Part shown: in pieces, positions 1-64,000 of the stretch
How the letters are laid out: each line of letters starts with the position of its first letter
Numbering within the stretch: the stretch's first letter is position 1
Assembly (NCBI RefSeq): GCF_963676685.1
Contig: NC_092346.1
Span: 25,668,001 to 25,732,000, forward strand
Direction of reading: 5' to 3'
Length of the DNA: 64,000 nt
Source: Mytilus edulis
Lineage: Eukaryota
Made by a program: the position numbers and the translations under genes
The notes under the pieces: model-generated
What the model was told of the DNA's origin: nothing
What the model saw: only the letters and a program-made list of their open reading frames with translations
Databases searched by the model: none

Positions 1-642
1 AACTGCTCAGAGTCTGAAAAGACCATATGTTGTGCTCGAGAGAGGTCAAGACTATGCCAAGACTGAGCCGAGACTTGTCCAGACTGATCCAGACCATAAT
101 CAGACTATAACAAAATTATGAAGTACTTTATCAGACCAGAAAAGTTCAATTGTTGATACTACACCCCATTGGTGGACACCGATTTTATGAGTTTGTATCC
201 GTCAACAGGACAAACTAGACACAGCTCCGAAGCTTTCCTCGTGCTTGAAGACATAAGATTATATTAGAAAAATGATTTTATTAAATTTCCATGTACTTCT
301 ATGAATATTTCAAGGGGAGAAGGAGATACCAAAGGGACCATGCAAATTATAAATCGAAGAAAAAAAACATTTTTTTTGCCAAAAAAAAAAAGAAAAAGCA
401 AAGACAAAAGTTCACAAATTAATACACAAAAACAATTTTGACCGAGCACCACAAGATTCATTTCAACTGATCTCAGGTGTCTTTCTTGGAATAGTAGGCT
501 AATTCGGCTACATAAGCCTGTTTTTTGAAGGACACTAAGGACATAGTAAAGAGCTGTAAAGATTTTAGCTGTCATGTTTATGCCATTGTTGGTATTAGGT
601 TTATAGTTAAGATATATTGACATTTTGTCAAAAATATTTCAG

Positions 643-938
643 GAGTTCCACATGTGATGTGTGAAATTACAAGTGAAGACCTTTCGGAGATTTTCTACAG
701 CACAGTTATACAGGAAACGGTTGACAGGGTATCACAGATAATCGGACTTCCAAGTTCACACATTCTTCCATTCAAGAATTATGAGGCAGAAATGGAACTA
801 AGTAATAACATAAACATTCTAACGTTGCTAACTTTACACAAGATGTTACGATTTTGTGATGACTGCTAGGACAACTACCTTGACCAAATTGAAGAGGGCA
901 AATTGCAAAAGCTCAGTTTTAGGGAGTTAAGCAATTAA
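643..938 (+). pseudogene. Decayed terminal exon of an IFI44-like paralogue
   Basis: Acceptor tttcag at 641-642, then GVPHV-MCEITSEDLSEIFYSTVIQETVDRVSQIIGLPSSHILPFKNYEAEMEL, which aligns with the last exon of the intact gene (GIPQVVLLTKIDKICERTEEDLSNVFYS...). Eight codons including TKID are missing, and there is an in-frame TAG at 867-869 with homology continuing to TAA at 936-938. Confidence 0.8.
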
Positions 939-1827
939 TTTAAGCTAGTATACATTTTAAATGGATATTTATTTTATAACTACATTGTGTATATGCTTTA
1001 GATGTAAAAAAAAAATGTTAAAAATATTCATTTTACTAAAATTTGATATAACATGGCTAAAAGTATTTTTTGAATCATTTACACGGACATTTAGGTGACA
1101 CAATGAAACATTTTAATTAGATAATAAATTTATTTAACACAATTAAAGATATGTCAACATACAGTCGATATGCTTAGGGGTAATTATTATGCATTCTAAT
1201 ATGACGTGCTTCTTTTGCTTAGTAAATAAACCCATGCTCGAAATCCAATAAAATTTGTTTGCACATGCGTATATTGAGTTGTGTTAAAAGTGAATGATAA
1301 GATGTTCAACATGTTAAAATCAGCGTTAATGTAATTTATCAACTTGCCAACGATAGAGCAGAAAGCCAAAATAGATTATGCAAATTATTACATTAAGACA
1401 GAAACAGTTACGAAAAAGCACGAATTCAACGTTCGCAAATTAACATAAGATGGAATAAAGTCGAAAGAAATATCTCATTTAATAAAATAATACTATGAGG
1501 TATACCAAAGGGACATTAAAATTCATACGTCCAAAATACCATGCAAAAAAAGGAAAAAGGAGAACACTATACATAACACAACATGGAAAACTAATGACTT
1601 AGACGGGGGTGTTATCAGATGCTCAGAAAACATGAGGTCCTCACCGGTAGGTCGTTAAATTTGTTATAACAAGTGATCGTCTCGTTTTTTAAGCCTTGCA
1701 TACTTGTTGAGTTTTTTTTATTTGTTGATATCACTTTGTTTTACCAAATCTACACCAGGAACGCTTAAACAAAATTGACAAAAGCTGGAGTGTTTCAATC
1801 CGTAATCAAGCAAAGCAGCATGAAAAC

Positions 1828-2283
1828 TTGTAGATAAACTCATCATAGATACCAGGACTAAATTTTGTATATACGCCAGACGCGCGTTTCGTCTACAAAA
1901 GACTGATCAGTGACGCTCGAATCCAAAAAAGTTAGAAAGTCCTAAAAGTTTTGCCAAATCCAGTTGAGGTACTCTATGACTGAGGTAGAAAAGTCTTAGT
2001 ATTTCAAAAATTCGAAATTTTGTAAACAGTTAATTTATAAATATAACCATATCAATGATAATTCACGTCAGCGCAAAAAGTGCTGACTACTGGGCTGGTG
2101 ATACCCTCGGGGAAATAAAATCTCCACCAGTAGTGGCATCGACCCAGTGGTTGTAAATAAACTCATCATAGATACCAGGACTAAATTTTGTATATACGCC
2201 AGACGCGCGTTTCGTCTACAAAAGACTCATCAGTTACGCTCGAATCCAAAAAAGTTAAAAAGGCCAAATAAAGTACGAAGATT
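1828..2283 (-). mobile_element. Hammerhead-ribozyme retrozyme, partial head-to-tail dimer (period 323 nt)
   Basis: Direct repeat with two type-I hammerhead motifs at 1874-1915 and 2197-2238 (minus strand: CGTCA/CGTAA-CTGAT(C/G)A-GTC-TTTTGTA-GAC-GAAAC-GCGC-GTC-TGGCG). About 43 nt are deleted relative to the 3917-4160 copy. Confidence 0.85.
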
Positions 2284-3916
2284 GAACAGCGGTATACTAC
2301 TGCTGGCTTTATTTACCTTTAAATCTAATAAAGACAAAAACAGAAAAGCCAAAACAAAATGAAATAAACAGTTCTTCGTACGTCAAAGTTCACATGTGAA
2401 GTTAAATAAATTGTTTTGATTTTTATATGAATTGGCTGCTAAGATGATGCTTTTTTTCAGTAATGACAAGACGAATGTTATATAAAAAGATTATTTTAGA
2501 CCTTCAAATGCTTAAATATTAGTTTTATAGTAAATATGTTAACAATGCAAAAACCATGAATCCCGCTTGAGAAGTTGTTTTTACGTTCTCAATGCTGATA
2601 GTGAATGAAAAGAAAATAATATAGATGTTAATACATTTAAGACTTTACAGTTTAAAAAACAAATAAAAATTGTGTTCAACAGTAAACTTTTTTTAAAGAA
2701 ATTTATTTAGCTAAAATAGGGTAAACATTGCAATAATAAGAGGGGTTTTGTAGCCTATTTTGATCAGGTGAAGTAAACAAATGCAGTCATTTCTTATATT
2801 GTTGATTATATGAATAGAAAGGATTATGGTTATACAAGAAAAAAAGAGTTCTCTTGAATGGAAACAAGTTAAAAACAGGATGGAAAATGTAAACAAATGC
2901 AGACAATAATGTTATTATGCGGTTTTACAAAAATCAGCTAAACAATTACGAGAAAAAACCCGAATTCAACGTTCGCAAATTAACATCAGATGGAATAAAT
3001 CGAAAGAAATGCCACGATGATAAATTTCGATAACAAAATAGTGTAATTAGTATATACTTTTAATCTCTCTTATTTTAGATACAGAAAATAGGGTGCAGAT
3101 TTACCTACCTTTGTAACGATACAGAAAATTATTATACAACTTTCGGACAATATGTTGGTAAAAAACGTTTGATTTTCGCTTAAGTGAGATTGGCGAGTTG
3201 TGTTTATTTCCAAGATACTGGTGACCTATAGTTGTTAATATCTGTGTCATTTTGGTCTCTTGTGGACAGTTGTCTCATTGGCAATCATACCACATCTTCT
3301 GTTTTATATTGTTTGTGTTTATCATATAATAATGTTTATGAAATATGTTATACAATGCTTTTAAATAGGGATAGGGATTATGCTTTTGGCAAATTATGCT
3401 ATTTCCGTAGTTGTTAAATCAACTGCCAAACGTCAAAATTTGTACGCATCAAAATACAGCAGAACACCAAAATCTAATTCAATTTTTCAATTAGGAAATC
3501 GTATCATTTACTTTATTTGTAAAACGTTTCAAGCACGGGGACTACAATTATTGTCTGTACATGGTTTGTGTGAAATCTAACCTTTCATATAACTGATTTA
3601 AATATTAACTGTAGATTAACACAGATGTTGCAATAGTTCATTTATTTTATAATTATTTATCGATCTTAAATACTAGAATTAGATATAAAATCTGTTGAAA
3701 ATATTGATTGCAAGCTAGTGATTGTGTAATGCAATACACATTTAAGGTTTATTTGCTAGATTGGAAGGAAGTTTATACGGTTAAAAATTATGACGGTCAA
3801 TGTTATTGTTTTCCCTAAATTACTACCTAAATAACAAACATACCACAACTTTTTCGGTGCCTATTTCCGATGCATATAATAATCGTAAATCAACATTTTG
3901 CGTTGACATACACTCT

Positions 3917-4160
3917 TTGCAAAACTGTTTACAAAATATTGACTTTTTGAAATACTAAGGCTTTTCTACCTCAGACATAGATTACCTTAGCTGAATTTGG
4001 CAAAACTTTTAGGAATTTTGGTCCTCAATGCTCTTCAACTTCGTATTTTATTTGGCCTTTTTAACTTTTTTGGATTCGAGCGTCACTGATGAGTCTTTTG
4101 TAGACGAAACGCGCGTCTGGCGTATATACAAAATTTAGTCCTGGTATCTATGATGAGTTA
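3917..4160 (+). mobile_element. Retrozyme copy (partial monomer)
   Basis: Reverse-complement match to the 1828-2283 repeat; contains the intact hammerhead at 4081-4122. Confidence 0.85.
4081..4122 (+). ncRNA. Type-I hammerhead ribozyme, intact core
   Basis: Stem I CGUCA/UGGCG; CUGAUGA; stem II GUC-UUUUGUA-GAC; GAAA; minimal stem III C-GCGC-G; GUC triplet with predicted cleavage after C4117. Confidence 0.9.
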
Positions 4161-4309
4161 ATATGCAAAATTTGTTTTTTCTTTCGATTAAAAATTGTTC
4201 TCATTTGTTTAAAATTAAATATTTCTTCATCTGATACAAGAAATAGGAGAAAGCCTTTCTACGAAATAACAGTACACTAGAGGTATCAAATCAGTAATAC
4301 GTTATCATA

Positions 4310-4375
4310 GACGACGTAAGTCACGGATGACGGAAGATAATTCGTATAACCTTGGTATAAATGAACAGGAAGTAA
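4310..4375 (+). promoter_or_regulatory. Putative core promoter of the IFI44L-like gene
   Basis: TATAAA at 4356-4361, ETS-like ACAGGAAGT at 4365-4373 and CRE-like GACGT/TGACG half-sites, 115-180 nt upstream of the ATG. Motif matching only. Confidence 0.3.
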
Positions 4376-4488
4376 TTTGTCGTTGGATAATGTTTTGACT
4401 TAATCAAAGGATATTAAGGTAGGGAGTTGTGAAATCATAAGACAATATATTTATCGAAACAGTTCAATCACAGTTGCAGGTTATCAAA

Positions 4489-7400
4489 ATGATTGTCGAA
4501 TTTAAAAAGGAAGATCGAAGCCAAATGACAAAGTGGATTGGTGGTATGAAAAAGTACACACTTTTGTATAAGGCTTCTGGAGACGGGTGTACCTCAACAG
4601 CTTTTCATAATGCTTGTAACAATAAAGGTCCAACTGTTACGATCCTTTATAATCATGACAATTTCATATATGGTGGATACACTTCAGTCAGTTGGAGAAG
4701 TATTGGAAACTTTCAAACGGACACAAAATCTTTCCTCTTCAAACTTTATCAAAATGACACATGGTCACCGGTAAAAATGCCAATAGCTAATTATCGAAAT
4801 AGCATATATGACCATGCCGACTTCGGACCAACATTCGGTGACCGAGATTTGCAAACCTTTTCTGGCAAAGTTAACTTTGATGGTACAATTTTCAACTTGA
4901 ATGGAAAAACAAATTTTGGATCATCATACACAATGAATGACGAAAATTATAAGTCTATTGCTAATGGCAACCTGAGAGTAAAAGATATTGAAGTATATTT
5001 AGTTGAGGGTGAGTGACATTTATATGTGATAATTATTAAGGTTTTAAGATTAGCATCTATCATGACCTGAATCAATATAAAAGGTAAACAAACCAACAAA
5101 CAAACAAATTCATGAGTGATTTAGGAAATTTACGTTTAAACAATGAGTATCTATTCCTCAAAATAACTGGAAAAGAAATGCAACTTCTACCTTGACAAAG
5201 AGAGGCGAAAGATACCGAAGGTACATTCAAAATGGTAAGTCGAAAATAACTGACAACGCCTTGGCAAAAAAGAAAGAAAAGGACAAACAGACCAACAATA
5301 ATATGCATAACACAACATAGAAAACTACGGACTGATCACAGCGCACACCTCTAAAACATTGGGTGATCTCAAATGTTCCGGAATGGTAGGCATGAGGTCT
5401 CACTCCGTATGTCGTCAAATTTGCTTTTTACAAGTAAACGTCTAGCTTTTTAAGCCTGTATATAGTATTATCTTCAACATTAATGCTAAAAATGCAAAAC
5501 AGATTTTTTTTTCAATACTAAATTAGTGATAAAGCCAATGAAACTATAAACAGAATAGCAGACACAAAATAAAGTCAACTTCTGATGGATTTAAATTTAA
5601 TATCATTATTTTCCAATGATATTTGGAAATTCATTTACATACATACATCCTTGTTTTCATTTGAATCGTCGTTATCAGAATTTCTTTATTTGTTTTGATG
5701 ATATTCATGGATGGCCTTAAAAGTATATTTTATTCAAAATATTTAAAATATGTTTAGAATGCGCTTAAAAAAACCAGATGTATGCTTATAATGCAAATAA
5801 AATCGTTAATGTATCAAAAGGGGTGATAATGAAAATTGAACATTTAATAAATGGGTATAGCTGTCATTGTACTTTTAGAGGAGCCATGGAGAAAGACACC
5901 TAAATGGAACACAAAGGTAAGAACATACCGTACATTATGTAAGTTTGTCAACAACTCCATAAAAATATAAAGATCTTTAACACCAAAGAAGTGAAGATTT
6001 CGTGTATACCAGCATCCAATAGCACTACGCTATCAAATATGTTTTAATTGATGTAATAACATTTACCTCGTCTGGAATAAGTTGGTAGTTACATTCAGTG
6101 TAAATGAAGTAATTAGAATTTAAGTTTGTTTCGATGTTATGAAGTATTAGTTGAAACCTCTTTCATGATGTCAAAAGATAACCACATAGAGAACCAACTT
6201 ATTGATCTATGTTTCAACACAATTGATGGAATACCATATAATAATACTGGTATCTTCTATCATTTTTTTTTAACAGAACTGAAAACACATTATACTTCAT
6301 TATGTTAAATTGCAAAATTTGAAATTATAATCCTGGTACCTATGGTAACTATTTATTCAATATTTACCAAATATATGACTAGTGTAAACTCTACCGTTTA
6401 AGATAGTATGAACAACTGCACTCATTCGGCCAAACAGAAATACCTGTGTGCTGACGATAACTGAAAAAACACTTTTGTTTTACCTTGTCTTTTCATGTTT
6501 GCATAAGATCAGTTCCTTGAGATAAAATAGATATTTCTTTAATTTGTTTTTGTCATTGCAGCTGATGGCTGAGCTAAAGGAAAAAATAGAAAAATATAGA
6601 CCTTTGCATGGTTTAAAAATTCCTCAAGCACGGATTTTATTGGTGGGACAGGTAGGCTCAGGAAAGTCAAGTTTCTACAACACTATAAACTCAATATTCA
6701 GAGGATATATAACAAGTCAGGCTTGTAGTGGTAATGCAGAGCATAGCCTTACAACTGTGGTAAGTTTAAATGTTTAATTACTGAAGTACATGTTTTATTG
6801 TCGACTGTAATTAACGACTGCATATGTATAAAAGTGACCATGAGTATAATACGTTTTATGTGTACGATCTTACGAGGTGTAAGGGTTTTAAACAGATGGT
6901 GTTTTGTATGCTATAAAGAAACCATATCAGTTTCCTCTCCTTTATATTTGTATCGACGGTTTTGTATATTTTTAAATGAATTGATATCGCCTTATGAATA
7001 AGATTCAAGTGGTTTCACCTGCTCGGACCATACCACAGTATATTCGAGCGACAAAGCAAAAGATACCTGCTTTTGGTTACCAAAAGACATTTATTTCGTA
7101 CTAATTTTTGCCATATGTATATTGATGCACAATATAATTCAGCCTTTAAAAACTCAGCTGAACGCGGAAATATATCAGCAATGTATGGGAAACAATGTAC
7201 CTAGAAATTCTTAAAGAATAAATTCGAACTTTTATCGTAAAATGATTTACCATACTATTGGTTTTTTCTTTACTATTAAAGATTAGGTCTTTTTATCTTT
7301 TATCGCACTTTTTTGTAGAGTAGTACGACAAACGCGCGTTAATCTATATATTTCCAGTCGGCATTTAAATATATCCCTTTATCGAGTCCATTGTTTTCCC

Positions 7401-9623
7401 TTATAGTATAGAATGTATCAAATAAGAAAAGGAATAAGAGGGAAGCCAATGAATTTCCGACTTCATGACACGAGAGGAATTGAAGCTGACCAAGGAGTAG
7501 ATGCGAATGAAATTTGTTATTTGCTTGATGGAAACATACAAGATGGATACCAGGTAACAAAAATCTAATCAACTGAAACCTTATTTTTTTCACGCTGGTT
7601 CTGTGAATTGTTTTATTTTCTTTCTATTTGTTTCCTAACATGATATTGGTTATAAAAAAAAACTATATATTATAAATGATTTTCAGAATAATTGTTTGAG
7701 AAGTTTAAAAGTATAATGGAAAACGTAATACTAACTGCAGAATCTTGTGAAAATATATCTATGGGTATTTTTTAAAATTCAGTAAACGGAAAAAGAAAAA
7801 ATACCGAATTCATTGGAAAATGCAAAAATGAAAACTCTCTTATCAAATGGCAAAAATTGAAAGCTCAAACACATCTAACGAATGGATAACAACTGTCATA
7901 TTCCTGACTTGGTACAGACATTTGAGATTGCTTCTAGTATTTGCATTAAAAAATGTCACTTATATGAACCTCTCAATAGTTATTTCCAAACACAAGCTTA
8001 AGAGACAAAAAGCCAACAAAATCTTTAATTTTTGGATACCCGTTCTATATTTTAATTGCTACATTTTTAATGATTAAAAGATGCAATCAGATTAACAGCA
8101 TCAATTCTAACAGATGCGAATTCTCTACAATACGACGCTCGGCGCCAAATATATGAAATCCTAAAGCGATGAATAAGAACCGATAATATTAAAAAGGCCA
8201 TAAGTGTGGGCAAATATATGATAACGATTTGGATTTTTTATATTTCAAAACTTCAAACTACATTGTACAGCCTTTCCTTCCTAATTTGATGTCTATATTT
8301 CTATTTTCCTTGAAATTGAACTTTTTTAATTGGTCATTTCATTTTCATTAGAATAAAACTTTGAACAATAAGTGATAACCTTATTCAGAAAAGCAATGCC
8401 TAATGATAGAAAAAATATAATATTGGACGGGAAATTGAACATTATTTTTTGGGCCTAAAATTCCTTCGCCACATTCCAAATGGAAAGATATAACTGAATA
8501 TTTTAAAATTTGTCGTATCTTTAGCTGATATTAGTTCGACTCTATTTTGAAAGAAACCTAGAAACAAATCCAGTGAATTCAATCTCATATTATGATTATT
8601 TACATTCTGTTTTGTAGTTCAATCCATCGGTCCCAGTTTCAACGGACACGCTAGGATTTGTAGATAGCGCACACGTCAGTGAAACAATTCATTGTGTGGT
8701 GCTTGTTTTAGATGGCACCACCGTTGACGTTATGGCAGAAAAGGTCGCCGAAAGGTTAAAAAAGTTACAGATGCGCATGAACCAACGAGGTATGACAGTA
8801 AAGAACTTTAATTGCTTTTATTATTTTATAAAATATTTCAACATTCATAAAAAAGATCACATTTGAATTATCATATATGAAAAACAACTTAAATTTATCG
8901 TTGAGTGGTTTGTTGTTTCGGTTTAATAACACCACGCCAATGCATTCTACTAAATTTTTCTGAAAACGACAAAGTATGAAATGAATTTAGAAAAACTAAA
9001 ATAATGATAATGGCCTTCTTTTTTTTTTTTTTTTTTAGATTTTATAAACATAAAACTAGGCAGCATCTCAGACAATATCATTGTCATATTTTTTTTCGGA
9101 AACTCGATAGAAAATTTCCATACATAATAAAATTAACTTTGAAAAATACTTATATGACTTTTGCATCGGAAACACAAACATATGAAAGCATGTGCAATCA
9201 ATCATTCTGATTCAACGATTTCAGCAACTCTTTCTGATATACATTGTAGGTATTCCGCAAGTAGTTTTGCTAACAAAGATAGACAAGATTTGTGAGAGAA
9301 CAGAGGAAGATTTATCAAATGTGTTTTACAGTCCTTTGGTCAAGGAAACAGTCGAAAGAGTTTCACAGATAATGGGATTGCCCAGGTCACATATCTTACC
9401 AGTAAAAAATTATGAATCAGAAATGGATCTTAATGATAATGTGAACATCCTGGCTTTAATGTCCCTGCAGCAAATATTACACTTTGCAGATGACTACATG
9501 TATAACCATCTTGATAAACATAAAGAGGGCATTAGTTTCAGCTTTCATGGGATGTTTCGCAACATCATAATTATTATCATGTCAGCTGTTGTTTGTTTGT
9601 TGGCATTTTGGTTTTATAAGTGA
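4489..9623 (+). CDS. IFI44L: Interferon-induced protein 44-like (N-terminal TLDc domain + P-loop NTPase domain), 6 coding exons, ~482 aa
   Basis: Exons 4489-5008, 5879-5916, 6562-6759, 7407-7553, 8618-8789 and 9250-9623, all GT-AG and in frame (1449 nt). TLDc motifs LLYKASGDG, FHNACNNKGPT, YGGYTSVSW, FGPTFG, DIEVY; Walker A GQVGSGKSS; DTRG; IHCVVLVLDG; LLTKID; ILPVKNYE. Confidence 0.9.
5196..5420 (-). repeat. Short copy of the 3' end of the Naiad-like Penelope element (other copies at ~318-492, ~1497-1660, ~29690-29850)
   Basis: gaggcgaaagataccgaaggtaca...actgacaacgcc...ggacaaacagac...acacaacatagaaaacta matches 49773-49960. Confidence 0.65.
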
Positions 9624-10439
9624 AGATTTTAGCTGCATTTTTTTGTAATAAATTGTTTATTTCTTTTACAACTTCAGTTGGTTTTCAGCTTTCTTTCTTA
9701 TTAATATAAGACGAGTGCAACGTACATGACTATCAAAATAGATGTATGCATTTAGTGAAATCTTTGAAATTCGTGATGATCGGGGAAACCTTATATATAC
9801 AACCTTAGAATGTGTTATTCAATCAATGGTGAAATATATGTGTAAAGTTACAAGTTATATTTAGACAAAGAACAATTAAAATGTTATTTTTGAACATATT
9901 TTTCGAAATATATGCGAGATCACTGGTTGTCTACATTATATGACAATGGAGGTTGCCACTCATTCTGTGGTTGAAATACAAGAAATATGCAAAATTGACA
10001 TCAAAATGTTAAAAAGAAACTTTTTGAACATTTCTTAATATTCTAGATGCGCTTTCATCTACACAAGACTCATCAATAGTGTCGAAATCATAACATTTGG
10101 CAGGCAAATTAAAAAAAAAACTAAACATATCAAAGTTGTCTTTTTACAAATCTTGGTAACATCTGCCATAACAACCATCGTTTTTTCGAATTATTCAAAG
10201 TAATGAAAATTTACAGAAAATTAACGAACCAATTTACTCCATGTCAGCACAGGAGTGTGACTCCCTGGAATTGGTAATGTCCTCGGTGATAATATATACA
10301 ACCTTGAACTAAAAGTTGTGTTTGATCCGTGAATTGGTTATAACACATGAATGTGCTTATTTTTTCAGGTGCAAGTATATAATTGTTCGGAATAGCATAC
10401 TTATTTACCTCATAATGGTAAATTTTGTTCACGCATCGT

Positions 10440-10685
10440 TGTATAATATATTATTGAATTTGATGCGACTGTCATACAAGTGAGAGGTTTTGCGCTATAA
10501 AATCAGGTTCAATCCACCAATTTCTACATTTGACAATGCCTGTACCAAGTCAGGAATATGACAGTTGTTGTCCATTCGTTCGATGTCTTTTATCATTTGA
10601 TTTTGCCATTTGATTAGGGATTTTCCGTTTTGAATTTTCCTCGGAGTTCAGTATCATCCATGATTTTTGTGATTTTACTTTTTAC
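10440..10685 (+). repeat. Interspersed repeat family (other copies at ~7790-7925 minus and ~60760-61050 plus)
   Basis: Shared gactgtcatacaagtgagagg...ctataaaa.cagg...tccacca.tttctacat...aatgcc...ccaagtca.gaa...gacagttg blocks. Confidence 0.65.
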
Positions 10686-13600
10686 AATGTAAATATCTCT
10701 AAAGTTATATAAACAGGAAATGAAGCAAAGAAAACTTTACCATGACCAATAAGTCAATTTTATTTATAATGAGTATTCGACTCCATACAGTCTGTTGCTC
10801 ATTTTAGTACGTTCATCGGTCGGAGTTCGCTTACTTTACAGTTGTTTGTAAAACTGTATATAAATATATTTCTTCTCATTTCACTATTTGTTTTTCTTAA
10901 ATATGTTAATCCATCAGTGAGAATGTTTAGTCAAACCACATCATGGTGAACCCAGAATAGGTTTATACTGATTAAAGTCAACAAATATGTTATGGCTAAC
11001 ATTGTTCTGATGAATTTAGTTTTGACTTGGTTTTTTTTTTTATTTTTTTTTATTTAACATCGTTGGTCAAAGGGAGATATTAGAGAGATACACATCATTG
11101 ATCCTTCGATATACTTACAGAAATAAACGTAAACCTGAAGACAAAAAGGCACAATATGAAATTAGAATATGGTAAAGCTCTATAATGCGTAAGACTTCAA
11201 CAACAAGCTAAATATAGCAACGACGACCAACTTATCTTTCATCAAGGCCAAGAACTGATGAATTGGAATCTTGAAAATACAAGAAGAAATCGTTTCGATT
11301 CAAGATAGATGTCACGTTATATTGAGAATCATACAAGTTTATTACCAACAGATGAAGAAAGGGAAGTTTTTAAAAGCTTAAAGTAAAAAAGGTTAGTCAT
11401 AATGTAATATGGAACAGCAATGTCTGATGCAAGGGCTAATCTAAAATGTCAACCTGTCTTTATAGTCATTAAAAGCTGTCCCATCATTGAAGTAAGTTGT
11501 AGAAAATCAACGAATCAATCTTTTTCAATAAAGCAATTCTCCGTTGATAAATTTCGACATCGTTACGAAGCTATGGTTCACACTACGTCTAAAGGTTCAG
11601 GCAATGTTGATCTTTGGTAGATTTAGCGATTCCTTGTTTGGTGTCTTTTAGTAATATAGATAGCTTCTACTGTATTCAAGTAGTTATGCGATCATTGGTA
11701 TGGTGTTATTCGTTATTTGTGGTTGTTTATGGTTTAGTAAACAAAATATTTTTTTTTATCGTGAAATTGGAAGATACTGCTGAAAAATGTCATGGTATTA
11801 CAAGGCAAATATGATGGCAAGCATTTAAAAAAATGCATTGGTCTACGAAAAGCCAGTACGTAAAGCTCGCGAAAAGATACTTAATTGTTGAAGGTGTTTT
11901 TCAATTTCAATCCAGATTTCGCGGCTGATGTGCGTCACATATAAAAATGTGTATGGTAGGACAGAACAAAAACATTTATTATCATTCCCTTATATGAATC
12001 AAAGATATATCCGGGCTGATTTGTATACAAAAAAAGAATTCTTTATTGTTGAATATATCTATATGACCTAGGAGGCAGAAATTAAATTATATTGAGGATT
12101 GAGCGTTGTTCACATGTTTAATGAAAATAGTTCGGTTTCGTGATCATTTCTCATGTGAACGTCGACAATGAAACGGAATAAAAAGAGATGGTGGTAAAGA
12201 ATTATGATAATTTGGCTTTCTTATTTGTCCATGTCCGGTAGATGACAGAGCAATTGTTTTATCTTTAGCCTACAGACAAGTCTATCACTGAATGTGAAAT
12301 AATTGCATTCCATTCCAATGTACATGTTAGCAGCAGAACTCAAATTCGGTTGTCAGGTTCTAAGAGCTGCACGAAACCCAAATGTATATATTATATAAAT
12401 ACATATTTAAAACGTCTGAATATTAGTCCATTGCAGTCACGTCTCAGTCCTCACAGCTGAACGAACGTGCTGGGTCAGCTCTCATTTACCCGCTATCTAC
12501 GTTGAGGGTTTACTATAGATGGATCAACGACATACTATTTTCGATGACGGAAACCAATCCAACGCTGTACATATGTCAAACCGCGTAAATACTAGCGTCA
12601 GCATACACTCCAAAACCCATTATAATTTGGGGGAGGGTATACCGACTGACGTCCGAGGGCTGTATCCTTCGTAATGGATAATCGACCTTTGGTCTTACTG
12701 TCATCGTTACTAATAAGTCCGAGATTCGTCGACCAGTACTCCATCATCGTGGTTAGCGGACTGCCAAGCTGATCAAACGGGCCCTTAAAGCAGACGTTGT
12801 GAAGATAACACATCAAAATAGTCAACAAACCAAACCAAAACAACTCACAAAACCAAGATGTCGGCCTTCAAAAAATTGCGTCTTCCACCTGTTCCCGACC
12901 GACTGCACAAAATATTTAAACGCCTTCGGGCACCGAGCCGACAATGCAAGGGCTGTATAGCTAGTCAAGGTTGTTAAAAATTCCATTTGCTGTTGTGAAT
13001 ACTAGTCAAAGATCTTTCCAACGAGAGTGCTGGATCGTTATGAGTAACGATACATGTACACAATAAACAAATTATATAAAAGCCTAAAAAGTGTACAAAA
13101 CAACACCGATAACAAAAAAAGGAAACATTAAATGTAATTATCTATAACTATTTCGTATAACAAATATCCTTCATCAGTATTATTATGACTCGAGGATTGT
13201 GATGTTAAATGAATCATATCAATCTACTTTGATTAAACTATAAAAATCTTGAAATTTATACAATAAAATAACTTAGACGCTTGTACATTTTTTTAAACAT
13301 GACTACAGATGCTTATATATCCCTTTTTGGTTTTTAAGAATTGACTTCAGTTTAACCGCCTATAAAGTTGTTGTCGCTAAGTTAGCATATATATTGTTTG
13401 AAAAACGCAAACAATTACATTGGTCTAAAAAATAAAAATGGAAATATTTGTACAAATGAAAATAGAAGTTTTATAAATGTTTTTTTTTTCAGTTTTAAAT
13501 TCAGATTATTTACGATTAATCTAAAGTCTCTTGTGCATATAATTTTTTTTACAAGTAAACTTTCGAATCTTGACTGTAAATGAACACCAGTACACAGACC

Positions 13601-13819
13601 TATTTTTTTTAAAAAGGTTACTCGTCATTGCACCGATGTTTTTTTTAATTTTAATTGGTATGTTAATTTTCGAAAATTTTAAAAGCTTGAGAAATCATTG
13701 CAATTTAAATGCTATTTTTAATAAACATACGAAAAATTAAATCATAGATGATCAATTTTAACTGGTAGATGAATAGGTTTAGATAGAGAAAGAAGGTATT
13801 GTAATTTATGCAAAATGTT

Positions 13820-14022
13820 GAGCAGGATCTGCTTATCCTTCCGGAGCATCTGAGGTCACCCCCAGTTTTTGGTGGGGTTGGTGTTGCTTAGTCTTTAGTT
13901 TTCTATATTGTGTCTTCTATACTATAATTTGTCTGTTTTCCTCTTTGAGTGGCCATGGCGTTGTCAGTTTACTTTCGATCTATGAGTTTGGATATCCATC
14001 TGGTATCTTTCTCCCCTCTTTC
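13820..14022 (+). repeat. Short copy of the Naiad-like PLE 3' end
   Basis: gagcaggatctgcttatccttccggagcatctgaggtcacccc...tctggtatctttctcccctcttt is the reverse complement of 49773-49980. Confidence 0.75.
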
Positions 14023-14747
14023 ATGTCAATGTCAAGAATAAGTTGACAAATTTCACATTCTTTTGAATTGTAGATCCCTAGACGATTCGAGAACTGTTTT
14101 GGATAATTATTATTGTAGCAGAGTAAATGTTATCAAGCTTAGTAAAGTATTACAAACGTTACAACACATATATAGGATTAAGTTAAAATATATTTAAAAC
14201 TATAAAGGTTGTAAATCCTAGCAGTTCTTCCTGGTTAGCCTTTGTCTATTTTTTTTTTTTTATTATTATAATCACTATTTATTGTAACATTCTTTTATTG
14301 TCATGTGCACACTTAATTTTGTATCTTATATATCATCGTTTCATTCTTTGCATGTACCAATGTGTAATATATATGCCTACAGTGGTTTTAAAGAATAAAA
14401 CTGTACGTCTTGTCTTGGCTTGTCTTGGCGTTGCTGAGTATTTATTTGATTACATTAATTTTCATGTAGTTACAGTTATTTTTTTCCAACTTGATTGATT
14501 AACATAATAATTAGTTTTACTTAAATTAAGGTGATTGAAAAGGTGTCATATTTCCAGTTCAAACAAATATAAATTATTTTGAAAGCCGGTTATGAAAAAA
14601 TAATATGAAAGAAAAGACAAATAATAGATCAATAAAGGTTAGATTTTGCTTATTAATTGTTACCATTTATATCTTAATTGTTATCGTAATAATTTTTATT
14701 GCTAAAAATGTTCAAAATGATTTTTTGTTACCATTCTTAATCATCCA

Positions 14748-15046
14748 TCCCCCACCTTTTTCGTGGGAAAACTTTGGTTGATTATATAGGGAATCACTGA
14801 AGCAAGACTGGAGCCCCTTTTTATGTCAGTCAGTGCCCTCCCCCCTTTTTCGTGGGAAAACTTTGGTTGATTATATAGGGAATCACTTAAGCAAGACTGG
14901 AGCCCCTTTTTATATCAGTCAGTGCCCTCCCCCCCCCCCCCTTTTCGTGGGAAAACTTTGGTTGATTATATAGGAAATCACTGAAGCATGACTGATGACT
15001 GGAGTCAGTTAGTGCCCCCCTTATGAAAACTTCTGGGTCCGCCACT
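14748..15046. repeat. Three ~90-bp tandem units ending in a MITE-like terminus
   Basis: ttttcgtgggaaaactttggttgattatatagggaatcact-aagca-gactgg repeated three times, followed by ctgggtccgccactg. Confidence 0.7.
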
Positions 15047-15281
15047 GATAATTATTTTTTATTAATTTCAGATTTAGTAAAGTAACTGATAATATGTGAA
15101 AGGCCGAGTTAGATATAGTCCGAGTTTCGTATGGGCCGTGGAACCGGTTATTATCTAGTCGTTAAAGCGTTTATCACAACCAAATTTTATCTTTGACTTT
15201 GGAAGAAAATTGTAACCCGAGTAAAAAATTTGCGTGCACAAACTCGATAGTCTATTTTTCATAGCAAAATCAATTATCAAG

Positions 15282-18200
15282 ATGGGGTGGTGTTCAGAAG
15301 ATTTGTTTCCTACAAAATTCAGTTTGATCATATTTATTTCGTATATGGCACTGTTTATAAATCAAGGTAAGTGATGACATGACAAGACAGCCATATCCAT
15401 GAGAACATAAACAAAAACTTTCGTTAGGGTCTAGATGTCTACATCTACATCTACATGGGTAATCCGCAATGAGTCGGTTGACTCATCACACGAATGTATT
15501 AAAATTAAAGTTGTGTCATCCAAAATGTGCTCTTTTAAAATCATACGTACAGGTGCCAGTGCAGACAAAAACGTGTGTGCTGATTTACGGACATCTGTGT
15601 GCTATGAGGTTGGTTTTGAATGCCTCATAGTCATCAATGTCCAATAAGCTAGGCGGTAGTTCATTCCAGTTTGTGATGGTTCTAACGAAGAAGCTATGTT
15701 TTCTTTGTTCAGAACTTGATCCTAATCTGACAAATCGTTGTTGATGGAACTGACGTGTCATTCTTGCTGGTGTCATCAAGTATTCTGGCACTGTGCCCTG
15801 TGGTACACCAGATTTTACATTTACAGATGATGATTCATCGCCGTCTACTAGTACTTTCTGCTGTCTAGTTGTTAACCAAGACTTCAGCCATCCGTGGATG
15901 TCTCCTCTGACTCCATAGTGGTCTAGTTTATGGAGGAGTCTGATGTGGGGTATGGTGTCAAAGGCTTTACTGAAGTCAAGTATCAATAAGTCAGTTTGTT
16001 GTTTGGAATCTAAATACCTGCTTATTTCTTCAACTGTAATAATAAGCTGTGTTTCACATGATCTCTTTTGCCGAAATCCATGTTGGAAGTCTGCAAGGAT
16101 CTTATAACATTCTAAGTGTTCCATGATGTGTTTAAAGATTATGTGCTCCATTACTTTACACGGTACTGATGTAAGCGATACCGGTCTATAATTTACTGGT
16201 TTTGATCTATCTCCTTTCTTGAAAAGTGCTGTTATGTTTGTAGCATAATGATAAAGGTAATAAGAGACAGGTTTAAACTGTAATATAGCCTGTATATTTA
16301 TACCTGTTGAAATACGTGTACTGATTTATGCAAAATTAAAACAACAGTAAGATGATTTTGAATTTTATTACTGAGCCAAGGCCACAGTTTGTTTATATTT
16401 TGTAAAAAATATGACTTTTAATACAATACAAATCACTTATTGCAAATCTTTGTACAGATACTGAAACTCTAACTAATTGATCTGAGGCGAGTTTCCCTAG
16501 AGAACTCATAATTTTTGTTTTCTATCAGTATCAGAAAGTATCACAATTTGAATAAGCAGTTGACAAATTTCATTAAGTTCACAAACAGGATAAAGTAAAA
16601 ATGTTCGACCTGGTTAAGTTTCTTTTTCGATGATCAGGCCACGATTAAAAATATTTGGGTTTGCCCAAACCCTACCCAAAGGTTGAGACAGTGGGTAGGT
16701 ACAATGTAGGTAGGCATTTTCTGTTTTTTTTCAAAAAGAGAAATTGAAGTATCAGGTGTTTATTAGTCTTCTTGCCTATCTGATTAAAAAAAACTTCTTC
16801 AAATCAGGAAAATAAAAGAATTTGAGTAGGCTTTTTTTTTTCTGGGTAGGTAGTGTTTGGACAAACAAACCTATTTTTTTTATGGCCTCATAGATATGTT
16901 ATAAGGGGACGAAGTGCCCTATAACAGTAAAAAAAAAAAAAAAAATTCTAATGTATTTATATTATGAACTAAAAAATCATTAACTTTTTTTTCTAACATT
17001 TTTTAGTTTCCCGCTTTAGCACAGTAATAATCTCTTTTGTTCTTCCAGTCTCGTTTGTCATGAAATTTTGAGTATAATACATTTATCAGTCTAGTAATTA
17101 ATTTAGTAATACCTGTACAATGTATATAGGAATGTGCACAATAACTTTCATTTCGATTATTCTTTGATATGAAAAAAAAACGTTACCTGATGATAGCGTG
17201 TCTTTATTTACATTGAAAACGACAATATGACTAATATTAAACGTTACAGTCATGACAGTATTTCTGTTTCTTTTTAAACATTAAAATATGTTAGAATTAA
17301 ATAAAGGTAATTGATACGGACTTCGTCCCCTTTCACAGGTCACTCCCGCCTCATACATGTATATTGTATTACGAATATATGATTTCCCACATGTTCAACA
17401 TGGCATACATGTACATTTGTTTTATTTAAGTAATCTTTTATTATCATCATGATCATGAATATATTCATATTTCATGATCATATATAAAATAACACATGTA
17501 CAGCTACACTTGAAAAACAATTTGGATTTCTAATTAAGTCCAGAACAATTTTTTGATTTGCTAGCCCTTAGAAACTGAATCCTTTTTAACATATTTAAAC
17601 CCTATTTAACTCTGTTCTGGAAAATATCACCAATGTCACCTCAAACCTACAACATCATTCTATATAGGTACCAATATATTTGACGCAGGTTCAAGGCGGT
17701 GTATTTTGTAAAAACGAAATTCTTCAATAGAGTTAATAGGGCTAGCTTGAGGGTGACCAAATCAGAAAATGACCCTTGACTTGTAATTATCAACACTAAC
17801 ATTTTGGATTCTAATTAAGGATAATGATCATGAAGGTAAATTGTTATTGGTTATTATTATTATAGTGTGGTAAATGTATGTGTTCAATCATTCATTCATA
17901 TATGTCCTGGTAATATATATTTTAATACTGGAAGAGTAATGGATTTTAAATTTTGATGGAAAAGGTCTTAAAAGTCATTGAAGAATTATAAACATTGTAA
18001 TATAGTTTTAAGTCCATTGTAAGTGTTGGAAAATAATTTGATATGATTGTGAAGAGACTTCACATGTCACTTAGTGACTTACATGTAAATGGGTTGTTTT
18101 AACAACAATCATGACAATGAAAGAATTATTGTTTCTAAGACAGTACATTGTACTTCACAATCATTTTTACTGATAGAAAATCGATTGTGAAAAGGGCACT

Positions 18201-21200
18201 TTTATCCATGTTATTTCAAAAATGGTACAAGATTAGTTTGGATTTTCTATATGTAATGTTTAAAGGACAGGAAGGCATTGCTCATAACATCTGAGGTGCA
18301 TGGCCCTTCCAAGTTCTACTCACACTTACATACAATGTATATCACCAAAATTGTATAATCATGATAATGGTGAACTTAAAACTTGTAGTGTTGAGCTTAT
18401 TACATGTATCACATAATCATATTCATGATATTATTAACTCTTTTTATTCATTGAAAAAAGGATGTTGATCTGTTCCTTCATATTTGAAATACAGTACAAC
18501 CTGTGACAACCTTTGATAAATACTCACCATGTGCTATAAAACATGGCCTTGTCCTATGTGTCATCAGGCACAGCAATTGCATGGATGAAGTACAATTGTA
18601 ATAATACAGCAGTAAACTAAGCACAACAACAAATGATGACCATGGAGTTCATAAAGCATACATTTGTAGGTCATAACCATGGGCTGGTGGTCAATCTAGA
18701 CATATAGAAACTTGTAAGATTGAGGACATTTTTTTAATTTATAAAATAGTCCAATTATCTTTTTAGCTATATATTTAACCAGCTGTTTTATTGAATTCAA
18801 ATTTTGATTTTGTTTCTGTCATTATCATAGAATTTTAATTTTGCAAATAATTATATTTGATCTGATGAGACACACAATATAATATGCATGTTCATATTCA
18901 TTGGTGTATAACACAGAAAGCATTTTATATAATCTTTATGTTTTGTAAAAACTGCATTTTTGTACATACTGACAATAATGCCTAAATCTTTGCTTTCTTT
19001 CAGGTATTTTGGTAACAGCATCTAAAAGTAAAGACAACACATACAATTACAATACCGTTACAGCTGTGTTATTGACAGAATGTGTCAAGCTTGTGGCAGC
19101 TGCTTGTATATTTTTAAAAGAGTGAGTTATTATATTATTTGTCTAGCTCATTTTATCATTCATTTTGTCATATTCTTATATATGTTTTATTTTTCCTGGT
19201 CACAAATTGAAATTTCTTTGGAGAACACCAACTTAGATATATTTATATATAAAATCTATTTTTACAGTCATATCATTCTCAGCATCTTATTTGTAAATAC
19301 AATGTATAATGTTTCTCATACAAAATTGATATTTGACTTTTTTATTAGCATTAGTTTTATTATGGAGGTGATAATACTGTGAAATCTGTACACAGTACAC
19401 ACATAAACTATTTTGTTTTTTACTTACATTTGTATTTAATTTTTATAACTGGTTTATGATTAGATGATTAAAAACTATATTTTTTTTCAATATTTCAAAA
19501 TGAGTTCAAAGCAATTTTTAATATGACAAAGGCAAATTTGAGTTCTACATTTAATCTGCTAAAAGATTAATACATTCAATTTGATAGTAACAATGTATAT
19601 TCTTATAAAAAAAAGGGAAATTTACATGTATGTAGCTTAATTATCTAAATTAGTCTCTTGTGGAGAGTAGTCTCATTGACAATCATACCACATCATCTAA
19701 TTTATATAACACTGAAAATCTGGATAAAAATCCCCATTTATAAATATAAGGCACAAACTCCAGCAGAAAATTATCAAATCGCTGGAACATTTTATATTTT
19801 AAGTTGATTTTCAACACAAGAACTTTCTTACTAATTAATACAGTTGACAGGTTTCTTTCTTCTGTTAATCTGACCAATTTAAGCACTTACTGACCTCTCA
19901 CAAATCCTGCAGATTTAAGTTATTTTTTATGATGAGACTTCATGACAACTGTACATGTGAGGGGTGTTGTTTTTTTTATTATTTTGCCTTTTTTCAATTA
20001 AAGGTATTCCACCAGTAGCTATATCTTCTTTAACTAGCCTCATTATACTGTAGATGGGAGCACTTTTTGAACCTGTATATCAAATGATGCGCAAATTTAT
20101 ATATTATAAGGTCAAAATTCATTTGTAACATGCACATGTACATTTGTACTAGTTCAAGTAGATATATTTCTATTTTCATTTATAGATAAACGAAGATGTA
20201 GTATAAGTTCTAATGAGACAACTCTCCATCAAAGTCACAATTTGTAAAAGTAAACCATTATAATTCAAAGTACCGTCTTCAACACAGAGCCTTGGCTCAC
20301 ACTGAACAGCAAGCTTTAAAGTGCCTAAAAAATACTAGTGTAAAACCATTAAAACGGGAAAACCAAAAAAATGAGTAACACTTATAAACCACATCAACAA
20401 ACTACAACCAGTGAACATCATTTATTTAGTTTTATGTTTATTTTTCATCGCCATTCATTAGTATTTTCTTTCAATTTTCAGTAATACAGTCAGTTCTCTG
20501 CTGTCAGATATTTCCAAGCATAAAGATGGTAAGTATAAATTATAACCTGCCCTTTTCCATATTGGCCCTGGTATCATCCTGAGACTCCCATATAGGCCAT
20601 TGAGGCTTTAGCTGAGGGCGGATATGGGTCGAGGGATGATACCAGGGCCAAAATGGAAAAGACATGTTATAATCTATTTATCACATATTTAAAGTCATAA
20701 GAAACCTCAAATTAAAAAAAAATATGCATATGTTTTTTATAACTAAATGGATAGTTTTCATTAAACAACTTTATGTACATATACTTTTTTCTGAGGAAAA
20801 TTCTTTAATTTGTCCACATTTAGAAGAAGTGTACTTATTTTTAATTGCTTGCTGCCAGCAAGCAATTCAATGACATATTTTCCGTATGCATAGTGACCCG
20901 AGCGTAACCCTCCTCGTAAAAATCCGGTGACCACAATACGCATGGATCTGTCATTGAAATAAACAAATATCTGATTATACATGTTAAACACGTGCTCAAT
21001 ACCCATGCTTTTTGTGATTTGTTTACTATAAGGTGACAATCGGTAAAACTCGGCTTCAAATCACGGCATTTAATGAGCAGCCATATTTTTTAAATCATAA
21101 CAAACAGAGAGAAAAAAATTAGCGATTATATGATATATTTGCGAAAATAATGATAAAATCGTGCACATAGGACTAAGTTTATGATGTATACATGCATTGG

Positions 21201-24060
21201 TTCAAGAATTGGACAAACATTATTTTTCACCACTCACTCACTCGTTTCATATGACTTTAAGTTCTGCAGAATAGAGACAAAAAGTTCAATTATTACAATT
21301 TAATGAAACATAACAGGTAAAATTTAAAATTTTGTATCACAAAAGTGTTATCAATTGTCGTTAAGGACGCAATGACGTCACGTCATTTGGAATCAGGGCA
21401 CAATAACCAATAACCTCTTTTTTGCCCCAGGCATTTTTGAGGTTATTGCATATGCAAAACCCAACGTATTTGTAACAAATATGTGGTAAGGAATTCTTAT
21501 CTACTGTTTGTATATCGTCTACAACACAAAATGTATATAATTATAGGTACATGTAGGGCAATATGCAGTACATTACATATACAGTGTTATAGATATAAGA
21601 AGATGTGGTATGAGTGCCAATGAGACAATTCTCCTTCTAAGTCACAATTTATAAAAGTAAACCATTATAGGTTAAGGTATGGTCTTCAGCAAGTAGCCTA
21701 GGCTCACACCGAACAGCAAGATATAAAGGACCCCAAAAATTACTAGTGTAAAACCATTCAAATGGGAAAACCAACGGTCTCATCTATTTAAAAAACAAGA
21801 AACACTTATGAACCAGATAAACAGACGACAACCACTGACTTAGGATAGGTACAGTGTATGCATGAAAGTCTAAACAAATAACAAAAACCTGAAAAACAGC
21901 TGACTCTATAACAGAAAGTTTGTAAAAACTCAAATAAAATTTTCAGAAACAACACACTAAGTGAACAGATTTCAGTTCTTTAACAACCATGTTTGTGGAG
22001 TAAAATTGAAACATTTAATAATAATTGAGGAAAATTATGAAAATGGACTCATTAGTTTGGTACAACAGGTTTATCATTTACAGCCATGCAGGATTTTCAA
22101 TTATTACCTTCATTTAGTGACTGAATTTGGGAGAGTTGCATGCTATCTTTGTGAAATAAAACCCTTCTTGATACATCTTTTTGAGATTAGTAGTAGATAA
22201 CCTGTTGGCAGACTTTTAAGTCTTGTCCATATTCAACATACATGTATCAATATTTCCAAACATTTGCTTGACATGTATTTCATACTATCATGACTATTCT
22301 TAGCCTCTGCTAAACTTATAAACTTGATTATTTCTCATCATGGTGAATATGCATGAAGTTTTAGCCATTGGAACTTTAAAAAATCTTTTGGCGTGTCACA
22401 TCATTATTTATTACTATTTATTTTATTAGGGGATACAATAAGCACGATGTGCCCAAGTCAGTATTTAAGAAGAAATTGCTTCTAAAAGCTTGCAAAGCAT
22501 TTTATAAATTTTAGGTTTAACTGTGTGAAGAAATTAACACAATACATGCGTTTAAATTATTTTAATCTTAAGAGAAGCATTTTCTTCCTTTTAATAATTA
22601 ACGCATATGTACAAAAAAGTGACTCACAGTTTATATCAACTGTGTATTATTATTTTTTTTCAGTGTTACTGTATTACATGGTACCATCAGCATTATATTG
22701 TTTATACAATAACCTGGCTTTCGTAAACCTGGCATCATATGATCCAACTACATACTTCCTATTATTACAGTTCAGAGTTGTATTGACTGGTGTGATATTC
22801 CAGGTGAGTTCTTGTTTTTTAACAGGAAGAAAAACTACAAATACAGTTCACTCAAGATAAATATGTAGAAATATGAAGATGTGATATATTTAATAATGAG
22901 ACCAAATTATGTGGAATAAGGAAACTATAGGTTAATCTACCACCTTAAAAAAAATAGCAAAACCTATATCACACAGCAAGCTTAAAAATGCTCCAAAATG
23001 ACAAATGAAAAAATATTTTAAAATAGAAAGTAATGGCTTAATTTATGAAAAGAAACCAATTAACAAATATGGCATTCAGCAACTAACAACAGCCACTGAA
23101 ATACAGGCTCCTTTAGATGCTAATTTCAAAAGTTAAAAATCTCTTTATACAACATATATTTCTTGGAATTGTTAGGCAACTAAGGTCCAAATCGTTCTGT
23201 CAAAGTTGACCTGGAATGGATTGGGCTATTTTAAGGTCCCTTATCGTTGTATACCTCCGAAAAATCCGAAAAGAGCTTCAGACAAACCAAACTTTGAACT
23301 GTTACTTTCATCATTTAACAAAAATTCCAAGTATTTCAAAATATTATGAGTAAAAACATGACTGGTAAATCCATGGTGGTTACTGATATTATAATTTTCC
23401 ATATCTAGTAACATTTTAAATTGTTCTTTTCAGATTGTTTTCAATAAGAAATTGACAACACTTCAGTGGGTATCATTAGGATGCCTTACATTTGGATGTA
23501 TCTTGAAAGAGTATGGTAAAATGTCAGAAAAAACAAGTGCCACATCATCAGATTTCATGTCCTACCTTGATCCTCACCTGTTTCTGATCATTGTCCAGGT
23601 GTTTAGCTCATGTTTTGCAGGTGTGTACAATGAGTACCTGTTGAAAGACAAAGGTGTCGACGTCCATATAATGGTACAGAATGTATTCATGTATTTAGAT
23701 TCTATCTTATGTAACGTCATAGCTCTGGGATTTAAAGGAGATTTGGCCAATGCCTTCACATTTACGAGTCTCAGCGCTATGGCCCAACCAAGCGTGATAT
23801 GTATAGTTCTGAACAATGCCGCTATTGGCATTGTCACTAGTTTATTCCTGCGATCGCTGAATTCCATTTTGAAGACATTTGCCAGTGCTTTAGAACTGAT
23901 GTTTACTGCAGTTTTGTGCTGGATGATTTTTGGTATATCTATAGACATGTACACAGTAGTGGCACTTGGAATTGTAACTGCAGCCACTTTCCTGTATTCT
24001 CACAAACCTGTTGTCAACCTGGCCAAGACAGATGAACACAAAACAAAAGAAGATGTCTAA
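15282..24060 (+). CDS. senju: Nucleotide-sugar transporter of the SLC35A family, senju (UDP-galactose transporter)-like, 5 coding exons, 338 aa
   Basis: Exons 15282-15366 (MGWCSEDLFPTKFSLIIFISYMALFINQG), 19004-19121 (ILVTASKSKDNTYNYNTVTAVLLTECVKL), 20482-20528, 22664-22803 (YMVPSALYCLYNNLAFVNLASYDPTTYFLLLQFRVV) and 23434-24060 (SCFAGVYNEYLLK...NNAAIGIVTSLFLRSLNSILKTFASALE). All GT-AG, 1017 nt in frame. Confidence 0.9.
15431..16240 (-). mobile_element. 5'-truncated, internally deleted non-LTR retrotransposon (CR1/L2/Jockey-group LINE) in intron 1 of the transporter
   Basis: RT motifs ALFKKGDRSKPVNYRPVSLTSVPCKVME, QHGFR, LDFSKAFD and GVPQG, fused directly to the C-terminal HSFFVRTITNWNELP; 3' tail of (ATGTAG)n. 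Confidence 0.85.
16636..16888. mobile_element. MITE-like element with imperfect terminal inverted repeats
   Basis: aggccacgattaaaaatatttgggtttgcccaaaccctaccca versus tgggtaggtagtgtttggacaaacaaacctattttttttatggcct. Confidence 0.55.
21595..21850 (-). repeat. Abundant interspersed repeat (other copies at ~20185-20420, ~31790-32215, ~3222-3310, 46694-46768)
   Basis: Shared aagatgtggtatgagtgccaatgagacaa-tctcc...gtaaaccattata...ggctcacaccgaacagcaag...actagtgtaaaaccatt...gggaaaacc blocks. Confidence 0.7.
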
Positions 24061-25213
24061 ATAAATCTGTCTACATTTTAGAAAGACTGATACCTTTAAA
24101 ACCAATGAAACAAAACCAAAACCTTGCAATTTGCCAAAATGACAACATGATTGTCTTTTCAGATGAGGGCTTTAACTTTTTTTTGTCATGTTGTTAAAAA
24201 TATATATACAATTAAGTTTTAATTATGCCCCAAATTCTTTTGCTATTGATATGGTTATTTGAAACCATGATTTGAACAACCTACATTAGTTAAAGTCTTG
24301 ATCATATTTAAAATTGATAAATGCAATATTCTTATTGCAAAAATTATGATTTACTGACTGGTTTTGAGTTTGAACATATGTTAAAATGGGCTTAAAGTCA
24401 TATATTATGATTTTTTTCCATTCAGTTCTTAATTTCTTTAATAGATATAGTAACTAATCATAAAAGGACTTTTCAGTGCAATGTTTTCTGGGAATATTGC
24501 ATTGTGAAAAATTGTTATAATAGACAATTCAATTAGTACAATCAAACTAGTGTTTCTCCTTATACTTAAACATTGGTTGACTCTTGAGAAACATTTAACA
24601 TTGGATAGCTGTACGTTTTAAATTTATGTCAAATTCCTTTGTTCATTTAATGTTTGTTACAAATGTGTTTGTGTGGCTTATACTAAGTCAAATATAGTGC
24701 ATAGATTTTAAAGTTATAATTATTAAATTGAAAAATTTCTGACATAGGGAAAAAGTTGCACCAACTGCAGTATGGTTTGTCTTAAATTATAGACAGTAAA
24801 GTATATATTTAAATACCACTAACATCAATGTCATCTGCATTGAAGTTTATATAATAAACTAAGCTTACTAATTCATGAAACATTAGCAGTTTAGCTTGTA
24901 GATTTGTGGGTTTTCAGGGTTGATTCATGATAAATATATACACACAAAGTTTTTATTTATAGTCTGCATATTATATCTTTATTTAAGGATCATTATATTT
25001 ATATTTATGCAAATGTTCTATGCAAATTTTTCTATTGCTAATTTATAATTTTTGTATTGTTTGAAATAAATATTGTATGTTTTCTTTGTTAAGAATGTCA
25101 GTCAGAGGTAATTCTTATCCAAGTGTTTTTTATTTACTTGAATATGTGAATAATTTTGGAGTTGGAATTATGTCCCTTGGACATATAGATTTTTTTTAAC
25201 TAATATATAAATA

Positions 25214-25394
25214 CAGTGTAACCTACCTAATCCGACACCTGAGTATTCCGACATCCTGCTTTAACCAACACATTTTCATGGTCCCAAAGAATGCCTATCA
25301 TGGCGGGAGAAAACCTGAATATTCCAACACCCTGCTTAATCTGACATTTTTTCTGGTCCCCCAGTGTGTCGGGTAACACAGGTTTAATACACTG
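25214..25394. mobile_element. Tc1/mariner-type MITE (second copy at 34890-35067, opposite orientation)
   Basis: TA|CAGTGTAACCT...AGGTT..TACACTG|TA termini; internal tccgacacctgagtattccgacatcctgctt repeats shared by both copies. Confidence 0.75.
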
Positions 25395-28300
25395 TACATT
25401 TTGTAAGTCAAACTTTGAAGAAATTGCTCTTTAATGATGTTCAAAGGTCTGTTTTTGTTGTTGTAGTCTTTTATTCTATCCTCAAAAGTATTATTTTAGG
25501 GACAATGAAATGATTAAGGGGAGATCATTCAAATTTTGATAGAAAATTAAAATCTTACAAATTTTCTCATACAAGTAATTAGAATAACTAATATAACATC
25601 TTCAAGTGAATAAATATGGCTTGTATTAGTACTACCTCTGATTGAATGTTATAGTATAAGTCCCTCCAAAGGTTGTTTGTAGTAAGGAAATGTTCATTAA
25701 AAATTTCTTAGTATTAATGGTTAAAGATTACTTAACATAGAGATGTGACCAGAAAATTAAGACAATCTCAAGAATCTCTCAAAGAAAAATCCCAAAACGT
25801 AGCTATGTCCAGTTGCAGCTGGTAGTTTAGTAGACTTATGTCCTAGTAACCTTTTGATAACCTTTTGACGACTGTTAAGTTTGTTACCATTGTCTTTTGA
25901 TTAAAAATTCCTTAAGACTGTGTTGTTTTGTGTCATATTTAATATAGTGTATTAATTTATTGCTATTATAGAAGTGATAGGTATAGAGTTATGTTTGTGA
26001 TAGTTTTGTATATTTTTCTTTAGCTCATGACAGTAAATGTCATTGAGTGCTTATTTCATTTTCTGTCAGAGGTTAAACCTTTCCACTTTTTAATGCTAAA
26101 ATAAAGTCTGTAAATTTTGTCCCATTTACCATACTAAATGAAAAAAAAGTTGTTTAATGTTTTATGGATTTAAGAATTATCATACAATCAAAATAATAAA
26201 AAGCATTCTTTGCAATGCATGTAAAAGCCACTACTTAAGGCTGAGTGAGATATGACACTTAGATTGAACAAAAGAAATTGCATGTCAACTCCTATGGGTA
26301 GGCAGAGTGAACAAGCTAGAAATTATGCCCACCTGGTGCCCACTCCCATTGTGGACGTGTGGACAAAGCAAAATAAACCTGAGGTGTAGTGTACATATAG
26401 TTCAAATTCACTGTAAAATAAAAGAATTAAGAATGTTGTGTTTTAATTGACATCCTAACATATTATGAATATAATTTTTTTGTTGGCAAAATCAAGATGA
26501 ATGTCTTGTTTCTTAAAGTGTAATGTTTTAAAATCTTTGTTTTAAGAATAATAAGTACATGGTAAATAAACTTATCTTTCAAAAACGTAATAAAAAGAAA
26601 TCATGCAATTAATTTCTCAGATTAGTATACTTAAATTTTCTTAAAATACATACACATTTAATGTAAGTGTATTCCCCCAATCATTTATTACATAAGCACA
26701 CAAATCTATAAATAGATTAATGATGTAATTTCTAATGTTAAATTGATGTTGCTACAGTAAAAAAAATTGATTGCTTTTGAAATGATTGCAAATGAATATG
26801 GTACAAATATATGAATGTTTTACATGAAAATTATAATTTGATTGTTTTATAATGTGGGAAGTTTTGATTTAAATATTTGCATAACTAGTGGTAACTCTTT
26901 TGTCTTATGAGGGATTAATTAATTAACTGCAGTAAATTCAGATAAAATTTGGGTATTTATGTATCATTGAACAACTGAAATAGCTGACAAAAAAGAGAGT
27001 AAATCAAGTTGACTTCCATTAAATGTGAAAAACAGTTTATACATTTAAATAGGTCTCAATTATAATGGTTTGGATCTCCACCAAATATGTAGACTACATA
27101 AAAGGAGATATTGTAAAGATATCTGAACTGACATAATTAGTCATGACTACTTCTTGTATGTCTTACTTTGAGGGATTTTAAATGTTTTTAGATTTCAGGG
27201 TAGTTCAAATCAAATCAGAAATTCCTGCTCCAGTCTCATTGTGGGGGTCCTGAACTTGGTCATTGATATGATTTATGTTGAATACAACACCATTAATTGA
27301 ATAAATTAAATATCAATCATGCATTGACTGTGGTGCTTCATAAAAATAATCAAAACATTGTTTTATTGGGCTGGAGGACACACTAAATTACATTTGAGCT
27401 AATTTTTAAATTAAACATAAATCAAGCAATTAATTTTGGAAAATACTTGGCCTCACCTGTAATAATCAAATACAGTATATAATATCTATTAATTTTGTAT
27501 GATCAATTTTGTCCTTCTTAATTCTGGGTACAGTTGCAATTATTTCAAGTAGAATTTTCTGATTTTTTACATATTGGTTCATGTGGGTGTTCATGGGGAT
27601 TTTTCAATGGTTATTTTATGTTGCTGAAAGTGGGTCAACTTGTGTATGATATTTTTTATTACTATATTTTGAATTTTGTATGATAAATTTTGTCATACTT
27701 AAATCTGGATATTGTTGGTTCAAGTAGAATCTATTGTTTAATAAAATTTCGCTTGTAGATTTACTGTTATTCAAATGTATAAGTTTTAAGGCATAGAAGT
27801 GGGAAATAGGCAACAGTTAATAGTGTGATGTTTGGACAATGAGAGGACAAAATTACCATCTTCATCTTATTGCTTTCAGTATGTGGGATGGTAAGTTTGA
27901 CTCGTCAATTGCTCAAACTAGGATTTAGAAATGACAATTGCTGTTTCTCTGAAAAACATGCAGCATTAAGAAGTAACAGCAAGGACTAGTTTTCACAAAG
28001 TCAGAATAATGTGTCGCTGTAGGGTGATTTGTCTTTTTTCAAACAGCTAATTTATAGGGTAGAAAGTATAAAAAAGGATGTGGTATGGAACAGAGTTGGA
28101 TGTATTCATTTCTTAACAACTGGATATTGTCCTTGAAATAATTTTAATTTTGTCAAAACAATTGCTGCTTAGTGTTTTTCAGAAGACATCATTCAATTTT
28201 TTACAGCCTGTAGCTGAAGTTTCAAGAGATATTTTTTTCTGTCCATCCATATTTTTTTAACTTTTGATGTGTCTCATTGTTTTATCTTTCTGCTGAGATC

Positions 28301-28904
28301 AGTGTGTATTCTATAAGTAAATTCTTCATTAGCTACTTATAAACAATCAAAGTGCCATATTGACTTTAGCAAGGTCATAGTAGACTTACAAAATACTTTC
28401 AGAGTCGGGTTTCTTATTTCCAATACATTATAATAAATGTGTGTATTGTAACTGTAATTTTCCCTTGGTTCTTTGGATATTTTTTCATTTTAGAACATGT
28501 AACATGTTTTTGTCAGAGATGAAATATTCATTAGTTATATGTAATACAACACTGATGACCACAAAATGTAATGATTGGAATAAAAATAGATGCATCTCCA
28601 CTCCTTTTCTTTAAATTTATTTTTTTGTACACTGATGTTATATATCTTATGACAATTATTATTTAATCCTCGTTACTGTGATAAATGTTTGTATGGCAAT
28701 AAAACTTTTAAAAAATCAATTTAGTTTATATGCTTCTGAGGAATTTGGTTTTAAAATCTTTTTGAAATTTTCGTCACACATGATACAACTGTACATAGAA
28801 TACCACATAAGGATGTGAAAAAAAGAAGGCATCATATAGACAAAGGAAAGTGAAAACTTTTTATTTATACATAGATTTTAAGTTGTCAATGCAGATTTTG
28901 TTGT

Positions 28905-29525
28905 CAAATATGTTGGCGGTTTTGGCGTTGTCGTCAACAATGTATTATTTTGTGATTAGGTCTAGTTTATGGTGAACCACTAGTGGTAAGTCAAAGATAT
29001 TTGGTATGCAGTTGTATTAGTATTGGCACATCTCATTTCCATGGAGAGTTTTGGGCCTGCCCCCTCAGTCATGGTCAATTGACTTTGAAACTTTTGCTTT
29101 TTTTTTTATGTATGTTTGTGATTAGATCAGTTTATGGGAAACCACCAGTGGTAATTTAATGATAATTGGAATGCAGTTGTATAAGCATTGGCATATCTTA
29201 TTTCCATGGAGATTATTTGGGCCTGCCCCCTCAGTCATGGTCTATTGACTTTGAAACTTTTGCTTAGTTTTCATGTATTAGTTTGTGATTTGGTAAGTTA
29301 ATGGGGAACCACTAGTGGTAAGTTAATAATGATTGGTATGCAGTTGTATAAGCATTGGCATATCTCATTTCCATGGATATTGTTAAGCCATGTTCCCTCA
29401 GTCATGGTTCATTGACTTTGAATATTTGCAAAACTTACATGTTAAATTGTTGCTATTTTAATTTCAACATTTGCATTATTGAAATTACAAAAAGCGAGAC
29501 ATATCTCTGTGATAACAGTTTATTA
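28905..29525 (+). repeat. Three 166-167-bp tandem units inside a probable Helentron-associated (HINE-like) element
   Basis: Units start at 28951, 29117 and 29284 (tgtgatt...ggaaccactagtggtaa...ggtatgcagttgtat...ccctcagtcatggtc.attgactttgaa). A short gtc-type microsatellite lies upstream and gagacatatctc downstream. The HINE assignment is inference. Confidence 0.6.
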
Positions 29526-32267
29526 TGCGTCCAAAGCTTTTCTGGATTTACCTTCATTAGGAAAATATTTAAAGGCAAGGCTGTAAGAGCTGAAACAGGT
29601 GACGAGCTATATCATTTTTGTCATTATAAATCCCCACAGACGCAAGGAACCTGCATCAAATAATGTTTGATTTTAAAAAGAAAAATTGAAGAGACTGAAC
29701 ATATCAAAGGTACATTCAAAACAAATTAACTGAAGAGATACTGACAACCACATGACAAAAAAGAGTTACTATAGAAATACAGATATCCACAAAACACTCC
29801 TTAAAAATCTAAAGGCTGAATAACGTGATCCACACAAAAATTGGGGGTTTTATTGTTCTGACAATTTGAAAATCTATTTTAAGAACTAAATCATGTAAAA
29901 TAGTTGCTGCGGCGTATACTTTGCTAATAGAGCAAATATAACCGGAGTAAAATTGTTCAATTGGTCAAGATCTATCAGCCTTGAAATTTTCAGAAGAATC
30001 GGACAACCCATTATTGGGTTGCTGCCACTGAATTAGTAGTTTTAACGAAATTTTGCAGTTTTTTATTTTTATTTTGAATATTTTTATGAACTGTAAACAG
30101 CAATAATGTTCAGCAAAGTAAGAACTACAAAAATATTACAAAAATGGAGCAAAATGACTCTCACCTCATTGCAATTTTAAAACTTGAGCGAACTTATATT
30201 TTATTTGCAAAAATAATTTTAGATAAATTTAATCAGATGTTACACCACCAAATCTGACCCGGTAAAAAAGAAAAAACACACAGGAAAGTAGTACATATTT
30301 TAAACAAAATAGTTCCTACCCATAGTTGTAAATATATAAACATGAAGAAAAAAGTAAAACCACAAAAAAAAATTGAACTAAGAGGAATTTTAAAACGGAA
30401 AGCCCTAATAATAAGTCTAGAATATATTTTGAATAATATATTTTAGTTATTCAAGTATCAAATAAAATGTGAAGAAATGGTGACCCTGTGAGAACATATA
30501 TTGACTGATTATTTTGAAAAATACAAAATTTTAGTACACCATCCAACAGCGGTAACAGATTAGATAGATTTAAACTTGATTTTTTTTTTTAAATTTCTGT
30601 GCATTTTAAAACTGTTTGTAAGTTAGTGAGTAATAGAGAAATTTTCCATTCTCCTCTTTTCTGGTATGATTTAACTAATAATAGTATAACATTATTTGCC
30701 TATATTGATTTTTTGTATGTTTATTCGAGGATATTTCCTCATCTTTATTTTGCACCTGCTTCAAATGCAGGAGGATGTTGGGGTTGATCCGTCAATTGAT
30801 CAAACTAGACACCAATTAAGAGTAAGAGCATATATTATTTGGCTCAAAGTCAGAATAATGTGTCTATGAAAGATTACATGGTAATTTAGGGGCTAGCATG
30901 TTGAAAATCGGGTGTTATCAGGTACACAGATGGGTGTATTCATTTCTAATTTGGTTGTTCTGAAAATGGATGATATTACTTTTTATTATAATTTTTCTGC
31001 TGGATGTTTCTAAGGTTTTGCATCAGACACTCATTCAATCTATTACCTAATGCTTAATGTGCAAGTGCTAGCTGTTGGCAAATCACTTTTTCTCTGTCCA
31101 TCCATCTGTTTTATACTCCTTTGTATACCTTTCTGCTTATTTAAGTTTTTATTTTATTAGTGAGTTCTTAACTAACTTCTTAACAAACATTAAGTCCCAT
31201 ATTGATACTTTTTTTCTGGTCAAAGGGAGACATTTAGAATGGTTTCAGGGTTGGATTTGCCATTACAAATGCATTATGATAAATGTTTGTAATGATGTGT
31301 TACCAAGGCTTCCTTGGACGTTGTTTTTAAAATATTTTGTTTATTTATTTTTATTTAAAAAAAGTTAAATGTTTACCCTAGAATGAATCATTATGAAGTA
31401 GTTTTGTACACGTAAGATGTAAGATGTTTTCATCAGAGATGAAATCTTCAGTATTTAAATGTACACAACACCGATGTGCACCAAATGTAATGATTGAAAT
31501 AAAAATAGAAGTATATTCGCTTCCTTGTACTTACAATTTGTTTTTGTACACTGTCGTAATTTCTCTTATTATTCAATTTTTTCACTGTGATAAATGTTTG
31601 TATGGCAATTAATCTTTAAAATTTAATTGAGTTCAAGTTATTTTTGTGCTCACTATACCATAACGAATTTACTGGCAAATGGCTTCTCAGGAATTTGGTT
31701 TTAAAATGAAAAATAATATTTTGTAATTTTCGTCACATACGATACAACTGTATATAATACCTCATTATGATGAAGATAAAATAAGCAACATTAATTTACG
31801 TTTTTTGATTGAGTTCAGCTTTCCAATTGATATTTTATCGTGTGGTATTCTATGTTGTGATGTTATGCTATTGTTTCAGAAAAAGAGAGAAGGTTTGGTA
31901 CCGTTAAAACGTTTAATCCCGCTGCAAATATTTGCACCTGTCCAAAGTCAGAAATCTGATGTACAGTAGTTGTCGTTTGTTTATGTAATTTATACGTGTG
32001 TCTCGTTTCTCGTTTTTTATATAGATTAGTCCGTTGGGTTTCCCGTTTGCATGGGTTTACACTAGTACTTTTAGGTCCCGTTATAGCTTTTTGTTCGGTG
32101 TGAGCCAAGGCTTCGTGTTGAAGGCCGTACATTGACCTTTAATGGTTTACTTTTATAAATTGTTATTTGAATGGAGAGTTGTCTTATTGGCACTCACACC
32201 ACATCTTCCTGTTATATCTAACCATAGACGAAAGTTAAAACTATGTTTATATATTGTCAGTTGTTAA

Positions 32268-32871
32268 AGGGGCATTAGCTACGAAATAGAATAAAGAGAT
32301 TAAATGTGATTTATTTAATTTGTTAAATCATTAATGAAAATGAGAAAGTGAAATCAGAATACGCATTTAGCAACCAGTCCAGTTCAATTTTGTAAAAATA
32401 AGCTTAGAAACATCACTGATTGCCACATTGAATCCGTAGCCTTGTGACCTTCAATTTCAACCCTTATCCGAAGATTGGTTATATATGAATTAAGCGATTT
32501 AAAGGAAAAGAATGTCAATATTGCAAATAAAACAAGGATGAGCCATTTGGTTGACTGATTCTATCCACAAAAAATATTCTATACAGGTAAAACGGCGATA
32601 AATATACGTTTAATCTACAATATGAAATAAAACAGACCTAGAAAAATCTAAATGCACGTGGTCCCTATCTATTTATATTAATGTTTATATCAGGTAATAT
32701 GATTGTCGGCAGTCTTCGGATGTCATCTCAATGGTTAATTAGACGACGCCTAGACAAAAAACATGCGAAATTCAGATACATACCATCGAGTCCATGCATT
32801 GTTAGTTTTATACTTTTTGTTTAACTAGTTAGATTTAAATATGTGAACATGAATTTGACAACTATTGCCCC
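32268..32871. mobile_element. Kolobok-like non-autonomous DNA transposon
   Basis: TTAA|AGGGGCATTAG...CTATTGCCCC|TTAA; it is absent from the paralogous segment near 28880. Confidence 0.55.
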
Positions 32872-34169
32872 TTAAATGCAGATGGTGTTATTAAGGAGCT
32901 TTGTACATGTATGATGCTTTAGGGACATTTATTTTACAATATATAAATATTTATCGAGTGTAAATATTGCAAATGTGGTATAATTGCCAATGACGAAAAA
33001 AGTAAATAACTACAGGTCACTTTAACAATAAGCAGAAACCAGTTCGTAAAAGGACCAGCGAAATAAATTTAAAAACATTCCAATTCTATTTATCATCGGA
33101 CAAGGAGGTTGAACCGTGAATCATAATTAACCTCATATTTTATCATATCATAATAATTTAGGGGACTTCCCATGCCTGCTAAATGTTGGGCAGCTTGTCA
33201 GTGGCATGATGGTTATCATTTGAATGAAAAAAAAACCTTTTATTTTAACTTGCTGGGTTGTCTATATTCAGATTTAAAATCTTTATAAAAAAAAGAAGAA
33301 AGCAAATGGTTTTGTGTTAAAAAAAAACCAACACTTATTCCTTTTAGAACAGAATCCGAAGGTCGTACAAAAAATATGTATAAATAATTGAGGAAGAGGA
33401 TACCAAGGGTACACAAAAGGTTATAGCCTTAACTGTTGTTTAACCTATTTAGTAGCCTTTACTCGTATCCCTGTGGTAACTCTTCTGAAACCTCTCTCTC
33501 TCAAATAACTTCAGACCACGCTTTAACGGTCTGTATTCGTACTGAAAATCAAAATCAGTCGAGCTTTATACTTTTAATTGCCTTTTTATCATTATTTATG
33601 AGTATTTATTAGAATACTAGTACTAGAGAATCACAGAGAAAATAAGATATTGCAATCATTTGTTTAACCTTCAAACGTACCAAACAAAACAAATTTGAAA
33701 TAGACATGATCGCAGACACGTAAACACCCTACATCCAAATTTAATTGTGTACGAAAGAGTAAAAGACACATCAAAACTATAGTCAGTATTATAGGCTTGA
33801 CAATTGCGTTGGAAATGGTGCAAGAAAATTGGTACCGTTAATTTTATAAATACTTTTCAAATATTTGATTTAACTAATTATGAAAATTATTGTTTCTGTC
33901 ATATTCCATTGTCCTTGACCTTATTTTTATGGTAACTACTTGAAAAAACATAGTTCTTGTGAAATACTCACTTATGATGTGTAATAGGATAAATATTTTG
34001 CAAAATATGTAGTAAAATTATTTCAAAACTTGATAACGAATTTCTTTTATTTGGTTAAGGTCAAGTTGCTGTGAATTATTGTCAACATTTCTTTTTTTCA
34101 CTTCCTATCAAGGTGAGTGAACAATAAATGGGCTATGTCACAGAATTGTCTAATTTTTTTCGTACAACT

Positions 34170-34702
34170 TTGACTCGTTGAACTATATATGAAAATTGAA
34201 AAATTAATGCATTTATATCTTTATTCATCTTAAAACATCATTTGTATAGAAAGCACATACAATCGACGAAAATATTTCTTAAATTTGTCTTAAAATGCTA
34301 ATACATATATAGATTTTTTTAAAACTATATGTTGTTGATACATAGATTTCTGTTTTAATGACATAAACAATTATTTGGTCACCGACTTCGTTTTTTGTCT
34401 GATAATCAATACGTTGCCTAGTTGTTCGTGAAAAACTTCAAAAATTTACGTTTTACGGCCTGTAACGCGATGTCGTTACGATAATTTGGATGTTTTGTGG
34501 TATTTTTAAGCTAGAACACCACTTTGGATGATATATACCGTAAAAACGAAGTCGATGACCCAATGATTATTTTACATCATTAAAACGGAAATTGATACAT
34601 CAACAACATATAAATTTTTTTATTCAATCAGTAATATTTCAGATGATAAAAAAGATAAATGCATAATTTTTATCGTTTTTTAGATATAGTTCAACGAGTT
34701 AA
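34170..34702. mobile_element. Fold-back MITE with ~225-bp imperfect inverted repeats
   Basis: ctcgttgaactatat...tgcatttat...tgttgttgat...gacttcgtttt is mirrored by aaaacgaagtc...atcaacaaca...ataaatgca...atatagttcaacgag; flanked by TTGA/TTAA. Confidence 0.7.
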
Positions 34703-34802
34703 GAAATAAAGACATTTAAACAATAATTTGGCAATCACTTGAGGTTTATTTATAAAATGAAAACAGAAATAACATACTAAATTAGAATATATTGGATCCG
34801 AG

Positions 34803-34844
34803 CGTTACTGATGAGTCTTTTTTAGACGAAACGCGCGTCTGGCG
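34803..34844 (+). ncRNA. Type-I hammerhead ribozyme, intact core, in a retrozyme fragment (34794-34887)
   Basis: CGUUA-CUGAUGA-GUC-UUUUUUA-GAC-GAAAC-GCGC-GUC-UGGCG. Confidence 0.85.
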
Positions 34845-36354
34845 TATTTACAAAGTTTAGTCCTGGAATCTATGATGAGTTTATTTGTACAGTGTAACCT
34901 GTGTAATCCGACATACACTAGGGGATTAGAAAAAATGTCGGATTAAGCAGGATGTCGGAATACTCAGGTTTTGTCTTCAAGGATAGGGATAATTTGGAAC
35001 AATGAAAATGTGTCGGTTAAAGCAGGATGTTAGAATACTTAGGTGTCGGATTAAGAAGTTAACACTGAGAGTTATAGAGATATATATTCTTATATGAATT
35101 TACGTTATTTATATTAAAATGATGGTAACACATAGAGGTGTGCTGTCCATTAAAGGGTCCAGAGTAACAATAAATGGGTTATATTATAAACTTTGTTTGT
35201 AAGAAATTACTCATTTTATTTATTTTCATACTAGATGTTAATCAATCAAATAAAAACTGACCAGGTTATACTATTTTTTATATAATTTTGAATTATGTTT
35301 GAAAAATATATGTAATAATATATTTTTTTACTATTTTGCACATTTTAAATGCCGTGATTGCCACCTAAACATTTGTCTGTTTATGATACTTGAAGTAAAA
35401 CCTTGATATCACAGACTTTCAATATAAGTTAAATCATGAGTAAATCGGTCAAGACATTTAAACCTGTGCACTCTTGTTGAATTATATTTTGAAAATATCT
35501 CTCTCTCTCTCTCTTTAATTTATAGTCCAAATGTTGAAAATAAGGCAAGCATTTTTTATATTGAGGACACAATTTTATTATGTTTATACTTTGAACGTAG
35601 TATTCCCACTATAGTTTTAAATGTCATGCCATTTAATGTATATATATATCTGACAACATGGGTTGGTTAGCAACATAAATTGCTGGCATCTACGAAGAAT
35701 GTAACCTCGAAATATTGCCGATCATCGATTGCTTTTTTTCAAACTGAACTTTTATGAATGGGATTGAATGCATTTGGCGAAATGAATAGGTGTGTTTTCG
35801 GTTCTTCCAGATCCTATTTTGCCGAAAATAGTGGGCACCCGCAAATGTCGACCAAATAACAAAAGTAGTAAGACCAAGAACGAAGTTGTAAGGACGGTAA
35901 AAGCCTAATATTCCGAATAATGTACCAAATACGACAATCAAGTCCTTGGTGTAGAAATAGGCCAAGTTATTTCCATGATTTGTTTAACATTAAACTACAA
36001 AACTATAATTTCATATCACAGGTAACAGCAGGTCCCAAAGAGACAGAACAACCAGGTATGCTATGAAATCGTTTCATATTAATACTGCACATATCGGGAA
36101 GGAGCTGTCTAAGTCTAATCAATGTCAAGTACTTGAGGTAAATGAAAGCAAAGAACAGTATAAGGTGCTATTTTTTCATCATCATCTTCTTCTTCTGTTT
36201 CTTCCTTTTTACTGTTATGATAGTTCATTAAAGTGCTGGTAACAGCATAATGTACCTGTACGCCTTATTTTGATGCTGTACACAATTTTTGATAACATAA
36301 AATCTAAATAAAAAAATCCAGGAACAACAAAAAGCAACAAAAGATTAGTTACGT

Positions 36355-39300
36355 TTAGACTTGACTATTTAATTTTCTGTGCATAGTAACTGTTTTATCG
36401 GTAGTCGATTCTTTGATATATTGTATACTAATTGAAGAATCAGTTGCGTATCTTTTCCTCCGTACAATAATGATAAATACTATTCCATTGAGAACACCAC
36501 CCAAATTTGAGAAAGTTGTCACAAAATGGAACAAAGTTTGTGGAACATCCGTTACCCACTGCCATATACCGTACGTTGCCATGGCCCACCACTGTACTAG
36601 GAAAGCAAAAACAAATAAAGACATGGTTTTAGCCGCTCTATGCGAAGCGATCAAAGATTTTCGCGATATTTTAATAGCTTTCGTTTCCCGATAAATACGA
36701 AACCAGCTAATGATGTAAAGAAGTATGTTGGTAATTGTAATGGCAGAAAGTAGAATAGTTGTATATATGAAGTTGGCTATCTGTCCTTTAACACCATCAA
36801 AGAAGCAACTGAAACCAAAAAAAAATAAAAATCATTCATTAAAGGAGTCAATGATTAAAGTACCGTATAGTGGGTTATTTTTATAACAATAAATAAGGTA
36901 TACGACAAATTTTGACGTTTAATATTTTGGCGGATTCAAAACTTTAATCAGTACCTTTGCATTTGCACTTTTAAAATGGAGGAATTTATTTTTTGCGATT
37001 TTGTTCTATCCGCGAAAATAAAAGAAATTTATAATCCGCGAAAATAATACGCTATACGGTAATTTGATACATTTTTTACAATAAGGATTCCGAAGATACC
37101 TTTTTATGCAGTAGGAAGAACATGTTAATTGCGTCGTCTGATATTTCAATTACCGAACGTGACTTACTCCCGATAGTACCTGTTGTGCTGAGTGTGAATT
37201 CGCATTGCTATAAGACGTGTCACGGTACTTTTCTATCCCAAATTCATGTATTTAGTTTTGATGTTATATTTGTTATTCTCATCAGTTTTTGTCAATGTCT
37301 TAACGTTTTTTATACTTACTTATAGTTGATTTCCAGTACAGGATCCCTCAAGGTTCCTCTTCACCAGATTTATGTAAATCAATATTTTTTTTTGTATTTG
37401 TATGTTATGGTAAAGATAATCAATAAGTTCATTTATTAGATTTTAGCAATTTATACGATATTTGGTTTACAGTTTGATTCAGAAGAAACACCTACATAGC
37501 TAGATAATGCAATTAATTATATAATTACTACAACAATTTGATATTAATTAGTATTATAGTTTTCATTGTTATTAATAAATGTTATATCAGTCTTACAAAT
37601 CTAATCTTAAATTCCATCCTAATTCTATCTTATTTTTGGAAAAATCTTTTTAGAAATTCAAATGTGACGTCACGTTGTGCGTTCATGGCTTTGGCTAACT
37701 CGGCTGTGTATTTTTATGTGCTGGTTTATGTTGTTTCATGAAATGTGTCCATTTTTCTTCTGTAATTAGTCACCACTTCGGTTTTATCATGTATATCTAT
37801 TATATAGTCATTTTATAAAATTGACTGTTTGCAAAAGTAGGAATTATTCTAAATAAAAAGTATGTTCTTATCTCAGGCAGAAAGCCCTAGCCGTATTGAT
37901 CACAACTTTTTGAAACTTTTGGTCCTCAGTGCTCTACAACTTTGTACTTGTTTTGGCTTTCGATTTTTTTTCATCTGAGCGTCACTGATTTGTCTTTTGT
38001 GGACGGAACGTACGTCTGGCGTATTAAATTTTAAACCTGGTACCTTTTGTTAGGTATTATTTATGTGTTTCTCTGTCCTATATGTTCTCCAATTTATTTG
38101 TATTGTAGTCCTGTCATGTAATGTTGTCATTTTAATGTTATGTTTAACATTGCCATACAAACGGGAGAATTGGCATGCCACAAAACCAGGTTAAACCCAT
38201 CATGTTTTGCTTGAAATAGCCTGTACCAAGTGTACAAAATGACCATTATTATATTATAGTTCGTTTATGTGTGTGTTACATTTTAATGTTGTGTTCTGTT
38301 GTGTCATAGTTCTCATCTTATATTTTGATGCGTTTCCCTCAGTTTTAGTTTGTAACCCGGATTTATTTATTTTTTTCTCAATAGATTTATGAATTTCGAA
38401 CAGCGGTATTCTACTGTTGCCTTTATTTTATTGCCGCATATCTTTATTTTCTGAATTATTTCGTTATACCTTGAATGATGTTCTAACATCCCCCACTGCA
38501 ACGTTTGTCTCTGAACTACATTTGTACAACTAATGGTATTTGTTTTGGTAATCCAAATTATCACAGACGTTTGTTTCTAGATAAAAATAAGGATATAGGG
38601 TATGATTGCCAATAAGACAACCATCCACCAAATTTCAAATGAATTTTGTATAAAGAATCATAGGCAACCGTACGGCCGTCTAGTTCTTTTAGTCTCCAGC
38701 TTACACAATTCACGAAAGAGGAAATGAAGATTTTTTAAAACCCGTCCTTTGTCCTTGTGTATCAGTACAATAAAAGACTATCAAAACATCTACTTCATAT
38801 TAAAAACCTTGAAATAGAACGACATATGGTGGGATCATTTGAATATTAGACTAACAGCTCATTTGAATTGCTATTACCATTTTCCCCACAATCGAATATT
38901 GCCGATAATATTGTGTTAAGAGCAAGGTAAACTCAACAAGCAGCGTCATTCTTCGCTTTTATATTCCTGGTGTCATATTCAAAATAAACAGGTGTAAATT
39001 CCCATTAATAGTTATCAAAGGTACCAGGGTTATAATTTATCACACCAGACGCGTGTTTCGTCTCCATTAAACAATACCATTTCTACAAGAATTGAAATGA
39101 AAGATATAAATGTCCTGTCTATATTCTCGATAAATCACCCTCATCTAAAATTTCTCTAGGTTTTGTATGGAAATGGATTAACGATATTTTTGACATCGCT
39201 AAAATAACTTCTTAATTACGTTCTTTAATATTAGTATTCAACAGTCTGTATGAGAAGTTTGTTTAGACAACATTTGTTTTGCCATCATCACCTAGTTGAA

Positions 39301-39933
39301 AATGAAAGTAAAGTGTTTATCAAGTATGTCGCCTTGTTTGATGCTTTTTATAGAAAATCTATTACATTTTTGTACTTACAAACTGCCATTTGGACCTAAC
39401 TGTCCTAAGCCAGCTGTTACTGTTAGTCCTAAGGCAGGAGCCCCAAAAATGAATCCAAGAAGTCGATAATCCTTGCATCCAAAGTCAAGTTTCTTCCGAA
39501 AATAAACTAAAACAAAAACATTAATTGCAACGATGCTGACCAATAAATTCTGAGCTGTGACAAATTCCGCAAGCAGAAATCCATAGAAAGCACACAGATG
39601 TTTTGGTGTTGGTAGTTCCTTTGTAAGAACTATATGCAGATGGTCAGAAAAATGGGAAATATTAAAAAGTCCATCACATATGGCAATATAAACGGCAAAT
39701 CGTTCGCATTTTGTCCACTTAAAGAATGTAGATATGTGCTGATGGTAAAACGAATAAGTTATAACAGATATAACACATGTAAAGCTGAAACATATACAAA
39801 TAAGTGCTGGTACATGGATGCTGTAAAAGGTACCATTAGCTAGCCCATATACAGGTAAATCATAACCATCCTTTAGCTCCGTTGTTGTTGCTGTGGTTAC
39901 ACCATTGATTGTACTAGATGAAATGTTCATCAT
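36355..39933 (-). CDS. Seven-transmembrane receptor (cAMP-receptor/GPR157/Git3-like GPCR), paralogue A, 2 exons, 335 aa
   Basis: Exon 1 39933-39380 and exon 2 36808-36355 (phase-2 GT-AG intron, 1008 nt in frame). Seven hydrophobic segments, N-terminal NxS/T sites, Cys at the top of TM3 and in ECL2 (GSFCFFD), AAKTMSLFVFAFLVQWW, SNLGGVLNGIVF. The subfamily call is tentative. Confidence 0.8.
36861..37061. mobile_element. Tc1/pogo-type MITE in the GPCR-A intron
   Basis: TACCGTATAG...CTATACGGTA termini with TA ends; internal tccgcgaaaata repeats. Confidence 0.7.
37650..38055 (+). mobile_element. Diverged retrozyme subfamily copy with a degenerate hammerhead (37980-38021)
   Basis: Colinear with 3917-4160 (ttttggtcctca.tgctct.caact...gagcgtcactgat...gtctggcgta...cctggta); core mutated to CTGATTT and GGAA. 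Confidence 0.7.
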
Positions 39934-42150
39934 AGATATTTATTTTATCTTCTACTTAAAAATATTTAAACAACATCAGCTACTTGCTGTGAAACTATAA
40001 TGAATATGCTTTTGTAATTTTTTTTCTAGATCACTTCTAGACAGGTTGACGACTTCTTGACGTTGTTCCTGGTTTATTGATGACATTTATGTGATTGTTC
40101 TTTTGTTCAGTTTCTACCACTTTAATGTTGTCCTTTTAAATATTAAGTAACTATTATAAATTCTTTTGAACTAAATCATTTGTAGGTGTTTTGAAAAACT
40201 AAATTTATGCAAAAAACGGACGATATCTGTAATCTGTAACTTTATGACATGCTGAAATTTTACCTAAAACCATCATATGACCTTCAATAACTTTTTGTAA
40301 ATTATCGTTTAAAGAAGAAATATTTTAAATACGGAAATTTTACATTACATTTTAAATAAAAATTTACTTTCTGATGAAATCGTTTGAAAGAATGTATGAT
40401 TTATAGTATGACGTGCTTATTATATTTGATACAGCTATGATTTTCAATCTTAAGTATTCAGTTTCATACTTTACTATATTAGACCTCAGCCATTTTCCTG
40501 TTCTGAACCTCTTTATTTAGCCTTTGTGACACTTTGACAATATATGAGAGTATGCAGAGGAAGTGATGGAAATTAATAACACACATATCAAAATATAACC
40601 TTTATCATTAAAACATATTTAATAAACGTTAAATAGTATAAATCGATTACATAATTTTCTATATATTTAATAGTACATTACTAGACGAGTAACATTTTTC
40701 AAAAAGACGCCTAGTTTACGACTTTAATGCACCCACCTAACAAACGGCTATAGTATGTATCATTCGAAAGCTTATTACCTGTACTTTCTGTTTTGCAAGG
40801 TCGTTATTAGTCGTATGTTGCAATTTTCAAGGTCAAAGGTTAAAATTGAACAATTTTGTCTGGTAAATTTTACCAGAATTAAGCAAAATGCCATTTTCTG
40901 TTACTTGTATGGATTTTTTTTTCTAAAAATGATCTAGACCTTATAAAACAAATCACCACAATTCCAAATCAAATGCAAACTTAGTGTTGATTGAGCTCTA
41001 TTCACAGAAAATTGCAATTCTTAAATAAACTTCCAAAAAACATAAAATTGCAAAAAAATCTAAATATTTTTTGAAGTTTGAATATTTGTATGTCAAAAAT
41101 AGAATATATGTATCGTTTATAGGCCGAGGGATTTTTTTCATCATTTTAAAACGGCAACTTATATGATATAGGTCAAAATGCAGCCTTCTAATGAAGCGTT
41201 TGCAGTTGCCCTAAAATACACCATCTGCAAATATTGATCATTTTGCTTTTTTGGCTAGATATTATTGCCAATATCGGCAGATAATGATCATCCATATTTG
41301 AACAAAAAGGTAATGGATGAACTTTAATGAACAAAAAAAGTATATTTAGTAAAAAAATGTTTTCCGATGTTGAAAGACATGAATCGAAGTTAATTTTCGT
41401 TCAATGTTCGAATGAACACTATTTGTACCATTCCCTTTTCAATATCAAATCCGGCGAATTCCTTTTAATATTACACCATTATCATATACTTTATCAGTCG
41501 ATTTATTAAATATGTCTGAAACTTAATAATTCAAATTAATTAAGATTTAAAACCCTTGCTGAGCAACTGTTATCACCATACTGGTTTATGTAGTGTTCGC
41601 AAATATCGGTAGAGTATTGTAAGAAGTTTTGTTTGTCTGTACTAATTTGTCTTTGTCATGCTGTCATTTGTTTTTCTTTGACGATGGTTTAAGACTGCCT
41701 CCTTGTTATTTCATTTCTTCTTTCAAACAAAGAAAAGAAAACCATAAGGTTCAAAGTTCAAAAACAACAGATCTAAAAATATACAAATTAAGTGAGAAAA
41801 TCACTAAAAGTCGCTGTCAGATTAACAAATGAGGGCTCAATACATAATAAATATCCACAAACATAATTTAATTTTAAATGACATAAAACCAATTAAAAAA
41901 CTAGATAAATAAAGGCAACAGTAGTATACCGCTGTTCAAAAGTTATAACTCGATTTAAAGAAAACGAATCCGGGTTACAGACTAATACCGAGGGAAACAC
42001 GACAATTATAAGAGGATTACAACGAAACAAAAGAAACACCGAAGTCGTCAAAAGAAACAAACGACAATGCAATATAAATAGAAACGAACTATTAGATATC
42101 AACTGCCAAGGGATAAATTCAACCACAATTTTCATTTTTCCCAATTATAT

Positions 42151-42340
42151 ATGCTAATTTTTATTAAAAATGATTTTTTGGCAAACTAGGCGGTACTATG
42201 GAAAGCGGCATAACTCTTTGTTCTTTTTTGGTAGAAACGCAAACACCAAGTTATTCCTTCCCCTGATCATGTTATATGATCTCAGAAGGCGCTTCAGTTG
42301 CAGTTAGAAGTGGCAGGAAAATTTTGGAACTAAAAATTAT
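42151..42340 (+). repeat. Split direct repeat A1 (identical to A2 at 48024-48213)
   Basis: 190-nt copies with no mismatch found by eye. Confidence 0.95.
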
Positions 42341-42701
42341 TATTACATTCTGCGTAATTTGTGTTTTAAATAATATGATTATATTGTGACTTGAGAAGAA
42401 AAAGGATTATATTCTGTAGATAATTAGGTAACTTTAATATGTTATCTGACATTGGAATTTATAGGTCCGTAATTTGTCGTAATTTGCATCTACCTGCTTG
42501 AGAGTTTTAGAGTTTAAAGAATATGGTAGTCTAATTTTATTGAAAGGTTTTTCTTGTATTACTTTTCACGGAACGGTTCCTATACAAGTACAAGAAAAAG
42601 TATCAAGAGAATATTGTATTAGATCCAGTGAGTGATTTTGGTCAGCTGAAGCGCCAGAAAATAAAATTATAGTTTAATTAGAGAGACAGTATAATTTTAC
42701 G

Positions 42702-43298
42702 ATGAAAATTGTCGTAATTGGTAGTTCACACGTTCGTAGATTGGGAACTTTTATTTATAATAGACTTGCATTACATAATTTCAACTTGATGAACTGTGAG
42801 GTAAAATGTCTTGGGATCGGCGGCGGAAAAGTTTCAAATTCAGATCATGTGCAAACTATTTTGTCGTTCATAGAGAAAAATCGTCCCGAACATGTAATTG
42901 TTCACATTGGTGGTAACGATTTGGATATATTAGGAGCCTCTGAAGATACGGTAGAGGAATTGGGGTTACGGCTGATTTTATTATCCCAAACATTGACAAC
43001 TCGATTTGAGATTAAGTCAGTAACAATATGCCAACTTCTACCAAGAGAATCGACACGAGTCATTGCATCAAATGTGTATAATGATTTAGTTATTAAGACT
43101 AACAGATTTTTGAAAGCACAAATAAAGGGCCAACCACATTGTCGTTACTGGAAAATAACAGGAGTGAAAAATTCGGATCGCAATAACTATGTTGATGGTG
43201 TTCACTTTAACTATGATGTTCGGCATGCCAAAATATTTTCGAAATATAAGAGGGTCAATTATTCAAGCTATGAAATGAAGAAAGTTAACAGCAGTTAA
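42702..43298 (+). CDS. SGNH/GDSL hydrolase-family ORF of the element, frameshifted near the C terminus
   Basis: Block I GSSH, block II GIGGG, block III HIGGNDL, block V DGVHFN. A shifted frame after ~43220 reads GMPKYFRNIRGSIIQAMK* (stop 43276-43278), the expected terminal helix. Confidence 0.8.
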   Translation: MKIVVIGSSHVRRLGTFIYNRLALHNFNLMNCEVKCLGIGGGKVSNSDHVQTILSFIEKNRPEHVIVHIGGNDLDILGASEDTVEELGLRLILLSQTLTTRFEIKSVTICQLLPRESTRVIASNVYNDLVIKTNRFLKAQIKGQPHCRYWKITGVKNSDRNNYVDGVHFNYDVRHAKIFSKYKRVNYSSYEMKKVNSS

Positions 43299-44077
43299 GT
43301 ATTGGACAGGTTTTTATTTATTTATTTATTTGTTAAAAGCTATATTAAGTTCAAGGGAAATTCCCCATAAACATGCTTGTACAGAACAATGCGATTTAAT
43401 GTTCAATTTCTTTCAAAACTGGAGGTATAATTTGGGTATTATGTGCCAAGAATAGTTTTATGCAACTATGGTATATTTATACCAGGATGATTTGTTTCAA
43501 TAATAATTATATTAAAATTAGGGTTTTAACCGGAGTGTCATATCATTATAACAGTTTTTATGATAACAACACGTTATATTCCTTGGATACTTTCTCGCGT
43601 GGTTGTATCGTATCGGGACCACACATAGGAGCAGAAGATAAATAAACAAACTCATAAACTATACGGCTTGTAATTAAAGTCATGATAGTAACAACACAGC
43701 TGCATCATCCATAAATTTTAACGGTCATCCAGACAGTCTGCTAAGGTTCATAAAAACAATTAAGATAAAATTATTTAACAACCTTATCCCTAACAAATTA
43801 AAACACAGCTGCATATTACATCAATTTTAACGGTCATTCAGACAGTCTGATAGAGTTCATGAAAACAACTAAGAGAAATTATTTATTTAACAATCCTTAT
43901 CATAGCAAATTAGGTGGGCAATTAAATACGGGCAACAGAACTGCGTATATTTACAGAGCTTAAATCTTCTTCTTGCGTTTTGTTATAAGTGTAACATTAT
44001 ACATGTAGACTTTTTCACCAAGAATCATTGTAATTAGAATTCACATATTTATTAGTGAATAGTGCATATGACACATA

Positions 44078-44990
44078 TATAGAATATCATTAATTCTTTA
44101 TTTTATTTTTTTCTAAATTTTGTACTTGGATACATTGTGTACTTTAAACAGGTGTTATGGCACCTACATGAATTTATAAGGCTCTTTTGATGAGCCACTG
44201 AGATAAATAGTGTACTTGGATACATTTATGTACTTAACACAAGCGCATATGAATCTATGAGGCTCTAGTACATATGCATGATATGGTGCTTTGATGAGCA
44301 ATGCCCATATGGCATTTATATAGTTTCATTGTGCTTGAGTACATATTTGTATGCATGATGGGTGCCTATAACATTTAGATGAATTCTATGAGGCTCTTGT
44401 ACCCATATGGTGCGTTGAGGAGCATGCCCATATGGCATATAGATAGATTTGTTGTGTTTGAGTACTTATTGTATCTAGTTTGAGTGTATATAGCATTTAG
44501 ATGAATCTCGTACAAATGGTGCTTTATATGTATAGAATATGATTTATATTTTATTTTATTTTTTCCTAAATTTTGTACTTGGATACATTGTGTACTTTAA
44601 ACAGGTGTTATGGCACCTACATGAATTTATAAGGCTCTTTTGATGAGCCACTGAGATAAATAGTGTACTTGGATACATTTATGTACTTAACACAGGCGCA
44701 TCTGAATCTATGAGGCTCTAGTACATATGCATGATATGGTGCTTTGATGAGCAATGCCCATATGGCATTTATATAGTTTTATTGTGCTTGAGTACATATT
44801 TGTATGCATGATGGGTGCATATAACATTTAGATGAATTCTATGAGGCTCTAGTACCCATATGGTGCGTTGAGGAGCATGCCCATATGGCATATAGATAGA
44901 TTTGTTGTGTTTGAGTACTCTTTGTATCTATTTTGGAGTGCAAATAGCTTTTAGATGAATTTGTGACGCTCTAGTAAAAATGGTGCTTGA
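44078..44990. repeat. 453-bp tandem duplication built from ~115-bp subrepeats inside the element (plus a ~108-bp duplication at 43692-43910)
   Basis: tgtacttggatacattgtg at 44121 and 44574; recurrent gaat.ctatgaggctct.gtac...gcccatatggcat subunits. Confidence 0.85.
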
Positions 44991-45230
44991 TGGGCAGTGC
45001 TTAGGGTACTTAGGTCAATTCTGTTGTGGTTAATAAAATATAATATTAAGAATCGGTGCACACGGCACTTAAATGAATTTAAGGGTATAGAGTATATATG
45101 GTATAAAAGAGAAGTGCAGATGGTATAAATATGTTCAAAATGTTCTTATGGCACTTATTTTGATATGGTAGTTCTATATCATGCATTCAATATATCTTGT
45201 GTTCTTTTTCCAGCAACCGTTTTATCAGAA

Positions 45231-46504
45231 ATGCCATCCAAAGAACAAAAAAGAAGTAATCGTAAACGGAAAAGCACACAGAGGCTTGGAGAAGTTATTG
45301 AAATCCTAGGAAGTTCAAATTTGGGACTGGGTGTATCTATAGACAATTCTGTACCAAGCTCTTCAAATCCAAATATTAATTCCGGCCAGTTGTCAGCTGA
45401 TAATCCACCTGTACAGTCCAATCCAATTGATCCAAATACGTATACTGATGACCAAATTCTGAGAATATTGACGGTCCCAACTCCAATTATCACCCAAACA
45501 ATAGTTACAATCAAAAACACTGGTGTTATTCAAGACAGGAATGTAAACTCACCAGATCCAACTTTGATACCAACACACCAAGGTGTTAATTCCATGTGTC
45601 CACCAAGGCAAGATACCACTACATGTAATACAACAGAGATGACGACACCATCCAGTCCCACTCAACAAATATTATTGATAAACAATCATCTGAGAGCAGT
45701 CATCCGTCCTGCTCAAATGTGTTTAGCAGAAGCGGTCAACAGTGTTTCATGCCAACTGAAGGATCTCCGAGTCAACAGGTGGTGAACAATCTTCTACAGG
45801 GCACTCCAAACACAGGTACATGTTCAAATGAGTTAGGAGGCCAGGGTTTATCACGCCCACTGGCTTTGGTGTGGACCCAAAACTGAAAGCTGATTTTTGT
45901 TTTAACAAATACATTAATCTGGAGGATCTTGAAATCCAAATCCAGAGTTGTAAAGTATGTTCCAATAGAGAAAGATGATTGTTTAACATTTGTTAAAAAT
46001 AGTAGTAGTAAGGCAAAAATTGAGTCAATGGCACAGTGGCATGAAGCTTTTCGCATTTATGGGGCAATTTATTTTGAAAAATACCCTACTGAATCCCCGA
46101 AGCTGATGAAATATGCGACTATCATTGCAAACTTGGCAGAAAAAGCTGGAATTGAGGCTGCATATTTTTATGATCAAGCATATAGGCAGTGGAGGGAAGT
46201 AGACCCTTTGCACTTACCATGGAATGGTGTAAATGGGGAATTATTCAATGAGGCGTTAGCTATGGGGCTTATTGGGAAAACTAATGCCATGAAACAGCCT
46301 TTTCTTACACAAAGCCTCACGGCTCCAGCCCTTAAACAGAAAAGGTTTTGTTATGCTTTCAACAATGAATCAGGCTGCACGGCAAGAATTTGTAGATACG
46401 AGCACACCTGCCAGGTTTGCGTTGGAGACCATAGTAGGAGGGATTGCCAACAATCCAAACACGAGAACGCCGATTCTAACTCCACCAATAGAAGGGGGTC
46501 CTGA
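45231..46504 (+). pseudogene. Frameshifted gag-like ORF of a DIRS/Ngaro-type element with C-terminal Cys/His zinc finger
   Basis: Basic then low-complexity N terminus (MPSKEQKRSNRKRKS...). C-terminal part WHEAFRIYGAIY..KYP.E..KLMKY..II..LA...G..AAYFYDQAYR...LPW, then CYAFNNESGCTARICRYEHTCQVCVGDHSRRDC. The frame is broken between ~45700 and ~45930. Confidence 0.8.
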
Positions 46505-47799
46505 TACCAGTCCTTAACATCTGAATCTGTTTTATGTGTTTTGATGTTGTATCATGGGGATATGGACCTCTGATACGACACAATGCGGTTCTTTTCATGA
46601 AATACGTTGAAGGGTTCCTTGTTCTTGCCACTGTGCCATAAACGGGTAATCATGTTTAGATCTAGAAGTGTATTTTCATTACATGTATAAGAGGGCCTTT
46701 TATAGCTGACTATGCGGTATGGGCTTTGCTCATTGTTAAAGCCAATCTACCACATCTTCTTTTTTATATATAAGAGTGTAATAACTTTGTTGACAGTATA
46801 GTTGATATTCAGTTTTAATTGTATCTATGTTGGTAACTGTGATTACGAAATATAATGGGGACATGGGCCTCTTTATTTTCAATCCTTTTTACAGACACGG
46901 TAATATTTTGTATAGTGTATATGATTATTGTTTTGTTTATGTTTTTGTTGTTTTCGTTTTTGTATTTTCCTTTTTGTGTTTGTTTTTTTTTTTTATTTTT
47001 TGGATTTGTTTTATTTTGTTCTTTGTATAATTAAGTTGAGATATTTATCAGAAATACAATCGTTTGCTACCATTATTTTCAAGGATAATTTAACACATAA
47101 TAAAATGAAGTATTTAGGTTTGCAATCATGGTCATACAATTTTATGCCATATTTTCCAATTTCTCAGAGAAATTATAAAACTAACAGTAAGGAATCACCC
47201 CCTTCTGTCATTGCAGCTGACGATGGGGTGAACTCTGGTCGACCTGTGGTCATAAAATTTTAAGGAATCTCGTAAAGATGTTGATTAAATTTACGCACTG
47301 TAATAAACTATGCGGGTAATGATGTTATCTTTCAAGAAGTTAAACTAAGCAGTCAAAAATGTTTATCACAGATTAAAAAGATTTTTAACTGGATCAAAAT
47401 AAAAAAAAAAAAAAAAAAAAAAATAAAAAAAAAAATAAAAAATAAAAAATAGATATACGAATAATAATAAAATTAAGTAAGATAAAATAAGATTAGAATT
47501 TTCAATGTAAATATATGTATAAATTTGGCTTTGGTTGCCATGGGGACAGGGGCCTCCGGCAGCCATTATCATTTTTTTTTTTAGAATCTGTTAATACATT
47601 ATAATCATGGGATAGTTATCGTTTAGTTTATAGAATGAATACTCTTAGATAGAAGTAGCTTTATTCAGATTTGTGATTTCATTTTTGATATTTTTTGTTT
47701 TTCCTATTTTTGGTAGTTTAGGATTTTATTTTTAGAATTTTTATCACTGGCTTGGATGGGGGATATTGTTACAAGGAAGGATTTGGGTAACAATATTGT

Positions 47800-48014
47800 G
47801 GCGAATGTAACCCCATCTTTGATGGGATGGGTCAATAAGGTTTTGTCATTATAACCATATAATATGTTGTTTATAAATAAGATTTATTGATTTCATTATA
47901 CATGTTTTTCATTGTGTTGCTTCTTCGTCATTTTAATAATAAATGACAGTTTTCAATTCTTAAATATTTGTTTGTTTGTCATTCTTTCATCCCATCAAAC
48001 AGAGCAAGCCTGTG
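47800..48014 (+). repeat. Split direct repeat B1 (identical to B2 at 48381-48595)
   Basis: 215-nt copies with no mismatch found by eye. Confidence 0.95.
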
Positions 48015-49772
48015 TTGACAAAAATGCTAATTTTTATTAAAAATGATTTTTTGGCAAACTAGGCGGTACTATGGAAAGCGGCATAACTCTTTGTTCTTTT
48101 TTGGTAGAAACGCAAACACCAAGTTATTCCTTCCCCTGATCATGTTATATGATCTCAGAAGGCGCTTCAGTTGCAGTTAGAAGTGGCAGGAAAATTTTGG
48201 AACTAAAAATTATACCCACCATCCCTCCCTGGATAGCTAATTCGGATTTTGTCATGATGTTTGAACCAATTTAAATTGAAATATTTTAATTTTGTTTAAT
48301 AATGAATATTGTGTATTCATGTTTTATTTGGTTTAACAATATGTCAGTGTTTATATTCGAATGTAACACCATCTCTGATGGGCGAATGTAACCCCATCTT
48401 TGATGGGATGGGTCAATAAGGTTTTGTCATTATAACCATATAATATGTTGTTTATAAATAAGATTTATTGATTTCATTATACATGTTTTTCATTGTGTTG
48501 CTTCTTCGTCATTTTAATAATAAATGACAGTTTTCAATTCTTAAATATTTGTTTGTTTGTCATTCTTTCATCCCATCAAACAGAGCAAGCCTGTGAGACC
48601 TTTTAGAATAAAATAACTTCATTTTAACCATATCTATATTCAATATACATGTACTATCTCTGGGTCAATATGCCAATGTTCACTGCTTAATAGATGAGCT
48701 CTTTTTTCTAAAGGCCTCTAAATATTATGTGAAAATTTAATGTTAAATCATGGCTAATTAACTTTCAAATAAAAGTGGTTCAAATGCATTTAATTTTTTC
48801 TATTTCTTCTATTTTTTTTATATTAAGCAACATTACTTGTAAAAATTAACTGAAGTTAACGTCAATATCAAAACTGCTTTGTTTTGTAAGAAGTTGCCTA
48901 CTTTTACAAAAAGAAATAATGCTGATTGGTAGACCTTTGTTGTGATCCCTACACATTAGTTTCGTCCTTGCTTCTAATAGATATAACTAATGTATTGTTG
49001 ATGGGGATTGCCACTTTTCGTGCCGATGGTCGGTGGTTCCTTGGGCACTTCGTGGGCCAAAACCAATAAAAACTGATCGCCGCTGAATACTTTAGTAGCA
49101 AAAAGAACAGCACTGAACATGTTATTTCGAATTGCTAGATTGTCCATCTAAAAAAATAATGTAAATAAATCTAATTGTAAAAGTCTTAATTTATTTACAA
49201 GAATTTCGTTGTTTGATAGGATTAAATACCTTTAATAGACATAAAAAACATTTCAATGGCTAGCTTATGATAATTTTCACTTCCTTAGTTAATGCAAGAT
49301 GCAGTATAAGCAACTAAGAAATTTAAGAAAACATATAAATATTTGAATATTGAAAAATTAATATATCAAGGTTTTGCTCCAAAACTTGCCCCTAAAAGCA
49401 TGAATGACCTGTGTATTCTGTTTTTAACATTTTTGCACTGTTAAGATTTGTGTTTTTCAACTTAATATCGACTACATATATTTTTTTTTATCAAAGAATA
49501 GCTAAAAGCTATCTTTTTGCAGATGGCGATTTTTTGGGGGGCACCTGCATGGTTGTTGTTTAATTAACAAGAAGCGTAATTACAGTAAACTTATTATGTC
49601 AAAAACATCCTTAGCTCTAATTAAAGTATGTTATTTGGTTTTATGGTGAATTACAATTGAATCACAAGCACAAATTTTGGTTTTCATGCATTTTTGTCAT
49701 TTTCAATGGAATTTCTGGAAAACGGCCCTATTTATTAAAAATCCGACATTAATTTTCCAAAGGGCTTTTGAT

Positions 49773-51538
49773 AAAAGAGGAACGAAAGATACCAGAGGGA
49801 CAGTCAAACTCATAAATCGAAATAAACTGACAACGCCATGAGTAAATATGAAAAGGACAAACAGACAAACAATGGTACACATGACACAACATAGAAAACT
49901 AAAGAATCAACAACACGAACCACACTAAAAACTAAGGGTGATCTTAGGTGCTCCGGAAGGGTAAGCAGATCCTGCTCCACATGTGGCACCCGTCGTGTTG
50001 CTAATGTGATTAAAAATCCGGTAAATAGTCTAATTCGGTAGGTAACATTTATGAAAGGGAAGGGGATTGTAGTTATGACGTAAGGAACACATCCGATATC
50101 TTTTGTGAAACGGTTATTCCATAACCGTCAACCAACTCGTGATGGCGTCCTTAAAATTTACGAAGAGATGATTGCAACTTAATAATTTGGAACTCTTGAT
50201 TTTATAGCTTCCTTGTTAGCAACAACCCTCTATCAAGAAAATCATGATAGGAAATGCAAGCACGGGAATATCGTATCAATTGGGAGATATATTCACCCTA
50301 TTCAGGTGCTGCTGGAATATTGCTACTTAGAAATGGAAAGTTCACAATTGGAAAGCTGAAATCATCTCTTTTGTCGTACAGTTTTGTTTTCAATCGAACC
50401 TCATTGTCAATTTCTAGATGTAAGTCAAGATATGAGGCCGACTTAACTGTATCTGTTGTATCCTTTATCTCTACTTCAATGGGACAGATACGATCGACAT
50501 AGTCACCAAATATTGAATTGTTTAGTGAAAGAACATCATCTATATAGCGGAAAGTAGAGTTAAAGGATATTGCTAACTTTTTGTCTTTCTTCCTCTTGTC
50601 TTTCTTCCTAAGAAGTTCCTATATGAAGTCAGCCTCATAATGATAAAGAAACAAGTCAGCAAGAAGAGGGGCATAATTCGTTCCCATTGGAATGCCGATA
50701 GTCTGTTGTAAAACACGTCCTCCGAACGTAACAAATATGTTGTCAATCAAGAAATCAAGCATCTTGATAATGTCAGTTTCACAGAATTTTTGTTTGAATC
50801 AGAGTGATCCTTTACAAAGTAAGATTTATCCTTTCCCAAGACAAGATACTTGTACCTTCGTCGGCCATTCTTTTTGATGAAACAAAGCAATACCAACTCT
50901 TTCAATTTGTCTTTTAATTTGGAATGTGGAATACTTGTATAAAGTTTAGAAAAGTCAAATGTGTTAATACTATTACAAAATGAACTCATCATAGATACCA
51001 GGACTAAATTTTGTATATACGCCAGACGCACGTTTCGTCTACAAAAGACTCACCAGTTACGTTCGAATCCAAAAAAGTCAAAAAGGCCAAATAAAGTACG
51101 AAGTTGAAGAGCATTGAGGACCAACGAGAGTTAGATTGCATATACTCTAAAAGATCTTTGGAATCTTTAAGTATTCACATCTGATTCACGCCACCTCTAG
51201 AATAGGCATTTTCACAAGAACTTTGAAGCCCGTCTGTGATTGCTGACAAAATATATGTTAATAATTTAGAAAAAGGTTTCGTGGAGCACTTGGAAGACCC
51301 AGCAATATACCTTTGTTTGTAAGGACACTTATGCAGTTTTGGTATCCAATACAGTGATGGAAGATCCAGTTCATTATCTTTTGTTGAAATTCCAAAGGAA
51401 CATAGAACAGACCTATGATTATCCAGGATTTCCTCTTTGGTAAGTGTCGTGAGGGTATATGTTGGGTTTCCAAGTGAATTGTCAATACCCAATTCGTTTA
51501 TCAAGCAGTTAATGTAATGGGTTTTACACACAAACACG
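49773..51538 (-). mobile_element. 5'-truncated, decayed Penelope-like retroelement, Naiad-type RT with structured 3' end
   Basis: LPSLYWIPKLHKCPYKQRYIAGSSKCSTKP, TFDFSKLYTSIPH, GIPMGTNYAPLLADLFL, FRYIDDVLSLNN, SASYLDL across stops and frameshifts; no endonuclease 3' of the RT. The clade call rests on motif recall. Confidence 0.8.
50982..51124 (-). mobile_element. Retrozyme fragment inserted in the PLE RT ORF; hammerhead at 51020-51061 with a CUGGUGA mutation
   Basis: Near-identical to 2160-2285; interrupts ...EYMQSNS | CNSINTFDFS. Confidence 0.85.
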
Positions 51539-52416
51539 CTACTATTAATATCTGTTCTTACAGATCCCTATGTCCACACAAAATAGTATTCAAAAGACAG
51601 AATATGCAAAAATGCTGACTTCCTGTAAAATTAGAAGTTGTCTGTCCTTGACTTTTCGTAGTGATTTAACAGAAACTGCACCGTTCGAATTTTTGACGAC
51701 CGGGCAAAAACGATAGTACAGATGTTGTGCTTTCGAATGGTATATGATTTCGCCGTATGTTAGGTAGGTGCATTAAAAATAGAATTTCATGGATAATGTC
51801 ACTCATCTATAGTACAGAGATCTGATACTAAGGTAAACTTTGTAACCTGTACATTGTGTTTAGATTAATGTAAGAATAATATCCCGGTCAGTTGACTTAT
51901 GAATGTTATAGTTATCGTATTCAGATTATGATATGGAATTGGTTATGATATAGAATTCAAGTAAACGGTTCCATGCATGAACCATATACCACATATACGG
52001 TAAGGAGTGTGTACATGTTTTAGTTTGTGCTTGTCTTGTTCAGTTTGTAACTGTATAGTGTTATAGTATTATATGTAATTTTACCTGAAACTGCATGGAA
52101 TTACATTTATATGAATATGTCGTAACACTAACTTTGAGATTGCTAGTGATTTATATTACTTTATAGCACATGATTATGAGACGTTATGAGTGAATTTAAA
52201 TTTAAATATAAGATTGTGAAGTAATTGCATTGGAATATATTTGATTTATTCCCCTTTGTCTATAATTCTGTTTTATGTTGTCATGTGTTGTTTATGATTG
52301 TTATATATGTTGTAGGGTTTAATAATATTTGCAATCAGTGTGAATAAAATCCCTTAAGAACCCTATCTAGTCTATTGTACTTATTGAGCCTTTTGGACCT
52401 GCTATATTTTGATAGG

Positions 52417-52966
52417 TTTAACACGTTCTGATATGTGTGTCATTTACTCTCACTGTTTGTGTCACTTTATTTTAACACGTTCTGGTGTGTGTGTCATTTA
52501 CTTTCAATGTTTGTGTCACTGTATTTTTAACACGTTCTGGTGTGTGTGTCATTTACTTTCACTGTTTGTGTTTCTGTATTTTAACACGTTCAAGTGTGTG
52601 TGTCATTTACTTTCACTGTTTGTGTAACTTCATTTGAACACGTTCTGGTGTGTATGTCATTTACTTTCACTGTGTGTGTCACTGTATTTTAACACGTTCT
52701 GGTGTGTGTGTCATTTACTTTCACTGTTTCTGTCACTGTATTTTAACACGTTCTGCTGTGTGTGTCATTTACTTTCACTGTGTGTGTCACTGTATTTTAA
52801 CACGTTCTGGTGTGTGTGTCATTTACTTTCACTGTTTGTGTCACTGTATTTTAACACGTTCTGGTGTGTGTGTGATTTACTTTCACTGTTTGTGTCACTG
52901 TATTTTAACACCTTCTGGTGTGTGTGTGATTTACTTTTACTGTTTATGTCACTTTATTTTAACACT
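52417..52966. repeat. 54-bp minisatellite, ~10 copies
   Basis: Unit ttttaacacgttctggtgtgtgtgtcatttactttcactgtttgtgtcactgta. Confidence 0.95.
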
Positions 52967-53986
52967 TAACTATTTTTTTTTACTGTGACTTGACTGTAAG
53001 TATTGCTCTCAACTCATTATAGTTTATTCAAAATTCTGAACAAATTGCAATTTGATTTATCAAACTAAACTGTTCAACTGGTCAGAAATTTAAACGAACT
53101 GCTGTAGAAAAACACCGTCAAGTCGTGAATATGCAAGGTGATAAAATAAACTTACGACGACAATCTTGATTGTAAAATATAATGATTTTCCTATAATTTG
53201 CAAGAACATTTAGTCGTGTGTTATCCGTTAACTTAAACTCCGTAACTAGAGGAATGCATGAACACTGGACACCCTACTATTAGTTGTCCCTTACAATTAA
53301 GAGCATTCGTAGGTCTGTTAACAATCAAACAATTCTAAACTTGAAAAGTTATCAAAGTACCCCGATGCCAATAGATATACATATATATAATGATTAAAAA
53401 CGACAAAAAATGGAGAAGTCAACTGTTTTATTTAAATAAGCTGGACAGTTTTACAAGATACAAATCATTCATTCTCTCAAATTTATACTATTGTCCAATA
53501 ATTTGGTACAGCTATAGCAAAAATATTTTTTGAAGATTGAAAACAATTAGTTCTTAGCTTCATGTTTGATAATAATAGTTTTTACGAGAAAAAAAAGGTA
53601 ATAACATGTATTTCCATTGAAAAATTAAGAATAATTAATACAAGTCCAACTTATTTTTATAATTTGTTGACATGCAACTGCAGAACTATTATTTTAGATC
53701 ACCGGAAACAATCACAACTAGGAGTCAAAACTAACAAGTATGGTTTTAATGCTGCACATATGGCTAGAGCTTTCTAGGCAGAATCGGTAAAGGTACTTGA
53801 TGAAACTGAAAGCAAAAATCACTGTTAAGATGATCATAGTTACATGTGTATGTAAGTGCTCACAACAACCCAATGCACCTGTACGAAACATTTCGATGCA
53901 GTATAAATTTGATATTACATTTAAAATAAGAAAATTCAAGAATAACTAAAAGCGGTGAAAGATGAGAAAGGTTTAAACTTGTTTCT

Positions 53987-56900
53987 TTAAATTTCTGTGC
54001 ATGTTGACTGTTTGTCGGTAGTCGATTCTTTGATATCGTGTGTATTACTTGAAGAATCCATTCCGTCATGTTTCCTTCGTACAATAATAATAAATACTAT
54101 TCCATTAAGTACACCTCCTAAATTTGAGAACGTTGTCACGAAATGGAACAAGATTTGTGGAACATCAGTTTCCCACTGCCATATACCGTACGTTGCCATG
54201 GCCCACCACTGTACAAGAAAAGCGGTAACGAATAGAGACATGGTTTTCGCAGCTCTGTGCGATGCTTCCAAACTTTTATGCGGGTTTTTTATGGCCTTTA
54301 CTTCCTTATAGATACGAAACCAGCTAATGATGTAAAGAATTATATTGGTCATTGTTATGACAGAAAGAAAAATGGTTGTAAATATAAAGTTGGCTACATG
54401 TCCATTGACACCATCGAAGAAACAACTGAAAAGAAAAAAGTGAATATTATTTAAAAGTAGAAATAATTGAGAAAACATATATATGTTGTAGAGTTGTCAC
54501 TGACTCAGACGTACTTATGAATATAATTATTTTCTGTGACTGTATATTACATTAATTTGTAGGATCCTTTACTATAGATAATTTAGCTGATCTGTAACAA
54601 TAACATCTTCATGCCTTATATATCATGTACTGTAGTACGCCGCTAGATTAAAACTGACGTGGAAAGGTAACACATGCCCACCGAAAGCTCTTTTTTTGAG
54701 AGCCCAGGTGGTCGTGTGGTCTAGCGGGACGGCTGCAGTGCAGGCGATTTGGTGTCACGATATCACAGTAGCATGGGTTCGAATCCCGGCGAGGGAAGAA
54801 CCAAAAATTTGCGAAAGCAAATTTACAGATCTAACATTGTTGGGTTGATGTTTAGACGAGTTGTATATATACGTCAGTTTTAATCTAGCGGCGTACTACA
54901 GTACATGATATATAAGGCATGAAGATGTTATTGTTACAGATCAGCTAAATTATCTATAGTAAAGGATCCTACAAATTAATGTAAGATACAGTCACAGAAA
55001 ATAATTATATTCATAAGTACGTCTGAGTCAGTGACAACTCTACAACAGATGTATCCATCGGATCGCCATCAATGATGGTGATACATGGCTGTGTACATAA
55101 TGTATATACAACTCGTCTAAACATCAACCCAACAATGTTAGATCTGTAAATTTGCTTTCGCAAATTTTTGGTTCTTCCCTCGCCGGGATTCGAACCCATG
55201 CTACTGTGATATCGTGACACCAAATCGCCTGCACTGCAGCCGTCCCGCTAGACCACACGACCACCTGGGCTCTCAAAAAAAGAGCTTTCGGTGGGCATGT
55301 GTTACCTTTTCACGTCAGTTTTAATCTAGTGGCGTACTACAGTACATGATATATAAGGCATGAAGATGTTATTGTTACAGATCAGCTAAATTATCTATAG
55401 TAAAGGATCCTACAAATTAATGTAAGATACAGTCACAGAAAATAATTATATATAATAAAAACTATAACACAAATTCCCATACGTTTCGGCCATTACGGCC
55501 TTCTTCATTGGAATAAATTACAACATTGAAACAACAATTACATTGCTTGGATACATTACGTTATAATAACTTCTATGACGTTCATTTGTCGCGTTTTTCG
55601 ATTTTTTAATATAAATATTTTTATTATCGTTCATACATTGTGTTGAGTCCGACTCAACACAATGTATGAACGCTGTCCTTCAGGTTCTAAAGTTTTTAAT
55701 TTTTTTTATCCAAAAGGCTTCTTTGGTTTTTCTGTAAGTTTCTGTCCCAAATACTGTTTCTATGGCGGTAACTTTTAAATTTGTCATTGAATGATTGTTC
55801 TGAATAAAATGGTTGGCTACTGGATCTTCTGTTTTCTGTGTTCTTATTTTTGAAAAGTTCAATAGCATTCGTTGATATGGTGTATCACCCGTTTGTCCTA
55901 CATATATAACTTTTTCACATTTTGTACAATTAATTGCATATACCACGCCTACGGTTTTACAATTTATTTGTCCCTGAATGGTATATTCTTTGCCGGTGTT
56001 GTCACAAAATACCTTGGTTTCATTTATATGTGAGCATAATGCACAATGTTTACCACATGGTCCACATCCATTAGTTTGTTTATAAAATTGTAAATTATGC
56101 TTTTTGTGCACTAAGATGTCTTTTATGTTATTATCACGTTTAAATGCCACGATAGGCGGATCGGGGAATATTTTCTTTAGTCTTTCGGATTGAAGGAGAA
56201 TTTTAAGATTTTTTCTAAGAATTGAATGTAAGCGCTTTGGAAAAAGTAATTACTAAAAGTACCCTGTTGTTTTCTTTCTTCGGTTTGTACTGTAATAGAT
56301 CTTCTCGGTTTGAATTGTCGACTTTTTTCAATTGAACTTCAGTTGACGAGTTATTAATATTGTATACATTTTTTACGGAGTTTGGATGGCTTGACGACAC
56401 ATGTAAGTACTGGTGTTTATCTGTTGATTTCGTATAAAGATCTGTTTTAAGTTGTCCGTTTTCTATGTGTACAAACACATCAAGGAATTCAATTTTTTCA
56501 GTTGAGTAACGCATTTCTGTTTTAATTCGCGGATGCAACTGTTTCACATTTCGTGAAATTCTTTTAGTTTATCTAAACCATGTTCCCATATTCCCCAGAT
56601 GTCATCAACATATCTCCAATATGAAAATGGTTGTAAATTGCTGTTTTGAAATAAATTTTCTTCCCATTGTCCGAGGTAGGTGCAAGCATAATTCATGCCT
56701 AGATGGGAACCAATAGCTGTTCCTTCGGTTTGTAAAAAGTGTTTTCCGTTGAAGCTAAAAGTATTGTTTTCAATGACTAAATCCATCATTTTAAGAACAT
56801 TTTCAGTTGGGATTGATGTGTTAGTTCGATTTTCTAGTGCTGATTTGCATGGTTCTCGCGCTTCTTTTCTTGGTACGCTTGGATATAATTTAGTTACATC

Positions 56901-59244
56901 TAAACAAAACATTATTGCGTTGTCTGGTAAAGACTGTTCTATTGCATTTAATTTGTTTAAAAAATCTGTTGAGTCTTTGATATAGGTGGGGAAGTTTCGA
57001 ACATTCTCCAAAAGCTCGTTTTCGACTATTTCCGCGATTTTTTCTGTGGGATGGTACCGCCCATTAATAATTGTTCTTACTTGGTGATTGTTTTTGTGTA
57101 ATTTCGGATTGGCTTGTACCTTTCCGAAACATGTTCCTTTCGGTAAGAGATATTTTTTCATGTCTTTGTCTATTATTTCTCTTTTACATAAATTTTCTAT
57201 GAGTTTTTTTACTTTATTTTCATTTTTCTGTGTTAGATCCTTATCTATTGCTTTGTACGTATCGTTGTTATCTAATTCCTTTTCTACCTCTAATTTATAA
57301 TCTTCTGTATTCATTATTACAACTCCGGATGATTTGTCGCTTGGTCGTATCACGATGCTTGTATCATACAAAAGTTCCCGCATTGCTTTTTCTTCTTCAA
57401 TAGTTATATTCATTTTGAATTTTCGACTTAATCTACTTAAAATTTCATCTTTTATGGTTTGTATATACTCATCTAACCATATTTCTTTTCAAAGCCAGAA
57501 ATTAGTAGTGCTTTTGCTAATTAATATTCATAATATGTAAATGAGAATTGTACCACGTGATAATAGTTTGAACTGAACTGGCTTGGTATCATTAAAATTT
57601 TTAAATCACGGATATTATTAGTTGCCCGTCACTGAGTCCTTGTTTATAATCACTATGATATTTCCGGAAAGTTGTCAGGCGGTCAAAATCAAAACAATGA
57701 ACGCGAATTTAGTGATTTTTTCGCGTTTTCGTGAGTTGATTCTTCTTGAAATAGGTGCATTTAAACTTTACGTGGGAACCTAGAGTTCAATGACTACACA
57801 TACAAGGTTTGGACTGGCTTATTCTTTGGACATTCACGTTTCAAATTTCACCCCGGCAACCTACTTTTCTAATGACCTTGTTAGCAAATTTTCAAGTCAA
57901 AGTTTGTAAATTTGACGTGTCAGCCATTTTAGCCTGTATTTTATACTGCAATGTTAAAAGCCTCCCGCTTCGATTTTTAAAATAGCTCAGGAACCTTGAT
58001 TTTTGCAACAACAATCATCATGTTTCGTTTGAATGATGTATATTGTTGTGTATATTTATTTTCTGCCCCGGCAACCTGTTTATCACTTAATTTAAAGTAA
58101 AAAAAGACATTTTTTTTCAAAATTCCCTATCATTTCAATATAAATTCCGTGACCCGTATCCGATTTCTTTAGTATAATATTCAAATAAGCAAAGTGGCGA
58201 TGATTTCTGGATATGTCCTGGGGAGGGTGTGAACGTACTTGATTTTTTGAATTTAGTATATTCGTTTTGGTAATTTTCTTTTTCCTTGTTTTCATCGAAA
58301 AAATGTTCGCGAAGACGCATTCTTCTTCATGGCTTACAAAGATAAAGACAAACAGACAGATAATGGTACAAAAGTACGTCTTTTTGTGTTGTTACATTTG
58401 TTTGTTTCTAAAGTGATTAAGATGACAACATTAGTAAACATGGCATATATATCACGTTTTAAAAGCAAAATGTTAGCAGTTTGAATGGTCAAAAGCTTTG
58501 TTAAGATCGAATCTGTCAAATCAGACAACATATAAATTAAAGCGACAGTAGTTTAACGATTTTTGTTTTTATCTCGGTAATCGATTAAGAAAGACATATC
58601 AAAGTACAAATACAAAATAACGGAATCGCATGACCTCGAAAAGACAGGAACACAGTGCATCGACGATAAGTTATTCTTCTCTATGTTTTTACTTACAAGC
58701 TTCCATTAGGACCTAGCTGTCCTAATCCAGCTGCTACTGTTAGTCCTAATGCAGGAGCCCCAAAAATGAATACAAGAAGACGATAATCCCTGCATCCAAA
58801 GTCAAGTTTCTTCCGAAAATAGACTAAAACAAAAACATTAATTGCAACGATGCTGACTAATAAATTCTGAGCTGTGACAAATTCTGCCAGCAAAAATCCA
58901 TAGAATCCACAAAGATATTTTGGTGTTGGTAGTTCCTTTGTAAGAACTATATGCAAATGGTCAGAGAAATGTGAAATATTAAAAAGACCATCACATATTG
59001 CCATATAAACAGCAAATCGTTCGCATATTGTCCAATGAAAGAATGTTGATATGTGCTGATGATAAAATGAGTAGCTTATAACGGATATAACGCATATCAA
59101 GCTTAAGCATATACAAATTAGTGCTGGTACATGGATGCCGTAAAAGGTACCATTAGCTAGTCCATATACAGGTAAATCATAACCATCCTTTAGCTCTTTT
59201 GTTTCTGTGGTTACAGCAATGGTGGCACTAGATGAAACATTCAT
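53987..59244 (-). CDS. Seven-transmembrane receptor, paralogue B, 2 exons, 328 aa
   Basis: Exon 1 59244-58697 and exon 2 54425-53987; same intron position and phase as paralogue A; proteins highly similar. Confidence 0.8.
54485..55450. mobile_element. 441-bp Pol III (tRNA-promoter-like) structured repeat: one + partial unit (54485-54870) and 1.3 tandem - units (54871-55450)
   Basis: A box TGGTCGTGTGG at 54709-54719 and B box GTTCGAATC at 54777-54785, directly preceded by T7 (54691-54697). Period 441 (acgtcagtt at 54871 and 55312). The copies are nearly identical. Confidence 0.8.
55473..55514 (-). ncRNA. Minimal PLE-type hammerhead ribozyme relic in the element's 3' region
   Basis: Minus strand AUUCCA-aUGAAGA-A-GGCC-GUAAU-GGCC-GAAACGUA-UGGGAAU; C3 is replaced by A. 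Confidence 0.6.
55680..56150 (-). pseudogene. GIY-YIG endonuclease domain of the Penelope-like element
   Basis: GVVYAINCTKCEKVIYVGQTG...RM...VANHF...KEAFWIKK; the terminal LKTLEPEGLN lies in a shifted frame. Confidence 0.85.
56215..57413 (-). pseudogene. Reverse transcriptase domain of the Penelope-like element
   Basis: ORFs 57413-56544 and 56547-56215 with the YVDD catalytic motif, separated by a frameshift. Confidence 0.88.
57490..58215. mobile_element. ~726-bp insertion (probable non-autonomous DNA transposon) splitting the PLE ORF
   Basis: PLE peptide TFTPSPG | KEIWLDEYIQTIKDEI is interrupted here; imperfect TIRs CAAAGCCAGAA / TTCTGGATATG. Confidence 0.55.
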
Positions 59245-61820
59245 TATAGTTATTTTCTTATCTTCTACTTAAATATATTTAAACAACTTCATCTACTAAC
59301 GACCTTTTGAAAATTACTTCGTTTAACTAACCGATATATTTATATTGTTCCTGGTTTTTTTTATTAATGCTATGTAAATGTTTTTGTCAGATTTTTACTA
59401 TTGTCATGGTGTCCTTCAAGGATTTGTGTTTTTATTATAAATGCTTTTGATTTAAATCTTTTGTTTGTGTTATTGAACATAACTTATGTAATAAGCCGGA
59501 AATTATTTGTAAACTAGAAGACATTTGATCCAAACCTTTCCATGTGATCTTACAAAACAACTATTATACATTTTATCTTAAAGAAGATCAATTTTCAAAT
59601 AAGGAAATTTGACTTAAGGATGAAATTAGTTAAAATTAAAAAAAAAATCGGGAATTCAAATAATAAATGATACTATAAGTCAGAAGAAAATTATTTCATG
59701 AACAAATTAGCTTCAAATATTAATTGGTTATTTGAGCTTCTTTTCGAGATTTTGAATTTAAAAATGGTGGGAAAAAGGCTAACTCGGACTCTTACCTTAT
59801 ATTTGCATTAATGTAACTAAGGTCTCAAATCGATAGAAAAGAAATCTAGAATCTGCTTAAAAATGGTAAATGTCCTTTGATGATCTATTGATGTATTAGA
59901 TGAAAAGGCAAACTTTTGTTATTGGGCAAACTATTTGATAAAAACTGCCATATTCCTAACAGTATATTAAAAAAAAAAATCAAGAAGATCAAAGAACCCA
60001 GATTATCCAATTTCACATGCTTCTCTTTTTTTTTTTATTGTTTTATGAATAAATCCTCCAGAACTAGAAATTTAAGAAACAAACACGACTTCCTCTACCT
60101 TGATTTTAGACTTATAACTCGAATCTGACATAAGCGCATCTCAGGACAAGAATCAAGGATAAACGAGACTATTTTAATTTTGAAATTATCAATTTACCCT
60201 ACCTTCGAAGCAATTTAGCATCTTGGGATACCTGCAAACTGGATAAACATTTCCCCGACTCATTTGGTATTCAAGAGCATGCAGCTGTTACTCAGTCTTT
60301 GTAAAACGTCACTAGTGTCTGAGTAGAAAGTTGATGCACCAGGGTTATGTCAAGGAACATCTTGTCCTTTTTCTAAATTTAAAAAGATATCATTACATTG
60401 TACCTTGTTCATAGATATTCCATATCAACTTCACTAATAATACACAATGTTCTTAAAGAACAGATTTAAGTTACTGACATTGTTTATCATCTTAATAAAT
60501 AATTGTAGTGTTCGTTTATTTGTCCATTATTACTTTTACGTTTTAGTCTATTTGTGACCAGTATTTGTTTACGCTTAATCGTTTTGTGACTATTGACCAG
60601 AGCTGTATACTACTGCTGCCTTTTTTTGGTTATATCCATTTATTCATCCCGTTATTGTAGTATTGTACTATAGTGATTTTTTGTATTATTGTCTTTCACT
60701 TCTGCTTATGTGTTTTTTTCATTATGGCTTTGTTGTTTTTCTTTACTGATATTTGAGTTTGTTTTTATGGTAATCAAGATTATAACACAATGTTGGTCTC
60801 TTTTTTTGACATTTTTACCTATTATGTACGTTTGTTTTGTTAACACATTGTTGTCAATATTTTGGAATTAATTTTATACGACTGTCATACAAGAAGTGAG
60901 AGGTAAGGCTAGCTATAAAACCAGTTTTAATCCACCATTTTCTACATAATAAAATGCCGGTTCCAAGTCATGAAAACGACATTATCCATTCGATTGATGT
61001 GTTTGATTTTGCCATTTAGGAACTTTTAGGTTTTTTTTCACTTTTTTTTTAATTGGTTTATGGCTAGTCAAACCTCCTGTCTATATAGCGAAGAAGAAAA
61101 ACCCGCTTAAACGACAACACTGCGTGACAGAACTACAGTACAAACAAACGCAAGAACACTCAGCACAATTGAATACATACATAAATAATATATTTGTACA
61201 TTACAACACCTATTTGAATTAACGACAACACAGGACACACTGAACTGCGTGTCACATAAATGGACCAACACAAAAAGTGACATATTTTTGTGACGTATAT
61301 ATTATCATAGGTAATCTTGAAATAGACAACGAGATTTAAAAATACACAATTTTTTTACAAATCTAGTCCTAGATATCATGATAATGACTGTCTTGAAAGG
61401 CTTTTTTTTTTATTAATGCTGTAATGACGTCATAATTATTTAGACTTAAACACTACGTTATCCATGGAAAGTTGAAATAAACTCGACTATACTGACAAAA
61501 ACGACATAAGTAAAATGTACCAATAAAAACTGAATTCAAGACAGGTGGGCTAAAAATGCTTTATGACCAGATATACTAGCAACGAGTGAGAGAATAAATC
61601 AAACATAATTAGAATATTGTTCTCAGTGATTTTTCAATAAACTTGGTAAAAAATTCAAATGATATATTGTATTGCTAATGAAACGGTCCAGTTATTGTTT
61701 ATTTCCGTAACTATAATTACATGCTATTACTAGTAGCTTACAAAGCAAATAGTTCCATTAGAAAATAATATCGAATTTTTAAAATCTGTTACTATCATTA
61801 AAATGAAATTTAATCAGATA

Positions 61821-61826
61821 TATAAA
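61821..61826 (+). promoter_or_regulatory. Putative TATA box of the C-type lectin gene
   Basis: TATAAA 58 nt upstream of the ATG at 61879. Confidence 0.4.
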
Positions 61827-61878
61827 TACATAATATTGACTGTTTGAAAATATCCACAAATTTAGCACGACATTTGCA

Positions 61879-64000
61879 ATGTATTGTTTGTTTGTTCTAT
61901 TTGGACTTGTTTTGGTTTATTGTTATGCTGGTATGGTTACATTTTGTGGTTGTTTATTTTTCTATAAATAATACACACAATTTATTCAGAAATATTGCGA
62001 TTTGTATTTATCTTCTCCGATGATTATTACACAACTAACAAATATATATATTTACCAATACATTTGGTAAAGGATAATCGCTAGTCAGTTAAAAATATTA
62101 TTTATTTCAGAATTATATAATGTTTAAAGTCGTTACGATGTCATAAATCGTGTTTTTACATAATGGATGTCGCAAAGTATATTTTATGAAATGTATGGGA
62201 AGAACTTGGTGAAATTGGACAGGTGGATAAAAATATAGTAGAAATATTGGAATTGCTAAGTATTTTACGAGTGATTTTATGACAAATTTCGTTTGCATAA
62301 CATAGAAATAAATCAACAGATGTTAGACAAACCAACCTGAATACGATATAGCAATATATATATGCATCAAAGCATGCAATTTTTTTTTTTACCACCGGTT
62401 GGTTAGTCTATCCTTTTTACCATCAATATTTTAACTTCTGCATCCAGGGTTTGTTTAGGTAAAACGTTCTTTACTTTATCTTTACAGATGAATGCAGTTA
62501 TCCATACCGACGAGTTGGTAAAGGATGTTATCTTATACAAAAAGATAAAGTATACGGTGATGCTGCTTTTGTAAGTTATTTAATATAGAAATCGTCATAT
62601 TGTACAAACTCATCAAATTAATACAAAGGGTTGAGATAGTGACATCGAAAATTTTATGAAGATGGGTTTCTGCTAAGCGAGGTGTATCATATTATTACCA
62701 GCTATCAATTGATTGTTGATCACACGCGCTAATTTGATTTACTTGGTTTTAGTCAATTACCGTGGTGACAGCGTGTTTTTACCTTACAAAAACGCCGTCT
62801 TTCGAAAAAAATAAAATGGGATGATTCTAATTACAACTCTTGAGTGATCGAGTATGACTACTAAAACGTGAACCAAAAGTAATGTGAAATGTGAAAAAAT
62901 CATTAAGAATTAATAGATAGTCAAAGGGCGCACACGTGAAACCTGTCTTACCCTAATATTTTGTTTGCCCATACCAAGTCAGAAGTTATGCTGTCTTGAC
63001 CAATTGGTACTCGTTGTCGATACATTGTTTGTATGATTGTTTTTGTATAAGAGCAGTCGGAGTTTGGTGTTTGATGAGGTCTTACACCTACAACTCACAT
63101 GTGTGTCTGTGTGGAAACATGTTACTGTCTTCCAGAGTATATACATATGTTATCAAAGGTACCAGGCTTATAATTTAATACGCCAGACGTGCTTTTCGTC
63201 TACATAAGTCTCATCAGTGACGCTCAGATCAAAATAATAAGAAAGCAAAACAAGTACAAAGTTGAAGAGCATATATAGTTTTTGCACTTTTGTTTTATAA
63301 TTAAAATAATTTATATGTATAGTATTTACTGTTTTTGACGTTTTTTATGCTTTAAGGCAAAATGCCTACGACGAGGTGCATACCTGGCAAACTTTGAAAC
63401 TCTAAATGAAGCTATGTTGATGAAGTACGAACTTTTAAAAATGAACACAGGTAATTTTTTTTTATAACTTGTTTTAGACGTGAAATCAGTATCTTTCGAG
63501 ACACACTTTATACTGTACAAGAACTATGGTAGGTATAGGTAAAGAACCATAAATTATGTACAGTCCAAAAGAAAAAACACAAAGGTAAAAAGAAATCTTA
63601 ACAAAATCGTTCCTACGCTATATTGTAACGTCATAAACAAGTTTGAATATTTGTGAAATTTTTATTAAAACAATTAATGCTTGAAAACTTAAGAACATTT
63701 GTTGGAAGTGTTTTTGAAAAAAATTACTACAGGAAAATTTATTCAACAATTCTTAATTGATTTAAGTTGAGATGTCTTAAGAATATTAATACGAAATTGG
63801 CACATTTTCAGAGAATGACAAGCTTGTTCTTCAGACATTAGCTTTCAGGTACAAAGCACATCCCACAGTATGTACTTTCTGTACAATTTAGTTTTATTTC
63901 TATTTCCCAGGTGTGCATTATTATGTCGGTGGACGCAACATCAATAGGTACAAGACCGGTGGTGATTGGAGATGGATAAAAAAGGACGGAGAAATGGTCA
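61879..64000 (+). CDS. Secreted C-type lectin domain protein (perlucin-like), 3' end beyond the window
   Basis: Exons 61879-61930 (signal peptide MYCLFVLFGLVLVYCYA), 62488-62570 (DECSYPYRRVGKGCYLIQKDKVYGDAAF), 63357-63450 (AKCLRRGAYLANFETLNEA...) and 63911->64000 (GVHYYVGGRN...GDWRWIKKDG). GT-AG with consistent phases 1, 0, 1. Confidence 0.8.
63149..63272 (-). mobile_element. Retrozyme subfamily-2 fragment with a degenerate hammerhead (63181-63222) in a lectin intron
   Basis: Minus strand CGTCA-CTGATGA-GAC-TTATGTA-GAC-GAAAA-GCAC-GTC-TGGCG; stems II and III are mismatched. Confidence 0.75.

Follow-up and report, generated by a model that had tools for sequence, protein, structure and literature searches.

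The closest described relative of the repeat analysed here is the retrozyme of Mytilus galloprovincialis, a low-GC family of 350-390-bp tandem repeats that carries a type-I hammerhead, falls into two hammerhead subfamilies, has neither LTR nor coding frame and is present in thousands of copies (PMC7229834). Its RNA self-cleaves at ~0.1/min, is ligated by RtcB in vitro and forms abundant circles. In the main text of that study the candidate helpers are PLEs or LINEs, and no fixed 3' end, shared hairpin or Naiad link is mentioned. Which reverse transcriptase copies the circles of animal retrozymes, and how it is primed, is a question stated both there and in a 2026 preprint on Xenopus retrozymes (bioRxiv 10.64898/2026.07.22.740005). 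The Xenopus retrozymes are similar in having sequence in common with PLE ends and in the proposed use of PLE machinery. In its available text, however, the preprint has a vertebrate focus with no mollusc among the classes named, reports homology to pLTRs and Naiads in coral only, ascribes tandems to local amplification and describes no start site, cis-signal or hybrid junctions.

Two PLE systems are also relevant. The Naiad clade (Craig et al. 2021, PMC8557442) is described as autonomous and without canonical hammerheads, whereas the retrozyme is a non-autonomous hammerhead repeat, but both show partial tandems, 5' truncation, inverted 5'-adjacent copies and AT-rich targets. PLEs frequently have, at their 5' end, a copy that is inverted and truncated (PMC8557442). 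The anole PLE Poseidon PAc (Frangieh et al. 2024, PMC11167929) initiates internally, and the region that its protein presumably binds covers the start sites and the sequence after them. In vitro, uncut RNA is its main substrate and priming does not occur by homology. PAc resembles the process proposed here for the mussel family in its fixed internal starts, which correspond to genomic 3' ends, and in its AT-rich (ATT) cleavage; it differs in that its two start sites lie in an AC-rich stem-loop of the ORF, that it bears its own hammerhead and that it needs no homology to the target. In the literature searched, no paper connected mussel retrozymes with Naiads, with a common hairpin or with a fixed start site, although supplements and Repbase entries may contain part of this; the supplements of PMC4918200 in text form gave no Mytilus match.

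We analysed a stretch of 64,000 nucleotides of Mytilus edulis (NC_092346.1, positions 25,668,001 to 25,732,000), referred to as the window, and found the following features of the retrozyme family and of two PLE families, denoted Naiad-A and Naiad-B.

1828..2290, minus strand: 5'-truncated 1.3-mer retrozyme copy of subfamily 1 (the locus), starting at about monomer nt 277-286 and ending 45-51 nt beyond the second cleavage site
2196..2239, minus strand: upstream type-I hammerhead, core intact, helix-I mismatch at 2235, predicted cut after GUC at 2202/2201
1873..1916, minus strand: downstream type-I hammerhead, core G8C at 1905, nominal cut at 1879/1878
1879..2201, minus strand: 323-nt monomer, the span between both GUC cleavage sites
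1939..1940, minus strand: junction of a private 42-nt deletion, from alignment to other copies
2087..2151, minus strand: hairpin common to Naiad PLE 5' starts, from similarity, fold and pair counts
1828..1878, minus strand: tail running from the cleavage site as far as the fixed 3' end of the family, the true end lying within 1834-1828
2282..2312, plus strand: inverted 31-nt Naiad-B 3' tip, abutting the retrozyme 5' end head-to-head
3923..4168, plus strand: independent sub-monomer retrozyme copy, hammerhead intact, 3' end as in the locus, from sequence alignment
49773..51546, minus strand: decayed, 5'-truncated Naiad-A copy, 91-93% to the intact family
50978..51124, minus strand: retrozyme copy inside the Naiad-A reading frame, from empty-site comparison

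An earlier note on this DNA had described two type-I hammerheads 323 nt apart on the minus strand and proposed a check against Rfam. Both were matched by Hammerhead_1 (RF00163), at 2239-2196 (28.0 bits, E 0.01) and 1916-1873 (27.5 bits, E 0.016), and the GUC-to-GUC span has the stated length. These scores fall below the gathering score of 34, as does that of the intact hammerhead at 4080-4123 (32.5 bits). Stem III consists of 2 bp plus GCGC within the palindrome ACGCGCGU. Dimeric folding through this GCGC, as suggested in the note, is possible but not required, a single-repeat mussel construct having self-cleaved at ~0.1/min (PMC7229834). The locus is not a full head-to-tail dimer but a copy of ~460 nt made of a partial 5' unit, one monomer and a 45-51-nt tail, with no LTR and no open frame of 100 aa. 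Compared with the column majority of 33 other monomers, its monomer carries 11 substitutions, 1 insertion and the deletion. The deletion had been noticed before by comparison with the other copy nearby; it is real, but removes 42 nt rather than 43, and that copy lies at 3923-4168 rather than 3917-4160. The predicted monomer of ~365 nt agrees with the 33 other natural monomers (355-371 nt, 17 of them exactly 364 nt), and 323 plus 42 gives 365 instead of 364 because the locus holds one extra base.

The two point lesions reported earlier are both present: the downstream core reads CUGAUCA (G8C, position 1905), and helix I of the upstream hammerhead has an A-G mismatch adjoining the core. Because of these changes and the private deletion, the locus is probably crippled, as the note had supposed, and we predict that it is very probably unable to release a monomer efficiently. 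Self-cleavage at the G8C site is predicted to fail; the same change abolishes cleavage in another PLE hammerhead (PMC11167929). Minimum-energy folds of intact and damaged copies alike lacked the catalytic hammerhead fold, so folding energy was not used for judging activity. The deletion-junction pattern occurred once in the genome, at the locus itself, with up to 2 mismatches allowed. The 323-nt form thus left no progeny and was ruled out as a spreading subfamily. Damage of this kind sets the locus apart from the published M. galloprovincialis retrozyme. Nor is the locus notable for preserving the circle sequence, since many undeleted arrays exist in the genome; taken alone, the repeat is decayed and ordinary.

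The locus is a damaged member of the known mussel retrozyme family. Its identification as a non-LTR retrozyme fits the published M. galloprovincialis family in size, subfamilies, low GC and copy scale (PMC7229834), the likeness being one of description rather than of aligned clone sequences. The intact 43-nt hammerhead has 2,145 exact copies in the 1.37-Gb genome and its reversed control none, so that the repeats cannot be due to chance. Units of 355-371 nt form arrays of 2-5, and the best matches are spread across many contigs. The family is transcribed: in all four RNA runs from two studies, possibly from a sister species, 2,849-5,406 reads per 7-13 million fell on the intact monomer, most of them fitting the second subfamily. 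Assuming the standard library orientation, reads in three runs favoured the strand that carries the hammerhead. The reads showed no pile-up of ends at the cleavage site. Junction-spanning reads, which the earlier note had called for, do exist, 28-53 per run wrapping from the unit end to the unit start, but they are expected of circles and tandems alike and cannot tell a circle from a tandem transcript. The RNA reads therefore show family expression only, neither circularity nor expression of the locus. No indexed sequencing run containing the retrozyme sequence was recorded as RNA. Elsewhere in the window, truncated copies of subfamily 1 (34792-34886, plus strand) and subfamily 2 (63152-63272, minus strand) each end at the fixed site of their subfamily. 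A diverged variant with the hairpin and an altered hammerhead forms a tandem with a 674-bp unit at L140-L142 (G000:C1:8897746-8902154).

To describe the ends of the copies, we used 88 loci from the first 100 listed of the 2,145 hammerhead sites, with overlapping ones and the last few omitted. The 3' ends are fixed: 78 of the 88 loci end +39..+55 past the cleavage site, compared with ~5% expected if ends were uniform over 364 nt, although three loci of the sample (L159, L160, and L163) have identical ends and may be one duplicated event. The 5' ends are scattered round the whole unit (5/8/12/14/23/18/8 over seven 52-nt bins), the median copy is 228 nt and 24 loci are longer than one monomer. 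Identity to the expected continuation drops to background 2-4 nt before the hairpin in the retrozyme (83 distinct ends), in Naiad-A (26) and in Naiad-B (30, selected by a motif that extends to the T-tract). Naiad and retrozyme copies share one end register, just before the hairpin.

Crossing of the cleavage site is built into this sample, which was selected for an intact hammerhead, and copies stopping at the site were counted separately. Four of 30 examined (47 candidates) stop there, a fifth flagged by the script being excluded because it keeps 14 nt of the hammerhead, and 2 of 30 (91 candidates) stop at a control site at +8. This corresponds to an estimated ~6 copies each at the cleavage site and the control, against 2,145 exact read-through hammerheads. 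As 5' ends are not in excess at the cleavage site, a cleaved linear monomer was ruled out as the main template, and the template probably reads through the site as either a ligated circle or an uncut multimer. For the copy at 50978-51124, the empty site could be derived from 28 of 29 Naiad-A loci. At this single empty site there was no target-site duplication; the target sequence is similar to the T-rich stretch that the retrozyme itself has at +41..+47. Short flank matches of 6-13 nt in the 88-locus scan had no control and were left uninterpreted; one of 13 nt at L170 may be a real target-site duplication.

The hairpin at which these ends converge is shared with two autonomous PLE families. 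Naiad-A has intact 1000-aa frames in 3,370-bp tandem units, and Naiad-B has a 1007-aa frame in a 4,555-bp unit, slightly above the Naiad range of 3.4-4.4 kb; their proteins are 63% identical. Both have an N-terminal GIY-YIG and the CxC and DKA motifs, as read from the sequence, and are assigned to the Naiads by the criteria of PMC8557442. By eye, both also resemble the published Naiad_Mgal. No hammerhead core motif was found in Naiad-A by a simple pattern search, and Naiad-B has no canonical hammerhead. Naiad-A is a young family: of 150 scored matches, 53 show 100% identity over 156 aa, many of them in open frames of 1000 aa. The PLE fragments of the window were not recognised by Pfam. The long 3' UTR of Naiad-B holds a decayed retrozyme piece of 220-244 nt with a dead hammerhead and 70-71% identity (L330:8500-8750, plus strand; window 37657-38426, plus strand), so this autonomous element captured retrozyme sequence. 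The exact 32-nt Naiad-B 3' tip occurs 6,137 times in the genome.

All that the retrozyme has in common with Naiad-A is the 5' hairpin of 63-65 nt and the end register. The hairpin of the locus, intact despite the other lesions, is 82% identical to Naiad-A over 71 nt (E 4e-15), and the Naiad-A segment is 82-86% identical to both retrozyme subfamilies over 70-71 nt. In Naiad-A the hairpin lies at the tandem junction, directly after the 3' T-tract; of 30 loci, 21 carry it after their own 3' end and the remaining 9 are 5'-truncated. A diverged hairpin with the same fold was present in all four full-length Naiad-B copies, and the Naiad_Mgal consensus opens, by eye, with the same hairpin plus an inserted stem-loop. 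The stability z of the hairpin is -3.1 to -3.9, and when three monomers are folded as circles its outer stem forms with a probability close to 1. Across 10 sequences, hand-picked and related, its 23 pairs are 96% paired and 8 are changed on both sides. The covariation score was reached by none of 500 shuffles, a figure that is not a probability because the structure was derived from the same 10 related sequences; slid controls gave 38-51%.

The window also contains a decayed canonical PLE (55470-57500, minus strand; reverse transcriptase, then GIY-YIG). Near 55510-55476 it has a minimal hammerhead-like motif in which the first core base, judged by eye, seems altered. This hammerhead-type PLE and the retrozyme gave no match over 14 nt, and the canonical PLE at 54.3-58.2 kb was ruled out as a partner since the two have no sequence in common. 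Adjoining it at 54477-55451 are inverted and 441-bp-spaced repeats with a tRNA-like segment, in which ARAGORN found no tRNA. Other features of the window include a LINE reverse-transcriptase fragment (15585-16325, minus strand), nucleotide-sugar transporter exons (22486-24060, plus strand), a 54-bp minisatellite (52308-53064) and duplicated membrane-receptor-like exons ~17.6 and 19.3 kb apart (36355-36831, 39376-39939, 53987-54496, and 58693-59268, minus strand). A multi-exon gene at 4441-9620 (plus strand) includes exons for TLDc and, near 6526-6775, a P-loop; its last exon is IFI44L-like, with an atlas lead at 0.91. The locus lies antisense to this gene, ~2.2 kb upstream of its first coding exon. 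The retrozyme copies at 1828-2290 and 3923-4168 are mutually inverted and could pair if co-transcribed.

The earlier note had proposed that a PLE reverse transcriptase copies the retrozyme. Our results support this and point to the Naiad clade, through three features that the note had overlooked: a 3' end that is fixed, the hairpin shared with Naiads and, at 2282-2312, the inverted Naiad tip. The hairpin is predicted to be where the reverse transcriptase binds and is positioned, and it is quite likely that Naiad protein binds it. Naiad-A and Naiad-B were the helper candidates surveyed, and the helper may belong to either of them or to another Naiad family. In the proposed mechanism, a Naiad reverse transcriptase would bind the hairpin on the retrozyme RNA, would prime on nicked DNA of AT-rich sequence, at an internal site of the RNA a few bases before the hairpin, and would then roll round the RNA circle. 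The fixed end just before a Naiad-shared hairpin, together with the head-to-head Naiad join, suggests that Naiad enzymes copy the circles. The locus was likely inserted in this way, by a Naiad-clade PLE reverse transcriptase using the shared hairpin and copying an RNA circle.

At the 5' end of the locus, the retrozyme and the inverted Naiad-B tip overlap by 9 nt, of which 8 fit both. Both 3' ends point outward and neither element resumes on the far side. At L332, a 479-nt retrozyme copy is joined to 3.2 kb of Naiad-A through 6 untemplated bases, again with both 3' tips outward; this young head-to-head hybrid (L332:4108-7797, G000:C8:68153500-68162500) includes a near-full-length Naiad-A with a 979-aa open frame. 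A further hand-checked hybrid, L261, has the same outward orientation. Such hybrids are rare: an inverted Naiad tip was found in none of the 88 sampled copies and an inverted retrozyme tip in 2. Only hand-checked cases were used because at some loci the junction scan counted Naiad hairpins as retrozyme. Three candidates (L283, L295, and L156) were dismissed as nested insertions, and four (L132, L090, L138, and L270) were ambiguous. The retrozyme and Naiad are also each found inserted in the other class. Unlike the inverted copies of the Naiads in PMC8557442, the 5' neighbour of the locus stems from a different RNA.

Twin priming is an established non-LTR mechanism. By analogy, a circle and a Naiad RNA would each have been primed at one end of a single break and then fused, and on balance we favour such an origin of the locus from retrozyme and Naiad-B RNA. 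No empty allele or paralogue of the locus was found in the genome, so two separate insertions are a possible alternative. The first 290 nt of its right flank are unique in the genome.

The same Naiad helper and start would also fit a template consisting of linear uncleaved multimers transcribed from long arrays, with circles as stable by-products. The anole PLE favours this reading, and weakens one based on microhomology, because it used uncut RNA as its dominant substrate in vitro, with cleavage dispensable, and was primed without homology (PMC11167929). The slow cleavage of the mussel hammerhead (~0.1/min, PMC7229834), arrays of 5 units and the tandems formed by the Naiads themselves, in which no canonical hammerhead was found, are also in its favour. 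However, circles are the dominant form in mussel tissue (PMC7229834), long arrays are a minority given the median copy of 228 nt, and the persistence of 2,145 exact hammerheads suggests that templates underwent cleavage and ligation. We therefore lean towards a ligated circle rather than an uncut multimer as the template and consider the multimer reading as a whole unlikely.

The hairpin could instead be a relic of descent from a Naiad end, with the copies moved by a canonical hammerhead-bearing PLE or spread by local unequal crossover. Cervera and de la Pena favoured PLEs on account of shared hammerheads (PMC7229834), the Xenopus preprint derives retrozymes from pLTRs with local tandem amplification (10.64898/2026.07.22.740005), and a canonical PLE fragment is present in the window. 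This is improbable, as dispersed copies have one 3' end in the Naiad register, which crossover does not predict, pairing is preserved via compensatory changes, the canonical PLE and the retrozyme lack common sequence and retrozyme-Naiad hybrids occur. A function of the locus itself, either as a source of a 323-nt circle or in regulating the IFI44L-like gene, would accord with its intact hairpin, its position upstream of the first coding exon and the inverted copy with which it could pair, but is made highly improbable by the G8C core, the helix-I mismatch and the deletion unique in the genome. For the family, we give slightly better than even chances to the reading that mussel retrozymes captured the Naiad 5' hairpin as a landing pad, are copied from a fixed start by rolling-circle reverse transcription and form hybrids with Naiads in single events.

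For the question of which enzyme copies animal retrozyme circles, the anatomy of this family points to a hammerhead-less clade and names a short structured signal and a start site. The intact young Naiad frames make the helper hypothesis directly testable in vitro. A small RNA element for internal rolling-circle reverse transcription would be useful as an RNA-templated integration tool. If the hypothesis is true, it would name both the enzyme and a portable 65-nt signal that makes any circular RNA integrable.

Follow-up and report, generated by a model that had tools for sequence, protein, structure and literature searches.

The 64,000-nt stretch of Mytilus edulis DNA analyzed here (the window) contains, beside a Penelope-like element (PLE), copies of a 441-nt unit with a Pol III-type head, which raises the question of what determines the ends of these copies and by which machinery they are spread. 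According to the original prediction, the unit is a Pol III transcript running from G38 to the next T7 (a 441-nt rod with paired ends), which is circularized or template-jumped by a Penelope-type reverse transcriptase (RT); the extent of the monomer would thus be dictated by where Pol III initiates and terminates.

Organization of the locus and structure of the unit

Analysis of the window with a repeat finder detected a direct repeat (54871–55010 and 55312–55451) at a spacing of 441 nt, which confirmed the predicted period. The unit was numbered q1–q441 according to the monomer at 54871–55311 (minus strand). As shown in Table 1, the locus consists of an inverted pair of partial copies, 0.87 and 1.32 units long, bounded by TA repeats. 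The expected presence of both orientations was thereby confirmed, but instead of being concatenated head to tail, as had been proposed, a plus-strand copy abuts a minus-strand copy tail to tail. The inverted copies form arms of 349 nt and 184 nt (98–99%; repeat finder, 54477–55451), and they account for most of the self-complementarity of this region.

Table 1. Features of the locus (window positions; q, position within the 441-nt unit) and loci with AGAC-ended PLE copies.
Feature	Position or loci	Strand	Basis
Left (TA)4 remnant of target microsatellite, adjoining 5′ end of plus-strand copy	54477..54484		letters read
Plus-strand copy, 0.87 unit (q266–441, then q1–209)	54485..54869	+	monomer blastn versus window, repeat finder
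T7 run (q31–37), internal to plus-strand copy, no copy boundary	54691..54697	+	letters, genomic end counts
Putatively tRNA-derived head; predicted RNA 5′ end at q38–42 (54698–54702)	54698..54800	+	sequence, genomic start counts, RNA ends
3′ tail module; main copy-end site	54805..54869	+	fold, end counts, tail signature also seen at PLE 3′ ends
One full 441-nt unit (q1–441) of minus-strand copy	54871..55311	-	repeat finder, monomer blastn
Upstream partial unit (q302–441) of minus-strand copy	55312..55451	-	repeat finder
Right TA-rich target remnant, between minus-strand copy and 3′ end of neighboring PLE	55452..55460		letters read
Neighboring PLE: ORFs for RT and C-terminal GIY-YIG-type endonuclease (EN), three broken frames	55460..57488	-	ORFs, protein homologs, tblastn
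PLE-A copies with AGAC end	L032, L051, L066, L041, L069		
PLE-B copies with AGAC end	L035, L039, L066, L085		

The plus-strand copy is 5′-truncated; it terminates canonically in ...TAGACGAGTTG-TATATA, a 3′ end type common to 3,549 genomic copies. It lacks a 48-nt segment (q210–257) that is carried by the full unit of the minus-strand copy (55054–55102). The minus-strand copy as a whole (55451–54871; q302–441 followed by q1–441, 1.32 units) starts within the TA-rich stretch q302–306, and starts at q301–304 were also found in loci L005, L037 and L044. Its 3′ end (q441) is non-canonical, as a q441+(TA)n junction is found nowhere else in the genome; this junction may have originated by nested insertion, deletion or template switch.

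The 3′ end of the neighboring PLE abuts the same (TA)n as the family copies and is devoid of AGAC. The homologs of this element are Mytilus RT proteins (93% identity), and a relative, P0095, has a GIY-YIG domain at its C-terminus. We regard the neighboring PLE as genomic context and, at most, as a candidate partner. Comparison (monomer blastn) of the family unit with the rest of the window, including the adjacent PLE and hammerhead repeats, revealed no similarity. A GPCR gene has a splice acceptor approximately 50 nt downstream of the (TA)n tract in which the insertions are located.

Detailed inspection of the unit confirmed the promoter elements that had been predicted. GAGAGC (54698; q38) directly follows the T7 run (54691–54697), with no spacer. 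A perfect B box (GGTTCGAATCC) was located at 54776–54786, and an A-box-like element (TGGTCTAGCGG) at 54717–54727, which, compared by eye, matches the textbook consensus at 9 of 11 positions. ARAGORN and Rfam identified neither a tRNA nor another RNA family in the window region or in 22 family loci. The miRNA-like matches are simply palindromic tail-to-tail junctions. Judged by its sequence, the unit is probably composed of (i) a tRNA-derived Pol III-type head, for which Pol III use is predicted, (ii) a structured 3′ tail, and (iii) a remainder of about 230 nt. In the remainder, a diverged stretch would be complementary to the head and give rise to a rod-like fold, while the tail would end in [T/C]AGAC-N6–10-TA-run. 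In the window, the tail module contains an 8-bp hairpin with a GAAA tetraloop (54805–54824), a second hairpin, AGAC (54854–54857) and TATATA (54864–54869).

The four long-range helices listed in the original prediction, as well as the GAAA hairpin, are all present. The fold of the permuted monomer (−138.4 kcal/mol, compared to −108.7±5.6 kcal/mol in dinucleotide shuffles; z = −5.3) demonstrates pairing beyond chance, and the sense strand folds 23 kcal/mol more stably than the antisense strand. Half-units folded alone were unremarkable (z = −2.0 and 0.0). A conserved hairpin, GCTCT/AGAGC (q27–31/q39–43), holds the T7 run in its loop, and its stem displays compensatory changes between subfamilies. 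Outside this hairpin, copy-level covariation over the whole fold is weak, and both neutral copy decay and shifts of the alignment at the T-run confound it. Inverted duplication is a plausible origin of the rod (arm alignment z = 2.3; G·U versus A·C mismatches 8:3, not significant).

Copies of the family in the genome and their transcripts

A genome search with the unit yielded 93 matches on many chromosomes. The family is present on all chromosomes, with at least 4,318 internal unit junctions genome-wide; the T7+GAGAGCCC junction was found 2,303 times. Arrays in the fetched loci contain from 1.3 to more than 7 units, and the longest array seen has at least 16. Copies with 98–99% identity occur, and sequences of the family are present under four species labels. 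The family consists of thousands of short arrays and sub-unit copies, i.e. short tandem units dispersed in the genome, and not of long homogeneous arrays at few loci, as in a satellite. Long arrays, or copies ending in a tail, were to count against the original prediction, and they do so in part, since a defined tail terminates the majority of copies and some arrays are long.

The distribution of the 3′ ends is highly specific. Apart from the q209+(TA)n ends, 378 copies end at q298–306+(TA)n, 4 at the TA run q398–404 (equally good, but without AGAC), and only 1 in the whole genome at T7+(TA)n. AGAC occurs in the unit only at q194 and q288, in each case 6–10 nt before a TA run, and these two AGAC-TA sites are exactly the two preferred 3′ ends. 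The claim that copies both start and end in mid-unit is thus correct for the 5′ ends but not for the 3′ ends, which are sharply defined genome-wide.

Thirty TA-ended copies, sampled without bias, started between q3 and q401 and measured 50–790 nt. The 5′ ends are scattered, with a 4–5-fold pile at the tRNA-like head: 146 copies start at q38–42 after (TA)n, compared to 39 and 30 at control positions. Head starts constitute only about 4% of the TA-flanked copies, so the family departs from SINEs, whose copies begin at the head, but resembles them in its tail ends. Approximately 55% of the sampled insertions cross T7 and extend upstream of the head. TA repeats were found at the 5′ junction of about 70% of the sampled copies, with (TA)n usually on both flanks. 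Since 5′ truncation occurs anywhere, including the non-SINE part, the 441-nt unit itself is what is copied.

Solo head-to-tail copies of about 172 nt (q38–209) were identified in loci L003, L014, L042 and L053. Inverted pairs, both head-to-head and tail-to-tail, are common, and partial tandems are also present. In five head-to-head pairs (L043, L047, L056, L058 and L060), one tail ends at q209 and the other at q305/306. T7 is the most frequent form of the T-run, T6 and T8 are as common as each other, and an intact GAGAG is invariably retained; in some older subfamilies and arrays the loop is only T3. A further T-run in the unit, T4, is located at q311–314. Two arrays (L010 and L008) have a period-2 higher-order structure, and some units are closer to units of other arrays than to their own neighbors.

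In two raw-read RNA runs the whole unit was covered, at a depth of 300–1900×, compared to 1–5× in the flanks, with a strand bias of 15–100:1 (the strand call assumes a dUTP-type library). Reads continue through T7, with no reported end pile or indels in the two units with the most reads, and in run X23 the ends of RNA molecules pile up at q38. A third run contained a closed 471-nt contig (441+30), which fits a circle or a tandem alike, as tandem DNA copies yield an identical junction. Part of the unit RNA could be derived from read-through of many loci.

Mode of spread and alternative explanations

The fixed 3′ end, the scattered 5′ truncation and the non-integral lengths show that the family spreads by reverse transcription. 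Its copies insert into (TA)n, often as head-to-tail arrays and inverted pairs, and it is strongly transcribed from one strand over the whole unit. The prediction of a dispersed, RNA-mediated and abundantly transcribed non-autonomous element with a Pol III-type head was therefore supported. It is fairly probable that both copies in the window are young members of a high-copy, SINE-like retroposon family that is non-autonomous and most likely mobilized by a PLE.

The predicted involvement of Penelope is favored by both the insertion anatomy and the 3′-end motif (PMC8557442). The published anatomy of PLE insertions, together with the (TA)n bias of Naiad/Neptune-type ENs, matches the family copies (PMC8557442). 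The hallmarks of PLE derivatives described in that study (5′ truncation, partial tandems, and adjacent inverted 5′-truncated copies) were all found, as was a microsatellite insertion bias, with (TA)n adjoining the 3′ end in 3,549 + 378 copies and bordering the 5′ side in most cases.

Within the last 16 nt before (TA)n, the motif [TC]AGAC was present in 22 of 183 non-family ends, compared to 2–6 of 183 in control windows. Two of the AGAC end types proved to be PLE copies colinear with RT/GIY-YIG ORFs (PLE-A and PLE-B), and the PLE 3′ terminal signature in this genome reads T-rich-[T/C]AGAC-N-(TA)n. Both PLEs have inner and outer ends approximately 90 nt apart, as are q209 and q299 in the family. 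Comparison of q178–260 with the 3′ end of PLE-A gave z = 3.8 (about p = 0.004–0.01), and with that of PLE-B 0.8. No autonomous element was identified whose 3′ end is identical to that of the family over more than 30 nt. A search for a partner by an exclusion pattern (the same 20-nt terminus, but a different sequence at q128–135) returned 284 matches, almost all of them truncated or rearranged family copies, with no LINE carrying the family tail; a variant that recurs seems to represent a diverged subfamily. The putative link to PLEs thus consists of a shared short motif, the parallel in architecture and a single alignment with z = 3.8.

In the proposed mechanism, a (TA)n target would be nicked by the PLE RT/EN, and the TA 3′-OH would prime on the TA run located just after the AGAC-containing tail (q209, major; q298–306, minor). 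The opposite (TA)n end could also prime, which would generate inverted pairs. Most templates would be RNAs exceeding one unit in length and continuing past T7 (multimers, possibly circles), and a minority would be short RNAs from q38–42, as Pol III initiation predicts. Since PLEs with a C-terminal GIY-YIG domain end in the same terminal signature in this genome, such an element would be the likeliest machinery. Two observations are at odds with the PLE model: the neighboring PLE has no AGAC end, and the unique q441 junction is not predicted. The period-2 arrays (L010 and L008) could also result from DNA-level amplification. A (TA)n-specific LINE is a possible alternative mobilizer.

Several other explanations were considered. 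The solo copies of about 172 nt, the period-2 arrays, and the tandem-like and palindromic SINE structures reported in bivalves (PMC11481361) would all suit an ordinary LINE-dependent tRNA-SINE (q38–209 + (TA)n) whose 441-nt arrays are a secondary satellite, formed at the DNA level by unequal crossing-over or slippage with no role for a PLE. We consider this unlikely, because arrays with the same 3′ end and with 5′ truncation anywhere in the unit occur at thousands of sites, (TA)n is present on both flanks, head-to-head pairs use the second AGAC-TA end inside the non-SINE part, and the tail signature is that of PLE ends and is shared by no LINE seen. The originally proposed circle, delimited by Pol III, is distinctly unlikely. 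The A and B boxes, the position of T7 immediately upstream of the head, the GAGAGC/GCTCT stem joining the 5′ and 3′ ends (kept by compensatory changes), the stability and strand preference of the fold, the pile of RNA ends at q38 in one run, the genomic excess of starts at q38–42, and the closed contig (expected of a circle or a tandem) are all in its favor. However, Pol III-terminated RNA should give a shortened T-run, and no shortening was observed. Moreover, the ratio of T-run ends to q209 ends is 1 to 3,549, RNA depth is maintained across T7, most insertions cross this run while few begin at the head, some older arrays have no more than T3 in the loop, and simple monomer circles are contradicted by the period-2 arrays and by units that resemble those of other arrays more than their neighbors. 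The T-run length spectrum and the near absence of T-run ends led us to reject circles formed from Pol III-terminated RNA, and a monomer set by Pol III start and stop is not supported.

It is very unlikely that the family is a retrozyme with a degenerate or variant hammerhead, in which CUGAcGAG ... CGAAA and the conserved hairpin are a relic, or a non-canonical ribozyme cutting multimers. About half of the units contain CTGACGAG, followed 20–25 nt further by CGAAAG, and the compensated hairpin, and canonical hammerhead repeats and PLEs are abundant in the genome (PMC7229834), but the other half of the units contain CTGACGTG. In neither the window region nor the 22 family loci did Rfam detect a ribozyme at E values up to 1–5, whereas the same mode detected type I hammerheads elsewhere (E = 1e-5), including elsewhere in the window. 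The C (not U) at position 16.1 in all subfamilies, the lack of a stem I adjoining the core, the polymorphic box, and 5′ ends at q38–42 instead of after q45, the predicted cut, led us to reject the hammerhead reading of this motif. Dispersal at the DNA level, by Helitron/Helentron carriage or by reintegration of eccDNA into (TA)n through microhomology, was already disfavored and is extremely unlikely. Oyster Helentrons do carry dispersed short satellite-like arrays (PMC7492417), and some copies have TA-rich junctions at both ends. However, the arrays have no conserved non-repeat termini, their lengths are not whole units, strand-specific RNA is abundant, and TA microhomology alone does not explain the 3′/5′ asymmetry or the AGAC-dependence of the ends (3,549 and 378 versus 4).

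Significance and relation to known elements

Among the papers searched, none describes a PLE-dependent SINE or the mussel 441-nt family. Tentatively, the family could be the first SINE-type parasite of PLEs: a hammerhead-less counterpart of retrozymes, with RNA synthesis driven at least partly by an internal tRNA-type Pol III promoter, whose rod-like multimers or circles would be copied by a PLE RT/EN via AGAC-N-(TA) internal priming on (TA)n. If this is true, PLEs join LINEs and LTR elements as a third class of autonomous partners in the concept of SINEs, and the unsolved mechanism of PLE integration gains a natural reporter of 170–441 nt. The choice of template and target by PLEs and the origin of their tandem and inverted insertions are acknowledged open questions (PMC8557442). 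The family offers thousands of young insertions, a very short template and a two-site, motif-dependent rule for the 3′ end; given the counts of ends with and without AGAC, mutations of a few bases could test how PLEs make this choice. The family also implies that tandem, highly expressed, rod-folding repeats of mussels need not carry a hammerhead.

Non-autonomous PLE derivatives with multicopy head-to-tail insertions (for example MRC1 and other nonautonomous Chlamys elements; Craig et al. 2021, PMC8557442) likewise have no ORF, are 5′-truncated and form partial tandems, multi-unit head-to-tail insertions and adjacent inverted copies, with a microsatellite bias; a 3′ resemblance to autonomous PLEs is a further, putative parallel. 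The mussel family differs in its animal host, its likely C-terminal-EN PLE partner, its putatively tRNA-derived Pol III-type head, its target ((TA)n versus (CA)n or (C)n), and the shortness of its 3′ similarity to PLEs (the motif and about 80 nt, z = 3.8). With metazoan non-LTR retrozymes (Cervera & de la Peña 2020, PMC7229834; bioRxiv 10.64898/2026.07.22.740005), found in the same mussel genus, it shares tandem units of a few hundred nt, a highly expressed and highly self-paired RNA, and a proposed dependence on PLEs. In contrast to retrozymes, it has no hammerhead (as tested) and contains A and B boxes; its unit is longer (441 nt versus 350–390 nt) and bears no similarity to the hammerhead repeats of the window. 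Retrozymes accumulate as circular RNA, and the abundant RNA of the mussel family may be circular or multimeric.

Bivalve tRNA-derived SINEs (PMC11481361, PMC4758252) resemble the family in their simple-repeat 3′ tail, their 5′ truncation and a 5′ head with A and B boxes (in the mussel family a predicted promoter), and the head-to-tail copies of about 172 nt, a subset of the mussel family, are of the same kind. Unlike these SINEs, the family has few head starts (about 4%), a copied unit extending 230 nt upstream of the head, insertion inside (TA)n, a PLE-like and not LINE-like tail, and no recognizable tRNA fold. Head-to-head inverted pairs are also known from L1 twin priming (5′ inversions), where they are attributed to both 3′ ends of the target acting as primers. 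In contrast to L1, both arms of the mussel pairs end at specific internal AGAC-TA sites, and the palindromic (TA)n target makes both of its ends equivalent.

Two inverted copies of the family at one TA tract

Analysis of the window with a repeat finder revealed two pairs of inverted arms (54521-54869/55103-55451, 349 nt, 99%; 54477-54660/54871-55054, 184 nt, 98%) and a single direct repeat (54871-55010/55312-55451) with a spacing of 441. These correspond to one plus-strand and one minus-strand copy of the family (see the table), in tail-to-tail contact at a single TATATA, with their 5′ ends toward the TA-rich flanks. Since the two copies are joined tail to tail, the locus is not the clean head-to-tail concatemer that the original prediction had placed at 54485-55450; this description holds only for the minus-strand copy, which contains 1.32 tandem units. 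All of the motifs listed in that prediction were found where it had placed them, and the observation is real, though partly misdescribed. No tRNA or other RNA family was detected in the region of the copies with ARAGORN and Rfam, the latter search having been proposed with the prediction.

To the left of the copies lies a GPCR exon (weak 7tm_1 match), with its polypyrimidine-CAG acceptor ~50 nt away from the insertion site in (TA)n. A 54-nt minisatellite (52417-52965; 10 copies, 92% identity) is present just upstream of the exon region, and direct repeats 36394-36693/54011-54310 and 39366-39665/58683-58982 (82-92% identity, at distances of 17.6-19.3 kb) suggest that GPCR genes were duplicated in tandem. 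To the right, a Penelope-like element (PLE) touches the same TA tract with its 3′ end. Its terminus, ...GTTATAGTTTTTAT at (TA)n, carries no AGAC motif, and its 3′ UTR contains a hammerhead-like remnant, GGCC-GTAAT-GGCC-GAAAC, without an Rfam call.

Features of the window, the unit and related genomic loci. Unit positions q1-q441 follow the monomer at window 54871-55311, minus strand; family copies are from blastn of this monomer against the window. L, other genomic loci; G000, whole genome; C1-C3, chromosomes
Feature	Location	Strand	Detail
Plus-strand copy	54485-54869	+	q266-441 then q1-209
Minus-strand copy	55451-54871	-	q302-441 then q1-441
GPCR (7tm_1-like) exon	53987-54427	-	
PLE	55460-57488	-	RT and C-terminal EN ORFs, split across three frames
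T7 run	q31-37		
G of GAGAGC	q38		
A-box-like motif	q57-67		
B box	q116-126		
GAAA hairpin	q145-164		
AGAC motifs	q194-197, q288-291		sole two in family unit
TA runs	q204-209, q302-306, q398-404		
Internal junction	q183-216		4,318; includes array of at least 16 units
Tail then (TA)n	q209 end		3,549
TA-run end then (TA)n	q298-306		378
TA run then (TA)n	q398-404		4
T7 then (TA)n			1
T7 then GAGAGCCC			2,303
PLE-A	L032		colinear copies L051, L066, L041, L069
PLE-B	L035		diverged colinear copies L039, L066
Second ORF-less family	L017 (rc 2244-3233)	-	also L008, L011, L025, L034, L041, L056, L060
Snap-back junction	G000 C1:20078756, C1:20146802, C1:99971733, C2:44728399, C2:70300368, C3:84519537		

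Ends and arrays of the family across the genome

Within the 1.37-Gb assembly, the window spans C3:25668001-25732000, and its protein neighbours point to Mytilus. Arrays of the unit, 1.3 to >7 units long and with 83-99% identity, are spread over many chromosomes. Junctions were counted as whole-genome patterns in this assembly (≤2 mismatches), for which a reversed-pattern control gave zero matches. Among 30 TA-ended copies sampled without bias, the 5′ starts ranged from q3 to q401 and the lengths from 50 to 790 nt, and the upstream flank was mostly (TA)n as well. A 3′ end that is fixed, 5′ ends that are scattered and lengths that are not whole numbers of units together mark reverse transcription primed at a 3′ site, and would be unexpected if the family had spread at the DNA level. 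Starts at q38-42 straight after (TA)n were found in 146 copies, compared to 39 and 30 at two control start windows.

Units are more similar within arrays (96.7% identity) than between them (93.1%), and yet many are nearer to a unit of another array. One array (L010, 625-3247) has the structure ABABAB, with 0-1 differences within a class and 10-13 between classes, and another (L008, 1501-3264) shows a similar period of two. The T-run at 58 junctions is T7 in 33 cases and T6 or T8 in six each, with GAGAG intact in all. The array data are consistent with templates of several units being copied, or with DNA amplification at a later stage; together with the T-run lengths, they are at odds with circles derived from monomers that Pol III had terminated. 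The central mechanism of the original prediction, circular monomers delimited by Pol III initiation and termination, finds no support: ~55% of the sampled copies cross T7, and a T7-(TA)n end occurs once.

Head-to-head pairs with tails q209 and q305/306 recur at five loci (L043, L047, L056, L058 and L060), and tail-to-tail pairs joined via short (TA)n are frequent too. One snap-back 5′ junction recurs in identical form at several loci: an inverted 19-20-nt copy of the tail is followed by a CATTATG loop and this by a direct copy of the tail.

Transcripts and predicted fold of the unit

The family is present in sequencing runs labelled with four species names and in the metatranscriptome of a fish gut. 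When the reads of two raw-read RNA runs were placed on a clean plus-oriented array (L004:1100-2900), the units were covered 300-1900x and the flanks 1-5x, and first mates favoured one strand by 15-100:1. Provided that the libraries follow the usual dUTP protocol, this RNA has the sense orientation relative to the A and B boxes. Summed depth across the 441 nt stayed within ~1.6-fold, T7 was traversed, and no indels were reported at T-runs of this array in either run. Molecule ends pile up at q38 in one run only (29/144); the other reported piles adjoin clusters of mismatches or the masked TA repeat and were discounted. Of the reads at q209, ~5% extend into (TA)n. The fish-gut data contain a 471-nt family contig (441 + 30), as expected of a closed k = 31 cycle; for this contig and the L004 reads alike, circular and multimeric RNA give the same picture. 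In one run, a 36-nt stretch is skipped by reads at L004 1816-1853 and 2257-2294 (q317-352), which indicates that a unit variant with a deletion is expressed.

Folding bore out the pairing described in the original prediction: with the permuted monomer beginning at q38, the fold reached -138.4 kcal/mol, compared to -108.7 ± 5.6 for dinucleotide shuffles (z = -5.3). As neither the SINE-like part (z = -2.0) nor the remainder (z = 0.0) alone matches this value, the signal comes from long-range pairing, in which the head (q38-115) pairs with q391-441 and q1-32, symmetrically about the T-run. The sense fold, with 19 G.U pairs, exceeds the antisense fold in stability by 23 kcal/mol. When the other arm was reverse-complemented and aligned with the head, the score was z = 2.3, with 8 G.U-type versus 3 A.C-type mismatches; an old head-to-head inverted duplication is a plausible, though not proven, origin of the rod. 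One helix, the hairpin around the T-run, is clearly maintained: different subfamilies have the stems GCTCT/AGAGC, GCTCTA/TAGAGC, GCTTTA/TGAAGC, GCTTCAT/ATGAAGC and GTTTCAT/ATGAAAC and loops of T3 to T13.

No ribozyme was found by Rfam (E up to 1-5) in the region of the copies or at 22 family loci; the same mode identified type I hammerheads beside arrays and elsewhere in the window (4080-4123, +; 2196-2239, -; 1873-1916, -). The latter score 27.5-32.5 bits, just under the Rfam gathering score, and similar motifs occur near 34792, 51017 and 63178. The dispersed repeats that bear them are probably PLE pseudo-LTRs or hammerhead retrozymes, and those in the window have no sequence relation to the 441-nt unit. 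The unit itself carries CTGACGWG ... CGAAAG (W = T in 43 units, A in 38) and a conserved hairpin; a hammerhead reading was rejected, as position 16.1 is C and the core has no adjoining stem I.

Relation to Penelope-like elements

Among 183 non-family 60-mers upstream of (TA)n in the sequences analysed, 22 contained [TC]AGAC in the last 16 nt, compared to 2-6 of 183 in control windows. Two such end types form the 3′ ends of PLE copies that run colinear with RT/GIY-YIG ORFs (PLE-A and PLE-B); in both PLEs, 88-95 nt separate the inner from the outer AGAC-TA end. The AGAC motifs of the family precede its two preferred ends by 6-10 nt, with 90 nt between these ends, and copies hardly ever end at its TA run that lacks AGAC. 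Alignment of q178-260 with the last 150 nt of PLE-A gave z = 3.8. A direct search for other elements with the 20-nt terminus of the family detected family copies only, so the partner is inferred. A second ORF-less family (~420-570 nt), which forms tandems, ends in ...CAATTTAGACTCGTT at (TA)n; because it shares the terminal signature, it is likely another non-autonomous element of the same machinery. At window 54864-54872, the q441 end of the minus-strand copy abuts the plus-strand TATATA with no spacer. A q441 end followed by (TA)n occurs nowhere else in the genome, and priming at AGAC does not account for it.

The reading that we favour, and hold to be fairly probable, is that the family is a non-autonomous, SINE-like tandem retroposon. 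PLE-type machinery would copy it into (TA)n, priming at AGAC-N-TA sites, on templates that would mostly be RNAs longer than one unit, a minority beginning at the tRNA-like head. No description of a PLE-dependent tandem element combined with a SINE was found in the literature searched; each of the two is already known. In published PLE insertions, 5′ truncation is seen along with partial tandems and adjacent inverted copies; endonucleases of the Naiad and Neptune types are biased toward (TA)n, and nonautonomous PLE derivatives form multicopy head-to-tail insertions (PMC8557442). All these insertion traits are present in the 441-nt family.
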